The notes beneath the pieces were generated by a model. That model ran no database searches. It was not told the origin of the DNA and saw only the letters and a list, made by a program, of their open reading frames with translations. From a bacterium (lineage in GTDB: Bacteria > Bacillota > Clostridia > Christensenellales > CAG-138), in NCBI GenBank assembly GCA_022778545.1, contig JALFDW010000041.1, positions 1,483-65,482 of the forward strand: 64,000 nucleotides of DNA. Reading direction: 5' to 3'. Each line of letters begins with the position of its first letter. Position 1 is the stretch's first letter. The translations under genes were made by a program, and so were the position numbers. Below, one piece after another: positions 1-64,000 of the stretch.

Positions 1-627
1 AAAGAAAATCCCTGCCACAAGGCGGGGAGCATGGGCAAGAAGAAAGCCGATGAAATGCTGTTCTGGACAAAGGACGAGTTCCAGACATTTATCGAGAGCA
101 TGAAAGACCGTCCCGCCAGCTACACGGTATTCATGACCATGTACTACACGGGGATTCGGGAGGGAGAGCTGCTGGCACTCACACCGTCGGACATCGACTT
201 CGAGAAGAAGACCCTGACGGTGAACAAGAGCTATCAGCGCCTCGGCAAAGAGGATATTATCACCACTCCGAAAACACCGAAAAGCATCCGTACTATCCCT
301 ATTCCCGACGGCCTTTGCAACTGTTTGCAGGAGTATATGTCCCATTGCTACGGGCTGCAAAAGGACGACAGGCTCTTTCCCTACACCAAGAGCTTTCTGT
401 ACCACGAAATGGAGTACGGCTGCAAGGCTTCGGGCGTGAAGCGGATACGGGTGCATGACATTCGACACAGCCACGCCAGCCTGCTGGTGGAGATGGGCTT
501 CTCTCCGCTGCTGATCGCGGAGCGGCTCGGACATGAAAAGGTACAGACAACGATGGACACGTACAGTCACCTGTACCCCAACAAGCAGGTGGAGGTAGCC
601 AGACAGCTTGACGGCATTATGCCGTGA
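1..627 (+). CDS. Tyrosine recombinase / phage-type integrase, C-terminal catalytic part (5' end lies outside the window)
   Basis: The frame is open from base 1, with no stop before the first ATG at 31. The translation carries a tyrosine-recombinase catalytic-domain signature: ...VHDIRHSHASLLVEMG...LGHEKVQTTMDTYSHLY. Confidence 0.85.
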   Translation, partial: KENPCHKAGSMGKKKADEMLFWTKDEFQTFIESMKDRPASYTVFMTMYYTGIREGELLALTPSDIDFEKKTLTVNKSYQRLGKEDIITTPKTPKSIRTIPIPDGLCNCLQEYMSHCYGLQKDDRLFPYTKSFLYHEMEYGCKASGVKRIRVHDIRHSHASLLVEMGFSPLLIAERLGHEKVQTTMDTYSHLYPNKQVEVARQLDGIMP

Positions 628-672
628 GCCTCTGGCTACAAAAATCGCTGCAAATGTAGCCAATTTGTAGCC
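1..672. mobile_element. Probable right-hand end of an integrated element (integrase end) abutting the 3' end of guaA; the body of the element would lie left of the window
   Basis: The integrase gene ends 117 nt from the guaA stop. GGCTACA (634-640) is inverted relative to two TGTAGCC copies (655-661, 666-672). Integration next to the guaA 3' end is known for other Firmicutes islands. Confidence 0.4.
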
Positions 673-675
673 GCT

Positions 676-725
676 AAAAAAGAAAAATCCTGAAAAACGC
701 TGTATTACCAACGCTTTTCAGGATT
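676..725 (-). terminator. Rho-independent terminator of guaA
   Basis: An 11-bp stem pairs AATCCTGAAAA (686-696) with TTTTCAGGATT (715-725). The A-rich run at 676-685 gives a U-tract on the minus strand. Confidence 0.6.
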
Positions 726-743
726 CATAAAAACACTAAATAT

Positions 744-2267
744 TTATTCCCACTCGATCGTTCCCGGCGGCTTTGACGTGATGTCGTAGACGACGCGGTT
801 GACGTGGGGCACCTCGCCTATGATGCGCTCGGAGATGCGCCGGAGGACGGGGTAGGGAATCTCCGCCCATTCCACGGTCATGGCGTCGGTGGAGGTCACG
901 GCGCGCACGCCGATGGCGTAATCGTAGGTGCGCTGGTCGCCCATCACGCCCACGGAGCGCATGCCGGTGAAAACGGTGAAATACTGCCAGATCTTTTCGG
1001 CAAGGCCGGCTGCGGCGATCTCCTGCCGGAAGATATAGTCGCTCTGGCGCAGGATGGCGAGCTTTTCTTCCGTGACCTCGCCCAGCACGCGGATCGCAAG
1101 GCCGGGGCCGGGGAAGGGCTGGCGCCATACGAGCTCATGCGCAATGCCGAGCGATTCGCCGAGCGCGCGCACTTCATCCTTAAAGAGCATGCGCAGCGGT
1201 TCGATGAGGCCCTTGAAGCCGATGTCCGCAGGCAGGCCGCCCACGTTGTGGTGGCTCTTGATCTTCGCGCCCGTCTGCGTGCCGCTTTCGATCACGTCCG
1301 GGTAGATCGTGCCCTGCAAGAGCCAGTCCGCTCCGCCGAGCTTCTTCGCTTCTTCTTCAAATACGCGCACGAATTCCGTGCCGATGATCTTGCGCTTCTG
1401 CTCCGGATCGGTCACGCCCGCGAGCTTGCCGAGGAAGCGCTCCCGCGCGTCCACTTTGATGATGTTGAGGTTAAGCTTGTCGCGGTAGAAGCTGATGACT
1501 TCCTCCGCTTCATGGTGGCGCAGGAGGCCGTGATCCACGAAGATGCAGGTCAACCTGTCGCCGATGGCGTTGTGCACCAGTACGGAGGCGACGGAGGAAT
1601 CCACGCCGCCGGAGAGTGCGCCGAGCACTCTGCCTTCGCCCACCTGTGCGCGGATCTGCGCGATGAGCGTGTCCGCCAGGCCGGCGGGGGAATAGGTGCA
1701 GGCGCAGCCGCAGATCTCCCGGAGGAAATTGCGGAAGATCAGTTCGCCTTTGGGCGTATGGGCCACTTCCGCGTGGAACTGGATGCCGTAAAGCCTGCGC
1801 GCATCGTCCGCAAACGCGGCGAAGGGGCAGTTATCCGTCTCCGCAATGGCGGAGAAGCCCGAGGGCATTCCGAACACGGAGTCGTTGTGGTTCATCCAGA
1901 CGATCCCGGAATCAAGCCCGCGGAGGAGCGGGTGATCCGTCATGCGGATGGGCGTACGGCCGTATTCACGCACAGGGGCGGCTTCGATGCGGCCGCCGAA
2001 CACCTTTGCGATGTACTGCATGCCGTAGCAGATGCCAAGCACGGGCACCCCGAGCGAGAAGATCGCGTCGTAGCAGGCCTTTGCGCCCTCGGCATACACG
2101 CTGTCCGGCCCTCCGGTGAGGATGAGGCCGGAAAGCGATTCGCCCTTGATCTGTTCGATCGGCGCGTTGTGCGGAAGCAGCTCGCTGTAAACGCCCGCTT
2201 CGCGTACGCGCCTGGCGATCAGCTGGTTATACTGGCCGCCAAAATCGAGAACGACGATTCTTTCCAT
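744..2267 (-). CDS. guaA: GMP synthase (glutamine-hydrolysing)
   Basis: 507-aa ORF with an N-terminal GATase domain ([23 protein letters not shown]...), the ATP-PPase motif SGGVDSSV and the canonical C-terminus ...PPGTIEWE. Confidence 0.97.
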
Positions 2268-2302
2268 GAATGCGAGAATATCCTTTCAAAATGAAATCCG
2301 AC

Positions 2303-2623
2303 TCAAACGCCCGCTTCGGTGCAGGCCTGCTTTTCCGCAAGGCGCTCCTTGTGCCTGTAATAGAAGTACAGGGACGTGTCGATGCTCACCATGATGAAAT
2401 TGATGCAGTAGAGCACGAGCACGATGTTGCGGCTGTACAGGATCTTGTGCGTGATGCCTGCAACGTAGCCGATCAGGATCACGATGAGGAAAAACACGCT
2501 CTTTCCCTTTGTGCTTTTCGTGCGCAGGGATTTGATGATGTTGAGCGGCCACGCAAGTCCGAAGCAGATGAGCATGACCGCCTCAAAAAAGCTGATTCCT
2601 TCAAATAACCCGGACCCGCCCAT
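2303..2623 (-). CDS. Small 3-TM membrane protein, SemiSWEET / PQ-loop-like
   Basis: 106 aa with three hydrophobic segments. WPLNIIKSLRTKSTKGKSVFF after TM1 resembles the SemiSWEET motif xPQxxKxxKTKSxxxxS, but with PLN in place of PQ. Confidence 0.5.
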   Translation of the reverse strand: MGGSGLFEGISFFEAVMLICFGLAWPLNIIKSLRTKSTKGKSVFFLIVILIGYVAGITHKILYSRNIVLVLYCINFIMVSIDTSLYFYYRHKERLAEKQACTEAGV

Positions 2624-2626
2624 GGG

Positions 2627-3220
2627 TCATTCTCCCCGGAAGACGATACCGTTATCGTCCGCCCGCTCGATGATGGCGAGGGACTGCACGTTTTCGCCCT
2701 GGGCGCGGAGCCGGTCGCCGCCGCCCTGGAAGCCCTTCTCAATGGCGATGCCAAGGCCGATGAGTTCCGCACCCGCCTGGTGAACGATGTCAACAAGGCC
2801 GCGCAGCGCTTCACCGTTGGCAAGGAAATCATCGATGATGAGCACCTTGTCGTTCGGCCCGAGCCACTGGCTGCTCATGATGAGCGTTACTTTCTTTTTA
2901 TAAGTATAGGAAAAGATCTCGCTCTGGTAAAGGCCGCCTTCGATGTTGTCGGACTTGGCCTTCTTGGCGAAAACGAGCGGCACGCCGAATTCCTCTGCGC
3001 AGGTGGCGCCGAGCGCGATGCCGGAAGCTTCCACGGTGAGTACGGCGGTGATGCCCGTCAAATCAAAAAGCCGACCGAATTCTTTGGCCATCGCGCGCAT
3101 GAGTTTCATGTCCACCCGGTGGTTCAGGAAGCCGTCGACCTTGATGATGTTGCCCGGCAGCACACGCCCTTCGGCGCGAATGCGATCTTTTAACAATTGC
3201 ATGGCAGGTTTTGTCTCCAT
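2627..3220 (-). CDS. xpt: Xanthine phosphoribosyltransferase
   Basis: 197 aa. It has Xpt-like N-terminal sequence (LKDRIRAEGRVLPGNIIKVDGFLNHRVD) and the PRPP-binding motif VLIIDDFLANG. Confidence 0.92.
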   Translation of the reverse strand: METKPAMQLLKDRIRAEGRVLPGNIIKVDGFLNHRVDMKLMRAMAKEFGRLFDLTGITAVLTVEASGIALGATCAEEFGVPLVFAKKAKSDNIEGGLYQSEIFSYTYKKKVTLIMSSQWLGPNDKVLIIDDFLANGEALRGLVDIVHQAGAELIGLGIAIEKGFQGGGDRLRAQGENVQSLAIIERADDNGIVFRGE

Positions 3221-3249
3221 TCCAATTTTTATAGCGGTTCGATGCGGAT

Positions 3250-3278
3250 ATTATCGCTTAAAACATGCGCTAAAGCAA
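3250..3278 (-). promoter_or_regulatory. Candidate sigma-70-type promoter for xpt
   Basis: The minus strand reads TTGCTT-N17-GATAAT (-35 at 3278-3273, -10 at 3255-3250), about 30 nt upstream of the xpt start. Confidence 0.4.
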
Positions 3279-3446
3279 GGCTTTTTGGGAAAAATCTTTT
3301 TTCGGGGAATGCAAAAAAATATAGGTTGAAAGCTTCACAGCAAATTCAAAATCATATCCCAGTTTCGTCAAGACAATAATAGGGAAATGCGGTATACTGT
3401 TTCCAACAAAATGAGAACATTAGTTCCGAATGAGGAGGGTTGATAT

Positions 3447-6038
3447 ATGGATATCCGCAAATTTACGCAGCGCTCGGTCGAGGCGATCCAGGGGGCACAG
3501 AGCATCGCCATCGAGCACAACAATCAGCAGGTGGATGAAGAACATCTTCTGCTCGCGCTTCTTGAGCAGGAGGATTCGCTCATCGCGAGCCTTTTGACGC
3601 GCATGGGCAAGGACGCGGACGCGTTCACGGAGGCCGTGCGCGCCGCGGTGGAACGCCGCCCGCAGGTGACGGGCAGCGGCCGGGAGGCTGACCGGGTCTA
3701 TATCACGCCGGAGCTGGACCGGGCGCTCAACGCGGCCGAAAAGCAGGCGCAGCACATGAAGGACGAATACGTTTCCGTGGAGCATGTGTTCCTGGGGCTC
3801 ATGGATGCGCCGAACGAGGCGATCAAGACGTTGCTGCGGCAGTTCGCGGTGGAACGCAACGCGTTCCTCACGGCGCTCAACGACATCCGCGGCGGCGCGC
3901 GTGTCACGAGCGATTCGCCGGAGGGCACCTATGATGCGCTCGGCAAATACGCGCAGGACCTTGTGGAGCTTGCGCGCAAGCAGAAGCTTGACCCGGTGAT
4001 CGGGCGGGATGACGAGGTGCGAAACGTTATCCGCATCCTCTCCCGCAAAACGAAGAACAACCCGGTGCTCATCGGTGAGCCTGGCGTGGGCAAAACGGCC
4101 ATCGCGGAGGGGCTTGCGCAGCGCATCGTGCGCGGGGACGTTCCGGCATCGCTCAAGGAGCGCAAGATCTTCTCGCTGGACATGGGCGCGCTCATCGCGG
4201 GCGCGAAGTTCCGCGGCGAGTTTGAGGAGCGCCTCAAGGCGGTGCTCGGCGAGGTGAAGCGTTCCGAGGGGCGCATCATTCTGTTCATCGATGAGCTGCA
4301 CAACATCGTCGGTGCGGGGCGGACGGAAGGCTCCATGGACGCGGGCAACCTGTTGAAGCCGATGCTCGCCCGCGGCGAGCTGCACTGCATCGGCGCGACG
4401 ACGCTCGATGAATATCGCAAATATATCGAAAAAGATCCCGCGCTTTCCCGCCGCTTCCAGCCGGTGATGGTGGATGAGCCTACGGTGGAGGACACCATCT
4501 CCATCCTGCGCGGCCTGAAGGAACGCTATGAGGTCTATCATGGCGTGAAGATCAACGACAACGCGCTTATCGCAGCGGCGACGCTTTCCAACCGTTATAT
4601 TTCCGACCGGTTCCTGCCGGACAAGGCGATCGACCTTGTGGATGAGGCCTGCGCGCTGATCCGCACGGAGATGGATTCCATGCCGACGGAGCTTGACGAG
4701 ATCTCCCGCCGCATCATGCAGCTTGAGATCGAGGAGGCGGCGCTCACCAAGGAAAACGACAAGCTTTCCGCGGAGCACCTTGCGGAGATCCGCAAAGAGC
4801 TGGCCCGGGAGCGCGAGGAATTCGCAAAGCTCAAGGCGAAATGGGAGAACGAGAAGGACGCGATCAAGAACGTGCAGAAGCTGCGCGGCGAGATCGAACA
4901 GCTCAATGCCGAAATGGAGAAGGCGGAGCGCGAATATGACCTGAACCGGGCGGCCGAACTGAAGTACGGCAAGCTACCCAAGCTGAAGGAAGAGCTTGAG
5001 GCGGCGGAAAAGGCAAGCGAGGAGGGCAAGAGCGACGGCCTCCTGCGCGACAGGGTGACGGAAGAGGAGATTGCCCGCATCGTGGCGCGGTGGACGGGCA
5101 TCCCTGTGGCAAAGCTGATGGAGGGCGAGCGGGAGAAGCTGCTCCACCTGGAGGAGATCCTGCATAAGCGCGTCATCGGGCAGGATGAAGCCGTTACCGC
5201 CGTTGCGGACGCGATCCTGCGGACCCGCGCGGGCCTGAAAGACCCCACAAAGCCCATCGGCAGCTTCCTGTTCCTCGGGCCCACGGGCGTGGGCAAGACG
5301 GAGCTTGCAAAGGCGCTGGCGCAGGCGCTCTTTGACGATGAAAACAACATGGTGCGCATCGATATGAGCGAATACATGGAGAAGCACGCCGTGGCGCGGC
5401 TCATCGGGGCACCTCCGGGCTATGTGGGCTATGACGAGGGCGGCCAGCTGACGGAGGCCGTGCGCCGCAAGCCCTACTGCGTGGTGCTGTTCGATGAGAT
5501 TGAAAAGGCCCATCCGGATGTGTTCAACGTGCTTTTGCAGGTGCTCGACGATGGTCGTATGACGGATTCCCAGGGGCGCACGGTGGACTTCAAGAACACC
5601 GTGATCGTCATGACCTCGAACCTCGGCTCGAGCTTTATCCTTGAGGGCATCGAGAACGGGCATATCTCGGAGACGGCGCGCAAGCAGGTGGATGCGCTCT
5701 TAAAGCAGAGCTTCCGCCCGGAGTTCCTGAACCGGCTGGATGAGATCGTCTATTACAAGCCGCTCACGCGGGAGGAGATCTTCCAAATCACCGACCTGCT
5801 CCTTGCCGACCTGCGCAAGCGCCTGCAGGAACGTCGGCTGGATGTGCAGCTCACGGATGCGGCGAAGCAGTATATTGCCGACGCGGGGTATGACCCGCAT
5901 TACGGCGCGCGCCCGCTCAAACGGCTGCTGCAGTCCCGCCTGGAAACGCTGCTCGCGCGGCGCATCATCGAGCAGGATGTGGCGCCGGACACGGTGTTCA
6001 CCGTGGATTACGACGGGAATGACCTCGTGGTCAAATAG
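3447..6038 (+). CDS. clpB: ATP-dependent chaperone ClpB
   Basis: 863 aa with a Clp N-domain, two AAA+ modules ([13 protein letters not shown] and [13 protein letters not shown]) and a long coiled-coil middle domain. The RBS GAGGAGG lies upstream. Confidence 0.97.
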
Positions 6039-6076
6039 TATATTATATACAATTTGGAAAATCTGGAAGAAAATGC

Positions 6077-6110
6077 GAAGAGGCTACCCAAACGGGCGGC
6101 CTCTTCATTT
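6077..6110 (+). terminator. Hairpin terminator after clpB
   Basis: GAAGAGGC (6077-6084) pairs with GCCTCTTC (6099-6106), followed by ATTT. Confidence 0.45.
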
Positions 6111-6278
6111 GACAGGAAGTAACTGCGAAGGGAAAAAGCGTCAGCGGGATTTTCACTGAAAATCTGCCGGATATTGCAACAAAATAATTGCCAAATCAGG
6201 TCAATCATATATAATATTGAGCAGACAGAAAACGGCATATTTGGCCGAAATGACATTGATAAAGCAAGGAGAAAACAA

Positions 6279-7319
6279 ATGGGTGTTGAAAGCCGCTACA
6301 ATTTGAAATTTGGCTACCTGGAACATGGCGAACGCAATCTGATCACGGACGTGCCGGGGGTGCGCGTCGGGCATACGACGCTGCACGATGGCGAGATCCA
6401 CACGGGCGTTACGGCCATTTTGCCGCACGGCGGCGATCTTTTTCACGACAAATGCGTGGCCGCGGCGCATGTGATCAACGGCTTCGGCAAGAGCGCGGGG
6501 CTTGTGCAGGTGCAGGAGCTCGGCACGTTGGAAACACCCATTCTGCTCACGAACACGCTTTCCGTGGGCACGGTTTCCACGGCGCTCGTGGAATACATGC
6601 TTGAGCGCAACAGCGACATCGGCGTGGACACGGGCACGGTGAACCCCGTCGTCATGGAATGCAACGACGGCCACCTCAACGACATCCGCGGCCTGCACGT
6701 TACGAAAGAGCATGCGCGCGCCGCGCTTGCTGCCGTGGGTGAAACGTTTGAAGAGGGCGATGTGGGCGCGGGCTGCGGCATGAGCTGCTATTCGCTCAAG
6801 GGCGGCATCGGCTCCGCTTCCCGCAAATTCAGCCTTTATGGGGAGACTTACACCGTCGGCACGCTGCTGCTCACGAACTTTGGCACGCTGCGCGACCTCA
6901 CCATTGCGGGTGACCACGTCGGCGAACGCCTTTATGCAGAGGAACAGCGCGCGGCGGAGCAGGATAAGGGCAGCGTCATCATCGTCATTGCCACGGATGC
7001 GCCGCTTTCCGCACGCCAGCTTGAACGCGCGGCAAAGCGCGCCCAGAGCGGCCTTGCGCGCACGGGCAGCATTTCCGGCAACGGCAGCGGCGAGATCGCC
7101 CTTGCGTTCACGACGCGCAACCGCCTCCCGCATTACAGCTCGGACAGGCCGGAAAATATTGCTATCCTTTATGAAGAGGATATGGATATGGTATTTCGCG
7201 CCGTGATCGAGTGCGTGGAAGAATCCGTCATCAGCTCCATGCTGCATGCAAAAACGGTCACCGGCCGTGCGGGAAACACCCGGAAAAGCCTTGCAGACAG
7301 CCTGTTTCCGGCAAAATGA
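6279..7319 (+). CDS. P1/S58-family (DmpA/BapA-like) aminopeptidase
   Basis: I prefer the ATG at 6279, which follows the RBS AAGGAG. The sequence MGVESRYNLKFGYLEHGERNLITDVPGVRVGHTT...GAGCGMSCY...VIATDAPL is typical of DmpA-type Ntn-hydrolase aminopeptidases. No signal peptide is present. Confidence 0.8.
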   Translation: MGVESRYNLKFGYLEHGERNLITDVPGVRVGHTTLHDGEIHTGVTAILPHGGDLFHDKCVAAAHVINGFGKSAGLVQVQELGTLETPILLTNTLSVGTVSTALVEYMLERNSDIGVDTGTVNPVVMECNDGHLNDIRGLHVTKEHARAALAAVGETFEEGDVGAGCGMSCYSLKGGIGSASRKFSLYGETYTVGTLLLTNFGTLRDLTIAGDHVGERLYAEEQRAAEQDKGSVIIVIATDAPLSARQLERAAKRAQSGLARTGSISGNGSGEIALAFTTRNRLPHYSSDRPENIAILYEEDMDMVFRAVIECVEESVISSMLHAKTVTGRAGNTRKSLADSLFPAK

Positions 7320-7328
7320 CAAAATGCA

Positions 7329-7360
7329 GCAGGAGATGAGCGTTTTCGTTCATCTCCTGC
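7329..7360 (+). terminator. Strong hairpin downstream of the aminopeptidase gene (no clear U-tract)
   Basis: A 14-bp stem pairs GCAGGAGATGAGCG with CGTTCATCTCCTGC, with a TTTT loop. Confidence 0.45.
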
Positions 7361-7444
7361 CTTAAATCGCCAGAATATATAAATTTCTGCGATGTGAAAA
7401 TGAAATTATTACGAAACCATAACAACTTTGTGTCATAAGCGGTG

Positions 7445-7473
7445 TTGAATTATATATAAAAACCAGTTACAAT
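7445..7473 (+). promoter_or_regulatory. Candidate promoter for the ABC-transporter operon
   Basis: TTGAAT-N17-TACAAT (7445-7450 and 7468-7473), about 85 nt upstream of the binding-protein start. Confidence 0.45.
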
Positions 7474-7556
7474 AGTCCCGTGCTTCCAAGCACCTTATCT
7501 CAAGTAGCATGGTGTATACCATGCCAACAAAATTCTTAAAGAGGAGAGAAAACGAC

Positions 7557-9659
7557 ATGAAGAAACTTCTTGCCCTGTTGGTGGCGATCGTTATGGTCGT
7601 TGGCGTCTTTGCAGGCTGCAATCAGCCCGCTGACAATCCGCCGGCCGAAACGCCCGCTCCTGTGGAACCCTCTACACCGGACGAGACTCCCGCCCCCACC
7701 GAGGAGCCTGTGACCACCGGCCCTGATGGTCGTGAATTCGCGGACGAGCAGGTGTTCCGCACCCTGTACTCCAGCGAAGTCAGCACGATGAACTACCTTT
7801 CCAGCGGCAGCACCTATGACCTCGTCGTCGGTGCGAACACCATCGACTCCCTCGTGGAGAACGATCCGTACGGCAACATCATCCCGAGCGCTGCCGAGAG
7901 CTGGGAAGTTAGCCCGGACGGCCTCACCTGGACGTTCCACCTCCGCCAGGGTCAGTACTGGTACGATGCGGACGGCAACCAGAAGGATCCCGTTACCGCG
8001 CATGACTACGTTGCGGCTGCCCGTTACGTCTGCGATGCGAACAACGAGTGCGACAACTCCTACCTCATGGAAGGCTGGCTCGTGAACGCGGAAGAGTCCG
8101 TCTACTACACCGCTTATGCCGCTGCTGCGGTCCCGAAGGGCACTGAGCAGGGCCCGGATCAGGATGCTGTCATCGATGAGAACGGCATCATCTACGAAGG
8201 CAAGGGCTGGAGCGATGACGAAGGCAAGTACACCGAGTGGGTGGAAGTCCCCGTCGTCACCCCGGACATGGTCGGCGTTGAGGCTCTTGACGATTACACC
8301 GTCGTGTATCACCTGGTGAAGCCGCGTCCGTACTTCCTGACCGTTCTCCAGTTCGGTACCTATTGGCCCGCTCCTGCCGCTCTGCTCGAAGAGCTTGGCT
8401 CGGATTTCGCTCTTGACAACTACACCATGTGGTTCAACGGCGCGTACATCCTTTCCGAGTTTGCTCCCAACGAGAAGCGCGTCTACACCAAGAACGAGAA
8501 CAACTGGGATGCCGAGCACATCTACATCGAGCGCATCGAGCAGACCTGCAACACCGAAGCTGCGACGCTCGAGCCCGAGCTCTTCCTCCGTGGCGAAGTT
8601 GATGCTGCAAGCATCGGCCCCGACATCGTTGCAGATTGGCTGTCCGATCCCGAAAAGAGCCAGATGATCTCCACCACCCGTGTTGTGGCTGACTATTCCT
8701 ACTTCATGGGCTTCAACTTCGAGCCCAAGTTCGATGCGGAATATGAACCCGAAAACTGGGCGATCGCGGTCAACAACGAGAACTTCCGTCAGTGCATCAC
8801 GCACGCGATCAACCGTACTGAGTACATCGCGGCAAGGTTCCCGGGCGATGATCCGTCCATCCACATGATCAACACCGTTACCCCGAAGGGCTTCTCCATC
8901 AACCCCGACAATGGTAAGGACTTCGTCACCTATGGCGGCCTTGAGAAGTACACCACTGGTGAGAGCTTCAACGAAGAACTTGCACTCCAGTTCAAGGAAG
9001 CTGCTCTTGCTGAGCTGACCGAAGCTGGCTGCACGTTCCCGATCAAGATCCCGACGAACTATCATTCCGACTCCAATACCTGGGCAAACGCTCTCGTCGT
9101 TATGGAGCAGCAGGTTGAGGATCTCCTCGGCTCTGACTTCGTCGACATTATCCCGCTCGCTTATGGCGGCAACAGCTTCCTCAACGAGACCCGCCGCAAT
9201 GGTAACTACGCCATTCAGGAACTCAACTGGGGCGCTGACTTCATGGATCCGGAGACCTGGGCTGATCCGTTCGATCGCGAGAACAGCTACAACTTCTTCT
9301 GCCATGACACCGAGAACTATCGCGTGTTCCAGAACACCAAGACCGAAGCCACCAACGCTCTGATCGACGAGTACTTCGCTCTCTGCGATGCGGCGCGTCT
9401 TGTGACCGACAACTGGGATGCCCGTTACGAAGCGTTCGCCGCGGCCGAGTCCTTCTACCTCGACCATGCGATCGTACTCCCGATGTTCATCAGCGGCGGT
9501 TCCTATCAGGCCACCAAGCTCAACGGCTTCGAAGGCCAGTACGCCATGATGGGCCAGTCCTCCAGCCGCTATAAGGGCCAGCATGTCTACAAGACCGCAA
9601 TGTCTCAGGATATGTTTGACGCGCAGTACGAGGAATGGTATGCCTCCATGGGCAACTAA
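7557..9659 (+). CDS. ABC transporter substrate-binding lipoprotein, peptide/nickel (family 5, OppA/DppA-like), unusually long (~700 aa)
   Basis: Start at 7557 after the RBS AGAGGAGAG. The lipoprotein signal MKKLLALLVAIVMVVGVFAGC is followed by a Pro/Thr/Glu-rich linker. A family-5 SBP-like core sits directly upstream of Opp-type permeases. Confidence 0.88.
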   Translation: MKKLLALLVAIVMVVGVFAGCNQPADNPPAETPAPVEPSTPDETPAPTEEPVTTGPDGREFADEQVFRTLYSSEVSTMNYLSSGSTYDLVVGANTIDSLVENDPYGNIIPSAAESWEVSPDGLTWTFHLRQGQYWYDADGNQKDPVTAHDYVAAARYVCDANNECDNSYLMEGWLVNAEESVYYTAYAAAAVPKGTEQGPDQDAVIDENGIIYEGKGWSDDEGKYTEWVEVPVVTPDMVGVEALDDYTVVYHLVKPRPYFLTVLQFGTYWPAPAALLEELGSDFALDNYTMWFNGAYILSEFAPNEKRVYTKNENNWDAEHIYIERIEQTCNTEAATLEPELFLRGEVDAASIGPDIVADWLSDPEKSQMISTTRVVADYSYFMGFNFEPKFDAEYEPENWAIAVNNENFRQCITHAINRTEYIAARFPGDDPSIHMINTVTPKGFSINPDNGKDFVTYGGLEKYTTGESFNEELALQFKEAALAELTEAGCTFPIKIPTNYHSDSNTWANALVVMEQQVEDLLGSDFVDIIPLAYGGNSFLNETRRNGNYAIQELNWGADFMDPETWADPFDRENSYNFFCHDTENYRVFQNTKTEATNALIDEYFALCDAARLVTDNWDARYEAFAAAESFYLDHAIVLPMFISGGSYQATKLNGFEGQYAMMGQSSSRYKGQHVYKTAMSQDMFDAQYEEWYASMGN

Positions 9660-9713
9660 GCCTGAGTGATTGACCGCAGGGGAGGGTCACCTCCCCTGCA
9701 CAACAGATGAAAC

Positions 9714-9757
9714 AAAGCGGCTCTGGCCTGTGCTTTGCGGTACAGAGCCGCTTTTCA
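9714..9757 (+). terminator. Terminator/attenuator between the binding-protein and permease genes (preceded by a second hairpin at 9676-9699)
   Basis: AAAGCGGCTCTG (9714-9725) pairs with CAGAGCCGCTTT (9743-9754), followed by TTTT. The upstream hairpin pairs GCAGGGGAGG with CCTCCCCTGC. Confidence 0.55.
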
Positions 9758-9865
9758 ATTAAAACGACACTACGTTTCCCCCAACGATTAACGATTGTTG
9801 AACGATCCCATCGCACATCCCCCCTACTTCGCAAGTTCGGCGAAAATATAAAAGGAGAATCCAAA

Positions 9866-10807
9866 GTGCTAAAGTACTCGTTAAAACGACTGGTCAGGTC
9901 GCTGCTGACGCTTGTGATCCTCATTACGATCATATTTGCGCTCCTGCGGCTCATGCCAGAGGAAGGCTACTTTAATAACTACGAAAAAATGTCGCCTGCC
10001 GCGATCGACTTCGGCCTCAGGGAAATGGGCCTCAAGGATCCGCTGTATGTGCAGGTCGGCAGATTCTTCAAGAATCTGCTCCAGGGCGATCTCGGCATTT
10101 CCCGCCGTTACCGCGTCAATTACCCCATCACGGATCTGATCGCTCCCAAGATGAAAGTTTCCATGAAAGTCGGCCTTGTTTCGATGATCGTCAGCCTTCC
10201 GTTGGGCATGGCACTCGGCGCTTTGATGGCGCGCAGCAAGGGCGGCCTTGCAGACAAACTCGGCAACGCGTACATCGTGTTCATTCAGGCGGTGCCAAAC
10301 GCGGTGTACTTCATCTTCATACAGCTCTATGGTTCCAGCTGGTTCAACCTGAGCGTCCTCTATAAGCCGGAGGATTGGACGAGCCTGATCCTCCCAGTCA
10401 TATCGCTGGCGCTGCCCTCCATTTCCAGCTACGCGATGTGGCTCAGACGCTACATGGTGGATGAAACCAACAAGGATTACATCAAGCTCGCGCGCGCAAA
10501 GGGCGTGCCGAACACGACGATCTGGTTCCGCCACGTGTTCCGCAACTCCGTCGTGCCGATGGTCAACCTGATCCCGGGATCCATCCTGCTCACGATCTCC
10601 GGCTCCATCTACGTGGAATCGCTCTATTCCATCCCGGGCATGGGCGGCCTCCTCGTGGATGTTATCAAGCGTCAGGACAACAACATGGTGCTCGCGCTTG
10701 TGGTCATCTTCGCCTCGCTGAGTATCCTCGGCCTGTTGCTGGGCGATATTCTCATGGGCATCGTTGACCCGCGTATCAGCTTTTCCAAGAAGGAGGGCGC
10801 AAGATGA
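9866..10807 (+). CDS. ABC transporter permease (OppB/DppB-like)
   Basis: GTG start at 9866, 7 nt after the RBS AAAGGAG. VLKYSLKRLVRSLLTLVILITIIFALLRLMP is a typical OppB N-terminus, and the protein has multiple TM segments. Confidence 0.88.
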   Translation: MLKYSLKRLVRSLLTLVILITIIFALLRLMPEEGYFNNYEKMSPAAIDFGLREMGLKDPLYVQVGRFFKNLLQGDLGISRRYRVNYPITDLIAPKMKVSMKVGLVSMIVSLPLGMALGALMARSKGGLADKLGNAYIVFIQAVPNAVYFIFIQLYGSSWFNLSVLYKPEDWTSLILPVISLALPSISSYAMWLRRYMVDETNKDYIKLARAKGVPNTTIWFRHVFRNSVVPMVNLIPGSILLTISGSIYVESLYSIPGMGGLLVDVIKRQDNNMVLALVVIFASLSILGLLLGDILMGIVDPRISFSKKEGAR

Positions 10808-12498
10808 GCAGCAAATTCTCCCAGAAAGAAAAAATCAGCCGCAAGCTGGAAGCGAGCATCGAGGAACAGCTTCTTTCCCTTTCTGTCAGCGAAAAGGACG
10901 ACCTTTCCGAAGAGGAGATGAAAGATCTCCCGCAGGATCTCTTCGAGTTTGCGGAATATGACGAAAAAGAAGCCGAGCGCACCGGTTATTCCAACTATTC
11001 CTACTGGCGCAGCACCTTCCGCATGTTCTTTAAGAACAAGACGGCAGTTGCCATGCTGCTCATCATGCTCGTGCTCCTTGTGTTCACGTTCATTCAGCCG
11101 CTGCTCCCCAATCAGTATGACCCGAACGCCGTGAACTATTACGATTCCAAGGGCGTCTGGATCACCGTTGAAGAAGACGGGCGCGCCAAGCTTGAGGGCA
11201 TCAAGTACACCAAGGGTGACTATGCGGCCGAGCCGGGCGAAGACGAGACCATCGCCTATGTGCGTGTGCCGGAATCCTGGGGCGAACCCAAGCTTTATGC
11301 GAAGGCAAAGGGTGCGGAGAGCGAAGCTGTGCAGCTTACGTCGGCGCAGGATCCAAAGAACAAGGGCTGGTATTACGCGCTCGTTTCTTCGGAGATGCCG
11401 TACATGTACGTCACCTCTGAGGATGGCACGGAAACCACTTATTATGAAGCTGCGTGGATCACCGTTGATGAAGAGACCACGGGCGCTTACTCCTCCAGCA
11501 CAAAGCAGACGAGCGGCGAGCTCATCGCCGATGTGCCGGCAGGCACCGTGCTGACTTACCTGCAGGTTCCCGCAAGCTGGGGCACGCCGAACGTGAAGGC
11601 GGCCGGCATGATGCGCGGATCCCCGGAGAGCGAAGTCACGTTCACACCCGATCCTGAGAACGAGGGCTGGTATTACGCATTCATCCCCGAAGACCAGATG
11701 ATGCTGACCATCACCTCCGAAGACGGTTCCCTGAAGACCATGAACAAGGGCGTTGCCCGCGTGGGCGACCCGACCGAGGTCAAGCCTGTTACCGGCTTCA
11801 TCACGAACCAGCGCCCGAACAGCGTGTTCTGGTTCGGCACGAACGATATCGGCCAGGATCTCTGGGCCCGTATGTGGGGCGGCACGCGCACGTCGCTGCT
11901 CATCGGCATCGTGGCAGCGCTCATTGAAGCGATCGTCGGCATTCTGGCAGGTCTCCTCTGGGGCTATGTCCGCAAACTGGACTTCATTTTCACGGAGATC
12001 TACAACATCATCAACAACATCCCGACCACGATCATCCTGATCCTTGCGTCGTACATCATGCGCCCGAGCGTTACGACGCTCATCATCGCAATGAGCATCA
12101 CGGGTTGGATCGGCCTCGCGCGCTTCATCCGCAACCAGGTCATCATCATCCGCGACCGCGACTTCAACCTTGCGTCCCGCTGCCTTGGCACACCGACGCG
12201 GCGCGTTATCATCAAGAACCTGCTGCCGCACATGGTGTCCGTGGTCATGCTCCGCATGGCGCTCGCGATTCCCGGCGCGATCGGTTCGGAAGTGTTCCTT
12301 GCCTACATCGGCCTTGGCCTCCCGATCAGCATCCCCTCTCTGGGCAACCTGGTCAACAAGGGCCGCAGCATGATGATGGCGCCGAGCCTCCGTTACCAGC
12401 TGATCGTCCCCGCGATCATACTTTCCGTCATCACGATCTGCTTCTATCTGGTGGGCAACGCCTTCTCCGATGCAGCTGATCCGAAGAACCACGTGTAA
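10804..12498 (+). CDS. ABC transporter permease (OppC/DppC-like) with a ~200-aa duplicated extracytoplasmic insertion
   Basis: The start overlaps the upstream stop (ATGA). The C-terminal 240 aa form a typical OppC core (DIGQDLWARMWGGTRTSLLIGI...). The N-terminal part has one TM segment followed by a tandem duplicated domain. Confidence 0.88.
   Translation: MSSKFSQKEKISRKLEASIEEQLLSLSVSEKDDLSEEEMKDLPQDLFEFAEYDEKEAERTGYSNYSYWRSTFRMFFKNKTAVAMLLIMLVLLVFTFIQPLLPNQYDPNAVNYYDSKGVWITVEEDGRAKLEGIKYTKGDYAAEPGEDETIAYVRVPESWGEPKLYAKAKGAESEAVQLTSAQDPKNKGWYYALVSSEMPYMYVTSEDGTETTYYEAAWITVDEETTGAYSSSTKQTSGELIADVPAGTVLTYLQVPASWGTPNVKAAGMMRGSPESEVTFTPDPENEGWYYAFIPEDQMMLTITSEDGSLKTMNKGVARVGDPTEVKPVTGFITNQRPNSVFWFGTNDIGQDLWARMWGGTRTSLLIGIVAALIEAIVGILAGLLWGYVRKLDFIFTEIYNIINNIPTTIILILASYIMRPSVTTLIIAMSITGWIGLARFIRNQVIIIRDRDFNLASRCLGTPTRRVIIKNLLPHMVSVVMLRMALAIPGAIGSEVFLAYIGLGLPISIPSLGNLVNKGRSMMMAPSLRYQLIVPAIILSVITICFYLVGNAFSDAADPKNHV
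11152..11745 (+). repeat. Tandem ~99-aa duplication inside the OppC-like coding sequence
   Basis: aa 117-215 and 216-314 align. Matching pairs include WITVEEDG/WITVDEET, VPESWGEP/VPASWGTP, DPKNKGWYYAL/DPENEGWYYAF and VTSEDGTE/ITSEDGSL. Confidence 0.75.
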
Positions 12499-12513
12499 GG
12501 AGGTCTTTGTACT

Positions 12514-13569
12514 ATGGAACAAGAAGTGATTTTGTCTGTAAAAGACCTTAACGTCAAATTCAGCCTGCGCGGCCAGGTGCTCCACGCCATCCGCGGCATT
12601 TCGCTCGATATTTACAAGGGCGAAAGCCTCGCGATTGTGGGTGAGTCCGGCTCCGGCAAATCGGTGTTCACAAAGAACTTCATCGGCCTTCTGGACAAGA
12701 ACGGCTGGGTGGATTCCGGCGAGATCTGGTACAACGGCATGGATCTTGCAAAGTTCAAGACCGAAAAGGAATGGACGAAGATCCGCGGCAAAGAGGTCGC
12801 CATGGTCATGCAGGACCCGATGACGAGCCTTAACCCGCTCAAAACCATCGGCTGGCAGATCGAGGAAGCGCTCAAGCTGCATCAGGGCCTGACCGGTGAG
12901 GCGGCCAAGCAGCGCGCCATCGAGATCATCTCGGACGTCGGCATCCCGGAACCCGAGCGGCGCTATAAGCAGTATCCGCATGAGTTCTCCGGCGGCATGC
13001 GCCAGCGTGTGGTTATCGCCATCGCCATGGCCTGCAACCCGAAGATCCTCATCTGCGACGAGCCGACCACCGCGCTCGACGTGACGATCCAGGCGCAGAT
13101 CCTCAACCTGATCCGCGAGCTGCAGAAGAAGTATCAGCTCACGACCATCTACATCACCCATGACCTTGGCGTGGTCGCCAACGTGGCGGATCGCATCGCG
13201 GTCATGTATGCAGGCGACATCGTTGAGATCGGCACCTGCAACGAAGTGTTCTATTCCCCGCAGCATCCCTACACCTGGGCGCTGCTCTCCTCCCTGCCGC
13301 AGCTCGGCGTAAAGGGGCAGGACCTCTATTCCATCAAAGGAACGCCTCCGAACCTGTTCAACAAGGTGCGCGGCGACGCGTTTGCCCCGCGTAACCCGCA
13401 GGCGCTCAAGATCGACTTCCTGCACCGCCCGCCGTACTTCGAGGTTTCGCCGACGCACAAGGCACGCACCTGGCTGCTTGACCCGCGTGCACCCAAGGTG
13501 GATCCGCCGGAGCATATTAAGAACATCCGCAACATCCGCGCCGACAAGAAGGAAGGGGGAGCACAGTAA
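12514..13569 (+). CDS. ABC transporter ATP-binding protein (OppD/DppD-like)
   Basis: Walker A GESGSGKS, signature FSGGMRQR, Walker [12 protein letters not shown], and the oligopeptide-type C-terminal extension. Confidence 0.93.
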
Positions 13570-14510
13570 TGGAAAAGGCGAACAGGGAAGTCCTCCTTCA
13601 GGTAAAAGACCTGGAAGTTACCTTCGGCAGCAAACGTAAGCCGTTTGTGGCGGTCAAAGGCGTAAGCTTCGATATCTACAAGGGTGAAACGTTCGGCCTC
13701 GTGGGCGAGTCCGGTTCCGGCAAAACCACCATCGGCCGCGCGATCATCCGCATCAACCCCACCTCCAACGGTGAAGTCATCTTCAAGGGCGAGAAGATCA
13801 ACGGCAAGATCTCCCGCGAGCTGGACAAGCGCGTGACGCAGCAGATCCAGATGATCTTCCAGGACCCGATGGCATCGCTCAACGAGCGCGCCAAGGTGGA
13901 CTATATCGTCTCCGAAGGCCTGATGAACGTGCAGAAGAACCTCACGCAGGAAGAGCGCGAGGCGAAAGTCTCCAAAGCGCTTTCCGAAGTGGGCCTGCTG
14001 CCTGAATTCGCAAGCCGCTTCCCGCATGAGTTCTCCGGCGGCCAGCGCCAGCGTATCGGCATCGCACGCAGCCTCATCATGGAGCCGGAGTTCATTATTG
14101 CGGACGAGCCGATCTCCGCGCTGGACGTTTCCATTCGCGCGCAGGTTCTGAACCTGCTCTCCGCTCTGCAGAAGGAGCGCGGCCTGACGTATCTGTTCAT
14201 CGCGCACGACCTTTCCGTTATGCGCTTCATCACGGATCGTATCGCCGTTATCCACAAGGGCGTGATCGTGGAGTTGGCGGAAACGGAGAAGCTGTTTGAG
14301 CATCCGCTGCATCCGTACACCCGCGCGCTGCTTTCAGCCATCCCGATGCCGGATCCTATCTCCGAAAAGCAGAAAGTGCTTGAGGTATATGACCCGAGCT
14401 GCCATGATTATTCCGAGGATAAGCCGAAGTGGACGGAGATCGAAGAGGGCCATTTCATCATGGCCAACGAGAAGGAACTTGCGGAGTACCGCGAGCGTCT
14501 CGCAAAGTAA
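13569..14510 (+). CDS. ABC transporter ATP-binding protein (OppF/DppF-like)
   Basis: Walker A GESGSGKT, signature FSGGQRQR, Walker [12 protein letters not shown]. The start overlaps the upstream stop. Confidence 0.93.
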
Positions 14511-14530
14511 ACAAAACGAACAACAACAAT

Positions 14531-14562
14531 GCCTGCCCGCATTTTGCGGGCGGGCTCTTGTT
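14531..14562 (+). terminator. Hairpin terminator after the transporter genes
   Basis: GCCTGCCCGCA pairs with TGCGGGCGGGC, followed by TCTTGTT. Confidence 0.5.
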
Positions 14563-14654
14563 AGTATAACAGAGTTTTTCGCGAGCGAGTAGCCGGACGT
14601 ATGACAAAACCGCCGCGAGCAAGAAATCAGCAATAAAAAGGAGAAACAATTCAA

Positions 14655-15482
14655 ATGGAAAAGCGCGCGTTGGTCATTTCCCCTATTGCACCGTATTACG
14701 TTAAGCCGAGCCTGCCGCCCGACCCGGATGACGAGGGTTGGTATGGCCAGATCGTAGAGATCCTGGAACAGGAGCAGGACGGGTTTTACAAGATCCGCAC
14801 GCCCTATCGCTATGAGACCTATGTGCATGAATCGCACCTGTGCCTGGATGAAGCGGAAGTGGAGCGCTGGGAAAAGGCGGATCTGCGCCGCGTCTGGGCT
14901 GCCTGGGCGGACGTCCAGGTGACCGACGGTGCGACGCATCCCTATCATATCTGCCTTTGCCGCGGTGCGGTCGTGGAATATGTTGCGCCGCCGGAAAAGC
15001 CGCAGGGCTGGGCAAAGGTGCGCCTCATCGGCGGTGTGGAAGGCTATGTGCGTGAAGGCTTCCTCGGCAGGTTCTATGATGACGAGCCTTCCGCGGGCGA
15101 AGAAGAGCTGCGCAACAGCGTCGTGGAAGCGGCGAAGCTCTACATGGGTGTGCAGTACCGCTGGGGCGGAAAAACGCCGCAGGGCATCGACTGCTCCGGC
15201 CTTGTTGGGGCGGCATATCTGCTCAACGGCGTGAAGCTCTACCGCAATGCCGACATCAAAGAGGGCTTCCCCGTGCATGAGATCGACCGCGCGAAGATGA
15301 AGAAGGGCGACCTGCTGTTCTTCAAGGGGCATGTGGCCATGTACATCGGCGACGGAATGTACATTCATTCCACAAGCCGAGCCGGCTCCGACGGCGTTGT
15401 GCTCAACAGCCTCTGCCCGGGCCACCCGCTGTACCGGGACGACCTTGCAAAAGGCGTGCTTGCCGTAGGCTCGATCTTTTAA
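14655..15482 (+). CDS. Cytoplasmic NlpC/P60-family peptidase with N-terminal SH3-like region (YkfC-like gamma-D-glutamyl-diamino-acid endopeptidase candidate)
   Basis: C-terminal NlpC/P60 core: YRWGGKTPQGIDCSGLV...GDLLFFKGHVAMYIGDGMYIHS. No signal peptide or lipobox at the N-terminus. Confidence 0.85.
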   Translation: MEKRALVISPIAPYYVKPSLPPDPDDEGWYGQIVEILEQEQDGFYKIRTPYRYETYVHESHLCLDEAEVERWEKADLRRVWAAWADVQVTDGATHPYHICLCRGAVVEYVAPPEKPQGWAKVRLIGGVEGYVREGFLGRFYDDEPSAGEEELRNSVVEAAKLYMGVQYRWGGKTPQGIDCSGLVGAAYLLNGVKLYRNADIKEGFPVHEIDRAKMKKGDLLFFKGHVAMYIGDGMYIHSTSRAGSDGVVLNSLCPGHPLYRDDLAKGVLAVGSIF

Positions 15483-15520
15483 TGAACGATAAAAGCAAAT
15501 TGAACAGGAGGAACTGCCCG

Positions 15521-16906
15521 ATGAACATCAACGACAATTTTGAGTTTCTGAACATTGGCCTGCCGGAGGATATTCTCCGCCGCAAAAACTGGGGTGACTT
15601 TGAGGGTGCGGTGCGCCTGATCGACAAGCGCCTTGCCGGCAACATCCCGGATGCGCTGCGCGCGTGCCTCATCTGTGAACGCGAAATGATCCTCCGCCTC
15701 GAGAATGATTATCCGTTCAGCGAAGCGCAGGCGATCGAGAAGATCCAAAGCGCCATTCCGGATTTCACGGAAGCGGAATTCCACGAAATGGTGGATGACA
15801 ACAAGATCGACTGGATCTACGTCCATGGCGAGCCGCACTATTTCCTGCGGTTCTATCAGACGCTGATCAAGACGGACGCTGCGTTCGCGGAGCGCGCGGG
15901 TGTCGCGGATCGCGGCCGCGTGGACGGCGAGGACAGCGACACGGCAAAGGAAAGCGTGCTGGACCGTGCAGCGCGGCTGATGCGGGAGAACGGCAAGCTC
16001 AGCAACCGCATTCGCATCCGCGCAAGCATGCGCATCAAGGATGAATATTTTGAAAAGGGCAAGCGCGTGCGCGTGCATATCCCGATCCCCGCAGCCTGCA
16101 TCCAGCAGAGCGAGATCAAGCTCGTTGGCTTCTCCTCGGAGCCGACCTATGTCGCGCCGGAAGACGCGCCGCAGCGCACGGTGTACTGGGAAGAAGTCAT
16201 GCAGGAGAACCATCCGTTCTGGGTAGAGTATTCCTATGTGCATACCGCGCCCTACGTTGACCCGATGAAGATCGTTCCGGATGCGGAGCAGCCCACGTTC
16301 TTCACCAACGAGGAGAACCCGCACATCGTGTTCACGCCGTACATCAAAGAGCTCGTCAAGACGCTCACCAAGGGCGTGACGAACCCGGTGGAAAAGGCGC
16401 GCATCTTCTATGATTTCGTGACGCTCAACGTGAAGTATTCCTTCATGCGGGAGTATTTCGGCCTCGAGAACATCGCCGAAAACTGCGCGCGCAACTTCAA
16501 GGGAGACTGCGGCGTGCAGGCGCTGCTGTTCATCACCCTTTGCCGCTGCGCGGGCATCCCGGCGCGCTGGCAGAGCGGCCTTTGCGCCCAGCCCGGCGAC
16601 GTCGGCATGCATGACTGGGCAATGTTCTACGTTGCGCCCTATGGCTGGATGTTTGCCGACCCCTCCTTCGGCGGCGGCGGACACCGCGCTGGCAATGAAG
16701 CGCGCAGGGTGCACTATTTCGGCAACCTTGACCCGTACCGCATGGTGGCAAACTGCGAATTCCGTGCACCGCTTGACCCGCCGAAGACGCATTGGCGGCA
16801 TGACCCGTATGACAACCAGGCCGGCGAGATCGAATACGAAGACCGCGGGCTGCGCGGGCCGGAGTACGAGCGCGACATGGAAATGACGGAATATACAGAG
16901 CTGTAA
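15521..16906 (+). CDS. Transglutaminase-like (cysteine-protease fold) domain protein
   Basis: Core NFKGDCGVQALLFITLCRCAGIPARW...HDWAMFYVAPYGWMFADPS (Cys-His-Asp arrangement). The ATG at 15521 follows the RBS AGGAGG. An alternative start at 15482 overlaps the upstream stop. Confidence 0.75.
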   Translation: MNINDNFEFLNIGLPEDILRRKNWGDFEGAVRLIDKRLAGNIPDALRACLICEREMILRLENDYPFSEAQAIEKIQSAIPDFTEAEFHEMVDDNKIDWIYVHGEPHYFLRFYQTLIKTDAAFAERAGVADRGRVDGEDSDTAKESVLDRAARLMRENGKLSNRIRIRASMRIKDEYFEKGKRVRVHIPIPAACIQQSEIKLVGFSSEPTYVAPEDAPQRTVYWEEVMQENHPFWVEYSYVHTAPYVDPMKIVPDAEQPTFFTNEENPHIVFTPYIKELVKTLTKGVTNPVEKARIFYDFVTLNVKYSFMREYFGLENIAENCARNFKGDCGVQALLFITLCRCAGIPARWQSGLCAQPGDVGMHDWAMFYVAPYGWMFADPSFGGGGHRAGNEARRVHYFGNLDPYRMVANCEFRAPLDPPKTHWRHDPYDNQAGEIEYEDRGLRGPEYERDMEMTEYTEL

Positions 16907-16922
16907 GCCAAGGGATAAAACC

Positions 16923-18191
16923 ATGAAGAAAACACTGCCCTACGACAAAGCAAAGATCGAGGCCATCATCAAAGAGTACCCGACGCCCTTCCACATTTAC
17001 GATGAGCATGGGCTTCGTACGCGCGTGCGCGCGCTGCAAAAGGCGTTTGCCTGGAACAAGGGCTACAAGGAATACTACGCCGTGAAGGCATGCCCGAACC
17101 CCGTGCTGATGCAGATCCTCAAGGAAGAGGGCTGCGGCATGGACTGCTCCAGCTATGCGGAGCTGATGCTCAGCGAAGCCGTCGGCATCGTCGGGGAAAA
17201 CATCATGTTCTCCTCCAACGCCACGCCCGCGAAGGATTTCGAGTATGCCCGGCGGCTGAACGCCACGATCAACCTCGATGACATCTCCCATATCGACTTC
17301 CTTGCAAAGCATGGCGGCATCCCGAAGACCATCTGCTGCCGCTTCAACCCCGGCGGTGAGTTCAAGATCGGCACGCAGATCATGGGCAACCCGGCGGATG
17401 CGAAATACGGCTTCACCCGCGCACAGCTCTCCGAGGGCATGAAGAAGCTTAAGGAGATGGGCGTGACGGAGTTCGGCCTGCACGCGTTCCTTTCCTCCAA
17501 CAACACGGACAACATGTATTATCCGACGCTGGCGAAGCTCCTCTTTGAGACCGCGAAGGAGCTGCATGAAGAGCTTGGCATCAAGATCGGCTTCATCAAC
17601 CTTTCCGGCGGCGTGGGCATCCCGTACCGCCCGGAGGATGCGGAGACGGACATCCAGGTCGTTGGCGACAAGGTACATGAGGCTTATGAAGCCGCCTTTG
17701 GCGGAACGGACATGCAGCCGCGCATCTTCACGGAGCTTGGCCGTTATATCACCGGCCCCATCGGCACGCTTGTGACCACCGTGCTGCATGAGAAAAAGAC
17801 CTATAAGGACTTCATCGGCTGCGACGCCTGCGCCGCGAACCTGATGCGCCCGGCCATGTACGGCGCTTACCACCATGTGACGGTGCTTGGCAAGGAGGAC
17901 GCGCCCTGCGATCACCTCTATGACATCACCGGCTCCCTCTGCGAGAGCAACGACCGCTTTGCGATCGACCGTAAGCTGCCCGAGATCGAGATCGGCGACA
18001 TCCTCGCCATCCATGACACCGGCGCTCACGGCTTCTCTATGGGCTACAACTACAACGGCAAGCTGAGGAGCGCGGAGCTTCTGCTCTGCGAGGACGGCAG
18101 CGTCAAGATGATCCGCCGTGCGGAAACCACGAAGGATTATTTTGCCACGTTCGATTTCCTGCACCTGCCGCGCCTGAACGACGAAGAGTAA
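16923..18191 (+). CDS. lysA: PLP-dependent decarboxylase of the Orn/DAP/Arg family, most like diaminopimelate decarboxylase
   Basis: 422 aa. YPTPFHIYDEHGLRTRV...YAVKACPNP (PLP lysine context)...CESNDRF...HDTGAHGFSMGYNYNG. The fold and length fit LysA-type enzymes. Confidence 0.7.
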   Translation: MKKTLPYDKAKIEAIIKEYPTPFHIYDEHGLRTRVRALQKAFAWNKGYKEYYAVKACPNPVLMQILKEEGCGMDCSSYAELMLSEAVGIVGENIMFSSNATPAKDFEYARRLNATINLDDISHIDFLAKHGGIPKTICCRFNPGGEFKIGTQIMGNPADAKYGFTRAQLSEGMKKLKEMGVTEFGLHAFLSSNNTDNMYYPTLAKLLFETAKELHEELGIKIGFINLSGGVGIPYRPEDAETDIQVVGDKVHEAYEAAFGGTDMQPRIFTELGRYITGPIGTLVTTVLHEKKTYKDFIGCDACAANLMRPAMYGAYHHVTVLGKEDAPCDHLYDITGSLCESNDRFAIDRKLPEIEIGDILAIHDTGAHGFSMGYNYNGKLRSAELLLCEDGSVKMIRRAETTKDYFATFDFLHLPRLNDEE

Positions 18192-18204
18192 GAAAGGGAT
18201 CAAC

Positions 18205-19185
18205 ATGAAAAACGATATTCCGCGCATTCCGCTTGCGCAACTTCCAACCCCGTTTTACAAGCTCGAAAACATCAGCGCGGAGCTTGGACGCAGCGTTTAC
18301 ATCAAGCGGGACGATATGACCGGCGTGAGCCTCGGCGGCAACAAGGTGCGCAAGCTGGAGTATCTGCTTGCGGATGCGAAGAACCAGGGCTGCGATGTGG
18401 TGCTCACCACGGGCGGCGCGCAATCCAACCATGCCATGCTGACTGCGGCGTGCTGCCGCAGGCTCGGCATCGAGCCCATCCTCGTGCTCAAGAAGCGCGG
18501 CGTGATGGGGCGCAAGGGCAATCTGTTGCTGGAAGCGCTCATGGATGTGGATGTCCGCTTTGTTGATACGGACAGCTATGACGACGTTTATGTTGAAATG
18601 GACAGGATCGCGGACGAACTGCGCGCAGCCGGGCGCAAGCCATATCTTGTGCCTGTGGGCGGCAGCGTTCCGCTCGGTACGCTGGGCTATGTGCGGTGCG
18701 CCGAAGAAGTCTTTGCGCAGGCGAAGACCGCCGGCGTGAAGCTTGACCGGGTGATCTGCACGGCGGGCAGCGGCGGCACGATGGCCGGCATGGTGCTTGG
18801 CGCAATGCTTTATGGCGAGGGCGCAAAGGTGACCGGAATTGCTGTCTGCGACGACCCGTTTGAGGAGATCGTGGCCGAGCTTGTAACGGAATCCGCGAAG
18901 CTCCTCGGCGAGAACATTTCCATGACGCCCGCGGAGGTGGATGTCCGCCGCTATTATGGCGCAGGCTATGCAAAGCCCTCCGAGGAAGGCCTTGAGGCGG
19001 TGCGCATGATGGCCCGCAAAGAGGGCATTATGCTTGACCCGGTCTACACGGGCAAGACCTTTGCAGGGCTGATCGACCTTGTGCGCAAGGGCGAGATCAA
19101 AGAAGGGGAGACCGTGCTGTTCCTGCACAGCGGCGGCGCGGCAAGCCTCTTTGCCATTGACCCGGAAGCCGTGGTGAAGGCGTAA
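18205..19185 (+). CDS. PLP-dependent deaminase of the D-cysteine desulfhydrase / ACC deaminase family
   Basis: 326 aa. LPTPFYKLENIS...YIKRDDMTGVSLGGNKVRKLEYLLADA...TTGGAQSNHA is characteristic of this family. Confidence 0.8.
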   Translation: MKNDIPRIPLAQLPTPFYKLENISAELGRSVYIKRDDMTGVSLGGNKVRKLEYLLADAKNQGCDVVLTTGGAQSNHAMLTAACCRRLGIEPILVLKKRGVMGRKGNLLLEALMDVDVRFVDTDSYDDVYVEMDRIADELRAAGRKPYLVPVGGSVPLGTLGYVRCAEEVFAQAKTAGVKLDRVICTAGSGGTMAGMVLGAMLYGEGAKVTGIAVCDDPFEEIVAELVTESAKLLGENISMTPAEVDVRRYYGAGYAKPSEEGLEAVRMMARKEGIMLDPVYTGKTFAGLIDLVRKGEIKEGETVLFLHSGGAASLFAIDPEAVVKA

Positions 19186-19268
19186 GGGCGGGCACAAAAA
19201 AGGATCGGAATGGATGGGGGCGGGGGAAACGCCCCCATTTTACTGAATTTTTTTAAGGGAAGGCAATT

Positions 19269-19970
19269 ATGAAAAAGACCATTGGAATCATCGGCGGCAT
19301 GGGGCCGCTCGCCACGGCGGATCTGTTCCGCAAGATCGTTTTGATGACGGACGCAAAGTGCGATCAGGAGCATCCCCGCGTGCTCATCGACTGTAACACG
19401 AACATTCCGGACCGCACGGCAGCGATCCTTTCCGGCGGAGAAAACCCGATCCCGCAGTTGGCGGCTTCGGCACGCACGCTGGAGCGCGCAGGTGCGGACG
19501 TGCTGATGATGCCCTGCAACACGGCGCATTATTTCTACGATGGCGTCACTGCCGCGACGAAGCTGCCGGTGCTGCATATGCTGCGCCTGACGGCGGAGGA
19601 GATCGACCGGCGGAAAATCCGGACGGTCGGCCTGCTCGCCACGGACGGCACCATTCAGACGGGCATCTATGAGCGCCTGTTTGAAGAGTACGGCGTAACG
19701 GTCGTGAAGCCGGATGCGGCGGGGCAGAAGCAGATCATGGCGCTCATTTACGATGGCGTGAAGGCCGGCAACGCAGCCTTTGACACCGCCCCTGTGCGCA
19801 CGGTGCTCGACGGGATGCTTGCTTCCGGTGTGGAGGCCTTTGTGCTCGGCTGCACGGAGCTCCCCATCGCCTTTGCGGATTACGACCTGCCGTACCCGGT
19901 CGTTGACCCAACCGCTGTGCTGGCGCGTGCGGCCATCGAGTTTGCCGGGTGCAAGGTGAAAAACGCATGA
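19269..19970 (+). CDS. Aspartate/glutamate-family amino-acid racemase
   Basis: 233 aa. MKKTIGIIGGMGPLATADLFRKIV...MPCNTAHYF...LGCTELP, with the two catalytic Cys contexts. Confidence 0.85.
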   Translation: MKKTIGIIGGMGPLATADLFRKIVLMTDAKCDQEHPRVLIDCNTNIPDRTAAILSGGENPIPQLAASARTLERAGADVLMMPCNTAHYFYDGVTAATKLPVLHMLRLTAEEIDRRKIRTVGLLATDGTIQTGIYERLFEEYGVTVVKPDAAGQKQIMALIYDGVKAGNAAFDTAPVRTVLDGMLASGVEAFVLGCTELPIAFADYDLPYPVVDPTAVLARAAIEFAGCKVKNA

Positions 19971-20653
19971 AGATCGACATTGAAAGCAACATTCTGAAGC
20001 ATTATCTCCGGAATGTATATTTCATTACCGGAACAGCATATGCGGGCAAATCCACTATGGTGCGGATGCTTGCCGACCGCTGCGGCATGATCTTCTGCGG
20101 TGAAAACTATCACCATTATATTTTGCCGGAAGGCTTACTCGACCCGAAAATCCAGCCAAACCTGTGCTATTTTGACACGATGGAAAGCTGGCAGGCCTTC
20201 GTGAACCGCACGCCGGAAGAATATGAGGCATGGGTTTCAGGCGGTTCCCGTGAGTCGACGGATATTGAGATCGCGGAGTTACTGCGGCTTTCGGCGGATG
20301 GGCGCAAGATTATCGTGGATACGAACATCCCGCTTCCGATCCTGCACGCGATTTCAGATTATTCCCGCGTGGCGGTGATGCTTTCCCCTTGCAGCATGTC
20401 CGTGGAGCGGTTTTTTGACCGGTCGGATGAAGAAAAACAGTTCCTGCTGCGCCAGATTGAGGTGGCGGAGGATCCGGCTGCGACCATGGCGAATTTCCGT
20501 GCCTGCATCGCGCGCATCAACAGCCCGGAGCATTACGCGGAATACGCGAACAGCGGCTTTTTCACCATCCTGCGGGAGGACACTGAGGCGGATACGCGGG
20601 AAGAAACGCTTGCGGCGCTCATGCGCCATTTCGGGCTGGAACCGAGCGCATAA
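19967..20653 (+). CDS. P-loop NTPase, kinase-like (function unknown)
   Basis: The start ATG overlaps the racemase stop (ATGA). Walker A-like GTAYAGKST lies near the N-terminus. Confidence 0.6.
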   Translation: MKIDIESNILKHYLRNVYFITGTAYAGKSTMVRMLADRCGMIFCGENYHHYILPEGLLDPKIQPNLCYFDTMESWQAFVNRTPEEYEAWVSGGSRESTDIEIAELLRLSADGRKIIVDTNIPLPILHAISDYSRVAVMLSPCSMSVERFFDRSDEEKQFLLRQIEVAEDPAATMANFRACIARINSPEHYAEYANSGFFTILREDTEADTREETLAALMRHFGLEPSA

Positions 20654-20670
20654 ATTCAAAAAACAATGCA

Positions 20671-20700
20671 AAAAAGAGGGCGCGTGCCCTCTTTTTGTTT
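20671..20700. terminator. Bidirectional terminator between convergent genes
   Basis: AGAGGGC (20675-20681) pairs with GCCCTCT (20686-20692). It is flanked by an A-run upstream and a T-run downstream. Confidence 0.75.
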
Positions 20701-20746
20701 GTCGAAAAAATGGAAACTTCCATTTTACGGGTGCTGCCATAACATT

Positions 20747-22123
20747 TCAGCTGCGTTTCCGGTTGGTTTCAGGGGACGCTGTAAGCGGCTCTCCCGTTGA
20801 AAAGAGGTGCGTCTGCGCATATTCCTGCCGGACGGCTTCCGGCACGAGCCGGCCGCCTGTTGCCCACAGTACATGCGTTGCGTTTCCCATGCAGCCGGAA
20901 AGGCCGTGCGCTTCGAGGTAAGCTCCCATTTCCGGTGCGGCGGCAAGCATCGCGGGGGCGGAAAGGCAGGCGCAGGAGGAAGGCTCGATGAAGATCTGCT
21001 CTGTGCTCAAAAGCCCGCGCATCAGGTCATAGAGCCGGTAATCCGCAATCGTATATTCGCCGGAAAGCAGCTCGCGGATCACGCTGCCGACGAACCCGGA
21101 AGGCCGCCCCACGGCGAGGCCGTCCGCATGCGTCTTCCCGGTGAGACCCACATCCTGCACGGAGATTTTGTTGTTGAGGCCTGTGGCAAGGCCGAGCAGC
21201 ATGCAGGGGCACTGCACAGGTTCCACATAGAAAACATGCACATTGTCCCCGTAGATCAGCTTCAGGCCGAACGTGATGCCGCCTGGCGCGCCGCCGACGC
21301 CGCAGGGGATGGTGACAAACAGAGGGTGCTCCGCGTCCACAAGAATGCCCTGCGCCGCGAGCTGCCGCTCAAGCCGTTCGGCCGCCACGGCATACCCCAT
21401 GAAAAGGTCCACGGAGTTTTCGTCATCCACAAAATAGCTCATCGGGTCGGCATCGGAAAGGGCGCGTCCCTGCCGCACGGCTTCGGAATAATCGCCGTCA
21501 TATTCCATCACGCATACGCCTTTGCTGCGCAGAAGATCTTTCTTCCATTGGCGCGCATCCGCGGACATGTGCACCGTGACGCGGAAGCCGAGCGCCGCGC
21601 TCATGATGCCGATGGAAAGCCCAAGGTTGCCCGTTGAGCCCACGGCCACTTCATATTGGCTGAAAAACGCCTTGTATTCCGGGTCGGCAAGCTTTGCGTA
21701 ATCGTCCGTTTCGCGGAGCAGGCCCGCTTCAAGCGCGAGCGTTTCCGCGTGCTTGAGCACCTCGTAAATGCCGCCGCGCGCCTTTACGGAGCCTGCCACG
21801 GCGAGGTCGCTGTCCCGCTTTAAGAACATGCGCCCGGGGAGGCATATGGGGTTGATTGCGCGGAGATACTCCGCCATATGCGGAATTTCCGTGAGCGGGG
21901 ATTCGATCAGCCCGCCGTCCGCCGCGGTCTCGGGGAAGCAGCGCTGAATGTACGGCGCAAACCGGGCAAGCCGCTTTGCGGCATCGTCCACATCCGCGCG
22001 GGTATAGGGGATGGAGACAAGCGCCTCCTCTGCCGGGCGCAGCTGCGGATTGAACCAGACGCACTCCTTCGCTGCGGCGATCTCCCGCACGATGGGAGCG
22101 TTGGGAAACATGTCCGTATTCAT
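20747..22123 (-). CDS. dsdA: D-serine ammonia-lyase (D-serine dehydratase)
   Basis: 458 aa. The DsdA-like N-terminus is ...WFNPQLRPAEEAL...ADVDDAAKRLARFAPYI, with the PLP lysine context SVKARGGIYEV. Confidence 0.9.
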   Translation of the reverse strand: MNTDMFPNAPIVREIAAAKECVWFNPQLRPAEEALVSIPYTRADVDDAAKRLARFAPYIQRCFPETAADGGLIESPLTEIPHMAEYLRAINPICLPGRMFLKRDSDLAVAGSVKARGGIYEVLKHAETLALEAGLLRETDDYAKLADPEYKAFFSQYEVAVGSTGNLGLSIGIMSAALGFRVTVHMSADARQWKKDLLRSKGVCVMEYDGDYSEAVRQGRALSDADPMSYFVDDENSVDLFMGYAVAAERLERQLAAQGILVDAEHPLFVTIPCGVGGAPGGITFGLKLIYGDNVHVFYVEPVQCPCMLLGLATGLNNKISVQDVGLTGKTHADGLAVGRPSGFVGSVIRELLSGEYTIADYRLYDLMRGLLSTEQIFIEPSSCACLSAPAMLAAAPEMGAYLEAHGLSGCMGNATHVLWATGGRLVPEAVRQEYAQTHLFSTGEPLTASPETNRKRS

Positions 22124-22188
22124 CTCAAGTATCCTCCTGTGTTTGCATCGATGAAATTATTTTTTGTGGGAATGTGCACTGCACCATG

Positions 22189-23001
22189 TCAGGCGGGGGG
22201 GTAGACCCGCGTGAGCCAGTGCCATGCGGCAGCGATGCCGAAAATCCCCAACAGGAGGATGAGCGGGCTGCCGGGCAGATACTGCACCAGATATGTGCCT
22301 GCAAGGTTGAAGGTGATGTGCACGAGGATGCTCGACCAAAGCGTGCCCGTGCGCTCAAACATGAGCGTGAGCGCAACGCCCATCAGGAACGCATAAGCGA
22401 TCCAGAGAAGCTGGCCGTGCAGCACCGCAAAAACGAGGCTTGCCAGAACGCACGCGAGCCACGTGGGCATGGCGCGGCGCAGGCGCGTATAGACGAGCCC
22501 GCGGAAAATCACTTCCTCCGCAATGGGGGCGAAAAGCACCGTGGAAAGCGCGCCGACGAGCCCGGGCGTTTCGAGACTTGCCGCAGCTTCGGCATAATCT
22601 GCCATAATGTCCCCCGGGATAGGCAGCAGCACAAGGAGCAGCGAAACCACGGCGGAAAGGCACAGGGCGCCTATGGCAAGGGGGCAGACTGCGCCCGGCA
22701 GGAGCGGGAAAAGGGAGATCTCACGCCCATAGCTCTTCTTCTGCGCCGCAAAAACGGGGAAAAGCAGAAGAAGTGTCAGCGCGTTGGAAATGAGCGTGAT
22801 GAGCGACGTGTTCGCAAGGAGATTTTCCGTGATCTCCGCGCTCGCGTCCGGGCCGGCAGCACCGGAAAGCCCGGTGCGGATGCCTTCGATCAGAGCTGCG
22901 GCAACGCTCACGAAAAGCTGGATGCCGATGAAAAGCAGCGCGTAGCAGGCCGCTTTCCCGAATGCGGTGAGGATCAGCTGAACGCGGGTTTGTTTGGGCA
23001 T
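22189..23001 (-). CDS. CPBP-family intramembrane glutamic endopeptidase (CAAX protease/Abi family)
   Basis: Multi-TM protein with the motifs APIAEEVIFRG, FAVLHG and VHITFN. Confidence 0.85.
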   Translation of the reverse strand: MPKQTRVQLILTAFGKAACYALLFIGIQLFVSVAAALIEGIRTGLSGAAGPDASAEITENLLANTSLITLISNALTLLLLFPVFAAQKKSYGREISLFPLLPGAVCPLAIGALCLSAVVSLLLVLLPIPGDIMADYAEAAASLETPGLVGALSTVLFAPIAEEVIFRGLVYTRLRRAMPTWLACVLASLVFAVLHGQLLWIAYAFLMGVALTLMFERTGTLWSSILVHITFNLAGTYLVQYLPGSPLILLLGIFGIAAAWHWLTRVYPPA

Positions 23002-23156
23002 GTCAGGCAGCGCCTCCTGTTGGAATGATCATGGGCCGATGGAAAAACTATCGGCGTTCTTTATTTTAGCATACTCTGCCGTATTGTGAAACAGCGGAGG
23101 ATTCGCTATAATTATGATGTAAAACGAATTGCGATGCAAAGGAGCGTTAACGTATC

Positions 23157-24062
23157 ATGAATCAACATCTGCTTATTTCCCGTGAGGTGAAAGAAGCGCT
23201 TGCGCAGGGGAAACCCATCGTTGCGCTTGAATCCACCATCATTTCCCACGGCATGCCGTACCCGCAAAACCTTGAGACTGCGCAGGGCTGCGAGCGCGTT
23301 GCCCGCGAACACGGCGCCGTGCCGGCCACCTGCGCCATCCTCGGCGGCAAGCTCTGCGTGGGCCTTGAAGCGGATCAGCTGGATTACCTTGCCCGCACGG
23401 GGACGAAGGTCATCAAGGCGAGCCGCAGGGACATCCCGCTGCTTGTTGCGAAGAAGCTCGATGGCGCGACGACCGTTACCGGCACGATGATCCTTGCTGC
23501 CATGGCGGGAGTGCGCATCCATGCGACGGGCGGCATCGGCGGCGTACACCGCGGTGCGCAGGAGACGATGGACATCTCTGCCGACCTGGAAGAGCTTGGC
23601 AAGACGCCGGTCGTCGTGGTCTGCGCAGGTGCGAAGAGCATCCTGGATCTCCCGCTGACCATGGAATATCTCGAAACGCGCGGCGTGCCCGTCATCGGCT
23701 ATGGCACGGATGAGCTGCCGGCGTTCTACACCCGCAAGAGCGGTCTCCCAGTGGATTACCGGCTGGATACGCCGGAGGAGATCGCCGAGGCGATCCGCAC
23801 CCAGTACGAGCTGGGCTACCACGGTGGCATGCTCGTCACGAACCCGATCCCGGAGGAGGATGCGCTTGACGCGGACTATATCGAGCGCGTGATTGAGGAC
23901 GCCTGTGCGGAAGCGCGCGAACGCGGCATCCACGGGAAAGCGACCACACCCTTCCTGCTTGCCCGCATCCATGAGATCACCGGCGGCAACAGCCTTGCTT
24001 CCAACATCAAGCTGGTGTACAACAACGTGGCGCTCGCTTCGGAGATCGCAAAAAAACTGTAA
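23157..24062 (+). CDS. psuG: Pseudouridine-5'-phosphate glycosidase
   Basis: 301 aa. VALESTIISHGMPYPQN...GGIGGVHRGA...DISADLEELGKTPV is typical of PsuG. Confidence 0.92.
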   Translation: MNQHLLISREVKEALAQGKPIVALESTIISHGMPYPQNLETAQGCERVAREHGAVPATCAILGGKLCVGLEADQLDYLARTGTKVIKASRRDIPLLVAKKLDGATTVTGTMILAAMAGVRIHATGGIGGVHRGAQETMDISADLEELGKTPVVVVCAGAKSILDLPLTMEYLETRGVPVIGYGTDELPAFYTRKSGLPVDYRLDTPEEIAEAIRTQYELGYHGGMLVTNPIPEEDALDADYIERVIEDACAEARERGIHGKATTPFLLARIHEITGGNSLASNIKLVYNNVALASEIAKKL

Positions 24063-24216
24063 TAACGGGGTGCGGAGGGTTGGAAAACAGCCCTCCGCAT
24101 ATCAATTCACAAAATTTCCGCATTTTCGCGCTTCCATTGACCTTCCATTTTGTATAAAATATTTTATACAGAGAACATAGTGCATATGGATCCATGTCGG
24201 AAAGGAAGTGCCAAGG

Positions 24217-24627
24217 ATGGAAAACGCTCCCAATGCCCCTCTTGATACTGAACAGACTGTTGCGACGGAGCCTGCGGAAGCGCCGGGTGGGTTCGTATGC
24301 AAAAACTGCGGGCATGTGCATGAGGATGTGCCGGCAGCAGAGCAGGGGAAGTCCCTGAGCGAGCTGAACCCGCGCACGCTGTTTCTGCGCAACCTGCTTG
24401 CGGTGGTGGCGGCGCTGCTGTTCCTGCTTTCCCTGCTTTCAGACAACAACCACCTTGTATTCAAGGCGGTCGCATACATCGTGGGCGCACTTGCCTACTT
24501 CGGCGAGATCCTGATGCTGACGGACTGCTTCCGCCACAAGCCTTCGGGCAGCGAGCTTTTCATGCCGTATCTGTTCGGCGCGATGTATGTGATCCTCGGC
24601 ATCAGCTATGCCATCGGCCCGCATTGA
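24217..24627 (+). CDS. Hypothetical membrane protein with an N-terminal CxxC..H motif
   Basis: ATG at 24217, 8 nt after AAAGGAAG. FVCKNCGHVHE is followed by three hydrophobic segments. No family recognised. Confidence 0.5.
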   Translation: MENAPNAPLDTEQTVATEPAEAPGGFVCKNCGHVHEDVPAAEQGKSLSELNPRTLFLRNLLAVVAALLFLLSLLSDNNHLVFKAVAYIVGALAYFGEILMLTDCFRHKPSGSELFMPYLFGAMYVILGISYAIGPH

Positions 24628-24664
24628 GCCGCAAAAGAGCAGGATAATTTCGTTTTTTAAAGTG

Positions 24665-24700
24665 AAGCGTCCGCACGTTGTTTCGTGCGGACGCTTTTGC
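24665..24700 (+). terminator. Rho-independent terminator
   Basis: A 13-bp stem pairs AAGCGTCCGCACG with CGTGCGGACGCTT, followed by TTTG. Confidence 0.75.
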
Positions 24701-24721
24701 TTTGCTGCTTATGGTTTTGCT

Positions 24722-25159
24722 TCAGTCGATGCTTACGCAATCGATGTAGATGGTGTGCGTTGCATCACACAGGCCGGCATCTGTGAGCACCAGAGTTTCA
24801 CCGGGTTTCAGGGTGAATTCATTCGCGATGCCGAGACTTTCCAGAAGTGCACCGTCTTTTCGAAGGTCGGTGTAATACTCCGAGTACTCGGACCGGATGG
24901 AAACGGAATCCGCCGTGATCTTTGTTATGGTGAAGTCTGAGAAGGTATCCCCTTTCCTTACCGTATATGTTTCAGGGCTCACTTCTTCCTTGCTGGCATC
25001 TTCCGCAGTTTTATCTTCCCCGGCAAACACCATGTCGGAAGAAAAGTACGACGTGACCTGCAGCGTCGCCGTTCTTTTGCCGGAACAACCGGAAAGCAAC
25101 GCCATCAATCCCATGGCGGTCAACCCCACTTTCAAAAATCGCTTCATCCATTGTTTCAT
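24722..25159 (-). CDS. Hypothetical lipoprotein
   Basis: Signal peptide plus lipobox: MKQWMKRFLKVGLTAMGLMALLSGC. No recognisable domain. Confidence 0.6.
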   Translation of the reverse strand: MKQWMKRFLKVGLTAMGLMALLSGCSGKRTATLQVTSYFSSDMVFAGEDKTAEDASKEEVSPETYTVRKGDTFSDFTITKITADSVSIRSEYSEYYTDLRKDGALLESLGIANEFTLKPGETLVLTDAGLCDATHTIYIDCVSID

Positions 25160-25207
25160 CGGGCACCTCCGTTTTCTGTCATCCCGCTGCCTTTTCCCGG
25201 ATGGATT

Positions 25208-25786
25208 TTACCGGAAACGGCGTCTTAATAGTTGCGGGGGAGGTGAAGCGATGTCAATCTGCGAGAAAGCGGTGCGTTCGGCTTCGTTTTGTGCCTGGAT
25301 CAGCTCGTCGGCAGCTTTTTCGCTGGCAACGCGGCGCTCACGAGCGGCTTGCATCGTTTCCTCCAATTCCGCTTCACTGAGCCTTGCCAAGGTGATGTTG
25401 TTCTTCGACGCGTCGGAATGCTTGCCAAAGTACGCGGAGGCAAGAAGCAGCTCGGAAAGCTGTGCGGAGGGGCGGAAAACGACCTGCTCAAAGGGACGCG
25501 GATTCGGCTGGAGCAGGCTCAGGGCAGAGCCATCCTCCGCCTGCACGGAAATGTGAAACTCGAAGCCGACCCACTGGGAGACGGAAGGGCCTGTGACCTC
25601 AAGCACGCGGACAAACGCCTCGCTGACCACGGAGGCAGGGTCATTGGATGCGGTTTCCCGGACATACAGGGTATCGCCGGGCTGGATCTGCGCGAAAAGC
25701 GCCTGCGCATGTTCGATCGGCCCGTTTTCGCTGCAGTCAAGCGTGAGCGGCAGTTGCAGGCTGAACGGTTCTGTTTGCTGCTTCAT
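25208..25786 (-). CDS. Hypothetical protein
   Basis: 192-aa ORF co-directional with, and just downstream of, ileS. No recognisable motifs. Confidence 0.5.
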   Translation of the reverse strand: MKQQTEPFSLQLPLTLDCSENGPIEHAQALFAQIQPGDTLYVRETASNDPASVVSEAFVRVLEVTGPSVSQWVGFEFHISVQAEDGSALSLLQPNPRPFEQVVFRPSAQLSELLLASAYFGKHSDASKNNITLARLSEAELEETMQAARERRVASEKAADELIQAQNEAERTAFSQIDIASPPPQLLRRRFR

Positions 25787-25810
25787 GTGGAAGATCCTCC
25801 TTGTGTTGGT

Positions 25811-28936
<3,126 letters not shown>

Positions 28937-28961
28937 GCTTTCACTCCTGCTCGGATTATTG

Positions 28962-29218
28962 TTGCAAAATTAAAAGCCTGCGCCCCGAAACGGGACGCAG
29001 GCTGCTGCGCGGTACCACCCGGATTGGCGGCACAGGCCGCCCACTCCTTTTGCGCTGTAACGTGCGCACACGGCGCGGCCTACTGAAAACGCCAAAACGC
29101 TGCGTTCAGCCGCGCGCTCGTGGGTGATGCGTGCGAACCCGTTCCCCGCCGCGCTTGCACCATGCCGCGGCTCGCTTCCGGGCGGTGTTTCGCCGTGTGC
29201 CCCACTCGTTGCTTTACC
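28962..29218 (-). promoter_or_regulatory. T-box riboswitch leader of ileS (specifier AUC, Ile)
   Basis: All reads are on the minus strand. Stem I has the AG bulge AAGCGAG and distal loop GGTGCAA. The specifier context is GCACGC-ATC-A-CCCA-CGAGCG, with ATC at 29128-29126. The T-box motif AATCCGGGTGGTACCGCG lies at 29025-29008. The terminator GCCTGCGTCCCG/CGGGGCGCAGGC is followed by TTTTAATTTT (29003-28962). Confidence 0.88.
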
Positions 29219-29224
29219 GCTTCA

Positions 29225-29253
29225 ATTATATCTGCAAAACGCCTGTTTGTAAA
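29225..29253 (-). promoter_or_regulatory. Candidate promoter of the ileS T-box leader
   Basis: The minus strand reads TTTACA-N17-TATAAT. Confidence 0.55.
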
Positions 29254-29424
29254 GGGATGCGTGCGGTGAATTTGGCCATTTTACGGCCCTGCGGCAAGCT
29301 GTTTTTCTGCGTTTTGCGGGGCGCATCCGCGCGCGGAGGGCATGTTTTTGTTTATTCCGGCAGCAGAACCGCAAAATCTGTGCGATTCGTTACCGCAAGT
29401 TCACAACAATGACGGAATCCGGGT

Positions 29425-29453
29425 TTGAACAGCGGCGGGATTTGTGGTAAAAT
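29425..29453 (+). promoter_or_regulatory. Candidate promoter of ftsH
   Basis: TTGAAC-N17-TAAAAT, with TG two bases upstream of the -10 (extended -10 type). Confidence 0.5.
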
Positions 29454-29518
29454 CACAAGGATAGTTATCCTCGCGAGAGGTATGCTAATCGCGTTGGAAC
29501 TCACAGGAGGATACTCTT

Positions 29519-31543
29519 TTGAAAAAACTGAAGACGCCGCTGATTTACCTTGCCATCATCCTCGTGATCGTCATCGCCATCACGGGGCTTGAAAAGGGCA
29601 ACAGCGCCGAAAGCAAAAAGATCGAATACACGGATTTTGTCGCGATGGTCAAGCGCGGCGAGGTCGCCATGGTGGAGATCACCGAGCGTGAGCTCGTCGG
29701 CCTGAAGAAAAACTCCGAGATCAAGGCGGATCTCTTCCCTTCCCGGTATGATTTCTACTGCTTCATCCCGTCCGAGGAGAGCTTCCGCAACGCCATGAAT
29801 TCCATTGCCGCGGAGCTTACGGGCAAGGATGTGAACACCATCACGGAAGCGGATTATGCGTTCCAGTATACCTATAACCCGCCGCCGGAGGCTTCCATTT
29901 TCGAGATCCTCCTGCCTTACCTGCTGATCCTTGGTGCGTTCGCGCTCTTCTATTATTTCGTGTTCCGTTCGCAGGGCGGCGGCAACCAGATGATGAACTT
30001 CGGCAAGAGCCGCGCGCGCACGCATATCGACCCGCACAACAAGGTCACCTTTGCGGATGTGGAAGGCGCGGATGAGGAAAAGGAAGAGCTCAAGGAGGTC
30101 GTGGAATTCATGCGGGCTCCCAAGCGCTTCACCGAGATGGGCGCGCGCATCCCGAAGGGCGTGCTGCTCGTGGGCCCTCCGGGCACGGGCAAAACGCTGC
30201 TTGCCAAGGCTGTTGCAGGCGAGGCGCAGGTGCCGTTCTTCTCCATCTCCGGTTCGGACTTCGTTGAAATGTTCGTGGGCGTGGGCGCAAGCCGTGTGCG
30301 CGACCTGTTCAGCACCGCAAAGAAGTGCGCACCCGCCGTGGTGTTCATCGATGAGATCGACGCGGTCGGCCGCCAGCGCGGCGCGGGCCTCGGCGGCGGG
30401 CATGATGAGCGCGAGCAGACGCTCAACCAGCTCCTCGTTGAGATGGACGGCTTTGCCGCGAACGAAGGCATCATCGTTATCGCTGCGACGAACCGCCCGG
30501 ACATCCTCGACCCGGCGCTCCTGCGCCCAGGCCGGTTCGACAGGCAGATCACCGTCAACTATCCGGATGTGAAGGGCCGTGAGGCGATCCTGCGTCTGCA
30601 TGCGAAGGGCAAGCCCATGGCGGAGGATGTGGACCTTGCGGTGCTTGCAAAACGCACGCCGGGCTTCACGGGCGCGGACCTTGAAAACGTGCTCAACGAG
30701 GCGGCAATCCTCGCTGCCCGCTTCAAAAAGAAGAAGATCTCCATGATCGAGCTGGAGGAGGCCATCACCCGCACGGTGGTCGGCCCCGAAAAGCGCAGCC
30801 GGGTCATCACGCCGGAGGACAAGCGCATCACGGCGTATCACGAGGCGGGTCATGCCATCGTGGCGAAGAAGCTCAAGAACTGCGACCCTGTGCATGAAGT
30901 TTCGATCATCCCGCGCGGCATGGCGGCAGGCTACACCATGACCATGCCGGAGAATGACGACAACCACATGTCCCGCGGGAAGATCCTGGATGAGATCGCC
31001 ATGATGCTTGGCGGCCGCGTTGCGGAGACCGTCGCGCTCGACGACATCTGCACCGGCGCTTATAATGACCTGCAGCGCGCCACGGAGCTTGCGCGCAAGA
31101 TGGTCGTGGAATTCGGCATGAGCGACGAGATCGGCCCCGTGTTCCTCGGTGGCCAGACGGAGGTGTTCATCGCCAAGGATTGGGGCCACCAGCGCAACTT
31201 CTCCGAGCAGGTGGCGGCCCGTGTGGACGCGGAGATCCGCCGCATCCTCGAGGAACAGTTCGCCCGCGCCCGCGAGGCGATCGAATCCGATCTGCCGGCG
31301 ATGGAGCGCGTCGTTGCGGCACTGATCGAATATGAGCGCATCACCGGCGAAGAGTTCGAGAAACTCTACGACGGCGAGGAAGTGCAGCTTGTTTCCTACC
31401 GCGAGAAGCAGACCGTCCTCGAAACGGCCGACCCTGAGGTGCTTGCCGAGGAGGAAGCCGAGCGCAAGCGCAAGGAGGAAGAAGCGCGCCGCAAGGCGGA
31501 GGAAGAAGCCGCAAAGGCGCAGGCTGAGAAAAAGGACGAATAA
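29519..31543 (+). CDS. ftsH: ATP-dependent zinc metalloprotease FtsH
   Basis: TTG start after the RBS CAGGAGG. It has an N-terminal TM segment, the AAA module [13 protein letters not shown], the zinc motif HEAGHAI and a Lys/Glu-rich tail. Confidence 0.96.
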
Positions 31544-31579
31544 AGCCAGCCTGCTGACTTGCGTAAACTTAAAACATCG

Positions 31580-31612
31580 CATGGGGCGGCCGTTGGCCGC
31601 CCATGTGTTTTT
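31580..31612 (+). terminator. Rho-independent terminator of ftsH
   Basis: CATGGGGCGGCC pairs with GGCCGCCCATG, followed by TGTTTTT. Confidence 0.75.
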
Positions 31613-31632
31613 CAAAGCGAGGAACTGCCACG

Positions 31633-32442
31633 ATGCAACCGTTTGACCTGCATACCCATTCCATTTATTCGGACGGCACGGAAGCGCCTGCCGCCATTGT
31701 GCGCGCGGCAAAGGATGCCGGGCTTGCGTTCGTTGCGCTGACGGATCACGATACCGTCATGGGCGTGCCGGAGGCCATGGCCGAAGGCGCGCGCATCGGC
31801 ATGCGCGTTGTACCCGGCGTGGAGTTTGATGTGGACTATTCCGTCACGATGCATATCCTTGGCTTAGGGATCGACCCGGACGCACCGGAGGTCAGAAAAA
31901 CGCTTGCCGAAAGCGCCGAAAAGCGCGAGCGGCGCAACGCCGCCATGTTTGCGCGCCTGCGGGATGTGGGCTGCCCGATCGAGGATGCTGTGGAGGGCGA
32001 AGGGCTCATCACGCGGCTGCACATGGCCAACGCGCTCGTGAAAAAGGGATATGCCGTGTCCCGGGCGGATGCGTTCGATAAATACCTGCTCAAAGGGAGG
32101 CCCGGCTTTGTGCGCAGCGAGAACATCTCCATCGCGCAGGCGGTCGCCGTGGCACATGCGGCCGGCGGGATCGCGGTGCTGGCGCACCCCTGCCAGATCC
32201 GCGCGGACAAGCATGCCGCCGTGCTTGCGGCGGTTCAAAGCGGCATAGACGGGATCGAAGCGTTTTACCCCGGCACCACGGAGGGGGAGCGCACGCTCTT
32301 CCTTTCGCTCGCCCGCCAGCACGGCCTCATCGTGACATCCGGCAGCGACTTCCACGGCGCGAACCGCCCGGCGGCGACCCTCGGCTGCGCTTTTGTGGAC
32401 ACGCCGCTGCTCCTGCCCGTATTCGAAAGGTTTATGACCTGA
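31633..32442 (+). CDS. PHP-domain phosphoesterase (TrpH/YciV-like)
   Basis: MQPFDLHTHSIYSDGT...ALTDHDT is a typical PHP N-terminus. I prefer the ATG at 31633 because the longer ORF would begin inside the ftsH terminator. Confidence 0.8.
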   Translation: MQPFDLHTHSIYSDGTEAPAAIVRAAKDAGLAFVALTDHDTVMGVPEAMAEGARIGMRVVPGVEFDVDYSVTMHILGLGIDPDAPEVRKTLAESAEKRERRNAAMFARLRDVGCPIEDAVEGEGLITRLHMANALVKKGYAVSRADAFDKYLLKGRPGFVRSENISIAQAVAVAHAAGGIAVLAHPCQIRADKHAAVLAAVQSGIDGIEAFYPGTTEGERTLFLSLARQHGLIVTSGSDFHGANRPAATLGCAFVDTPLLLPVFERFMT

Positions 32443-32655
32443 CAGGCCTGCTTTTTCATCAAATGGCCGTATAAAACGCACGAAATGCAAAACAAATGCC
32501 CGGGATCCGCTGCTTTTCGCGGGAAATGGGCGTTATTTTTTGCGCAAACGCAAGTCCGGAAGCCGAATTATGCATGCGCCTGATGAAAAAAGAAGAGTAA
32601 CATAAGGAAAACTTATCCAAAGTGCTGTTTCCCTTCATTTTCATTGCAGCACGCG

Positions 32656-32684
32656 TTGCTTCTCTCCGCGAATTTTGGTATACT
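32656..32684 (+). promoter_or_regulatory. Candidate promoter of prs
   Basis: TTGCTT-N17-TATACT, with an upstream TGG (extended -10-like). Confidence 0.45.
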
Positions 32685-32751
32685 TTTACTTGGTGGAGAC
32701 CGGGCTTCCGGATTCTGCCGAAAAACCACTGATAGGGGATTTTGAATCGAT

Positions 32752-33774
32752 ATGCTTGGCGGAAACGGACACATCAAGATCTTTGCGGGCAGCGCAAGCA
32801 AGCAGTTTGCGCAAAAAATGTGCGACTATCTCGGCAGCCCCATGGGAAAATGCACGACCATCCATTTTTCCGAGGGAAACACCTATGTGCGGTTTGACGA
32901 GTGCATTCGCGATATGGACGTGTACTTCGTGCAGACCATCGGTCTCAATGCGAACAACGAGTTCATGGAGCTCCTGTTCTTCATCGACGCCGCGAAGCGT
33001 GCAAGCGCAAACTCCATTTCCGTCATTATGCCGTATTTCAGCTATGCGAAGGGCGATAAGAAGGACGAGCCGCGCGTTTCCATCCGCGCCCGCGTCTGTG
33101 CCGACGCCATCGAGATGGCGGGTGCGGACCGCGTTGTGACGATGGATCTTCATGCCGCGCAGATCCAGGGCTTTTTCACGAAGCCGGTGGACCACCTTTA
33201 CGCCCGTTCCCTGCTCTGCGCCTATGCAAAGCACAGGGGCATTGTGGATGAAAACACCGTCGTCGTCTCGCCGGACGCGGGCAGCGCAAAGCGCGCGCGT
33301 TCCATGGCGGACGAGCTGGGCTGCGCCGTTGCCATCGGCGACAAGATGCGCGCCGGCCATGACGAAAACGCCAAGGTGCTTGAGATCATCGGAGACGTGA
33401 AGGGCAAGAACTGCATCATCGTGGATGACTTCACCATTTCCGGCGGCACGCTCGTGGATGTGGCGCACGGCCTGAAGGACAAGGGCGCGAAGAACATCTA
33501 CGCATTCCTTTCCCACGTGGTGATGAGCGAGAAGGCTGTGCAGCGCATCGAGGACAGCCCGATCGAGCTCCTCGTTTCCACCGACACCGTCTACTGTGAG
33601 CCTGCGCTCCATTCCGACAAGATCGAGATCATTTCTGCCGCGCCGATGTTTGCGGAGGCTGTGAAGCTGATCCATGACCGCGAGCCTGTGAGCAACATGT
33701 TCGGCCATGCGCCCAAGCGCATGTTGGAGATGAGCTTCTCCCGCCAGATGTCGCTGCGCGATCTGCAGAAATAA
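32752..33774 (+). CDS. prs: Ribose-phosphate pyrophosphokinase
   Basis: 340 aa. IKIFAGSASKQFAQKMCDYLG...the PRPP-binding loop IIVDDFTISGGT. Confidence 0.92.
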   Translation: MLGGNGHIKIFAGSASKQFAQKMCDYLGSPMGKCTTIHFSEGNTYVRFDECIRDMDVYFVQTIGLNANNEFMELLFFIDAAKRASANSISVIMPYFSYAKGDKKDEPRVSIRARVCADAIEMAGADRVVTMDLHAAQIQGFFTKPVDHLYARSLLCAYAKHRGIVDENTVVVSPDAGSAKRARSMADELGCAVAIGDKMRAGHDENAKVLEIIGDVKGKNCIIVDDFTISGGTLVDVAHGLKDKGAKNIYAFLSHVVMSEKAVQRIEDSPIELLVSTDTVYCEPALHSDKIEIISAAPMFAEAVKLIHDREPVSNMFGHAPKRMLEMSFSRQMSLRDLQK

Positions 33775-33794
33775 ACAGAATAAACCGGAATTTT

Positions 33795-33826
33795 AAAAGG
33801 CTGCCTCATAACGAAGGCAGCCTTTT
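33795..33826. terminator. Bidirectional terminator between prs and the convergent hydrolase gene
   Basis: AAAAGGCTGCCT pairs with AGGCAGCCTTTT, with A- and T-runs on either side. Confidence 0.75.
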
Positions 33827-33843
33827 GGCTGTTATAAATGGAG

Positions 33844-34983
33844 TTACTCCTTTTCTTTCCGCATATGCTCAAGCACCACGGGCAGGCTCTCCCGGGCGGA
33901 AGCGCTCAAAAGCTCCACAGCCTGCTGAAGGACGGCCTTTGTCGGCTCATCCAGCTTTTTCATTTCGCGCAGCACAGCCACTGCGGTTTTGGGCCGGTTG
34001 AGGTCCGCGACCGTCACCGCGCCGGAAGCGGAAAGTGCCGTGTAGATGCCATCCACAAGCCTGCCCCGTTCCTCCGGGCTGATCTGCGTGAGCCAGGCCT
34101 TGAGCGTGGAATCGATGAAGCGGCTGCTGCGTGTGCGCTCCGCGGCGGGTACAAGGCCGTTGCATGCTGTTTCCCAGGAATAAAGATCATGCTGCAGGAG
34201 CCATGTGTTCGTGCTGTGCACCACGGAGCAGCCTTCCTCATGCTGCAAAAGCATGCCGACCACGGAGGATTGGGGCACGAACGTGCGTACCCGGCCAAGC
34301 ACGCGCTGGAAGCCCTCCCGGCCGATCACTTCGGAAAGGAAGCCTGGGCCGTCATGGTTGTAAACGCTTTCGATGCGGGACTGGATCTCTTCCCCGCAGA
34401 AGGCCGAAGCGTACACGGCGAGGTTGCCGCCCTTGGAATGGCCGCCCACGCGCAGGCGGCCGGGGAGAGTGTCCGAAGCTGCGCAAAGGTATTGCACGGC
34501 GTCCCGCTGTGCGGGCACAACGGTACGGAAGCTCATGTTGAAATCTTCCTTCCAGCCCACGAGCGTACCGTCCGTGCCGCGGAAGGCCACATACGGAAGG
34601 TCATCCGCAAGGCAGATGGTAAGGGCGGAAAACTGCTTTTCTTCCGCCGGGTCAAACAGGTTCACATAGCCCGTGAGCCGCGCACCGCTGAAGCGGGGGC
34701 TGGCCGCAAGGGCGGCAAGCAGGCGTGCGTCATCCGCCAAACGGAAGTGCGGTGCGGCATCCGCTTCCGCGGGAAGACGGTCTTCACCCGCAAAAGGCGC
34801 GCCGTGCAGGCAGCGCGCCGCCGCATCGGCAAGGGAGATGGTTTCGTGGAAATCCGCAGGGGCGATCCCGTCAAAGGGGATATAGGAAAGGCGGCAGAGG
34901 ATCAGGCTGTCCGCTTCGTTAAAGGGCGATTGTGCGAATGAAAGGTCGCCGCGCCAGGCAATGTAATCGAACACGTTTGACAT
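33844..34983 (-). CDS. Alpha/beta hydrolase, DUF2974 (Mbeg1-like) family
   Basis: 379 aa. N-terminus MSNVFDYIAWRGDLSF...SLILCRLSYIPFDG, with a nucleophile-elbow-like GGHSKGGNLAVYA. Confidence 0.72.
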   Translation of the reverse strand: MSNVFDYIAWRGDLSFAQSPFNEADSLILCRLSYIPFDGIAPADFHETISLADAAARCLHGAPFAGEDRLPAEADAAPHFRLADDARLLAALAASPRFSGARLTGYVNLFDPAEEKQFSALTICLADDLPYVAFRGTDGTLVGWKEDFNMSFRTVVPAQRDAVQYLCAASDTLPGRLRVGGHSKGGNLAVYASAFCGEEIQSRIESVYNHDGPGFLSEVIGREGFQRVLGRVRTFVPQSSVVGMLLQHEEGCSVVHSTNTWLLQHDLYSWETACNGLVPAAERTRSSRFIDSTLKAWLTQISPEERGRLVDGIYTALSASGAVTVADLNRPKTAVAVLREMKKLDEPTKAVLQQAVELLSASARESLPVVLEHMRKEKE

Positions 34984-35065
34984 TTGCGCTCATCTCCGTT
35001 CTGGGCTTTGCCTTATTATACCATGTCCGGCGCAGAGGCGGGTGTTCGCTTTATCGCAGACGCGT

Positions 35066-36643
35066 TTATTTTCCGCTGGCGCCGTAGTTTGCAAGCACAC
35101 GGGCGGAAGGATCGTTGACGTTGCAGCCCTCCCAGGCTTTGTTCGGCATCCAGAAGTCCGTTACCATGTCCGCTTGGCCGGGATAGTATTTCTCAAACAG
35201 CTCGCGGTAAAGCAGGCTTTCCTTGGTGAAGGGTGCGGCAAATTCATATTGCCTGCGCTTTTCTTCAAACTCTGCGTCCGTATAGCGGCTTTCGGCGTAT
35301 TCCTTCAGGTCATCCACCATGGAATGACCCACCGCGTCGCTGAAGGCCGCTTTTTCCCGATAGAGGATGCTCTGCGGCAGCCAATCCCCTTCAAAGGCGT
35401 GGCGCAGGAGGTATTTGCCCTTGCCGTATACGTTCATCTTTTTTGCGGGGTCGATCGCCATCACATATTTCACAAAGGCAAGGTCGCCAAAGGGGACGCG
35501 CGCTTCCAGCGAGTTTACGGAAATGCAGCGGTCGGCGCGCAGCACGTCGTACATGTGGATTTCGCGGATGCGCTTTTCCGATTCTTTCTGGAATTCCTCC
35601 GGCGAAGGGGCAAAATCCGTGTACTTGTAGCCGAACAGCTCGTCAGAAATCTCGCCGGTCAGGAGCACGCGCACATCGGTACGCTCATGGATCGCCTTGC
35701 AGCAGAGGTACATGCCCATGCTGGCACGGATGGTGGTAATGTCATACGTCCCAAGGTAGCTGATGAGCGTCTCAAGTGTTGCAAGCACCTCTTCGCGCGT
35801 CATGATGACCTCTGTGTGGTCGGTGTGCAGATACTCCGCGACTTCCCGCGCATATTTGAGGTCGATCGCGTCCGTGTCCATGCCGATGGCAAAGGTGCGG
35901 ATGGGCTTTTTGAGCAGGCGTGCGGAGATGGCGCAGACGAGGCTGCTGTCCAGCCCGCCGCTCAGGAGGAAGCCGAGCGGGGCGTCCGCGTCGAGCCGCT
36001 TTTCCACGCCCGCGATGAGTCGTTCGCGGATGCCGGCGCAGATGGTCTCCACATCGTCCTCACAATAGCGGGAAACGGCGGCGATGTCGCAATAACGCAC
36101 GAATTTGCCCTCCGCGTAGTAATGCCCCGGCGGGAAGGGGAACACATGCTCCGTGAGGCCGACGAGGTTTTTCGCCTCGCTCGCAAAGGCGATGCCGCCA
36201 TCCGGCAGGTAGCCGTAAAACAGCGGGCGGATGCCGATGGGATCGCGCGCGGCGATGAGGTGCCCGGACTTCCCGTCATAGATCACAAGCGCAAATTCCG
36301 CATCCAGCTTTTCGAACATGGAAAGGCCGTATTCCCGGTACAGCGGCAGCAGGATCTCGCAGTCGGATTCGCTTTGGAACGTGTATTTCTCCTTCAGCTT
36401 TTCGCGCACCGGGCGGAAGCCGTATAGCTCGCCGTTGCAGGCCACCCCATCCTCCCCGAGGAAGAAGGGCTGCATGCCCTCCGGCGAAAGGCCCATGATG
36501 GCGAGGCGGTGGAAGCAGAGGAAGCCGGTTTTCGTCTCAACGATGCGGGACATGTCCGGCCCGCGGGAAACGGTCTTTTCAAAACCTGCGGCAAGCAGAG
36601 CGGGGGAAATGGTCTTGCTTTCGACACCCATGATGGAACACAT
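35066..36643 (-). CDS. asnB: Asparagine synthase (glutamine-hydrolysing)
   Basis: I set the start at the Met-Cys pair (MCSIMGV...), which sits 9 nt after GGAGG. This gives the N-terminal nucleophile Cys2 of a class-II amidotransferase. The PP-loop is SGGLDSS. The longer ORF would start inside the leader terminator. Confidence 0.92.
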   Translation of the reverse strand: MCSIMGVESKTISPALLAAGFEKTVSRGPDMSRIVETKTGFLCFHRLAIMGLSPEGMQPFFLGEDGVACNGELYGFRPVREKLKEKYTFQSESDCEILLPLYREYGLSMFEKLDAEFALVIYDGKSGHLIAARDPIGIRPLFYGYLPDGGIAFASEAKNLVGLTEHVFPFPPGHYYAEGKFVRYCDIAAVSRYCEDDVETICAGIRERLIAGVEKRLDADAPLGFLLSGGLDSSLVCAISARLLKKPIRTFAIGMDTDAIDLKYAREVAEYLHTDHTEVIMTREEVLATLETLISYLGTYDITTIRASMGMYLCCKAIHERTDVRVLLTGEISDELFGYKYTDFAPSPEEFQKESEKRIREIHMYDVLRADRCISVNSLEARVPFGDLAFVKYVMAIDPAKKMNVYGKGKYLLRHAFEGDWLPQSILYREKAAFSDAVGHSMVDDLKEYAESRYTDAEFEEKRRQYEFAAPFTKESLLYRELFEKYYPGQADMVTDFWMPNKAWEGCNVNDPSARVLANYGASGK

Positions 36644-36660
36644 AAAAAAACACCTCCGGA

Positions 36661-36952
36661 TAAAAATACGCAGCCGATTCATCCTTTTATTTTAGGACGA
36701 ATGCTGCGAAATCCGCGGTGCCACCTAATTTACTGCAAAATGACAGTCTCTTTTTCAGGCTCCAACAAGCCCGTTCGGCGTAACGTGCCGCCACCCCGTC
36801 TCCCCTACTTGCCCGGAAAGGCTTTGGGTTTGATGCTCCCGAGTGTTCTTCGCGCAATGCCCTGTGCGGGATTTCCACCATCGCCCGCTCTCTGCGACCG
36901 GCCTTCTGCGGTACTTTTCTCGATCGACGCATGTTGCTTTTCAATTTTAATG
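36661..36952 (-). promoter_or_regulatory. T-box riboswitch leader of asnB (specifier AAC, Asn)
   Basis: All reads are on the minus strand. GATCGAG..AAAAGTA forms the K-turn/S-turn. The AG bulge is CAGAGAG and the distal loop is GGTGGAA. The specifier context is GCGCGAAG-AAC-A-CTC, with AAC at 36847-36845. The T-box motif is AAATTAGGTGGCACCGCG (36731-36714). The terminator CGCAGCATTCGTCC/GGATGAATCGGCTGCG is followed by TATTTTTA. Confidence 0.88.
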
Positions 36953-36958
36953 GTGCAT

Positions 36959-36987
36959 ATCATAGCACGTTTGAATATTCCTGTCAA
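36959..36987 (-). promoter_or_regulatory. Promoter of the asnB T-box leader
   Basis: The minus strand reads consensus TTGACA-N17-TATGAT. Confidence 0.65.
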
Positions 36988-37030
36988 CAGAAATATTATG
37001 CATGATTGTTATGGAAAGAGTGCCATGCCT

Positions 37031-37939
37031 TCAGGGCGCGTTATGGGAAAGCAGCGCCATCATGTCCTCCGGCAATGGGGCGGTGAGGTGCAGCGCCTCC
37101 CCTGTGAGCGGGTGCGTGAGCCAGAGCGCGTAGGAGTGCAGCGCGGGGCGGGCGATGCGCGCATCCCGCGTGCCGTAAAGCCAATCCCCGGCGAGCGGAA
37201 AGCCGAGCGCCGCCATGTGGACCCGGAGCTGGTGCGTGCGCCCCGTGTGCGGCACAAGGCGCAGCAGCGTAAAATTGCCTGCCCGGGCGAGCGTTTCATA
37301 TTCTGTGCAGGAAGGCGCGCCGTCCTGCCGGACGGCGCGCTGATAGGTTGAACCTTCTGCAAGGCCGATAGGAAGTGTGACCGTGCCCTGAGGCGGAATA
37401 ACGGCGCCTGCGGCTATGCCGCGGTATTCCCGGCGGAAGCCCGGCGTGTGCAGCATGCGGCGCAAAAGCTCATGCATGTAGCCGTTTTTTGCGAAGGTGA
37501 TGATCCCCGTCGTGCCCCGGTCCAGCCGGCTGACGGGGTGAGGGATGCAATCGGGCGGCAGGCAGGAAGCAAGCGCGTTTTCAAGCGTGAGCTCCTCCGG
37601 GTCGCGGGTGGACTGGTGCACGGCGATCCCGGCCGGCTTGTTCAGGATCAGGATGTCCTCATCCTCAAAAAGCACATCAAGCGGCGCAGGCATGGGGCGC
37701 GGCCGCGGCGCGTCCGGTGCGTCGCCCACCTCAGCCGTGAGCACATCGCCCGCTTCCACGCGCGCGGTGGTGAAGGCGCGTATCCCGTTGAGGAGGATGC
37801 CCGTTTCGCGCAGCTTCACGCGGCGGATGAGCGATTCGGACATCCGCAGCTCCTGCGCAAGCAGGCTTTTCACCTCGCGCCCGGCAAGGCGTTCATCGAT
37901 CGTGAGCGTAAGCGTGCGCATGCGCTGCGCCTCCTTCAT
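37031..37939 (-). CDS. RluA-family 23S rRNA pseudouridine synthase (RluD-like, with S4 domain)
   Basis: An S4-like N-terminus is followed by LNKPAGIAVH and the catalytic HRLDRGTTGII. The start could instead be the second Met (MRTLTL...) at 37921. Confidence 0.88.
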   Translation of the reverse strand: MKEAQRMRTLTLTIDERLAGREVKSLLAQELRMSESLIRRVKLRETGILLNGIRAFTTARVEAGDVLTAEVGDAPDAPRPRPMPAPLDVLFEDEDILILNKPAGIAVHQSTRDPEELTLENALASCLPPDCIPHPVSRLDRGTTGIITFAKNGYMHELLRRMLHTPGFRREYRGIAAGAVIPPQGTVTLPIGLAEGSTYQRAVRQDGAPSCTEYETLARAGNFTLLRLVPHTGRTHQLRVHMAALGFPLAGDWLYGTRDARIARPALHSYALWLTHPLTGEALHLTAPLPEDMMALLSHNAP

Positions 37940-37976
37940 TTGCGTGAACTCTCCGCGTTTCCGGCAGCCCCTCCTG

Positions 37977-40070
37977 TCAGATGATGCCGAAGAGCAAGTC
38001 GCCGTAGGTCGGGAACGGCCAATGGTCCGCGGCGGTAATGCCTTCGAGCGCGTCCGCGGTTTTGCGCAGGGCAGCCATCGCGCCGATCACGTCGCACTTG
38101 TAGCAATCTGCGGCGGCTTCGGGGCTGCCTGCCTTTGCAGCCTTGGCAAGCGCGTCCGAAAGGGCGAGCGTTTCCTTATAGAGCTTTGCGGAAAGCTCGG
38201 AAAGGGCGGAGACAGCCTGTTCTTCATAGGTGCAGTCCACATTGGCAAGCACGCTGCGCTTTGCTGCCGCGGCGGAGGAAAGCTCGCCTGCGTAGGCGGT
38301 CACGGCGGGCAGGATCTCCTTCTTTGCCATGTCGAGCATCGTCAGCGCTTCGATGTTGACGATCTTGCAATAGCTTTCGAGCATGATCTCGTGCCGCGCC
38401 TTCATCTCCGCTTCCGTAAATACCCGGTGGGAGGTGAAGAGCGCAACGTTCTTTTCGTCGAGGAAATGCCGGAGCGCATCCGGCGTGGTGCGCAGGTTGG
38501 AAAGGCCGCGCCGTTCCGCTTCGGCGATCCAGGCGTCGTCATAGCCGTTGCCGTTGAAGATGATCCGCTTATGCGCCTTGATGGTATCGCGGATGAGATC
38601 GTGGAGCGCGGTCTGGAAATCCGGGGCAGATTCCAACACATCCGCATACTGGCGAAGCGCTTCGGCCACGGCGGTGTTGGTGACCACGTTCGCATCGGAA
38701 ATGGAGGCGGAGGAACCGAGCATGCGGAATTCAAACTTGTTGCCTGTGAAGGCGAACGGGGAGGTGCGGTTGCGGTCCGTCGTGTCCTTGGGGAAGCGCG
38801 GCAGCACATGCACACCGATCTTCATCTGCACCTGCTCCTTCGCATCGTAGGCGGCGTCAGTTTCAATCGCATCCAGCACGCCCTCAAGCTCTTCGCCAAG
38901 GAACATGGAAACGATCGCGGGCGGTGCTTCGTTCGCGCCGAGGCGATGGTCGTTTCCGGCCGTCGCCACGGAGATGCGCAGAAGATCCTGATATTCATCC
39001 ACCGCTTTGATGACCGCGCAGAGGAACAGCAGGAACTGTGCGTTCTCATAGGGGGTGTCGCCGGGCTCAAGCAGGTTCACGCCCGTGTTGGTGCAGAGGG
39101 ACCAGTTGTTGTGTTTGCCGCTGCCGTTCACGCCGTCAAAGGGCTTTTCATGCAGCAGGCATACGAGGCCATGCTTCTTCGCGAGCTTCTGCATGACTTC
39201 CATTGTGAGCTGGTTGTGATCCGCGGCGATGTTTGCCGTAGTGAAGATGGGCGCAAGCTCGTGCTGCGCGGGCGCGACCTCGTTGTGCTCGGTTTTTGCG
39301 AGCACGCCGAGCTTCCAAAGCTCCGTGTTCAGCTCCTGCATGAACGCCGAAATGCGCGGCTTGATCGTGCCAAAGTAGTGGTCGTCCAACTCCTGTCCTT
39401 TGGGCGGCATTGCGCCAAAGAGCGTGCGGCCGGTATAGAGCAGATCCTTGCGCTTTGCAAAAAGCTCCTTGTCCACGAGGAAATATTCCTGCTCCGGGCC
39501 GACGGTCACGTTCACGGAGGTGACGTCCGTGTTGCCGAAGAGCTTCAGCACGCGCATGGCCTGCCGGTTGAGGGCCTGCATGGAACGGAGAAGCGGTGTT
39601 TTTTTGTCGAGCGCCTCGCCGCCGTAGGAACAGAAGGCGGTGGGGATGCAGAGGGTATTGTCCTTGATGAAGGCATAGGAGGTCGGGTCCCATGCGGTGT
39701 AGCCGCGCGCTTCAAAGGTGGCGCGCAGGCCGCCGGAGGGGAAGCTGGAGGCGTCCGGTTCGCCGCGCACAAGTTCCTTGCCGGAGAATTCCATGATGAC
39801 GTGGCCGCCCTTGATGGGGGAAATGAAACTGTCGTGCTTTTCGGCGGTGATGCCGGTCATGGGCTGGAACCAGTGGGTGAAATGCGTTGCGCCCTTTTCG
39901 ATGGCCCAATCCTTCATGGCGTTTGCGACCACGTTCGCTACGGAAGCGTCCAGCCGTCTGCCGTCCCGGATGGCGTTCTGCATTGCGCGGTAGGTCTCCT
40001 TCGGGAGCCTTTCCTTCATGACCGTGTCGTTGAATACCAGGGTTCCAAAGAGTTCTGATACGGTGCTCAT
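37977..40070 (-). CDS. Glutamine synthetase, type III
   Basis: Start at MSTVSELFG..., 10 nt after GGAGG. At 697 aa the length is typical of GSIII. N-terminus is ...[23 protein letters not shown], and the catalytic region is ...[16 protein letters not shown]. Confidence 0.9.
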
Positions 40071-40148
40071 CCCAAATATGCCTCCTGAAAATATATTAAC
40101 TGCGCCTAAGAATAAAGGACAGCCATTATACAAAATATCAATGGCGGA

Positions 40149-40178
40149 ATTATACACCCCATATCCTGTCAGTGTCAA
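40149..40178 (-). promoter_or_regulatory. Candidate promoter of the glutamine synthetase gene
   Basis: The minus strand reads TTGACA-N18-TATAAT. A second TGTATAAT (extended -10-like) lies about 25 nt downstream. Confidence 0.5.
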
Positions 40179-40208
40179 TAAAAAACGCGGAGGGAAGGTC
40201 CGCTCCGC
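40179..40208 (-). terminator. Terminator of the CarD-family gene
   Basis: Minus strand: GCGGAG pairs with CTCCGC, followed by GTTTTTTATT. Confidence 0.5.
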
Positions 40209-40275
40209 TTGCAGAAAAAATGAAAAAAGTTGCAGTAAAAAGCAAGAAGAATAAAACACAAAACACGAAATTAAA

Positions 40276-40806
40276 TCACACGGGAGGGCATACTTCGTTT
40301 CGTTCCGCTCCGGCATGTTCCCGGATGAGGGATTCCACCTCGCCCGGCGCAACGCCGAGCGCCACGGCAAGCTCGCCGTGCAGCAGCTCGCGGGCGCGCT
40401 TGAGGAAGCGTTCCTCCACATGGCTGTAAGCCTTCCCCTGGGTGATCGCCTGTTCATTTTTTGCGTAAATCATGCGGATGAGCCGCAGCAGGTTCGCGTA
40501 GTCATAGGTTTGCAGCAGGGCTTTGTACTGCTGCGCCGCCTGCTTTGCATCCGAAAACTCTGCTGGGTCAGACGCCATGGTGGGGATGGAGCGGATGAGA
40601 GCATGCGCTTCCTCCCGGCTGAGTATGGGGCGCATGGGTACGGCAATGTCCGTCGGCGCATAGATCACGCCCTGGCGGTAAAGCGGCGTGAGCGTATAAT
40701 AAAGCCGCTCCGAATCGACTGCCGCAATGGGCGCAGGGCCGATTGCCGTGACGCGGCACACACCCTCCCCGCCATAGATGATAAGGTCGCCCGGCTGATA
40801 CATCAT
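40276..40806 (-). CDS. CarD/CdnL-family transcriptional regulator
   Basis: [23 protein letters not shown] is a typical CarD_CdnL_TRCF N-terminal domain. The start is 7 nt after AGGAGG. Confidence 0.85.
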
Positions 40807-40941
40807 GAACTTTCCTCCTGAAAGAAAGACGCGTGGCTCCGGCAACTGGACTTACGTTCTGCCGGAACCACACGCTGCATTTTATTTTACCATAACCGGA
40901 GCGGCGCATGTAAGCGGAAATTTCCGCCGCACGCGGGAAAC

Positions 40942-42138
40942 TCAGGAGACGATCTTGAACCCTGCATCCGTGAGCGCGCGCTTGATCTCATCGATCTGCG
41001 CAAAGTCGCGCGTTTCCATGGAGAGCTTCAGGAAGCAGCTCGAGATGGCCATGTTCGGGTCGGAATGCTCATGGCTTACGCGCACCACGTTTGCACCGCA
41101 CTTCGCGATGATCTCGCTTACGCCCACGAGCTGGCCGGGCTTGTCCTCAAGCGCGATCTGCAGGTTGCTGTTGCGCCCGCTTGTGATAAGGCCGCGCGTG
41201 ATGACGCGGGAGAGGATGTTCACGTCGATGTTGCCGCCGGAGACGATGCAGACCGTCTTTTTCCCGGCGATGGGGAGCTTTCCGAACATCGCGGCTGCAA
41301 CGGAGACTGCGCCCGCTCCTTCCGCGATGAGCTTCTGCTTCTCGATCATTGCGAGGATGGCCGCGGCGATCTCATCCTCCGAAACCGTCACGATATCGTC
41401 CACATATTCCTGCGTGAGCGCGAAGGTGTTGTCCCCCGGGTGCTTCACGGCAATGCCGTCCGCAAACGTGGCGACGCTCCCGAGCGTCACGGGGCTGCCG
41501 CCCCGCCGGCTTTCGTACATGCTGGGGGCGTTTGCCGCCTGCACGCCGTAGATCTTGATATTCGGGCTCAGGTGCTTCATGGCGTATGCCACGCCGGAGA
41601 TCAGCCCGCCGCCGCCGATGGGCACGATGACGGCCTCCGCGTCACGCATCTGCTCGAGGATCTCAAGGCCGATGGTGCCTTGCCCTGCGATCACTTCATC
41701 GTCGTCGAACGGGTGGATGAAGGTCGCGCCCGTTTCCTTCTGGCAACGCACGGCGGCTTCATAAGCGTCGTCGTATGCGCCGTTAACGAGGCAGACCTCA
41801 GCGCCGAGGCGCTTTGTGGCTTCCACCTTGCTGATGGGCGCGCTGTCCGGCATGAACACGACGCTTTTTGCGCCCTGCCGCGTGGCGGCAAGCGCAACGC
41901 CCTGCGCATGGTTGCCCGCACTGCAGGCGATGATGCCGGCGCGCTTCTGTTCATCGGTCAGCTGGCTGATTTTGTAATAGGCGCCGCGCAGCTTGAAACT
42001 GCCGGTGACCTGCAGGTTTTCGGTTTTCAAATAAAGCTCCGCATCCGGGCAGAGATTCGGCGCATGGATGAGGTCCGTCCTGCGGGCGACCTCCTTGAGC
42101 ACGAACGCGGCATGGTATATTTTGTCAAGTGTCAGCAT
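40942..42138 (-). CDS. ilvA: Threonine ammonia-lyase (threonine dehydratase) with a C-terminal ACT-like domain
   Basis: Start at MLTLDKIYHAAFVLKEV.... PLP lysine context TGSFKLRGAYYK. 399 aa. The start overlaps the end of the upstream ATPase gene by 14 nt. Confidence 0.9.
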   Translation of the reverse strand: MLTLDKIYHAAFVLKEVARRTDLIHAPNLCPDAELYLKTENLQVTGSFKLRGAYYKISQLTDEQKRAGIIACSAGNHAQGVALAATRQGAKSVVFMPDSAPISKVEATKRLGAEVCLVNGAYDDAYEAAVRCQKETGATFIHPFDDDEVIAGQGTIGLEILEQMRDAEAVIVPIGGGGLISGVAYAMKHLSPNIKIYGVQAANAPSMYESRRGGSPVTLGSVATFADGIAVKHPGDNTFALTQEYVDDIVTVSEDEIAAAILAMIEKQKLIAEGAGAVSVAAAMFGKLPIAGKKTVCIVSGGNIDVNILSRVITRGLITSGRNSNLQIALEDKPGQLVGVSEIIAKCGANVVRVSHEHSDPNMAISSCFLKLSMETRDFAQIDEIKRALTDAGFKIVS

Positions 42139-43447
42139 GGGGTGTTTCCTTTCCGGCAAGGTAGTTGATGAATTGCTGCGCCGTGCGCCCGGATACGCCG
42201 CCGTGGCGGATCTCCCAGCGGTTTGCGAGCAGCAGCAGCTCCTCTTCCGGCAGGTCGAGCCTGCCTGCGCGCGCGGCGAGTCCGCGCACGATGTCGTGAT
42301 ATTGCTCCCTGTTGGGGCTTGAATAGTTGATGGCAACGCCGAAACGGCTTGCGAGGGAGAGCTTTTCCTCCATCGTGTCGCTGCGGTGGATATCGCCGTC
42401 ATGCTCCATGTCGCTGCGGTCGTTCCAGGTTTCGCGGATCAGGTGGCGGCGGTTGGAGGTGGCGTAAAGCAGCACGTTGTCCGGCCGGGTTTCCACGCCT
42501 CCTTCGATGACGGCTTTCAGGAACTTGTATTCCACCTCGTGCTCTTCAAACGAAAGGTCGTCGATGAAGATGATGAAGCGGTAGTTCCGGCGCTTTACGG
42601 CGGCGATGACGGCGGAAAGGTCGCGGAACTGGTGCTTGTAGATCTCGATCATCCGGAGGCCTTCTGCGGCGTATTCGTTGAGCACGGCTTTCACGCTCGA
42701 TGATTTACCCGTGCCGCTGTCCCCGTAAAGAAGCACGTTGTTCGCGCTGCGGCCGCGAACGAAGGCTTCCGTGTTGGCGACGAGCTCCCGCTTCTGATGC
42801 TCATAGCCGATGAGGTCGGAAAGCATGATCTTGTCCGCGTTGTTGATGGGCAGGAATTTCACGCCGCTGCCGTCGTTCTCTATGCGGAAGGCGCGGTTGA
42901 GGCCGAACATGCCGACGCCGTGCTCCCGGTAGAACCCGGTCACAAGGTCGAAAAACGCGGTTTCATCCTCCGCATGGGCAAGGGAGAGGCTCAGCGTCTG
43001 CACATGCTCGCTCACGCTCTTGTAGTAATTCTTCTCGAGTTTCGGGATAGCATGGTAATCCGAAAGCACGGAAAAGCAGTCGATTCCAAGGTCGCGCTCG
43101 ATGGCAGTGAAATCGTAATCGAACAGGCGCTTAAAAATGCGAAAATCCGCTTTGGCAAAGCGGTTGACGCTCCCTTCCGCGGCACCCCGGCGTTCCGCCG
43201 TGAGGCTGAAGGAGTTTTCGTTTGTGACGAGCACGAACGTGAGGTAATTGTGCCAGAGGTTCGTGTTGAAGCCATATTGCGTGGCGAGGTCGAGCAGGCG
43301 CTTCACCTCCGCATAAATGCGGGAAACGAGCGCCTCCGGCTCGCTGTTGTGCAGCCGCCAGTCGCGGAAGATCCCGGCGAGGCGCAGCAGGATGCTGTCC
43401 TCGCCGAGGTCACGATATAATAGAAGGTTGGATGTCAGTCTGTCCAT
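42125..43447 (-). CDS. DUF815-family AAA-type ATPase
   Basis: Walker A YGDSGTGKSS, Walker B IIFIDDLSFEE, and LYATSNRRHL, all typical of DUF815. I prefer the ATG at 43447, which follows GGAG. A TTG at 43480 would overlap leuB. Confidence 0.8.
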   Translation of the reverse strand: MDRLTSNLLLYRDLGEDSILLRLAGIFRDWRLHNSEPEALVSRIYAEVKRLLDLATQYGFNTNLWHNYLTFVLVTNENSFSLTAERRGAAEGSVNRFAKADFRIFKRLFDYDFTAIERDLGIDCFSVLSDYHAIPKLEKNYYKSVSEHVQTLSLSLAHAEDETAFFDLVTGFYREHGVGMFGLNRAFRIENDGSGVKFLPINNADKIMLSDLIGYEHQKRELVANTEAFVRGRSANNVLLYGDSGTGKSSSVKAVLNEYAAEGLRMIEIYKHQFRDLSAVIAAVKRRNYRFIIFIDDLSFEEHEVEYKFLKAVIEGGVETRPDNVLLYATSNRRHLIRETWNDRSDMEHDGDIHRSDTMEEKLSLASRFGVAINYSSPNREQYHDIVRGLAARAGRLDLPEEELLLLANRWEIRHGGVSGRTAQQFINYLAGKETPHADT

Positions 43448-43466
43448 GGCAAACTCCGCATCCGGC

Positions 43467-44540
43467 TCAAAGAACCGCAAGGATCGCGTCCGTCATGGCC
43501 GTGCAGCCAAGCGGCTTGGCATTGCTCGTTCCGAGGATGTCCGCCGTGCGCAAGCCGGCTGCAAGCACCCGGTCCACCGCGGCTTCGATGGCGTCCGCCT
43601 CAGCCGCAAGGCCGAAGGAATAGCGGAGCATCATGGCGGCGGAGAGGATGGTGGCGATGGGGTTCGCCTTGTCCTGCCCGGCGATGTCCGGCGCGGAGCC
43701 GTGGATGGGCTCATACAGGCCGCGTGTGCCGTCCCCGAGGGAGGCGGAGGGCAGAAGGCCGATGGAGCCGGTGATCTGCGAGGCCTCGTCCGAGAGGATA
43801 TCGCCGAACATGTTGGAGGTGACGACCACATCGAACTGGGAAGGGCAGCGCACGAGCTGCATGGCGGCGTTGTCCACCAGCATGTCCGAAAGGGCGACCT
43901 CCGGGTATTCCTCCCCGATGCGGTGCATGGTCTCGCGCCAGAGGCGGGAAGTTTCAAGCACGTTTGCCTTGTCGATGCTCACGAGCTTTCCGCCGCGCTT
44001 CTTTGCCGTTTCAAAAGCCACGCGGGCGATGCGCTCGATCTCCATCACGCTGTAGGCTTCGGTGTCGTAGGCTTCCGGGCCGAATTTGCCTTCGCGCCTG
44101 CCGCGTTCGCCGAAGTAGATGCCGCCGGTGAGCTCGCGCACGATCAGCAGGTCGAACCCTTTTGCCACGATGTCCGCCCTGAGCGGGCATTCTTCCGCAA
44201 ACGCGGGGTAAAGCTTTGCCGGGCGCAGGTTCGTGTAAAGGCCGAGTGCGGCGCGGATGCCGAGCAGCCCCTTCTCCGGGCGCAGCGCGGCGGGGTTCTT
44301 ATCCCACTTGGGGCCGCCCACCGCGCCGAGGAGCACGCTGTCGCTTGCGAGGCAGCCCTGCACGGTCTCCTCCGGCAGCGGTGTGCCGCATGCGTCGATG
44401 GCGCAGCCGCCCATGAGGTAATCCCGGAAGGTGAAAGTGTGGCCAAACTTTTGCCCGACCTTTTCGAGCACGCGCACGGCGCTCCCGACGATTTCGGGGC
44501 CGATGCCGTCACCCCGGATCAGTGCGATCGTATAGTTCAT
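43467..44540 (-). CDS. leuB: 3-isopropylmalate dehydrogenase
   Basis: 357 aa. [17 protein letters not shown]...the [12 protein letters not shown] motif. Confidence 0.96.
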
Positions 44541-45034
44541 TCCTGTGCCTCCTGCCGTGCTTTCAGGTAGGGAAGCAGGCCGCCCTTTTCGATGATGCGC
44601 GTTATGAACTCCGGGAAAGCCGTGGCCTGGAAGCGTGCGCCGGTGGTCTCATCCGCGATCTCGCCTGTGGAGAAGTCCACTGAGACCACATCGCCCTCCA
44701 CAATGGCTGCGGCGGCTTCCGGGCACTCCAGAATCGGGAAGCCGATGTTGATGGCGTTGCGGTAGAAAATGCGCGCGAAGCTCGTGGCGATCACGCAGGA
44801 AACGCCCGCAGCCTGAATGGCGATGGGCGCATGCTCGCGGGAGGAGCCGCAGCCGAAGTTCGCGCCGCCCACGATGATCTCGCCCGGTTTAACGCGGGAA
44901 GCGAACGTGGGGTCGATGTCCTCCATGCAGTGCTTTGCAAGCTCTGCCGGGGAGGGGGCGTTCAAGTATCTTGCGGGGATGATGACATCCGTGTCGATGT
45001 TGTCCCCAAACTTATGCACGATGCCTTTTGCCAT
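44537..45034 (-). CDS. leuD: 3-isopropylmalate dehydratase small subunit
   Basis: 165 aa, short Clostridial-type LeuD with [14 protein letters not shown]. It lies within the leuACDB block. Confidence 0.94.
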
Positions 45035-45040
45035 GGTGCG

Positions 45041-46312
45041 TCACGCTCCTTTCATAACGTCTGCCGGGTCGGCCAGGCAGCCTGCCACGGCGGAAGCCGC
45101 GGCAACGGCGGGGGAAGCGAGCACGACTTCGCTCTTCACATGCCCCATCCTGCCCACAAAGTTGCGGTTCGTGGTGGAAACGGCGCGTTCGCCCGCGCTC
45201 ATCACGCCCATGTGGCCGCCGAGGCAGGGGCCGCAGGTCGGCGTGGAAAGCGCGCAGCCTGCCGCGATGAAGGTTTCCGCGAGGCCCTCCCGGATGCACT
45301 GGAGGTAGATCTCCTGCGTGGCGGGGATCACGATGCAGCGGACGCCGGGGGCGATATGCCTGCCGCGGAAGATCTCCGCCGCCTGCCGCAGGTCGGAAAT
45401 GCGGCCGTTGGTGCAGGAGCCGATGACCGCCTGCTGGATAGGCATGCCCTTCGCTTCAGAGATCGTTTTCGTGTTGGAAGGCAGGTGCGGCAGGGAGACG
45501 GTCGGCTCAAGTGCCGAAAGGTCGATCGTAACGGTGCGGGCATATTCCGCGTCCGCATCCGCCGCATAGACGGTGTAGGGCCGGTTCACGCGGCCGCTTA
45601 CATATTCGATGGTTGTTTCATCCACGGGGAAAATGCCGTTCTTCGCGCCCGCTTCGATGGCCATGTTGGCGATGGTGAAGCGGTCGTCCATCGAAAGGGA
45701 GGCTACGCCTTCGCCCGTGAATTCGAGGGACTGATACAGCGCGCCGTCCACGCCGATCTCTCCGATCAGGTGCAGGATCACGTCCTTGCCGCTCACATAG
45801 GGGCGGAGTTTGCCCGTGAGCTTCACCTCGATGGCCGCGGGCACCTTGAACCAGTTTTCGCCGATGGCCATGCCGGCCGCCATGTCCGTGGAGCCGACGC
45901 CCGTGGAAAACGCGCCGAGAGCGCCGCAGGTGCAGGTGTGGGAATCCGCGCCGATCACGCAGTCGCCGGGGGCGACGAGGCCCTTTTCCGGCAGCAGCGC
46001 ATGCTCGATGCCCGATTCACCCACGTCATACAGGTGGGTGATGCCGTGCTTCTTTGCAAACGCGCGCGCCTGTGCGCAAAGCTCCGCGGATTTGATGTCC
46101 TTGCAGGGGGTGTAATGATCGAGCACGATGGCGATCTTCTCCCTGTCGAACACCTTCGTAAGGCCGGCCGCCTCAAACGTGGTGATGGCGACGGGTGTGG
46201 TAATGTCGTTGCCGAGCACGAGGTCCAGCTTCGCTTCGATGAGGTCGCCCGCCTTCACTGCGGGGAGCCCCGCGTGGGCGGCGAGGATCTTTTCCGTCAT
46301 GGTCATGCCCAT
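45041..46312 (-). CDS. leuC: 3-isopropylmalate dehydratase large subunit
   Basis: 423 aa, aconitase-family. Fe-S Cys ligand contexts are GADSHTCT and GSCTNGR...CGPCLG. Confidence 0.96.
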
Positions 46313-46315
46313 GTG

Positions 46316-47863
46316 TCATGCCTCCTTTTCTGCGGTTTGGGCGGCAAGCGGGCTCGCCTGGAGCTTGTTCGCCGCTTCGATATAGGCGAGGATGCTCGCC
46401 TCGATGATGTCCGTGGAAAGGCCGCGCCCGGTGAACGTTTCGTTCCCGGCGGAAAGCTTCACGGTGACGCTGCCGAGCGTGTCCTTGCCCTCCGAAATGG
46501 AGTTGATGGTATACAGCTCGAACGAATGGGGGATGGGCTTTATGATCTTGTCGATGGCGTTGAAGGAAGCGTCGATGGGGCCGTCGCCCAGGCAGACTTC
46601 CTCAAAGCGCTCATCGCCCCGCTTGAGGCTCATGGTGCTCGTCGCCGTGGTGAAATTGCTCGTGTGCACGGCGAACCAGTCAAGCGTATAGCCGCCTTCG
46701 GTTACGGCGCTCTTCTTGGTGCTGTGCGTCACAAGCGCTTCGATGTCCGCGTCATTCACGGTCTTTTTCTTGTCGCAGAGCACCTTGAATTCCTGGAAGC
46801 AGCGCACGAGCTCCTCCTGCGAAAGGGTGTAGCCCATCTCCTTGAGGCGCGATTCAAACGCGTGCTTGCCGGAATGTTTGCCGAGCACGAGGTTGTCCGC
46901 GCGGATGCCGATGGATTCCGGCGTCATGATCTCATAGGTCTGCTTGTTGGCGAGCACGCCGTGCTGGTGGATGCCCGCCTCGTGCATGAAGGCGTTCTTG
47001 CCGACGATGGGCTTGTTGAGCGGCGCGCTCTGGCCGATGATGTCATAGACCGTCTTGCTGGCGCGGTAGATCTGCGTGGTGTCAATGCGCGTGGCGGCAT
47101 CGAACACGTCCGCGCGGGTGCGCATGGCCATGACCACTTCCTCAAGGGAGGTGTTGCCCGCCCGTTCGCCGAGGCCGTTGATGGTGCACTCGATCTGCGT
47201 TGCGCCGCCGAGCACGCCCGCGAGCGAGTTCGCCGTGGCCATGCCGAGGTCATTGTGGCAGTGGACGGAGAAATCCGCCCGGTCGCTGTGCTCCACGTTG
47301 GCGCGCAGATATTCGATCAGCGCGCGCATTTCGCCCGGCGTGGTGTAGCCCACGGTGTCCGGGATGTTCACGGTCGTGGCGCCGTTCCGGATGGCGGCCT
47401 CCACCACCTTCGCGAGGAAGGCGGGGTCGCTCCGCGTGGCATCCTCAGCGGAGAATTCGATGTTCGAGCAGTACTTCTTCGCGTAGGCTACCATGGCGGC
47501 GGCCTTTTCGAGCACCTCTTCCGGCTTCATGCGCAGCTTGTATTCCATGTGCAGCGGGGAAGTGGCGATGAACAGGTGGATGCGCGGGTCGGCAGCATGC
47601 TTCACGGCATTCCATGCCGTGTCGATGTCGCCCGTTGCGGCGCGCGCCAGGGAGGCGACGGTGCAATCTTTCACCGTACGCGCGATGGTTTCGACGGATT
47701 CGAAATCCCCGGGGGAGGAGATGGCGAAGCCCGCCTCGATCACATCCACCCGGAGCCGCTCGAGTGCGCGAGCAACTTCGATCTTTTCCTGAAGGTTCAT
47801 GCTGCACCCGGGCGATTGTTCACCGTCGCGCAGCGTGGTATCGAAAATTTTGATCTGTTTCAT
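46316..47863 (-). CDS. leuA: 2-isopropylmalate synthase
   Basis: 515 aa. IFDTTLRDGEQSPG...HCHNDLGMATAN, plus a C-terminal regulatory domain. Confidence 0.95.
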   Translation of the reverse strand: MKQIKIFDTTLRDGEQSPGCSMNLQEKIEVARALERLRVDVIEAGFAISSPGDFESVETIARTVKDCTVASLARAATGDIDTAWNAVKHAADPRIHLFIATSPLHMEYKLRMKPEEVLEKAAAMVAYAKKYCSNIEFSAEDATRSDPAFLAKVVEAAIRNGATTVNIPDTVGYTTPGEMRALIEYLRANVEHSDRADFSVHCHNDLGMATANSLAGVLGGATQIECTINGLGERAGNTSLEEVVMAMRTRADVFDAATRIDTTQIYRASKTVYDIIGQSAPLNKPIVGKNAFMHEAGIHQHGVLANKQTYEIMTPESIGIRADNLVLGKHSGKHAFESRLKEMGYTLSQEELVRCFQEFKVLCDKKKTVNDADIEALVTHSTKKSAVTEGGYTLDWFAVHTSNFTTATSTMSLKRGDERFEEVCLGDGPIDASFNAIDKIIKPIPHSFELYTINSISEGKDTLGSVTVKLSAGNETFTGRGLSTDIIEASILAYIEAANKLQASPLAAQTAEKEA

Positions 47864-47877
47864 GTGTTATCCTCGGT

Positions 47878-49539
47878 TTATTGCAGAATCGCGCCCTCAT
47901 CGGCGGAACTTACGAGCTTGGCATAGCGCGCAAGGTAGCCGGTCTTGACTTTTGGCTCGGGGCAGACCCACGCGGCCTTGCGGCGGGCAAGCTCCTCGTC
48001 GGAAACGAGCAGCGTGATCTCACAGGCAGGGATGTTGATGCGGATACGGTCGCCCTCTTCCACAAAGGCGATGGTGCCGCCCGCGGCGGCTTCCGGGCTG
48101 ACGTGGCCGATGGATGCGCCGCGCGTTGCGCCGGAGAAGCGCCCGTCCGTGATGAGCGCAACGCTCTCGCCAAGGCCCATGCCGCAGATGGCGGAGGTGG
48201 GGTTGAGCATTTCACGCATGCCGGGGCCGCCCTTCGGGCCTTCATAGCGGATGACCACCACGTCGCCGGGGTTGATCTTCTTTGCGTAGATGGCAGCGAT
48301 GGCTTCCTCTTCGGAATCAAACACGCGGGCGGGACCCTCGTGCTGCATCATCGCAGGGGCGACGGCGGACTGCTTCACGACGCAGCCGCGTTCCGCCAGG
48401 TTGCCCTTGAGCACCGCGATGCCGCCGTTTTCGGAATAGGGCCGCTCCACGGGGCGTATGATCTCCTCGTTGCGGTTTTCCGCCGCGTTCACGGTCTCCG
48501 CAAGGGGTTTGCCTGTTACGGTCATGACGGAGAGATCGAGCAGGTTCTTCTTCGAAAGCTCCTTCATCACGGCTGCGACGCCGCCCGCAAGGTCAAGATC
48601 CTCCATGAAGGTGTCGCCCGCAGGGGCAAGGTGGCAAAGGTTCGGCGTTTTTGCGCTGATGGCGTTTGCCGCATCGAGGCTGATCGTGACGCCTGCTTCA
48701 TGGGCGATGGCAGGCAGGTGCAGCATGGTGTTTGTGGAGCAGCCGAGCGCCATGTCCACGGTCTCCGCGTTGTGGAAGGCGGCTTCGGTCATGATGTCGC
48801 GGGGACGGATATTCTTTTCTACAAGCTCCATGATCTTCATGCCCGCATGCTTTGCAAGACGCAGGCGCGCGGAATACGCGGCGGGGATGGTGCCGTTGCC
48901 CGGAAGCGCCATGCCGATGGCCTCCGCAAGGCAGTTCATGGAGTTTGCGGTGTACATGCCGGAGCAGGAACCGCAGGTGGGGCAGGCGTTCTCTTCATAA
49001 TCGCGCACGCCGGCTTCATCGAGCGTGCCCGCATGGTAGGCGCCCACGGCTTCGAACATGTGGCTGAGGCAGGTGCGGCGGCCGTCCTTGAGGCGGCCCG
49101 CGAGCATCGGCCCGCCGGAACAGAGGATGGTGGGAACGTTGATGCGCGCTGCGGCCATGAGAAGGCCGGGCACATTTTTATCGCAGTTGGGGATCATGAC
49201 GAGCCCGTCAAACTGGTGGGCGATGGCCATAGCCTCCGTGGAATCGGCGATGAGGTCGCGCGTGACGAGCGAATACTTCATGCCGATGTGCCCCATTGCG
49301 ATGCCGTCGCACACGGCGATGGCGGGGAAGAGCACAGGCGTACCGCCGGCCGCGCGCACACCGGCCTTGACCGCTTCCGCGATCTTGTCCAGGTTCATGT
49401 GGCCGGGGACGATCTCGTTGAAGGAGGTCACCACGCCGATGAGCGGGCGGCGGATCTCCTCTTCCGTGTAGCCGAGCGCGTAAAGCAGGCTGCGGTTCGG
49501 CGCGCGCTCCACGCCGGTTTTGATATTATCGGAAAGCAT
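47878..49539 (-). CDS. ilvD: Dihydroxy-acid dehydratase
   Basis: 553 aa. [16 protein letters not shown]...CDKNVPG...[10 protein letters not shown]. Confidence 0.97.
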
Positions 49540-49564
49540 GTTGAATCCCTCATTCTCGTTTGTG

Positions 49565-49595
49565 TGAAAAAAGGCGGGCGGCCGGAGGCCGCCCC
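49565..49595 (-). terminator. Intrinsic-terminator-like hairpin between ilvC and ilvD (a second palindrome lies at 49609-49637)
   Basis: Minus strand: GGGCGGCC-TCC-GGCCGCCC followed by GCCTTTTTT. Upstream lies the palindrome CGGGAAAGCGGG/CCCGCTTTCCCG. Confidence 0.5.
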
Positions 49596-49657
49596 AGCGT
49601 GGAAAGAGCGCGGGAAAGCGGGGATCCCGCTTTCCCGGAAAGCTCCGCTTAATCCGC

Positions 49658-51209
<1,552 letters not shown>

Positions 51210-51225
51210 CTGCAATCCCTCCTTT

Positions 51226-52932
51226 TTAATCAATGATGAACTGGGTGATCCGGCTGCCGCCGTTCACCATCGGGCGCACCATTTCGTCCTGGTCGATGGC
51301 GCAGTCGATCACATAGCCGTGGTTCCATTCCATGGCCTCTTTGATAGCGGCCTCAAGCTCCTGCACGTTCGATACGCGCTTCCCGCGCAGACCGTAGGCT
51401 TCCGCGAGCTTTACGAAATCGGGCGCACGGTCGAGCGTGGTTTCGGAGTAGCGCTTGTCGTAGATCAGCGTCTGCCACTGGCGCACCATGCCGAGCGTTT
51501 TGTTGTTGAACACGAAGGTGATGACCGGGATGTCATAATACTGCTCCGTGGCAAGCTCGTTGCAGTTCATGCGGAAGCTGCCGTCCCCGGTGATGTGGAT
51601 GACGGTCTTTTCCGGGTTGCCCGCCTTCGCGCCGATGGCCGCGCCGAGGCCGAAGCCCATCGTGCCGAAGCCGCCGGAGGTCAGAAGCTGGCCGGGGTAA
51701 TCGAAGTGGAAGTGCTGGATGGCCCACATCTGGTGCTGCCCTACATCCGTGGCGACCATGGTGTCCATCGGCATGAGCCGCGCGATGGCGTCCGTGATCT
51801 GCTTGGGGGTCAGGGTGCTTCCGCCTTCGTCGTATTCCGTTTCCGTCTTGAAGGAGAAAACGTAATCCTTCCACGGGGTGTGATCCATCGGCTCAAGCTC
51901 GTCGAGCAGCATTTGCAGCACGCGCTTCGCATCGCCGATGATGTGGTGGTCGGTCTGCACGTTTTTGTTGATCTCCGAGCGGTCGATGTCGATCTGCACG
52001 ATTTTGGCCTGGCTCGCAAAGCTTGCCGGGTCAAGCGCCAAGCGGTCGGAGAAGCGGCAGCCCACGGCGATGAGCAGATCACAGCTGTCGCAGGCCATGT
52101 TGGAGGCCTGGGAGCCGTGCATGCCGATCATGCCCGTGGTGAGCGGGTTGCGCCCCTTGAAGCCGCCGCCGCCCATGAGGGTCACGGCAACGGGCGCGTC
52201 GATGCGCTCCGCAAATTCCAGAAACTCGCGGTCCGCCCGGCTGCGCACCACGCCGCCGCCGCAGATGAGGAGGGGCTTTTGGGAAGCGCGGATCATTTCG
52301 ACCAGCTTGTGCACGTCATGCTGATCCGGCTCCGGTGCGCGCAGGTCATGCGAAGCGCGCTTGATGAGCGCGCCGAGCCGCCCTTCAGAAGCATGCGCTT
52401 CCCGGGGCAGGGGGGTGAATTCCGCCATTTGCGCCGTTGCGTTTTTCACGATGTCGATGAGCACCGGCCCCGGCCTGCCGCCGCGGGCGATGGCGAACGC
52501 TTCGCGCAAGATGTCCGCAAGCTTTGCGGCGTCGCGCACCATGTAGTTGCACTTGGTGATGGGCATGGTGATGCCCGTGATGTCAACTTCCTGGAAGGAG
52601 TCCTTGCCCACGAGGTTTTCCGCCACGTTGCAGGTGATGAACACCACAGGGGAAGAATCCATGTAGGCCGTGGCGATGCCCGTGGTAAGGTTGGTGCACC
52701 CCGGGCCGGAGGTGGCAAAGCACACGCCCACTTTGCCGGTGGAACGGGCATAGCCGTCCGCCGCGTGGGAAGCGCCCTGCTCGTGCGCGGTCAGGATGTG
52801 CCGGATCTTGCCGCGGTAGCGGTAAAGCTCATCATAAACATTCAGAATGGTGCCGCCGGGGTAGCCGAAAATGGTATCGACGCCCTGTTCGAGCAGGCAT
52901 TCCATCAGAATTTTTGCGCCTGTCATCTGCAT
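51226..52932 (-). CDS. ilvB: Acetolactate synthase large (catalytic) subunit
   Basis: MQMTGAKILMECLLEQGVDTIFGYPGG.... The ThDP motif is GDGSFRMNCNELAT. An upstream in-frame Met lacks an RBS. Confidence 0.95.
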   Translation of the reverse strand: MQMTGAKILMECLLEQGVDTIFGYPGGTILNVYDELYRYRGKIRHILTAHEQGASHAADGYARSTGKVGVCFATSGPGCTNLTTGIATAYMDSSPVVFITCNVAENLVGKDSFQEVDITGITMPITKCNYMVRDAAKLADILREAFAIARGGRPGPVLIDIVKNATAQMAEFTPLPREAHASEGRLGALIKRASHDLRAPEPDQHDVHKLVEMIRASQKPLLICGGGVVRSRADREFLEFAERIDAPVAVTLMGGGGFKGRNPLTTGMIGMHGSQASNMACDSCDLLIAVGCRFSDRLALDPASFASQAKIVQIDIDRSEINKNVQTDHHIIGDAKRVLQMLLDELEPMDHTPWKDYVFSFKTETEYDEGGSTLTPKQITDAIARLMPMDTMVATDVGQHQMWAIQHFHFDYPGQLLTSGGFGTMGFGLGAAIGAKAGNPEKTVIHITGDGSFRMNCNELATEQYYDIPVITFVFNNKTLGMVRQWQTLIYDKRYSETTLDRAPDFVKLAEAYGLRGKRVSNVQELEAAIKEAMEWNHGYVIDCAIDQDEMVRPMVNGGSRITQFIID

Positions 52933-52999
52933 GTATAAAAAATCCTCCAAAACCCGCCTGCCGCCGCGCTCCACGGCGCGAAACGGGATGTTATTCTTT

Positions 53000-53285
53000 A
53001 AAAAAACCCTGAAGCCGAATTGGCTTCAGGGACGAAAGTTCGCGGTACCACCCTGATTATCGCATCCCAATATGCCTGGGAAACAAACGATCACTCATGT
53101 TCAAGGCTCTAACAAGCCTTTAGCCTGTAACGGGGCGGCCGTAACGCCTTACTGCTTCAGGTTGGGGCGTTCTACTCGGGAAGGAGACTGCACAGTATCT
53201 TCCGGACCGGCTTGCAGCAAAACGCCGGCTCTCTGAACCGTTTGATACGGGCATAATTCCGTCTGCGTATTATTATTCAGCATTG
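53000..53285 (-). promoter_or_regulatory. T-box riboswitch leader of the ilv-leu operon (specifier tentatively CUC, Leu)
   Basis: All reads are on the minus strand. The AG bulge is TCAGAGAG and the distal loop is GCTGCAA. The 3' K-turn half is CGAGTA. The T-box motif is AATCAGGGTGGTACCGCG (53058-53041). The terminator CCCTGAAGCC/GGCTTCAGGG is followed by TTTTTTT (53031-53000). CTC at 53186-53184 precedes the basal stem but is followed by C rather than the usual purine. Confidence 0.85.
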
Positions 53286-53291
53286 CCTGCA

Positions 53292-53320
53292 ATACTACCA
53301 TAGAAACCATGCTTTGTCAA
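53292..53320 (-). promoter_or_regulatory. Promoter of the ilv-leu T-box leader
   Basis: The minus strand reads TTGACA-N17-TAGTAT, with TGG immediately upstream of the -10. Confidence 0.65.
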
Positions 53321-53458
53321 GCGGTCATTTGGAAACGGAATGCCTTGAATTGTAGTCCTGCAGAAGCGGGGGCAGCTCTCTCCGCATTTGCGCTTGACGG
53401 CGGGCGCGATAGCTGTTAAGCTTTTAAAAAATCGGCGTTTCAGGAGGGTTGGACGCAC

Positions 53459-53692
53459 ATGAAAATCAGGGATATCAACGAACCCAAGCGTTTTTTTGAA
53501 GCGGTGAATGCCTGCCGCGGCCACGTTGAGCTGCTCACCAGCGAGGGCGACCGGCTCAACCTGAAATCCACGCTTTGCCAATACATCGCGCTTACGCAGA
53601 TGTTTCAGGATGGGCGTGTGGAGGGCGTCGAACTGAGCCTGAGCGACCCTGAGGATTTCAAACTGCTCATGGAGTTTCTTGTGACAGAATAA
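53459..53692 (+). CDS. Small hypothetical protein, possibly HPr-fold-like but without the active-site His motif
   Basis: 77 aa, with the RBS AGGAGGG 9 nt upstream and its own terminator. ...HVELLTSEGDRLNLKSTL...VELSLSDPEDFKLLMEFL loosely resembles the C-terminal two-thirds of HPr. This is a weak call. Confidence 0.5.
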   Translation: MKIRDINEPKRFFEAVNACRGHVELLTSEGDRLNLKSTLCQYIALTQMFQDGRVEGVELSLSDPEDFKLLMEFLVTE

Positions 53693-53705
53693 GAAAAGCA
53701 TGCTT

Positions 53706-53731
53706 CCGCCGCCGCTCTGCGGCGGTTTTTT
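53706..53731 (+). terminator. Rho-independent terminator
   Basis: CCGCCGC pairs with GCGGCGG, followed by TTTTTT. Confidence 0.75.
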
Positions 53732-53861
53732 GTATCGCCGAAACGGCAATGGCGCTTTGGCTTATTGAGGATTATCGGAATTCATGATAAGCTAAAATAT
53801 ATATCTGTAATCATTTATGTCTGCTCTGATTTATAACCGGTGAGCTGTGCGGAGGAAAGCA

Positions 53862-54680
53862 ATGGCTACAAAAACTGGGAATAATGGGATTATTTTGTTC
53901 CCTGACTTTCAGGCGCTGAAAGATGAAGTCGAAAGAATGAAAACCGAGCTCTCCATGCTCCTGTCGGAAAGAGATGAGCTTCAGTTTGTCGTGGCTAAAA
54001 ACATAAATGCCCGGTATATGCTTGAACTGGGAAGCCTGGAATATAAAGCATATAAAGCACAGTGCGCGGCGCTGCGGCTGAAACGAAAAATCGAGCTGAT
54101 TCAAGCGCTGAAGAACAGGCAGGCGCCTGTTGTTATGGCAAATGTTGAGGAGACGCTCGATGCCGAGTTTGCAGCGTATCAGCAGAAGCTCGAAGAGCAA
54201 ATGGAAAAGATGAACGAGGCGATAGAAAGAAGCCAGTGCAGGGAACTGTCTTCCGAGGAAAACAGGGAATTTAAGAAGCTTTACCGGGAGGTGGTAAAGC
54301 TTCTCCACCCGGATTTGAACCCCGATGCATCAGAAGCACAGATCAAACTTTTTGAAAATGCTGTGCAGGCATACAGGAGCGGCGACCTTGGCACCTTGAG
54401 AATGATCCATGAAATGATTGCAGGGCAGCAGTCGATGGATGATGCCGGTCAGGACACATGGAGCATTCTTCGTGAACAACGCGAGGAATTGGCCGGGATG
54501 ATCGCGGCTGTTCGGGAAAGCATTGCAAGAATTAAGGCGGAATATCCGTTTACCGTTTTAGAAATATTGAATGATTCAGAGAAGTTGTCAGAGAGAAGAA
54601 AAGAACTGGAATATATAATGGATTACTATAATGAACTGATCCAATTCTATGCAGCAAAACTGCAGGAAACCTTGAGGTAG
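53862..54680 (+). CDS. J-domain (DnaJ-like, HPD motif) coiled-coil protein
   Basis: ATG is 6 nt after GGAGG. FKKLYREVVKLLHPDLNPDASEAQIKLFENAVQAYRSGD matches J-domain helix II-HPD-helix III, with HPD at 54306-54314. Heptad-rich sequence flanks it. Confidence 0.7.
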   Translation: MATKTGNNGIILFPDFQALKDEVERMKTELSMLLSERDELQFVVAKNINARYMLELGSLEYKAYKAQCAALRLKRKIELIQALKNRQAPVVMANVEETLDAEFAAYQQKLEEQMEKMNEAIERSQCRELSSEENREFKKLYREVVKLLHPDLNPDASEAQIKLFENAVQAYRSGDLGTLRMIHEMIAGQQSMDDAGQDTWSILREQREELAGMIAAVRESIARIKAEYPFTVLEILNDSEKLSERRKELEYIMDYYNELIQFYAAKLQETLR

Positions 54681-54684
54681 GGCT

Positions 54685-55088
54685 ATGAGCGATATCATTA
54701 AAAATCTGATGGGAAAGGCGGCATAATCGGCTTTTTTCACAGCCGGAACGGTAGCCTTACGATTCCTCAGCCTTTTGAAAGAGATATTTTTCTGTTCGAT
54801 ACGCATGTTGCAGGCACGACGCATATTGCAGGGATTGAGGAATTGGAGCCTCAGTTGAAAATTGATGAAAGGCTGAACTTTTTCAGGGAACCGGACAACC
54901 CTTACGATGAGCAGGCGATCGTGATTAAAACGGAAAACGGCGTGAAAATCGGTTATGTTCCGCAATCGGACAATGTCATCTTTGCCCGCTTGATGGATGC
55001 AGGGAAACTGGTGTTTGGCCGCATATCTCACAAAGATAAAATTGGCAATTGGATCAAGATCGACATTAAAATCTTTCTGCACGAATAA
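54685..55088 (+). pseudogene. HIRAN-domain gene interrupted by a frame change (frameshifted pseudogene, sequencing indel, or -1 recoding)
   Basis: ATG at 54685 (RBS GAGG) opens a 13-codon frame that ends at TAA 54724. The HIRAN domain (FLFDTHVAGTTHIAGIEEL...REPDNPYDEQAIVIKTENGVKIGYVP) is open in the -1 frame from 54702 to 55088. The heptamer G_GGA_AAG lies at 54711-54717. Confidence 0.6.
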
Positions 55089-55124
55089 GGAGGCAGCGAA
55101 GGCCTTTGCAGAAAAGCGACGCCT

Positions 55125-55394
55125 TTTGATGACGCTGCTTGGAATAAGGCTCGGTATGAAGCGCTGAAAACAGGGCTTCGCGCCAAGTTCACGCAAGAAC
55201 GAGCAGCTGAAACGGGCGCTCCTTGTAACCAGCGGCAGCATTCTCGCAGAAGCCAGCCCATATGATGATGGTATTTTCGGCATTGCACTTACCGCGGAGG
55301 CTGCAGCATCTGCGAAGCCGGATAGTGGCCCGGCCGGAACCTGCTGGGAAAAGCGCTGATGGAGATCCGGGCCGAACTAAGTGCTGCGATATGA
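55125..55394 (+). pseudogene. NADAR-family (DUF1768/YbiA-like) gene remnant: 5'-truncated, with two frameshifts
   Basis: Three collinear pieces match the C-terminal half of NADAR. FDDAAWNKARYEALKTGLRAKFTQ is in frame 0. NEQLKRALLVTSGSILAEASPYDDGIFGIAL is in frame +1. WPGRNLLGKALMEIRAELSAAI* is back in frame 0. Confidence 0.6.
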
Positions 55395-55533
55395 CCAACT
55401 CCTCCTGCTGGATGCAATGGAAAGAATCCTCCGCAATGGGGAAACTTGCGGCCATAAAACGCTTAAAACCCTGATTGGACGCTGAAAAAATCTGAGCGAC
55501 CTTTCAGGGAAAGGCCGTTCAGACGTACCATGT

Positions 55534-56400
55534 TTATCTGCAGAGCCGCTTATCAGCCCGATAGATGAGCCTGGATACCTGCGCGCTGATCTGGTTTTCA
55601 TCGCCGGTGTCAAGCTTGAGCGATTCATCGGTGATCGCTTTGAACGACAACGGCTTGCGGATTTCATCGGCCTGGATGCCGAACTTGTCTGCAACAGACA
55701 TCAGGGCTTTGGCATATGCCGTGGATGCCCCATATTCGGCAAGCATCCTGGCGATGGCTGCAGGCTTCATTGCAAGATGTTTTGCGCAAAGCCTGGCAAG
55801 CACCTCTGCCGGCCTGTTGGCGAGCAGAGAGATTTCCCTGATGATCTCATCCTTCTTTACGAGGTAAAGCTCGTTTACTGTCTCCTTTGCGATGACTTCA
55901 TCTTCGGGCGTGTTCGGATCGGCGATGAAATCCTGAATCTCGGAGCTGTTTTCGCCGGATGCGTCTGCGCCCTTCACCTTATCCTGAAGGCTCACAACGG
56001 CGACACCGGCTGGAGGGAGCTTCCTCAACTGATCATATACACAGTTGTTAATGGTACGATATACATAAAACACCTGTTTCTCAAGAGGCTGCGCAAGGAT
56101 ATGGTCCATCTTGCTGAAAACATGGGCCAGAATGTCTCCGCGGATGTCGTTGAGATCGAATCCCCGGGAAACAAGAGTGCGGATTTTCTCGGCATTCCCT
56201 TCAACAATCTCGCTTTTGGAATTGCGGTGCGTCTTGCTCGCAAGGGCATAGTGGTTGATGAAATCCTGAACGGCGTACCACAAATCCGCACAAAGCGCTT
56301 CATTGCTGGGCGCATTGAGCTCTTCTTTGGAAGTGATGCTGTGCTGATTAATGATTGAAAGGACAGTCGCGAATCTGCTATAATATTTATTAATATTCAT
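55534..56400 (-). CDS. Divergent sigma-70-family-like protein (region 2 and region 4 similarity)
   Basis: 288 aa. DIRGDILAHVFSKMDHI...VFYVYRTINNCVYDQLRK resembles sigma region 2. The C-terminal ISAQVSRLIYRADKRL resembles the region 4.2 recognition helix. It is divergently transcribed from the cluster to its right. Confidence 0.45.
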   Translation of the reverse strand: MNINKYYSRFATVLSIINQHSITSKEELNAPSNEALCADLWYAVQDFINHYALASKTHRNSKSEIVEGNAEKIRTLVSRGFDLNDIRGDILAHVFSKMDHILAQPLEKQVFYVYRTINNCVYDQLRKLPPAGVAVVSLQDKVKGADASGENSSEIQDFIADPNTPEDEVIAKETVNELYLVKKDEIIREISLLANRPAEVLARLCAKHLAMKPAAIARMLAEYGASTAYAKALMSVADKFGIQADEIRKPLSFKAITDESLKLDTGDENQISAQVSRLIYRADKRLCR

Positions 56401-56496
56401 GGTTGAGCTCTCCTCTCAATTATGATCGAGGGAGTCTCAAACATGGTCGGATGCTTGTCCTGCCCTCTGTTTAAAATCTTAGAGGACAGAACTGAC

Positions 56497-56559
56497 TTGC
56501 CTTTTGCATCGGCAATTGACTTTACCTTACTTGCCTTGCTTTTACCTTGATTGTACCTT
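56497..56559 (+). repeat. Phased direct heptamer repeats T[TG][AG]CCTT upstream of the winged-helix gene (candidate operator)
   Basis: TTGCCTT at 56497, TTACCTT at 56522, TTGCCTT at 56531, TTACCTT at 56542, GTACCTT at 56553. The last four are spaced 9, 11 and 11 bp apart. Confidence 0.55.
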
Positions 56560-56596
56560 ACCGGGTCTCGCTCTGCAGGGGAAAGGATTTGTGTAA

Positions 56597-57292
56597 ATGA
56601 GTTGGATTTCAAAGCTGAAAGACAGGAAATATTACATAGACTTCGATTCCGGGTGTGTCTATGAAAATGATACTGTCGTCGCAGAGATCACATCACCTAC
56701 ACATATCAATATTCTTCTTTATTTTGCGGATCATCCCGAAATGTGGCTGAAGAAGGACGGCATCATCAGCAATTGCTGGCCCGATACAGCAGACGCAGAG
56801 TATGTTTCGGACGGAACTTTTTATAAACAAATACACGGCGTCACGCACATTCACATTAAAGTGGGCGAAAGTATTGAATCAAGGCGTGGCATGGGTTATA
56901 AATACCACGGATTACGAAAAGAAGAAATAACGGATGATCCAAAGAGGGAAACTGCCGAAAAACGCCTTTGTATTCCGCAAGGCGGAAAGAAAGCAAGCGA
57001 TGAGCCCTCCTTAGCCAGAAACGATGATAATGTCATTAAACTTGCTTCTCTGCTGGTTCATAGAAACGGCCGGGAGCATCCTAAAATAGATGAAGAATTG
57101 GAGCTTGAAATCCGCTATATCATAGAGCTTCTGGAACAAGGCCTGAGTGAGGATTTTGAAGAAATCTGTGAACAAGCCTGGGAGGATTTGAGCTTAATGC
57201 AAAAAGCTCTGCGGATTTTCAAGGCATATGAGAACCTGACGGACAGGTCTCGAAATATGTCACCGGATGACACGAACACCAGATTACAATAG
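56597..57292 (+). CDS. OmpR/PhoB-type winged-helix DNA-binding protein (no receiver domain), acidic C-terminal half
   Basis: The N-terminal 105 aa fit the trans_reg_C pattern: AEITSPTHINILLYFADHPEMWLKKDGIISNCWP...VSDGTFYKQIHGV...IESRRGMGYKYHG. Confidence 0.6.
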   Translation: MSWISKLKDRKYYIDFDSGCVYENDTVVAEITSPTHINILLYFADHPEMWLKKDGIISNCWPDTADAEYVSDGTFYKQIHGVTHIHIKVGESIESRRGMGYKYHGLRKEEITDDPKRETAEKRLCIPQGGKKASDEPSLARNDDNVIKLASLLVHRNGREHPKIDEELELEIRYIIELLEQGLSEDFEEICEQAWEDLSLMQKALRIFKAYENLTDRSRNMSPDDTNTRLQ

Positions 57293-57304
57293 GAGGCCAG
57301 GTAA

Positions 57305-59068
57305 ATGGCGGAAAACATGAATCTTGAGGGCAAGGAAAGGCTGTTTAAGGAGTTCTCTCATTTTTCTGTCGGCGAGAAGAACCCCTCCAAGATTTTCACG
57401 CACAGGCAAAGAGGAAAGTATGTTGGTGGAGTTCCCCTTGCATACGATGCGGAACGCGGCCTGATCGCCATAGATTCATCGGACACACATACTTTGGTGT
57501 GGGGGTCAACCGGCTCGCTCAAAACCAGATGCGTCATTGAGCCGGCAGTCAAAATCATCGGCAAATCCGGGGAGAGCATGATCATCAATGACCCAAAGGC
57601 CGAGATCCATAACCGCTGTGCGGCGGAGCTGAAAGACGAAGGATATAACATTATCGTTATTAACATTCGCGACCCGGAATTTGGCAACTCCTGGAATCCT
57701 TTGGCGATTCCGTACAGATTCTATCTTTCCGGGGATATTGACAGGGCTGCTGAATTCGCAAACGATGTGGCCCACAATCTCATGACGGAGGAACGCTCAA
57801 CAAAAGATCCATTTTGGGATTACAGCGCCTCCGACTGCCTGTTCGGCCTGATCCTTTTCCTGTTCAGATATGCGAAGGATCATAATTTGGATGAGTCTGT
57901 GGTGAATATGAGCAGCCTCATGAAATTGAGGCAGCAGTTATTCAAGACGAATACCGGTGCATTCAAGCCGCAGGGTTCTCTTCTTTGGAAATATGCGTCG
58001 GAAGATGAACTGGTTGAAGCGAGCCTGAGCGGATCCGTTTATGCCCCGAATGATACCCGGAATTCGATTTTATCCACCTTTGACCAGAAGATGCGGACCT
58101 TTACGATTCGCCCGTCTCTGCTGGATATGCTATCCAATAACGATATCGATATTGGAGAGATCGGGGAAGGAAAATGCGCTGTTTTTCTCATTATTCCTGA
58201 TGAAAAAAACACCTATAATAATCTGGTAAGCCTTTTTATCAAGCAGGCGTATGAGTACCTTATTTATAAGGCATCCTCGAACGATGATCTCAAGCTGAAG
58301 CACAGGGTGAATTTTGTGCTGGATGAGTTCGCATCCCTTCCCCCTATTTCCTCCATGTCAACCTTGATTTCAGCCGCACGATCCCGCGATATCAGGTTTA
58401 TCCTTGCCGTTCAAGGCAAACACCAGCTGATTAAGAGATATGGCGATGAAGCGGAAACGATCAAAAGCAACTGCGTTAACTGGATCTACCTTACCAGCCG
58501 GGAATACGACCTGCTGAAGGAGATTTCAGACCTTTGCGGCGAGCAGCGCAACCGCACACCGAACTTGTCGGTTTATGACCTGCAGCACTTCAGCAAAGAA
58601 AAATGCGAGGCGCTTGTGTTATGCGGCAGATTGAAACCCGCCAAGGTGAACCTTCTGGATATTGACAGGTTTGGCGACAAAGAGTACACGATCCTTGAAT
58701 TTGCCCGCCTCCCGAGAAAACCCAGGCAAACTACCAACTTTGCGTTGTCGGAAGAGATCAAACACCGGCTTGCCCCGGTCCTGAGCGACAGGCCGGTCGA
58801 CGCGGAAAGCAGGAACCCGTATATCCCCCCTGTTTCGCGAAAGCCTGTGCCGCATGATCCGCCAGCTGTTGTTTCAAAAGTCATTGAAACCTCTGTTGCT
58901 GGCGCAAAGAAGAAAAGCGTCAATGAAGTTTTGCAGCTCAACCTGGAGGCAATGGGCATCCGCTCTCAGGAGGATCTTGACGGCCTCATTCGTCAAACCA
59001 ACAAAAGAATAGCCGATCTTGAAACGGAAAAAGCGGCTTTGGACCCGGACGGCGGCGACAAGAAATAG
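57305..59068 (+). CDS. VirD4/TraG-family type IV coupling protein-like ATPase, no N-terminal membrane anchor, atypical Walker A
   Basis: Walker A-like GSTGSLKT (57503-57526). INDPKAE, NSWNPL and Walker B VNFVLDEFASL...RSRDIRFILAVQGKHQLIKRYG match T4CP signatures. No hydrophobic N-terminal segments. The C-terminal ~110 aa are low-complexity. Confidence 0.85.
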   Translation: MAENMNLEGKERLFKEFSHFSVGEKNPSKIFTHRQRGKYVGGVPLAYDAERGLIAIDSSDTHTLVWGSTGSLKTRCVIEPAVKIIGKSGESMIINDPKAEIHNRCAAELKDEGYNIIVINIRDPEFGNSWNPLAIPYRFYLSGDIDRAAEFANDVAHNLMTEERSTKDPFWDYSASDCLFGLILFLFRYAKDHNLDESVVNMSSLMKLRQQLFKTNTGAFKPQGSLLWKYASEDELVEASLSGSVYAPNDTRNSILSTFDQKMRTFTIRPSLLDMLSNNDIDIGEIGEGKCAVFLIIPDEKNTYNNLVSLFIKQAYEYLIYKASSNDDLKLKHRVNFVLDEFASLPPISSMSTLISAARSRDIRFILAVQGKHQLIKRYGDEAETIKSNCVNWIYLTSREYDLLKEISDLCGEQRNRTPNLSVYDLQHFSKEKCEALVLCGRLKPAKVNLLDIDRFGDKEYTILEFARLPRKPRQTTNFALSEEIKHRLAPVLSDRPVDAESRNPYIPPVSRKPVPHDPPAVVSKVIETSVAGAKKKSVNEVLQLNLEAMGIRSQEDLDGLIRQTNKRIADLETEKAALDPDGGDKK

Positions 59069-59082
59069 CAGGAGGTACGCAA

Positions 59083-60132
59083 ATGGCCAAGAAAGTTACC
59101 ATAACCGATTATGAATCCCCAAACACGGAGGAAACAAAAGAAGCCGGGAAAAAGAGCTCCGCAATGCTTTCCGTTAAGCAGGCGGCAAACATCTGTCAGG
59201 GGTACATCTTTGAGATCAAACGGGCCGAAAGGTACAACGAAGATAACCCTGTGGCCCGTGAATCGCTGTATGAAACAGTGGCGGAACTCACCGGCCAGCA
59301 AACGCAGGTGGGTAATTCCGATCAGTTTCACAACTTCGCAGCAACTTTGGGCGGAAACGGGTTCGACAACCTGGCATGTGATGTGCTTGACTGCGGCCTG
59401 GCCCGGTTCCCAATGAATGTGGATCTCCTTGCGGACTATCTGATTTACGGGATCGATTGCGAAAGGTTGGATCAATGCGCTGCACATTTTGCGACGCTTG
59501 AGTCCATTGAGCAGTCCGAATGGACATGGCGATGCTTCGCGTTCGGAATCGCCTATATGAACAGGCTTCGGGATTGCTTTGCCACCACGGCTGAAGAACG
59601 CAATCGCTATAAGAAAAAGGCTGCCGAGCTGGCAAGAGCATACAAGAGGCATCTTCCTTATGAGGAAGGGGGCTATAGAGAGACCGCAAAGCTTATGGCA
59701 AAGAAGCCGGATGCCATGCTGAAACTGCTCAACGATGCCCTGTCAAATGAACTGTTGGGCTCTTGCCCGACCTGTGCATTCGAAAAGGCGGAACTTCTGT
59801 TTAAACAGAAAAAGTATGAAGAAGCGCATGAAGCGATTGACCGCAGCCTTGAAGATTCCATCAACCAGACCCAAGGTGGTGTCAAGGAGAACTATCTCCT
59901 CTTTTTGAGGGGTCTGTGCGATTATGCGCTCCTGCTGCAAGGCGTCCGTGCCGGAACCCCCATCAAAGAAGAGAGCGTTCTGGGTATTTATGCTGACTTT
60001 AACAAAGCCCTGCGTGAGCTTGACGAAAACTACAGGGCAAAAATAAGGATAAGAACGCAGGATCTTGTTGAGGGCACAAAGGTTCAGGTGCCCGATGATT
60101 TGGAAAGGTTGTTGGAGCTGATAGAATTCTGA
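59083..60132 (+). CDS. Hypothetical alpha-helical repeat (TPR-like) protein
   Basis: 349 aa, predicted all-helical with TPR-like stretches (e.g. FEKAELLFKQKKYEEAHEAIDRSLE). The gene is tightly spaced after the T4CP-like gene. Confidence 0.45.
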   Translation: MAKKVTITDYESPNTEETKEAGKKSSAMLSVKQAANICQGYIFEIKRAERYNEDNPVARESLYETVAELTGQQTQVGNSDQFHNFAATLGGNGFDNLACDVLDCGLARFPMNVDLLADYLIYGIDCERLDQCAAHFATLESIEQSEWTWRCFAFGIAYMNRLRDCFATTAEERNRYKKKAAELARAYKRHLPYEEGGYRETAKLMAKKPDAMLKLLNDALSNELLGSCPTCAFEKAELLFKQKKYEEAHEAIDRSLEDSINQTQGGVKENYLLFLRGLCDYALLLQGVRAGTPIKEESVLGIYADFNKALRELDENYRAKIRIRTQDLVEGTKVQVPDDLERLLELIEF

Positions 60133-60215
60133 TAGAATAAAGATCTGCATACAAAGATACTGCGGATCTGTGAGAAGGGGAATCCGTTTTTTGCGGTTTT
60201 TACGTGGAGGCGTAT

Positions 60216-60674
60216 ATGGCTGATAGGAAGAACGATCAAAATTTCAATGAGGAGGAGCAGAATAAGAGGATCGGCGAAATCCCGAAAGCCGCCCCGTTTG
60301 CTTCGCTGAATAAAATACTGGAGGAGAGCCCCGAATTTAAGAACATTTTTGATTTGGCCGCGAACGTTTACGATGACGACTTATCTGCGGAAGAAATGGT
60401 CGAAGTCGAATGTGTTGAAATTGATGGCAATAACTATTTTGCTGCCAAAAGAATCGAAATTGCCGGGACCACCTACCTGTGCCTTGTAAATGAGAACGAT
60501 GTTATGGACTATATGATCCAAAAAGTTGTGATAGAAGACGGCGAAGAGTATATAACCGGATTGGATTCCGACAGGGAATTCGATCTTGTCCAGGCATATA
60601 TTCAGCGTGACTTTTTAATGGCGCTGAAAGAAAAGCTCCAGAAAGCTGACGAGGGCACACCCGGCGATCAGTAA
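60216..60674 (+). CDS. DUF1292-like small acidic protein
   Basis: ATG follows GTGGAGG. VEVECVEIDGNNYFAAKRIEIAGTTYLCLVNEND...IEDGEEYITGLDSDREFDLVQAYI resembles the DUF1292/UPF0473 pattern. Confidence 0.45.
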   Translation: MADRKNDQNFNEEEQNKRIGEIPKAAPFASLNKILEESPEFKNIFDLAANVYDDDLSAEEMVEVECVEIDGNNYFAAKRIEIAGTTYLCLVNENDVMDYMIQKVVIEDGEEYITGLDSDREFDLVQAYIQRDFLMALKEKLQKADEGTPGDQ

Positions 60675-60700
60675 CGGGCTTTGGCCTCGGGAACATCTTA

Positions 60701-60736
60701 GGACCTTAGATCAATGATCCGAGGTCCTCTTTTCTT
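60701..60736 (+). terminator. Rho-independent terminator
   Basis: GGACCTTAGATC pairs with GATCCGAGGTCC (one 2x2 internal mismatch), followed by TCTTTTCTT. Confidence 0.55.
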
Positions 60737-60875
60737 GTTGGATGAAGAGGCCAGCCGAAACGGCGCGGCTTTCCCAAAAATGCAAAAAAATATGGAAAGA
60801 AACGTGGAGATTTCCCGATTTGCCTCCGTATACAGAGACAGAACCGCAAAACAAAACACGAAAGGATATACGAAA

Positions 60876-61607
60876 ATGAGCAAATATGAATTCAAGGCAA
60901 CCAACCTGATCGCGGAGACCTTTGAAAAGCGCAGCGTCCGTTTTGATGTCAAAGATATGGGTGGGGACGAAGTGGTCTGTGCCGGTTTTTCGATCGACTG
61001 TGGCCCCAAAGTTATTATGCAGTTCATCTGCAGCGATAACGACAACGATGTGGCAGTACGGATCTTCGGCGTCATAACCAAAACGCCCAAAGAAAAACGC
61101 TCCCGTGTCATGGAAGCCTGCAACATTCTGAACCGCAAGGTCCGTTATGTGAAGTTCTATGTTGACGGTGACGGCGATATCAACGTTGAGTACGATTTTC
61201 CCGTGCATACGCCCGATGAAGGTGTCGGTGAGATTGCGTTTGAGATCTTCCTTCGCATGATGATGATCCTTGACTCTGAATACAGCATCTTTATGAAGGC
61301 TCTTTATACTGATGAAGAGCTCGCCAGGCTTCAGGATTATGGTATCCCCGAGAAGCTGGTGCAGAAGCTCCAGGAACTCCGGGAGAAGAGTGAGACTCGC
61401 AAGGCTGCTGCCGGCGAGGCAGGGGAGGAAGAGCCCGCCGTTGAGGATCATGATATCCATGAGGAACTGATGCAGAAGCTCCAGGAACTCCGGGAGAAGA
61501 TTGAGGCCCGCAAGGCTGCTGCCGGCGAGGCAGGGGAGGATGAGGATCCGGATGATTCCAATCTGGATACCGAGGAGGACGGCTCTCTTGAGGAGCTTCC
61601 CTTCTGA
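60876..61607 (+). CDS. YbjN-like (type III secretion chaperone-like fold) protein with a duplicated acidic C-terminal tail
   Basis: I prefer the ATG at 60876 because the longer ORF starts inside the upstream terminator. The core MSKYEFKATNLIAETFEKRSVRFDV...DNDVAVRIFGV...VKFYVDGDGDINVEYDF fits the YbjN pattern. The tail ends ...EEDGSLEELPF. Confidence 0.5.
   Translation: MSKYEFKATNLIAETFEKRSVRFDVKDMGGDEVVCAGFSIDCGPKVIMQFICSDNDNDVAVRIFGVITKTPKEKRSRVMEACNILNRKVRYVKFYVDGDGDINVEYDFPVHTPDEGVGEIAFEIFLRMMMILDSEYSIFMKALYTDEELARLQDYGIPEKLVQKLQELREKSETRKAAAGEAGEEEPAVEDHDIHEELMQKLQELREKIEARKAAAGEAGEDEDPDDSNLDTEEDGSLEELPF
61361..61540 (+). repeat. Two 69-bp direct repeats (66/69 identical), 111 bp apart, within the coding sequence
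   Basis: Both 61361-61429 and 61472-61540 read GCAGAAGCTCCAGGAACTCCGGGAGAAGA...CGCAAGGCTGCTGCCGGCGAGGCAGGGGAGGA. They encode QKLQELREK.E.RKAAAGEAGE twice. Confidence 0.85.
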
Positions 61608-61658
61608 ACGCGGGAATGTCATACCTGGGCCGATCATAAAACAGCCTCTGTATCGTCT

Positions 61659-61692
61659 GAAGAGGAGGGCTAAACAACCCTCTTCTTTTTTC
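61659..61692 (+). terminator. Rho-independent terminator
   Basis: GAAGAGG pairs with CCTCTTC, followed by TTTTTTC. Confidence 0.6.
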
Positions 61693-61825
61693 TTGGAAAT
61701 TTTCTCAACCCTTTGGAGATTCCATCATGCTGCCCGTATACAAAAAACAGAAAAACAAAAAAGGAACGGTTCCTGGCAGGAAATGCCGTGTGGTTCCGCA
61801 TACAGAGACGACAACGGCAGAAAGG

Positions 61826-62041
61826 ATGAGGAAAATGAAGGGCTTTGAAGACATCAGGTGCATTGGAAATGGGGCTCTCAAGGGACTGGTCATGGAAGAA
61901 TCTCCCAACTCGCTGCTGATTGCTGCGAGAAAGAAGATCTATGTCCCTGAAAAGAAGATCGTCCTTATGGATCAGATCACCGAACAGGAGGCCCTGTTCA
62001 TAAAAAGCGCTGCGAAACACAAAGGAGGTTTGATTGTATGA
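61826..62041 (+). CDS. Small hypothetical protein translationally coupled to ClpP
   Basis: ~70 aa (MRKMKGFEDIRCIGNGALKG...). The RBS AAAGGA lies upstream. Its stop overlaps the ClpP start (ATGA at 62038-62041). The start could instead be 61835. Confidence 0.45.
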   Translation: MRKMKGFEDIRCIGNGALKGLVMEESPNSLLIAARKKIYVPEKKIVLMDQITEQEALFIKSAAKHKGGLIV

Positions 62042-62628
62042 ATTATCTTATGAAGAAGGCCACCAACCTGAGCGGGCAGGACATGATGCTGACGCCGCTG
62101 GATATCGACTATGCTCACCGCACCATTCTTCTTACCGGTGAAATCGATGAGGATGTTGCAACGGTAGTAAATTCCGCTCTCAGGTGCCTTGCCAGGGATT
62201 CGGATGAGGATATCACCATCTACATTCAGAGCCCCGGAGGATCTGTTTCCGCCGGCCTCAGTATCCATGATACTGCAAAAGCACTGAAATGCGACATCGT
62301 TACAGTTGCCTGCGGCATGGCAGCAAGCATGGGAGCTTTCCTTCTGGCTGCTGCCGGGACAAAAGGGAAACGCTGGTGCCAGCCCAACGCTGAAGTGCTG
62401 ATCCATCAGCCGCTTGGCGGAACGACCGGCCAGGCAACGGACATCCGCATTCATGCAGAGCATATTCTCAATACCCGCATAAAGCTCAACCGCATTTTTG
62501 CCGAGTGTACCGGCCAGCCCTTCGATAAGGTCGAGAGCGATACCGAACGGGACTACATTATGAGTGCAGAGGAAGCGCTTAAATACGGGCTTGTCGACAA
62601 GGTCGGAGATCCTGTTTCCGAATGGTAA
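62038..62628 (+). CDS. clpP: ATP-dependent Clp protease proteolytic subunit (ClpP paralogue)
   Basis: 196 aa, collinear with canonical ClpP: ILLTGEIDEDVA...IYIQSPGGSVSAGLSIHD...GMAASMGAFLLAAG (Ser)...LIHQPLGG (His)...DTERDYIMSAEEALKYGLVD (Asp). Confidence 0.93.
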   Translation: MNYLMKKATNLSGQDMMLTPLDIDYAHRTILLTGEIDEDVATVVNSALRCLARDSDEDITIYIQSPGGSVSAGLSIHDTAKALKCDIVTVACGMAASMGAFLLAAAGTKGKRWCQPNAEVLIHQPLGGTTGQATDIRIHAEHILNTRIKLNRIFAECTGQPFDKVESDTERDYIMSAEEALKYGLVDKVGDPVSEW

Positions 62629-62653
62629 ACGAGGCTTTAAACGGAGGTTACAA

Positions 62654-63433
62654 ATGAAGCGTTGCGATATTACGAAACCAATCGGGCTTGACACGCTCTG
62701 CGCGGAGGTCGAGAGCACTTGCAGCAAGGCCCATATATTTAAGCGGTGCGGCCTGCGCCCGCAGCATTTGATCGTCCCTCTGGACCCCGGCTGCGGAAGA
62801 ACGACGTTCATGGAATATATGACCGATCAGTATAAAAAGGCGGGTGTTTTGGAGTTCACCAGCGGCCTGGATGACTATATCGAAGTCACTTTTGACGGCA
62901 CGCTTCCGCAGCTCAAACGGGTATTTGCCGCGATTGATTCCGCAGCTGTGTATACCAATGAATACTGCAACATCATTGGCATGGATATCAGCGGCATTGC
63001 CGCTCACCTCGGCGAAACTCAGCTCGCTGAGTTTATGAAAAACTGCAAGCGGGTTTGCGATCACGCCTGCGTCGTCTTCTTTGTTCATGCTGTACCGAAC
63101 AGAAACGAGGAAAAGCTTTTGGAGAAGCTGTGTGAAACTGTCGGCAGCGTCAAACGCCTCACGGTCGAACCTTACACGAAGGATGACATGTGCGCCCTGA
63201 TCATCAAGGCTGTTTTGGATCACGGCATCGAAATCCGGCATGAGGCAGCGTTCCAGTCGGAATTGTCGGATATGGTTTCCGCATGCTGCATATCCGACGT
63301 CAGGGAAGCGATCGCCGCAGCGGATACCATCGTCCATTTTGCCGATTTTTCAGGCTTTACGCCCGTTGTTGACGAGACCAGCCTGAAGTCTGTGATCGCA
63401 ATCCGGCATAATCAGGCCAGCATCATGATGTAG
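62654..63433 (+). CDS. SpoVK/CbbX-like AAA+ domain protein with degenerate Walker A and B (probable pseudo-ATPase)
   Basis: ATG is 7 nt after GGAGG. The order LIVPLDPGCGRTTFMEYM...AGVLEF...IIGMDISG...VVFFVHAVP...LTVEPYTKDDM parallels SpoVK/CbbX. The Walker A Lys is replaced by Arg (62786-62806) and the Walker B DE is replaced by DI. Confidence 0.55.
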   Translation: MKRCDITKPIGLDTLCAEVESTCSKAHIFKRCGLRPQHLIVPLDPGCGRTTFMEYMTDQYKKAGVLEFTSGLDDYIEVTFDGTLPQLKRVFAAIDSAAVYTNEYCNIIGMDISGIAAHLGETQLAEFMKNCKRVCDHACVVFFVHAVPNRNEEKLLEKLCETVGSVKRLTVEPYTKDDMCALIIKAVLDHGIEIRHEAAFQSELSDMVSACCISDVREAIAAADTIVHFADFSGFTPVVDETSLKSVIAIRHNQASIMM

Positions 63434-63449
63434 AGAGGAGCGGAGCAAA

Positions 63450-64000
63450 ATGAGCCGAAGTGAACGTTGGAATACCGCAGGCGAAATCAAGCGCAGGTTT
63501 CATGAAACCACAGACCCGATGAATGGTGCGGGCCCGGTCATATATGTTGAGAACGGCAGGAAGTACTCCGATGACAGCGAGTCGCACATCGCTGTAATTG
63601 GCCGCACCGGCAAGGGGAAAAGCCAATGCTGCAGCCTCCCGTTTATGAGGGAGATCTTCAGGAAGGGAGAAAGCCTTATCATGCTTGATCCCAAAGGGGA
63701 AGGTTACAGGAGAAACGCCTGTTATATTCCGGCTGAATATCAGGTTTTCTGCGTGGATTTCCGCAACCCGAGAAAAAGCCCCACAAAGTGGAATCTTTTC
63801 CGCTGCATCGAGAGATTGTTCCACTCCGAAGATCCGGACGACAAGGACATTGCAAGTTCAATGATCAGTGAGCTTTGGAAGGGGGTCTATCCCTACGATG
63901 GCCATTCAGAAAAGTTTTGGACGGATTCATCCATAAACTATGCCAAAGGTCTGACCTATGGTTTGCTTGAAACTGCATCCGAAGAGCAGACCAACCTTGA
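63450..64000 (+). CDS. Second VirD4/TraG-family T4CP-like ATPase (N-terminal part; 3' end outside the window), no membrane anchor
   Basis: Open from ATG 63450 (RBS GAGAGGAG) to the window end. Canonical Walker A GRTGKGKS (63600-63623), then MLDPKGEGY and PTKWNLF (the T4CP DPKGE / WNP motifs). No hydrophobic N-terminus. Confidence 0.8.
   Translation, partial: MSRSERWNTAGEIKRRFHETTDPMNGAGPVIYVENGRKYSDDSESHIAVIGRTGKGKSQCCSLPFMREIFRKGESLIMLDPKGEGYRRNACYIPAEYQVFCVDFRNPRKSPTKWNLFRCIERLFHSEDPDDKDIASSMISELWKGVYPYDGHSEKFWTDSSINYAKGLTYGLLETASEEQTNL

Follow-up and report, generated by a model that had tools for sequence, protein, structure and literature searches.

A conserved module of motor ATPases, ClpP and ubiquitin-like tagging genes in an integrative-element family of gut Clostridia

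Introduction

Some mobilisable elements bring a coupling protein of their own, and an activator at the head of an element with an SOS-type repressor by the integrase is a layout resembling the control of ICEs and prophages. We know of no role for a dedicated ClpP in any conjugation system. CmdTAC reportedly releases its toxin by a chaperone-gated, ClpP-dependent mechanism, and the T7SS protein EccA has a CbbX-type AAA+ fold. Conjugation of the mycobacterial plasmid pRAW needs a reduced T4S-like set together with a T7S system including EccC (PMC4173767), TY-Chap chaperones are described in predicted immune systems (PMC9503650), and CmdTAC provides a precedent for ClpP-linked toxin release (PMC11618068). 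The locus lies in a 64,000-nucleotide stretch of bacterial DNA (the window), and a literature search found no description of its gene set.

Results

The GC content of the window is ~0.60-0.63 up to 53,000 and 0.45-0.52 over the remainder, defining an AT-richer island with its left limit near 53.3 kb and a right side that continues past the window end. Because GC drops at ~53,000, where ilvB adjoins the left end, the island begins ~3 kb to the left of the start given in an earlier note on this DNA. Every gene which that note listed, from the winged-helix protein to the second T4CP-like ATPase, is present in the island, and the ORFs are intact, co-directional and closely packed or overlapping. 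The unit is much larger than the 7.6 kb that the note covered: the module comprises ~30 genes in ~30 kb, of which the window holds the left (first) third. The left arm has three small genes in the ORF list (53459..55088, + strand). The first (53459-53692, +) is an ORF of 77 aa, the second (53847-54680, +) encodes 277 aa with a weakly scoring J-domain (DnaJ E = 9.5e-4, below cut-off), and the third (54843-55088, +) encodes 81 aa with a HIRAN domain (HIRAN 1.7e-15). All three are missing from the tblastn maps of related loci and, being unconserved in related elements, are probably cargo.

A divergent gene for a 288-aa helical protein (55534..56400, -) is conserved at the module head. Homologues hold the same position in the related loci L025 (37.5% identity) and L032, and the three sequences align with 65% mean column identity. 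For the label "sigma-like" previously attached to it, our searches returned a single match, to SigW at E = 0.007; Pfam gave no match, and PDB no significant match to the single sequence or to a three-homologue profile. By position alone, the protein is a putative regulator. The region's best sigma-70-like promoter match (56355..56384, +; TTGAAA-18-TATAAT, extended -10 TG), a consensus match only at 11 of 12 positions, lies 5′ of the co-directional gene string. This string opens with a 231-aa OmpR-type winged-helix (wHTH) DNA-binding protein (56597..57292, +; Trans_reg_C E = 1.2e-3, below cut-off), whose homologue in L025 gives an unmarked PF00486 match. In relatives, the wHTH protein is 322-513 aa long and invariably encoded directly 5′ of T4CP-like ATPase 1, a position mapped in L028 and L032. 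At the opposite end of the element, as seen in L022, a LexA-like S24 protein accompanies a tyrosine integrase.

T4CP-like ATPase 1 (587 aa, 57305..59068, +; T4SS-DNA_transf 5.9e-38) has a VirD4 / TraG / TrwB-type nucleotide-binding domain and scores 260 bits for the NCBIfam CD1115 family, with a cut-off of 250. The reading frame of T4CP-like ATPase 2 is cut by the window end, leaving the N-terminal 183 residues (63450..64000, +) of a protein that is 611 aa long in near-identical contigs; it scores 186 bits with the CD1115 model, below the cut-off of 250, and matches TrwB at E = 4.6e-6. The first P-loop had been called degenerate and the second canonical, and this is what we found: Walker A of T4CP-like 1 is GSTGSLKT, with the glycine preceding the lysine replaced, and that of T4CP-like 2 is GRTGKGKS. 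The same Walker A position is altered in all T4CP-like 1 homologues (GSTGSLKT in L025; GASGSKKT in L028 and L032). The Walker B motifs are LDEF and LEEL, respectively, and both proteins end in a similar C-terminal coiled coil. A transmembrane scan detected no hydrophobic or transmembrane segment in either protein, and neither ORF could start any further upstream, which upholds the earlier statement that both lack an N-terminal anchor. In this they differ from the pBMB64 VirD4-like protein, whose hydrophobic-rich N-terminal segment of ~100 aa is missing from both in the alignment. Plasmid proteins of the CD1115 family share ~30% identity with T4CP-like 1, and the related plasmid T4CPs adjoin a MobP3 relaxase, TrbL, PrgI and a VirB4-like gene.

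Between the two motors lie several smaller genes. A TPR-like helical-repeat protein (349 aa, 59083..60132, +; TPR_2 8e-3, weak) is invariably encoded 3′ of T4CP-like 1 by synteny, and a four-homologue profile retrieved only sub-threshold TPR / HAT proteins from the PDB. The DUF1292-like protein (156 aa, 60204..60674, +) matches PF06949 at E = 5e-3, and its L028 homologue gives an unmarked match to the same family. Then comes a YbjN / TY-Chap1-type protein of secretion-chaperone fold (60714..61607, +; YbjN 1e-9, TY-Chap1 1.9e-6), with a probable true start near 60876 and an acidic C-terminal tail in which 111 nt are duplicated in tandem (61330-61544) and which finishes in ...EELPF. A small conserved ORF follows (61727..62041, +; 68-aa core), probably starting at 61826 or 61835.

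ClpP is an accessory paralogue of 196 aa (62038..62628, +; CLP_protease 4.6e-63), with 72-88% identity in 30/30 related loci. Aligned with ClpP of B. subtilis and E. coli, it retains the catalytic Ser/His/Asp motifs but lacks an N-terminal stretch of ~15 residues that corresponds to the ER..DIYSRLL region of the housekeeping protein. It scores under the cut-offs of all NCBIfam ClpP models (TIGR00493, for one, at 204 vs 308.6), and under that of the phage head-protease model too (80 vs 120). The adjacent gene encodes a 259-aa protein (62654..63433, +) with no Pfam match and no sequence match in the PDB, which AlphaFold2 (pLDDT 90) and Foldseek identify as an AAA+ fold, and its P-loop is disabled. 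Searched against the PDB, the model is closest to CbbX (E = 4.4e-8), then to RuvB, RFC and FtsH. Alignment gives a Walker A of GxGRTT, in which an invariant arginine (Arg49) replaces the lysine, a Walker B with the aspartate but not the glutamate, and an invariant N-terminal P-[I/V]-G-L motif. The fold and the arginine together substantiate the earlier description of a CbbX-type pseudo-AAA protein. An alternative GTG in the ORF list, at 62564, overlaps clpP and is not the true start. The family has 142 clusters, and among those listed all are at least 48% identical.

The genes for ClpP, the 259-aa protein and T4CP-like 2 are adjacent in all 47 related gut-Clostridia loci that carry the 259-aa gene, which invariably stands in the middle; this linkage exceeds chance. 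The earlier note asked whether such genes co-occur across genomes without T4SS genes, and they do. In 30 loci with full flanks, this trio was found 30 times, a transglutaminase-like gene 25 times, JAB and E2-like genes 24 times, and a large ATPase within 10 kb 23 times, several of the misses being due to truncated flanks.

Beyond the window, the module was read from near-identical contigs, of which L030 reaches ~14.8 kb past the window end; this genome's own element is known as far as a transglutaminase-like gene and a 114-aa gene. T4CP-like 2 is followed by an M50 protease, a lipoprotein, a second YbjN paralogue and a 3-TM protein, the last encoded immediately 5′ of an EccC-like ATPase of 1070 aa that lies ~5 kb past the window end. 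This ATPase best matches EccC, EccC5 and YukB / EssC (4nh0 1.7e-24, EccCa 7e-26; FtsK just ~1e-5). A single P-loop domain is clear in it, FHA domain and TM segments are both lacking, and its family score is 91 vs a cut-off of 509. The echo of type VII secretion mentioned in the earlier note is thus stronger than first seen. E2-like, JAB, E1, nuclease-like, DUF2625 and transglutaminase-like protease genes come next, and directly 3′ of the E1 gene the order is 68-aa, 89-aa, 252-aa (with a nuclease-like C-terminus and a weak DNase_NucA_NucB match) and DUF2625. E1 and JAB match the "anti-phage 6A-MBL cap2_3" model (3e-18 and 1e-13), with weak matches to Cap3. The transglutaminase-like proteins appear to be cytosolic; small TM proteins are encoded in the module besides the lipoprotein. 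In the commonest layout, a different HerA / FtsK-class ATPase of 847 aa replaces the EccC-like ATPase; it shows a weak similarity to DptH and to HerA proteins of defence systems, and its gene is overlapped by a WHH / Colicin-DNase gene. Some variants include a kinase-phosphatase pair, and HIRAN, NUDIX and KptA-type neighbours occur.

The wider gene set recurs with its block order permuted between layouts. Copies are 92-95% identical in DNA, with similarity ending abruptly outside the module in differing contexts, and are bounded by differing recombinases and host flanks: the right end has the S24 protein and integrase in L022, a serine-recombinase fragment and then host glf, aroK and mfd in L046, and smpB in L021. 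The hosts are Lachnospiraceae, Oscillospiraceae and Ruminococcus MAGs, all relatives being MAG or metagenome contigs. Module GC spans 0.455 to 0.575, and the gene set is kept despite reshuffling, varied host GC and protein identities of 58-88%. RM genes, transporters and a clostripain-LRR protein are variable and cargo-looking, and M50, lipoprotein, Band_7 and kinase-phosphatase blocks are optional. What these mobile units conserve is the module, the backbone of an integrative-element family in gut Clostridia, and this replaces the former picture of an accessory islet centred on ClpP alone.

We found no relaxase, VirB4 or VirB6 in the ~14.8 kb past the window end in L030, or in L021, L022 and L046 along the flanks until host genes begin. 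Searches for VirB8 or a cell-wall hydrolase with a signal peptide found neither, nor did any gene for a T7SS membrane core, WXG100 or a capsid turn up. Families for WXG100, LXG, EssA, EssB, EsaA, EccB, EccD, EccE and YukD were not detected, and PADLOC returned generic P-loop matches but no real match. Since the module joins motor ATPases, ClpP and ubiquitin-like tagging without known channel, relaxase or phage genes, it looks like an undescribed machine, with motors of both conjugation and type VII type. The first impression that no described conjugation, phage or defence architecture applies is supported; of the earlier interpretation, the undescribed system is supported and the T4SS just past the window is not. 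The note's other hypothesis, that T4CP-like rings would feed or gate ClpP, is a candidate mechanism.

Discussion

Our tentative preference is that the module supplies a new integrative-element family with its backbone machine for transfer or translocation, and in our reading it most likely serves the element's cell-to-cell transfer, of DNA and proteins, by a non-canonical route. We infer the interactions, the nature of the substrates and the purpose from gene content, as follows. The LexA-like S24 protein, the wHTH protein and the divergent regulator would form a repressor/activator set that keeps the operon silent until induction. The two soluble VirD4-type ATPases, T4CP-like 1 with its altered Walker A paired with T4CP-like 2 with its canonical Walker A and EE Walker B, may then act as cytoplasmic receptor and motor, assisted by the TPR-like protein, the DUF1292-like protein and the YbjN-type peptide-binding chaperones. 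Substrates would pass to the EccC-type ATPase, TM-less but presumably membrane-proximal, encoded right after the 3-TM protein. We speculate that components are processed or cleared by a proteolytic branch of the machine's own, made up of ClpP with the 68-aa partner to which it is translationally coupled, the AAA+-fold adaptor that has lost catalysis, a membrane metalloprotease (M50 or HExxH) and the transglutaminase-like cysteine protease, and that the E1 / E2-like / JAB set would mark or unmark targets.

Transfer is favoured by the conservation of the module as part of a mobile unit whose contexts and right ends differ, by T4CP domains alongside an EccC-type ATPase next to a 3-TM gene, by two YbjN / TY-Chap1 proteins and a CbbX-type AAA+ fold, and by the linkage of ClpP, the 259-aa gene and T4CP-like 2 in every full-flank locus. 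The regulatory layout resembles ICE and prophage control, and pRAW is a precedent for combining the two kinds of system (PMC4173767). However, we found neither a relaxase nor any other enzyme recognisable as processing DNA for transfer, nor VirB4, VirB6, VirB8, a signal-peptide cell-wall hydrolase or a nameable membrane channel. The cytosolic look of the transglutaminase-like proteins and a dedicated ClpP without known precedent in conjugation also count against it, as does the reading of this element only to its transglutaminase-like and 114-aa genes, with relatives that are MAG or metagenome contigs.

The E1 / E2 / JAB, WHH, weakly NucA / NucB-like and kinase-phosphatase genes, like the neighbours of HIRAN, NUDIX and KptA type, would be more at home in conflict systems, and a close rival, possible if somewhat doubtful, is an intracellular anti-phage or anti-plasmid system of abortive-infection type carried by the element. 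The T4CP-like ATPases, with the EccC-like or 847-aa ATPase, would sense or translocate invading DNA or protein, the YbjN proteins and E1 / E2 / JAB would fix a threshold, and ClpP with the dead AAA+ adaptor would remove an inhibitor or immunity protein, unleashing WHH in one layout or the NucA / NucB-like 252-aa protein and DUF2625 in the other. The cap2_3-model and Cap3 matches, the overlapping WHH gene, the nuclease-like 252-aa protein followed by DUF2625, the weak DptH- and HerA-like traits of the 847-aa ATPase and the RM genes adjoining the module fit this rival, as do TY-Chap proteins in predicted immune systems (PMC9503650) and CmdTAC as a ClpP-dependent precedent (PMC11618068). Yet PADLOC matched generic P-loops only, and here the set is conserved and classical defence genes vary, the reverse of usual defence cargo. 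With ~30 co-directional genes, an activator and a divergent regulator, the module would be unusually large and tightly regulated for defence, and membrane proteins, lipoprotein and secretion-type chaperones would be left unexplained.

Unlikely, in our judgment, is a divergent type VII-like export system delivering nuclease toxins to competitors, in which the EccC-like ATPase would be the motor, the TPR and CbbX-fold proteins a split EccA analogue, YbjN proteins and proteases the replacements for EspG-type chaperones and mycosin, and the small helical 68-aa and 89-aa proteins with the 252-aa protein a toxin complex to which DUF2625 confers immunity. The EccC / EssC matches, the CbbX-type and YbjN / TY-Chap1 folds, the gene order 3′ of E1, and the lipoprotein and small TM proteins agree with it, but no WXG100, LXG or T7SS membrane family was detected, the ATPase has one P-loop domain, no FHA or TM segment and a score far under its cut-off, and the commonest layout swaps in the 847-aa ATPase. 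The WHH gene would also lack an obvious immunity partner, and the two T4CP-like proteins would go unexplained.

We consider it very unlikely that there is no single system and that an accessory ClpP, decayed conjugative-element remnants and a ubiquitin-like defence operon co-travel as a mosaic of unrelated cargo. Variable block order, optional blocks, and altered T4CP and dead AAA+ motifs readable as decay would fit, but the deviations are conserved rather than random (invariant Arg49, one Walker A position in all T4CP-like 1 homologues), the ORFs are intact, packed and co-directional, and the set persists despite reshuffling and divergence. Least probable is a recruitment module for a canonical T4SS beyond the window or on a helper, making the element mobilisable rather than self-transmissible: T4CP-like 1 passes the CD1115 VirD4-like cut-off, mobilisable elements with their own coupling protein are known and this element was read only as far as its transglutaminase-like and 114-aa genes, but the stretches covered in L030, L021, L022 and L046 show no T4SS gene and no relaxase, which a mobilisable element would need, plasmid T4CPs are only ~30% identical and bear the N-terminal segment missing here, and ~25 other conserved genes would be unexplained.

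The transfer reading includes the small ORF as a partner of ClpP. It stops within the start codon of ClpP (ATGA), and this overlap and the C-terminus ...KGG[L/I/W]IV are kept in most of 38 distinct sequences found 5′ of ClpP. AlphaFold2 models the protein with a pLDDT of 52, too low to assign a fold, and its family has 149 clusters, with no Pfam match or name among the 120 listed. That the C-terminus might dock on ClpP, or yield a GG tag after processing, we offer only as ideas.

A co-directional gene string at the start of a low-GC island

The GC content, ~0.60 as far as position 53,000, drops to 0.45-0.52 over the rest of the window, and the module that begins in this AT-richer part has a GC of ~0.49 within the window versus 0.60. 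The last host-like gene in an ORF scan is an acetolactate-synthase-type (ilvB-like) ORF at 51226-52974 on the minus strand. Just upstream of its start lies a strong terminator-like hairpin of 10 pairs followed by a T-run (53007-53031, minus strand), and ~260 nt further up on the same strand is a promoter-like site, TTGACA-17-TAGTAT with a TG (53292-53320). Together these look like the leader/attenuator of the ilv gene, which would place the true island border near 53.33 kb. A tRNA scan of the window found no tRNA gene, so there is no tRNA attachment site within it, and an Rfam search of 50-64 kb returned no family at gathering score.

Three small genes, encoding a 77-aa ORF, a weak J-domain protein and a HIRAN protein, lie left of a divergent 288-aa gene (55534-56400, minus strand), which directly precedes the co-directional string. 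The string is encoded on the plus strand throughout and begins with a wHTH protein (56597-57292; Trans_reg_C, 1.2e-3), followed by a first T4CP-like ATPase, T4CP1 (57305-59068; three T4CP Pfam domains), a TPR-like protein (59083-60132; TPR_2, 8e-3), a DUF1292-like protein (60204-60674; 5e-3) and a YbjN-like protein (60714-61607; 1e-9). A small ORF from the ORF scan (61727-62041) then leads into ClpP (62038-62628; Pfam CLP_protease, 4.6e-63), a 259-aa protein with no Pfam match (62654-63433) and a second T4CP-like ATPase, T4CP2, which starts at 63450, runs past the window end and was assigned by its frame and family models. The best promoter-like site of the region (56355-56384), with 11 of 12 positions matching the consensus, is upstream of this string. 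Every item in the gene list of the earlier note was found in the window. Its label of "sigma-like" for the 288-aa protein gained no support: SigW matched at E = 0.007 with no Pfam match, and PDB searches with the single sequence or a three-homologue profile gave nothing significant.

The tail of the YbjN-like protein contains a 111-nt tandem duplication of 88% identity (61330-61544) that encodes a repeated acidic segment (..KLQELREK..RKAAAGEAGE..). Its final residues are ...EELPF and those of its paralogue further along the module ...EDAAF; both C-termini recall acidic C-terminal docking tails such as that of SSB.

Two T4CP-like ATPases with complementary Walker deviations

Like the VirD4-like CD1115, TrwB, TraG and TraD coupling proteins, both T4CP-like proteins carry all three T4CP domains. 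In Pfam, T4CP1 matches T4SS-DNA_transf at 5.9e-38, TraG-D_C at 1.6e-22 and TrwB_AAD_bind at 7.4e-19, and T4CP2 matches the same families at 2.9e-29, 1.2e-18 and 1.7e-16, respectively. Against the NCBIfam model of the VirD4-like CD1115 family, T4CP1 scores 260 bits, just above the cut-off of 250, and full-length T4CP2 scores 186 bits, under the cut-off. T4CP2 matches TrwB in the PDB (E = 4.6e-6); the single sequence of T4CP1 had no match in the PDB, and an exact-sequence look-up of T4CP1 returned no record. Identity to the plasmid members of the CD1115 family is only ~30%.

Both proteins had been described as anchor-less, and the transmembrane check bears this out: no 19-residue window in either has a hydropathy of at least 1.6, and each ORF begins right after an upstream stop codon and cannot be lengthened to an upstream start. 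The CD1115 protein of the Bacillus thuringiensis plasmid pBMB64 has, by alignment, an extra ~100 N-terminal residues rich in hydrophobics, which T4CP1 and T4CP2 are without. The pBMB64 protein also adjoins a MobP3 relaxase, TrbL, PrgI and a VirB4-like gene, whereas T4CP1 and T4CP2 adjoin none of these. Some Gram-positive T4CPs have been reported without transmembrane helices, so the missing anchor alone does not exclude membership in the T4CPs.

The module also departs from known coupling proteins in having two, and sometimes three, paralogues whose Walker A and B deviations are complementary and conserved. In alignments, T4CP1 homologues have a Walker A of GSTGSLKT or GASGSKKT with a normal Walker B (LDEF), and T4CP2 homologues have a canonical Walker A (GRTGKGKS) with a Walker B of LEEL. 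Both proteins finish in a similar coiled-coil motif. The last ~60 residues of T4CP2 (..IARIISAATGESMESAARKLEHLPADLVFSTKSEAIKFAMDVIQAGGEATIKTS), encoded beyond the window at 3400-3655 of the near-identical locus L030, resemble a small domain of the ribosomal L7/L12 C-terminal, ClpS type. Of five T4CP2 homologues compared, four align over this segment (it is truncated in locus L017); T4CP1 does not have it, and no model matched it.

ClpP and its putative pseudo-AAA+ partner

The GMAASMG, IHQP and TERD motifs of ClpP, which hold the Ser-His-Asp triad, align with those of Bacillus subtilis and Escherichia coli ClpP, and ~15 N-terminal residues of housekeeping ClpP are missing, in each case by comparison with reference sequences of these two species. 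The protein does not look like a housekeeping orthologue: it falls under every NCBIfam ClpP cut-off (215 versus 249 and 204 versus 308.6) and scores 80 bits against the phage head-maturation protease model, which has a cut-off of 120. The gene sits in a horizontally mobile island, and no second clpP copy is present in the 64-kb window. The stop codon of the small ORF overlaps the clpP start, and in most of 38 distinct sequences taken from upstream of ClpP the C-terminus of the small protein is a conserved KGG[L/I/W]IV. AlphaFold2 gave no confident fold for this 68-aa protein (pLDDT 52).

The 259-aa protein was modeled by AlphaFold2 with a pLDDT of 90.2, and a Foldseek search of the PDB with this model placed CbbX at the top (3syk; E = 4.4e-8, TM 0.55), followed by RuvB, RFC, FtsH and Vps4. 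Given the confident model and these best PDB folds, the protein is, as modeled, of the AAA+ fold, with an alpha-beta-alpha core and a helical lid. Searches against the Pfam and NCBIfam AAA models gave no match, and its profile recovered only ribosomal protein S20 noise from PDB sequences. Across 32 aligned sequences the Walker A motif is an invariant GxGRTT, in which the lysine is replaced by Arg49, and Walker B consists of D111 followed by Ile or Val, with no Glu. With these changes the protein is predicted to be unable to hydrolyze ATP in the usual way, and the guess of the earlier note, a pseudo-AAA protein of the CbbX type, agrees with both the fold and the disabled Walker sites. An N-terminal P-[I/V]-G-L is also invariant in this alignment, and its [I/V]GL recalls the IGL/IGF ClpP-docking tripeptides. 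A longer, 289-aa ORF with a GTG start (62564-63433), which overlaps the clpP 3′ end by 65 nt, was rejected as a longest-ORF artefact because homologues and called genes elsewhere start at the ATG at 62654 and have 259 aa. The family comprises 142 clusters among 5.8 billion proteins; among the 120 clusters listed, none has a Pfam domain, and a source name is present in only two, both "hypothetical protein".

All 47 loci in which the 259-aa gene occurs have it next to ClpP and T4CP2 (30 of 30 where the flanks are complete), and an M50 or TM-HExxH protein follows this trio in 31 of 38. The invariant linkage and the motifs suggest that ClpP may be physically coupled to T4CP2 via the 259-aa protein, and this would apply in all three main readings considered below. 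As in the ClpX, ClpA and ClpC pairs, a ClpP with an intact triad is encoded beside an AAA+-fold protein; here, however, the partner is a single domain of 259 aa.

The module beyond the window

Exactly the same ClpP sequence is encoded on contigs of up to 23.6 kb, and we read the continuation of the module from these contigs together with the near-identical L030, 18.5 kb. Past the window, T4CP2 (611 aa in near-identical contigs) is followed by an M50 peptidase, a lipoprotein of 610 aa whose lipobox reads LSAC, another YbjN protein, a three-TM protein of 171 aa and a 1070-aa FtsK-family ATPase. Next come a 336-aa protein, which has repeats at its N-terminus and a motif pattern like that of E2, Prok-JAB and a ThiF-type E1, then two small helical proteins (68 and 89 aa, this 68-aa protein being distinct from that of the small ORF), a 252-aa protein with a weak match to NucA/NucB DNases and DUF2625, and finally a transglutaminase-core protein and a 114-aa protein.

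The 1070-aa ATPase best matches EccCa (7e-26; 91 bits against a cut-off of 509), EccC in the PDB (4nh0; 1.7e-24) and EssC, with further matches to EccC5 (8e-14), YukB (1e-5) and FtsK (~2e-5). Unlike EccC, it has neither a TM segment nor an FHA domain, and its P-loop domains number only one clear case.

In L030 the genes for the ThiF-type E1 (2.4e-21) and Prok-JAB (6.9e-12) stand side by side, outside the window, and both proteins also match the "6A-MBL cap2_3" model. In the second layout of the module, a 287-aa protein of locus L022 has the JAMM motif HxHx7Sx2D. The 336-aa protein upstream of JAB (L030 11530-12540) has four N-terminal repeats of IPKAIVSxDTVGDLINQxRGE and then a domain of 170 aa whose HP...YLC pattern recalls E2 (UBC) enzymes; in locus L025 (18106-19120), the repeat part and the E2-like part are separate genes. 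No profile matched the E2-like domain, and we infer an E2 from the HP...YLC pattern only. Hints of a ubiquitin-like protein came from weak UN_NPL4 and DUF2604 matches (~5e-4) in one layout only. A metagenome scan with the transglutaminase-like protein found nothing.

Conservation and layouts

A genome scan with T4CP2 gave 13 loci in MAGs of gut Clostridia (Lachnospiraceae, Oscillospiraceae and Ruminococcus), except for one bin labeled Eggerthellaceae, and a metagenome scan with the 259-aa profile gave 19 further loci. The mapped loci show two main layouts. In the commonest, the genes upstream of the trio encode an E1, a 210-aa protein, the 287-aa JAMM protein, a transglutaminase-like protein, Band_7, two membrane proteins, an 847-aa HerA/FtsK-class ATPase and a WHH DNase. 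As seen in the single IMG/VR contig that carries the module, this layout, too, opens with the putative divergent regulator (the 288-aa protein of the window), wHTH, T4CP1, TPR-like, DUF1292 and YbjN genes and spans ~29 kb. In this genome the layout instead groups the gene of the EccC-like ATPase with those for the E2-like, JAB, E1, nuclease-like, DUF2625 and transglutaminase-like proteins. This EccC-like block lies before the ClpP trio in L028 and L046 and after it in this genome, indicating that the gene set is kept and the order of the block changes.

In rarer variants, genes for a PP2C phosphatase and a Ser/Thr kinase, along with one for a third T4CP-like ATPase, stand beside the transglutaminase-like gene. 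In L034 (510-8276) and L044 (1207-9034), the order is a PP2C phosphatase that also carries a VTT membrane domain, then a Ser/Thr kinase, a short, 440-aa T4CP-like ATPase closest to F-type TraD models, a 429-aa protein and the transglutaminase-like protein, and this whole block immediately precedes the small ORF and ClpP. In L031 (3448-4245, 4688-6771) and L028 (6829-8591), the TPR-like and YbjN genes are separated by genes for a BRCT-domain protein, a KptA/Tpt1-type (PTS_2-RNA) protein and one or two SprT-like metalloproteases, a set that is missing from the copy in the window and that may represent leading-region or counter-defence genes.

A mobile element in gut Clostridia

Copies that are 92-95% identical in DNA lose similarity abruptly at the module edge, and the GC of the module across hosts ranges from 0.455 to 0.575. 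At the right end, L022 has a LexA-like S24 protein, an HTH_17 protein and a tyrosine integrase followed by a host gene, L046 has a serine-recombinase fragment followed by glf, aroK and mfd, and L021 has smpB. The variable genes look like cargo; they include an RM pair with an ATPase gene, an ABC transporter, a citrate transporter and a clostripain-LRR protein and, in this genome, the HIRAN and J-domain genes. The module is therefore the backbone of a mobile element, with its recombinases known from the relatives L022 and L046. As in ICEs, these recombinases, the sharp edge and the GC drop at 53 kb mark an insertion of foreign composition with a recombinase at its end; of a conjugation module, only the T4CP-like genes were found.

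In L019, from a Lachnospiraceae MAG, a 1488-aa clostripain (Peptidase_C11) with BspA-type LRR repeats is encoded just upstream of the trio (1006-5472) and could be either cargo or a candidate substrate.

Matches to plasmids and phages were also sought. The DNA of the region had no match among plasmids, and a search of 72,556 plasmids and 50,697 phage genomes turned up no relative of the 259-aa protein. In PHROGs only ClpP and the FtsK domain gave matches, and the module occurs in only 1 of 2.9 million IMG/VR viral contigs. That contig (UViG_3300029305_007709, our L053) carries, left of the module and on the opposite strand (2200-7300), ORFs of 646, 199 and 418 aa, by eye a family-A DNA polymerase and DUF2815-like and DUF2800-like phage-type replication proteins, respectively, and this neighboring segment probably explains why it was filed as viral. 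We rejected a prophage, since these replication genes, which are not capsid genes, are located beyond the module and on the opposite strand, none are found at the left junction of this genome, and a single viral contig is involved. Capsid, portal and terminase families were likewise absent from annotated loci and scanned ORFs.

Comparison with known systems

Relaxase, VirB4, VirB6, VirB8 and PrgI were found in none of the Pfam-annotated loci or scanned ORFs. The 847-aa ATPase matches VirB4 models weakly (3.8e-8; 31 bits versus 590), and we rejected it as a VirB4 because its weak matches are spread equally over CedD, VirB4, HerA and TraD models.

Among type VII secretion systems (T7SS; ESX/Ess), EccC, EccC5 and YukB are closest to the FtsK-class ATPase just past the window. 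EccA combines TPR and CbbX-like AAA+ parts, whereas the module encodes CbbX-fold and TPR-like proteins as separate genes; as in T7SS, with the EspG chaperone and mycosin, chaperone-like proteins and proteases are also included. The module differs in that neither a membrane core (EssA/EssB/EsaA, EccB/EccD/EccE) nor a WXG100 or LXG substrate family was detected in annotated loci or scanned ORFs, in that its AAA+ protein appears to be catalytically dead, and in that the commonest layout has the 847-aa ATPase instead of the EccC-like one. T7SS also include the ubiquitin-like YukD, and a link between T7SS and ubiquitin-like proteins has been discussed (PMC1779556). In pRAW-type mycobacterial plasmids, conjugation depends on a T7S system as well as on a reduced T4S-like locus (PMC4173767). 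Like pRAW, the module belongs to a mobile element with VirD4-like and EccC-type ATPases in which several "obligatory" T4SS parts are missing. However, pRAW has a TraA relaxase, VirB4, a TcpC/VirB8-like protein and a complete ESX locus, none of which is seen in the module, and it comes from a different phylum with a different cell envelope.

Bacterial E1/E2/JAB operons include the Bil and Bub systems. In the 6a-6e operons of Iyer, Burroughs and Aravind and the CBASS Cap2/Cap3 operons, a ThiF-type E1 and Prok-JAB are likewise adjacent. In the module, by contrast, the pair is one part of a set of ~30 genes that also encodes ATPases and proteases, an E2 is known by motif pattern only, and a ubiquitin-like protein is not firmly identified beyond the weak hints in one layout. 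CmdTAC is a chaperone-gated, ClpP-dependent toxin system (PMC11618068). As in that type of system, the module has chaperone-like and nuclease-like proteins in one set with ClpP; CmdTAC consists of three genes and uses the host ClpP, whereas the module has its own.

In membership tests, T4SS, T7SS, known defence systems, prophages and classical ICEs each differed from the module in at least one defining feature, and full-text literature searches returned no description of this gene set. Each domain family is already known; the assembly appears to be new.

Possible functions of the module

Our preferred reading, which we hold tentatively, is that the module is the transfer or translocation machine of its element. 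It is what stays conserved among elements with different cargo and recombinases, and it has its own regulators, with an SOS-type repressor beside the integrase. Its motors are of types that take in substrates and drive them onward during conjugation and type VII secretion, and they are accompanied by chaperone-fold proteins, a candidate for tethering the EccC-like ATPase to the membrane, a lipoprotein and membrane proteases. The pRAW plasmids provide a precedent for conjugation that depends on T4S-like and T7S parts at once (PMC4173767). The main weakness of this reading is the missing relaxase and channel.

An intracellular conflict system is a close rival, only slightly less likely. The likeness of E1 and JAB to Cap2/Cap3-type proteins, the nuclease-like proteins and the kinase-phosphatase variant all speak for it, and ClpP with its dead adaptor would by analogy release an effector, as the host ClpP is said to do in CmdTAC. 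TY-Chap chaperones (PMC9503650) point the same way. PADLOC-DB 2.0 returned only generic P-loop likeness (mad8, 1e-15 to 8.5e-6; SspH, 1e-9) and nothing for ClpP, the 259-aa protein, the TPR-like protein, M50 or the lipoprotein. Type VII-like toxin export is improbable; it would draw on the order of the small helical proteins, the nuclease-like protein and DUF2625 and on the EccC-like ATPase, and the 68- and 89-aa helical proteins after E1 gave no WXG100 match at E <= 0.05. A chance mosaic is very unlikely because the deviations from consensus motifs are themselves conserved. Least likely of all is the second hypothesis of the earlier note, that the region is a recruitment module for a T4SS encoded beyond the window, given that no relaxase, VirB4 or VirB6 appeared in annotated loci or scans.

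Returning to the transfer reading, we speculate, with more reserve, that the module is a new class of translocation apparatus, "T4CP-EccC-ClpP", which would move the element and/or effectors between Gram-positive cells without VirB4, VirB6 or a relaxase. In such a machine, ubiquitin-like tagging and a dedicated ClpP, docked by the dead AAA+ adaptor and the GG-LIV tail protein, would control assembly or substrate choice. If true, this would explain the spread of common islands in gut Clostridia and add an entry to the types of secretion and conjugation systems. If the parts do form one machine, it would be a combination unseen before, in which conjugation-type and type VII-type motors are co-inherited with a private ClpP and its pseudo-AAA+ partner, with proteases of the membrane and cysteine kinds and with an E1/E2/JAB set, on elements moving among abundant human-gut Clostridia. 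A transfer function would mean a conjugation-like route invisible to ICE/T4SS detectors that rely on VirB4 and relaxase, with a bearing on estimates of gut gene flow. A conflict function would connect ubiquitin-like tags with a dedicated protease in bacteria, an analogue of tag-and-degrade immunity that has long been sought. In both cases, the families of the 259-aa protein and of the 68-aa small-ORF protein, with ~140-150 clusters each and no annotation among the 120 clusters listed per family, are precise handles on the module.

ClpP also has a weak match to NfeD1b_N (4.8e-4), and the commonest layout includes a Band_7 (SPFH) protein (L022 3401-4498). SPFH proteins are classically paired with ClpP-like NfeD proteases, so a membrane-microdomain link between the ClpP of the module and the Band_7 protein is possible.

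Follow-up and report, generated by a model that had tools for sequence, protein, structure and literature searches.

A ClpP paralogue encoded with a degenerate AAA+ protein and a soluble VirD4-like ATPase in genomic islands of Clostridia

Which partner serves a ClpP protease that is encoded apart from any of its known unfoldases? As far as is known, the partner of all characterised ClpP proteases is an AAA+ unfoldase that hydrolyses ATP and docks via IGF-type loops. Near the end of the stretch of Clostridia DNA analysed here (64 kb, hereafter the window), a clpP paralogue (62038..62628, + strand) lies in a tightly packed gene group, with codons overlapping or nearly so, that also comprises a small conserved ORF (sORF), the gene of a stand-alone 259-aa protein (hereafter pseudo-AAA+) and the gene of a VirD4/TraG-like ATPase (T4CP2). 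We refer to ClpP, pseudo-AAA+ and T4CP2 as the trio. A sequence-only reading of this DNA had placed the clpP start on the stop of a ~70-aa ORF, and an ATGA is found there at 62038-62041, with the sORF TGA at 62039-62041 and the clpP ATG at 62038. The 259-aa ORF that it described 25 nt after clpP, with GCGRTT and MDIS in the place of Walker motifs, is present base for base. It had also stated that no known ClpP unfoldase is encoded here, and indeed genes for ClpX, ClpA, ClpC and ClpE are absent from the island and from the rest of the 64-kb window, whose only Clp/AAA housekeeping genes are those of ClpB (3447-6038) and FtsH (29519-31543). An ordinary clpP-clpX pair is ruled out as well, since the gene downstream of pseudo-AAA+ encodes the VirD4-like ATPase.

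The ClpP paralogue is a 196-aa protein of family PF00574 (MEROPS S14), matching the Pfam CLP_protease profile at positions 14-180 of 182 (E 4.6e-63; 212.8 bits, gathering score 20.2). Its Ser-His-Asp residues, which had been described as looking functional, correspond to S97, H122 and D171 of E. coli ClpP in an alignment that also includes the B. subtilis protein, and are invariant in 19/19 aligned family members. Judged from its sequence, the paralogue is probably catalytically competent. Its best PDB sequence match is 3qwd_A (E 1e-56), deposited as an ATP-dependent Clp protease proteolytic subunit, and handle, triad and oligomerisation core are well conserved. It nevertheless scores below the housekeeping cut-offs (NCBIfam TIGR00493 / PRK00277), with 203.7 vs 308.6 bits for TIGR00493 and 215.1 vs 249 for NF001368, and PDB ClpP chains align to it from residue 27 onward only.

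Where does this ClpP depart from the canonical enzyme? The hydrophobic pocket that receives IGF/LGF loops is formed by L48, F49, Y60, Y62, F82, I90, M92, F112, L114 and L189 of E. coli ClpP. Seven of these positions carry replacements that are conserved in the close family (L48R, F49C, Y60T, F82A, M92C, L114Q and L189G), and only Y62, V90 and W/Y112 are still similar there. The N-terminal gating loop PxVIEQTxRGER is replaced by a family-specific MNYLxKKxxNLNGQDM, and the C-terminus carries a family-specific IGDPxSEW motif. With pocket and N-terminal loop so altered, any docking would not follow the ClpX/ClpA mode. Because the replacements are conserved throughout the clade rather than decayed, they point to a dedicated partner.

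Is the neighbouring 259-aa protein (62654..63433, + strand, 25 nt 3' of the clpP stop and preceded by GGAGG) an ATPase that could be this partner? Every source name that we saw for this module is "hypothetical protein". There was no Pfam match, Pfam AAA (PF00004) and AAA_lid_6 included, and no relevant PDB sequence match; searches against Pfam, NCBIfam, PHROGs, PADLOC and PDB returned noise only (holA, E 0.0056; ribosomal S20, E 0.2). Weak AAA_22 matches appeared in 6/68 diverse members (best E 0.008), and when A1 was compared by hhalign with the region of P0140 that resembles SpoVK, the P-loop stretch alone aligned, with a probability of 6.5%. By structure, the AlphaFold2 model (pLDDT 90.4, pTM 0.85) matched 254 PDB chains in Foldseek at E<=1e-3, headed by RuvB 8efy_F (E 5.4e-8, TMq 0.60), CbbX 3syk_A (E 7.8e-8), FtsH, RFC and ORC, and a viral structure library returned AAA, SpoVK and RFC matches, among them "Stage V sporulation protein K" (TMq 0.64). 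On this model the predicted fold is that of an AAA+ protein, an alpha/beta P-loop domain with a helical lid. The SpoVK/CbbX-like label of the sequence-only reading is borne out insofar as both are among the best matches, and PIGL and RPxH...GxGRTT of pseudo-AAA+ are collinear with LIGL and GxPGTGKTT of SpoVK-type proteins; the clade assignment is insecure because RuvB, FtsH and clamp-loader subunits match about as well.

The degeneracy of the Walker motifs, reported from this copy (...PLDPGCGRTTF... and ...NIIGMDISG..., with PIGL as N-linker), turned out to be family-wide. The family comprises 392 clusters (~390 at 50% identity), its divergent members having been sampled one by one, and motifs were counted in 134 aligned members. 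Walker A reads GxG[R/Q]TT, with R at position 49 in 74 members, Q in 47, H in 4 and K in 1, and the P-loop glycines are kept in 111/134 (G46) and 126/134 (G48). Walker B reads hhhh-D-[IVA]-[ST], D111 (106/134) being followed by I, V, A or L, with no conserved Glu. R/K150 occurs in 74/134 members, frequent and not conserved, and no Arg after sensor 1 is invariant. What the family retains is a P-loop rich in glycine, its pair of Thr, the Gly of the N-linker and the Asp of Walker B. Such motifs are those expected of a hydrolysis-dead AAA+ protein; nucleotide binding is itself uncertain, because a third of the members have Gln at the P-loop position.

Canonical ATPase motifs are found in the next gene of the operon. 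T4CP2 (63450..64000, + strand) is cut by the window end and measures 611 aa in the identical locus L001; it matches Pfam T4SS-DNA_transf (E 2e-29), TrwB_AAD_bind and TraG-D_C, carries a conserved canonical Walker A (GRTGKGKSQ, beginning at residue ~51) and RSRN...LQ, and ends in a bL12 (L7/L12) CTD-like domain. A second VirD4-like ATPase, T4CP1 (57305..59068, + strand, 587 aa), matches T4SS-DNA_transf family domains (E 5.9e-38) and its Walker A, GSTGSLKT, is unusual. Among PDB sequences, the VirD4-like proteins match TrwB alone, and both appear soluble, with no transmembrane segment in either (no 19-residue window at Kyte-Doolittle 1.6). The sequence-only reading proposed that the T4CP-like motors may supply the ATPase activity, and that pseudo-AAA+ and the small ORF could be adaptors or gating factors. 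T4CP2 is obligately linked to pseudo-AAA+; T4CP1 belongs to a separate, often co-occurring module and not to the conserved trio.

Do these proteins offer ClpP a conventional docking loop? A search of pseudo-AAA+, T4CP2 and the sORF for IGF/LGF-type loops, suggested by the sequence-only reading, found none that is conserved. PIGL of pseudo-AAA+ is a generic AAA+ N-linker that is kept in L037, the one ClpP-less branch read for it, and the G and F positions of its ADFSGF are variable. In T4CP2, the IGF of TIGFST falls inside a conserved segment, IGITIGFSTNSW, where it varies to IAF, FGF and FCF; by analogy with other T4CPs, this segment is probably a core strand.

The trio is a recurrent unit. 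The order ClpP, pseudo-AAA+, T4CP recurs in >40 fetched related loci, down to ~25-28% identity of pseudo-AAA+, and does not arise by chance. A T4CP-like gene follows pseudo-AAA+ in every locus that reaches past it, with a 4-nt overlap in L009, L012, L034, L035, L037 and L038. Wherever the upstream side is covered, the dedicated ClpP clade stands immediately 5' of pseudo-AAA+, also where the latter is only ~28% identical to the window's copy, and the two genes overlap or lie 13-25 nt apart even in very divergent members; the exceptions are L034-L037, which form two divergent branches. In L037, a TM+HExxH protein (a cluster c7 homologue) occupies the slot 5' of pseudo-AAA+ and overlaps it by 4 nt. 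Pseudo-AAA+ is tied more tightly to the T4CP gene than to clpP, and since the pair persists in two clpP-less branches, ClpP is not indispensable to it.

This exception bears on whether the island ClpP simply uses host machinery, by forming mixed tetradecamers with housekeeping ClpP or by engaging host ClpX, ClpC or ClpE, and so re-targets host proteolysis next to a separate, co-transcribed DNA/protein-sensing pair of pseudo-AAA+ and T4CP2. The pair found without clpP would fit such a separation, as would the near-canonical ClpP with its conserved handle, triad and oligomerisation core. Heteromeric ClpP1P2, too, typically has degenerate docking pockets in one of its rings, the one to which the ATPase does not bind. 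However, clpP stays welded to pseudo-AAA+ across very divergent members, and the clade-conserved pocket and N-terminus indicate a partner of its own; we consider use of the host machinery unlikely.

What does the small ORF add? Three starts are possible, at 61727 (104 aa), 61826 (71 aa) and 61835 (68 aa), the second being that chosen by the sequence-only reading; 68 aa is the most frequent length among 149 homologues, and a GAGGA Shine-Dalgarno lies just 5' of the 61835 start, giving a gene at 61835..62041 (+ strand). The product is highly conserved (86% mean column identity, alignment A2), including its C-terminus ...KNKGGLIV, and is predicted to be disordered on its own, its AlphaFold model being of low confidence (pLDDT 41.7). 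With an HMM of A2 it was detected immediately 5' of clpP in 26/47 sources; it is absent from divergent trios. The C-terminal GG followed by LIV, together with E1 and JAB genes in related islands, prompted the idea of a ubiquitin-like protein, which the low pLDDT does not support; in L045, moreover, the E1 gene is adjoined by other small ORFs. Between the preceding YbjN-like gene and the sORF lies a terminator-like hairpin (61659..61688, + strand; 11 bp stem, T-run), which suggests that sORF, clpP, pseudo-AAA+ and T4CP2 form a separate or attenuated transcription unit; the hairpin comes from a consensus scan only, in which terminator-like sites were no more numerous than expected from shuffled sequence. 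An Rfam scan found no RNA family in the sORF leader, its sole match being a T-box at the island border.

A conserved partner coupled translationally to clpP and predicted to be disordered alone could be a substrate. The island ClpP would then be an ATP-independent processing peptidase, as are phage prohead proteases and NfeD. It would share a proteolytic cascade with the membrane HExxH protein and an M50 site-2 protease, its target being the sORF product or a chaperone-bound cargo, to be matured or destroyed; pseudo-AAA+ and T4CP2 would act upstream or downstream and not as its motor. M50 and TM-HExxH genes do recur directly after T4CP2, one protease is swapped for the other in L037, and ClpP also matches head-maturation proteases and NfeD1b_N, more weakly but clearly. 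Canonical ClpP models nonetheless far outscore those of prohead proteases (E 1e-63 vs 1e-22 to 1e-39), the sORF is detected in no more than 26/47 sources and is missing from divergent trios, and the strict ClpP-pseudo-AAA+-T4CP order would be left unexplained, which makes a processing peptidase quite improbable.

The genes upstream form a unit of their own. Its first gene (56597..57292, + strand) encodes a 231-aa protein that weakly matches a winged-helix model (Trans_reg_C), and the best promoter-like site (56355-56384) lies ahead of this gene. T4CP1 follows and starts the recurrent companion module T4CP1-TPR-(c19)-c20, seen in L021, L026, L027, L029, L031 and L045. The TPR-like 349-aa protein (cluster c15; 59083..60132, + strand; weak TPR_2 and ANAPC3 matches) is a constant T4CP1 neighbour, standing after it in 5 clustered loci and in the same order in L031 and L045. 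The small acidic, weakly DUF1292-like c20 protein of this module (60204..60674, + strand) corresponds in position to an 88-aa gene with Pfam DUF1292 in L045. Next comes a YbjN/TY-Chap1-type chaperone-like protein (60714..61607, + strand; YbjN, E 1e-9; TY-Chap1, E 1.9e-6), which has paralogues in L031, L032, L037 and L045. Its acidic tail is duplicated in tandem (111 bp x 1.9 repeat, 61333-61544), and its start likely lies near 60780, by comparison with the 275-aa L031 product. The Aravind-lab ADP-ribose paper accounts for the TY-Chap1/YbjN chaperone family, not for the ClpP-pseudo-AAA+-T4CP2 module.

Are the VirD4-like proteins simply coupling proteins of a mobile element? They could be true coupling proteins for a T4SS encoded elsewhere, with the locus left over from, or accessory to, an integrative conjugative or mobilisable element, and with ClpP and pseudo-AAA+ as cargo or transfer regulators. 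T4CP1 scores 260 bits against NCBIfam conju_CD1115, whose equivalog cut-off is 250, island GC is low (0.48 vs 0.60), the related island L009 has an integrase and an S24 repressor at its flanks, and genes downstream encode an ATPase of the FtsK/SpoIIIE type and a TM protein that weakly resembles TrbL. T4CP2, however, stays under the family cut-off (177.8 bits), and neither T4CP nor the FtsK-like protein has a membrane anchor. No relaxase, VirB4, VirB6 or PrgI-like gene was found among the Pfam-annotated neighbours of the examined loci, and in tblastn pseudo-AAA+ had no match in PLSDB (72,556 plasmids) or INPHARED phages, IMG/VR holding one matching contig only. In the complete Hominifimenecus genome (L026), core genes bound the operon, which stops at T4CP2, adjoining MatE and purA. 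We thus rejected a conjugative-element or prophage origin on these plasmid and phage searches and the missing T4SS/relaxase domains, and regard transfer as very unlikely to be the role of this chromosomal trio, which is taxonomically confined to Clostridia (gut, rumen).

The neighbourhood suggests a different role, in conflict or defence. The trio is surrounded by shuffled conflict-type modules, namely vWA-PP2C-kinase, E1-JAB, WHH nuclease, retron and type I R-M, and by further variable neighbours (transglutaminase, YbjN chaperones, the FtsK-like ATPase). A retron RT (E 8e-105) and a type I R-M system adjoin it in L038, related islands carry a Cap2-like E1, a HerA/mad8-like 847-aa ATPase and a Colicin-DNase/WHH protein, and in L045 all modules stand on one strand in a single shuffled array. 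PADLOC gave weak HerA and mad8 matches for the T4CP-like proteins and the 847-aa neighbour, and PADLOC-DB v2.0 held no match for ClpP, pseudo-AAA+ or the sORF at E<=0.1. A 2012 paper on "Ter-dependent stress response systems" reportedly links TerY-PP2C-kinase triads to FtsK-like ATPases. Our literature search returned nothing describing a trio of ClpP, pseudo-AAA+ and VirD4-like protein, and we know of no anti-phage activity of such a trio.

How might the three proteins work together? We infer, with a probability of roughly 45%, that the trio forms the centre of a conflict system not described so far, with the pseudo-ATPase as the link by which the VirD4-like motor is coupled to proteolysis. 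Pseudo-AAA+ would hold nucleotide without turnover and serve T4CP2 as an adaptor or regulatory subunit without catalysis of its own. The two would engage a protease, normally the island ClpP and, in one branch, the membrane HExxH protein (a presumed metalloprotease) in the same slot, so that ATP-driven handling of protein or nucleoprotein by the motor would be coupled to degradation. Given the variable neighbours, the role would be conflict with invading DNA or competitors, and not conjugation or housekeeping proteolysis. A stronger version would make the trio a new class of ATP-dependent compartmental protease, with a RecA-fold hexameric translocase of the VirD4/FtsK type replacing the AAA+ unfoldase on the ClpP barrel, and a hydrolysis-dead, nucleotide-binding AAA+ protein as the symmetry-bridging adaptor; within a modular conflict system of Clostridia it would be the arm for processing or the effector, and might destroy proteins brought in with foreign DNA, for example relaxases or those of phages. 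To our knowledge, motors of the VirD4/FtsK type do not feed compartmental proteases, and we think this version unlikely to be correct. Overall, the interpretation of the sequence-only reading is partly supported.

The trio is of interest because a whole ClpP clade has kept its active site, changed its docking surface and become fixed beside a pseudo-AAA+ protein and a soluble conjugation-type motor, a combination that seems undescribed. Should the three proteins form a complex, they would add a further way in which a Clp protease is powered or gated, and VirD4-like ATPases would have a function beyond conjugation. Otherwise, the trio is still a widespread unannotated island module of Clostridia (~390 clusters at 50% identity) and, among defence-type genes, a candidate new conflict system. 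The question may be directly testable in Hominifimenecus sp. rT4P-3, a host whose complete genome was deposited without a MAG label.

How does the trio compare with known systems? As in ClpXP, ClpAP and ClpCP, a triad-intact ClpP is encoded in an operon beside a protein of AAA+ fold, in an order resembling clpP-clpX. Unlike their unfoldases, pseudo-AAA+ is a single 260-aa module that lacks the Walker-A Lys, the Walker-B Glu, an IGF/LGF loop and a substrate-binding N-domain, and the docking pocket and N-terminal loop of the island ClpP are non-canonical. The only intact ATPase motifs in the core belong to the RecA-fold VirD4-like protein, a class that we do not know as a ClpP partner. The ClpP1/ClpP2 pairs of Mycobacterium, Listeria and Clostridioides likewise include an extra triad-intact ClpP that diverges at the ATPase-docking surface and the N-terminus, but there both genes are housekeeping and use ClpX or ClpC, whereas the present paralogue lies on an island, in strict linkage with pseudo-AAA+ and T4CP2. 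SpoVK, CbbX and EccA share with pseudo-AAA+ the collinear "IGL" N-linker and "RPxH..G.G.TT" and are among its best structural matches; pseudo-AAA+ differs in having neither the catalytic Lys and Glu nor a significant Pfam AAA/AAA_lid_6 match, and no conserved arginine finger was identified in it.

With the coupling proteins VirD4, TraG and TrwB, the island T4CPs share the domain set, T4CP2 having a canonical Walker A and the arginine/glutamine motifs and T4CP1 reaching the CD1115 cut-off. In contrast to them, they have no N-terminal anchor and no linked relaxase or T4SS, and they lie in chromosomal, non-conjugative operons; T4CP2 is in addition obligately paired with a pseudo-AAA+ protein and bears the bL12-CTD-like C-terminal domain. 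Sir2-HerA and DUF4297-HerA are defence systems that combine a HerA/FtsK-type ATPase with an effector, and IetAS combines an ATPase with a protease. The trio resembles such systems in joining a hexameric ATPase of the FtsK/HerA superfamily to an enzymatic effector in defence-island contexts, and differs from them in that its effector is a self-compartmentalising ClpP and that it includes an extra pseudo-AAA+ subunit.

Four plus-strand genes lie head to tail and tightly packed at 61.7–64.0 kb of the window, within a low-GC island (GC 0.46–0.52 versus ~0.60), and all four (4/4) have strong Shine-Dalgarno sequences. The first is a small gene, the sORF (61835–62041; 68 aa, or 71 or 104 aa if translation begins at the earlier in-frame codons at 61826 or 61727), whose TGA overlaps the ATG of a clpP paralogue (62038–62628; 196 aa) as ATGA. 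The clpP stop lies 25 nt before the gene for a 259-aa protein, here AAA* (62654–63433), which ends 16 nt before T4CP2, a VirD4-like ATPase gene that starts at 63450 and runs off the end of the window. A terminator-like hairpin at 61659–61688, from a scan not enriched over shuffled sequence, divides this set from the upstream genes. The sequence-only reading had reported the ATGA overlap and the 25-nt spacing, both of which we read directly in the window sequence, as well as GCGRTT and MDIS motifs, which are both present in the 259-aa protein. Its observation is confirmed and its interpretation holds in part.

The Pfam match of the paralogue to ClpP is unambiguous (E 4.6e-63) and its best PDB chain is 3qwd_A (E 1e-56), with PDB ClpPs aligning from residue 27 on only. 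Its scores fall below the NCBIfam housekeeping-ClpP cut-offs. In an alignment with the E. coli and B. subtilis ClpP sequences, we found S97, H122 and D171 to be invariant in the window protein and 18 relatives, so the Ser-His-Asp contexts are kept, as had been proposed. The hydrophobic pocket that receives IGF/LGF loops is replaced in the close family (L48R, F49C, Y60T, F82A, M92C, L114Q and L189G); these replacements are conserved among its members and Y62 is the only identical pocket residue. In three divergent ClpPs from related loci, F82A/S and L189G are common and L114 is lost (to T or A), while the remaining pocket positions differ. The canonical N-terminal gating loop is swapped for a family-specific MNYLxKKxxNLNGQDM... 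sequence and the C-terminus carries a family-specific IGDPxSEW. The protein is thus a ClpP by domain and triad, and by score and pocket neither a housekeeping equivalog nor canonical in its docking surface. Because the replaced surface is itself conserved, it would argue for a dedicated partner rather than decay.

Which partner might this be? Outside the island, the window has just two genes related to Clp/AAA proteases, housekeeping ClpB (3447–6038, plus strand; TIGR03346, 1362 bits) and FtsH (29519–31543, plus strand; TIGR01241, 817 bits). ClpB is not a ClpP partner, and the earlier claim that no Clp unfoldase stands beside ClpP agrees with this inventory. The ClpP could instead enter mixed rings or be served by host ClpX or ClpC; the intact triad would be compatible with either, and we consider both unlikely given the exchanged pocket. 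An interface specific to the trio ClpP-AAA*-T4CP2 would fit the altered docking surface, the lack of a Clp unfoldase and the close coupling of translation, although no IGF/LGF-type docking loop was found in AAA*, T4CP2 or the sORF.

AAA*, named hypothetical protein at NCBI, had no match in Pfam, PADLOC or a PDB profile search, and only marginal clamp-loader matches in NCBIfam and PHROGs. A confident AlphaFold2 model (pLDDT 90.4, pTM 0.85; input alignment of 47 homologues) shows an alpha/beta domain of five strands with a helical lid C-terminal to it, and Foldseek matched it to AAA+ proteins, led by RuvB (E 5e-8, TMq 0.60–0.65) and CbbX (E 8e-8) and including FtsH, RFC/clamp loaders and ORC/Cdc6. 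In a viral library the matches were giant-virus AAA proteins, one of them named Stage V sporulation protein K. The suggestion of a SpoVK/CbbX-type AAA protein is therefore upheld at the level of the fold; with scores for RuvB, FtsH and clamp loaders just as good, the SpoVK/CbbX clade is one of several candidates.

An exhaustive HMM search gathered AAA* homologues in 392 clusters (50% identity), of which 248 reach E≤1e-10. Among the best 150 of the 392, lengths span 95–338 aa and are mostly 240–270 aa, which indicates a stand-alone family. Across 134 aligned members, G46 (111/134) and G48 (126/134) are largely kept, position 49, that of the Walker-A lysine, is R in 74, Q in 47, H in 4 and K in 1, and positions 50 and 51 are mostly Thr or Ser. 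The Walker-B aspartate, D111, is found in 106/134 and is followed by I, V, A or L, not Glu. Few motifs are shared by the broad family; one of them, an N-terminal PIGL, corresponds to the AAA+ N-linker, which contacts adenine. AAA* is thus AAA+ by fold and by none of the catalytic motifs or sequence models. We read it as a predicted pseudo-ATPase that has kept the nucleotide-binding site and lost the catalytic residues. One 338-aa homologue, P0140, is 70% identical to AAA* over its N-terminal ~115 aa, as far as MDIS, and continues as an unlike sequence ending in a canonical SpoVK-type P-loop, MRFTGAPGTGKTTVARIVGQ; hhalign aligned only the two P-loop stretches, and P0140 may be a product of misassembly or of natural fusion or recombination.

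T4CP2 retains a canonical Walker A (GRTGKGKSQ) and RSRN...LQ motifs; it is VirD4-like by domain, with no TM segment found and no T4SS gene linked to it in the neighbourhoods examined. Its last 68 aa usually form a domain similar to the C-terminal one of bL12 (L7/L12) (L001, a locus identical to the window, 3572–3775, beyond the window end), which gave full-length matches in a profile search of PDB (E 1.1e-3 to 4.9e-3) and matched Pfam Ribosomal_L12 in 6/12 orthologues, and is absent from T4CP2 of L025, L026, L027, L028, L030, L037 and L042. SCOP places this fold together with the Clp adaptor ClpS. A second VirD4-like ATPase, T4CP1 (57305–59068, plus strand), is soluble, scores above the CD1115 cut-off and has an odd Walker A, GSTGSLKT. 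The unusual form G[AS]TGS[LK]KT is common to T4CP1 of the window, L021, L026 and L029; in this form the glycine before the Walker-A lysine is replaced, and the Walker B (DEF) is intact.

To follow these genes elsewhere, we sampled more than 40 related loci with identical, 50–97% identical and ~25–30% identical representatives. Every locus extending downstream has AAA* followed by a VirD4-like gene of roughly 500–680 aa, often with a 4-nt overlap. The special ClpP stands directly 5' of AAA* wherever upstream sequence is covered, except in two divergent branches: (i) in L037 its slot is taken by a TM protein with HExxH, a homologue of cluster c7; and (ii) in L034–L036 no ClpP fragment was detectable in the 58–254 nt available upstream. 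Because these branches keep AAA* and the T4CP, the two are the deeper pair and a protease is their usual third member. The sORF lies directly 5' of clpP in 26/47 sources and is absent from divergent trios.

In other loci the c7 genes stand 3' of an M50 peptidase. The ClpP might be a processing peptidase that needs no ATP and works in a proteolytic cascade together with the M50 and HExxH proteins; these neighbours would suit such a cascade, which we hold to be rather improbable since it would not account for the strict ClpP-AAA*-T4CP order. Two membrane proteins recur 3' of T4CP2 (L001 3790–4764, L009 13628–14749): an M50 site-2-type peptidase, with a weak NCBIfam daptide intramembrane metalloprotease match (E 9e-8), and a 373-aa multi-TM protein with HExxH (c7).

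The island starts just past the T-box of an ilvB-like gene, the last core gene before GC drops. This T-box leader (53025–53274, minus strand; Rfam RF00230, 91.6 bits versus a gathering score of 93, E 1.8e-19) lies upstream of the ORF at 51226–52974 (minus strand), which was named from sequence by eye. Read across the window and the 97%-identical L031 and L032, the gene order is a PARG/ARG/NADAR protein, a 288-aa opposite-strand gene (55534–56400, minus strand; no Pfam match), a 231-aa winged-helix-like protein, T4CP1, a TPR-like protein, a DUF1292-like protein and a YbjN/TY-Chap1 chaperone with an acidic repeat. After sORF-ClpP-AAA*-T4CP2 come an M50 peptidase, a 610-aa lipoprotein, a second YbjN protein, a TM protein and, last in islands of the L031/L032 type, a 1070-aa FtsK/SpoIIIE-like ATPase. 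L031 and L032 have an extra 83-aa gene before the sORF, which is not among the ORFs listed for the window. Besides the 288-aa ORF, the left part of the window's island holds a gene for a 277-aa protein with a weak J-domain match (53847–54680, plus strand; DnaJ E 9.5e-4) and one for an 81-aa stand-alone HIRAN domain (54843–55088, plus strand; E 1.7e-15); in L031 the upstream position is taken instead by the PARG/ADP-ribosylglycohydrolase/NADAR protein. In the YbjN-like gene (60714–61607, plus strand), a tandem repeat at 61333–61544 (111-bp unit, 1.9 copies, 89% match) duplicates the acidic KLQELREK..RKAAAGEAGE segment of the tail; in other islands, too, the YbjN paralogues have an acidic tail.

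Elsewhere, differing modules, all in the orientation of the core genes, are inserted among or around these: vWA-like, PP2C, kinase and transglutaminase genes (L012, L016, L026, L038); E1, JAB, transglutaminase, Band-7, an 847-aa HerA/mad8-like ATPase and a Colicin-DNase/WHH protein (L009, L014, L017–L019, L027); amidoligase with GGACT; and WD40 giants. L045 (1–23171, 23 kb) holds nearly all modules in one same-strand array of ~25 genes, including T4CP1-TPR, a DUF1292 protein, ASCH/Tpt1, a SprT-like protein, YbjN, a TM protein, an FtsK-like ATPase, JAB, E1, DUF2625, transglutaminase, sORF, ClpP, AAA* and T4CP2. Thus, modules that are separate elsewhere belong to one shuffled supersystem. In L038 (10840–16774), the trio is followed immediately by a retron-type RT (PADLOC RT_Ec107-like, E 8e-105) together with type I R-M genes. 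A 12-gene operon in Hominifimenecus sp. rT4P-3, whose genome is complete (NZ_CP167068, locus L026), stops at T4CP2, adjoined by MatE and purA.

The VirD4-like ATPases might point to a conjugative element, a function we find very unlikely: the neighbourhoods examined showed neither a relaxase nor VirB4 or any further T4SS domain, AAA* had no tblastn match among 72,556 plasmids and 50,697 phage genomes, and IMG/VR had it on a single contig. All genome matches were Clostridia save one 4-kb "Eggerthellaceae" bin contig, which may be mis-binned. A conserved core, shuffled modules, protease displacement and defence-gene neighbours are typical of conflict systems, and this context suggests a role in conflict or defence.

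How could the trio work? We favour, with a probability of about 0.45, ClpP, AAA* and T4CP2 acting as one functional unit. Since T4CP2 alone has an intact ATPase site, it would serve as motor or sensor, AAA* would be its obligate non-catalytic subunit, and ClpP, or another protease in one branch, would provide the enzymatic output. No PADLOC model covers the ClpP, AAA* and sORF core, and the literature searched gave no account of the trio. That it represents a new type of motor-protease coupling seems doubtful to us, and we count it as a variant of two known kinds, the Clp proteases and the conflict systems that join an FtsK/HerA ATPase to an effector.
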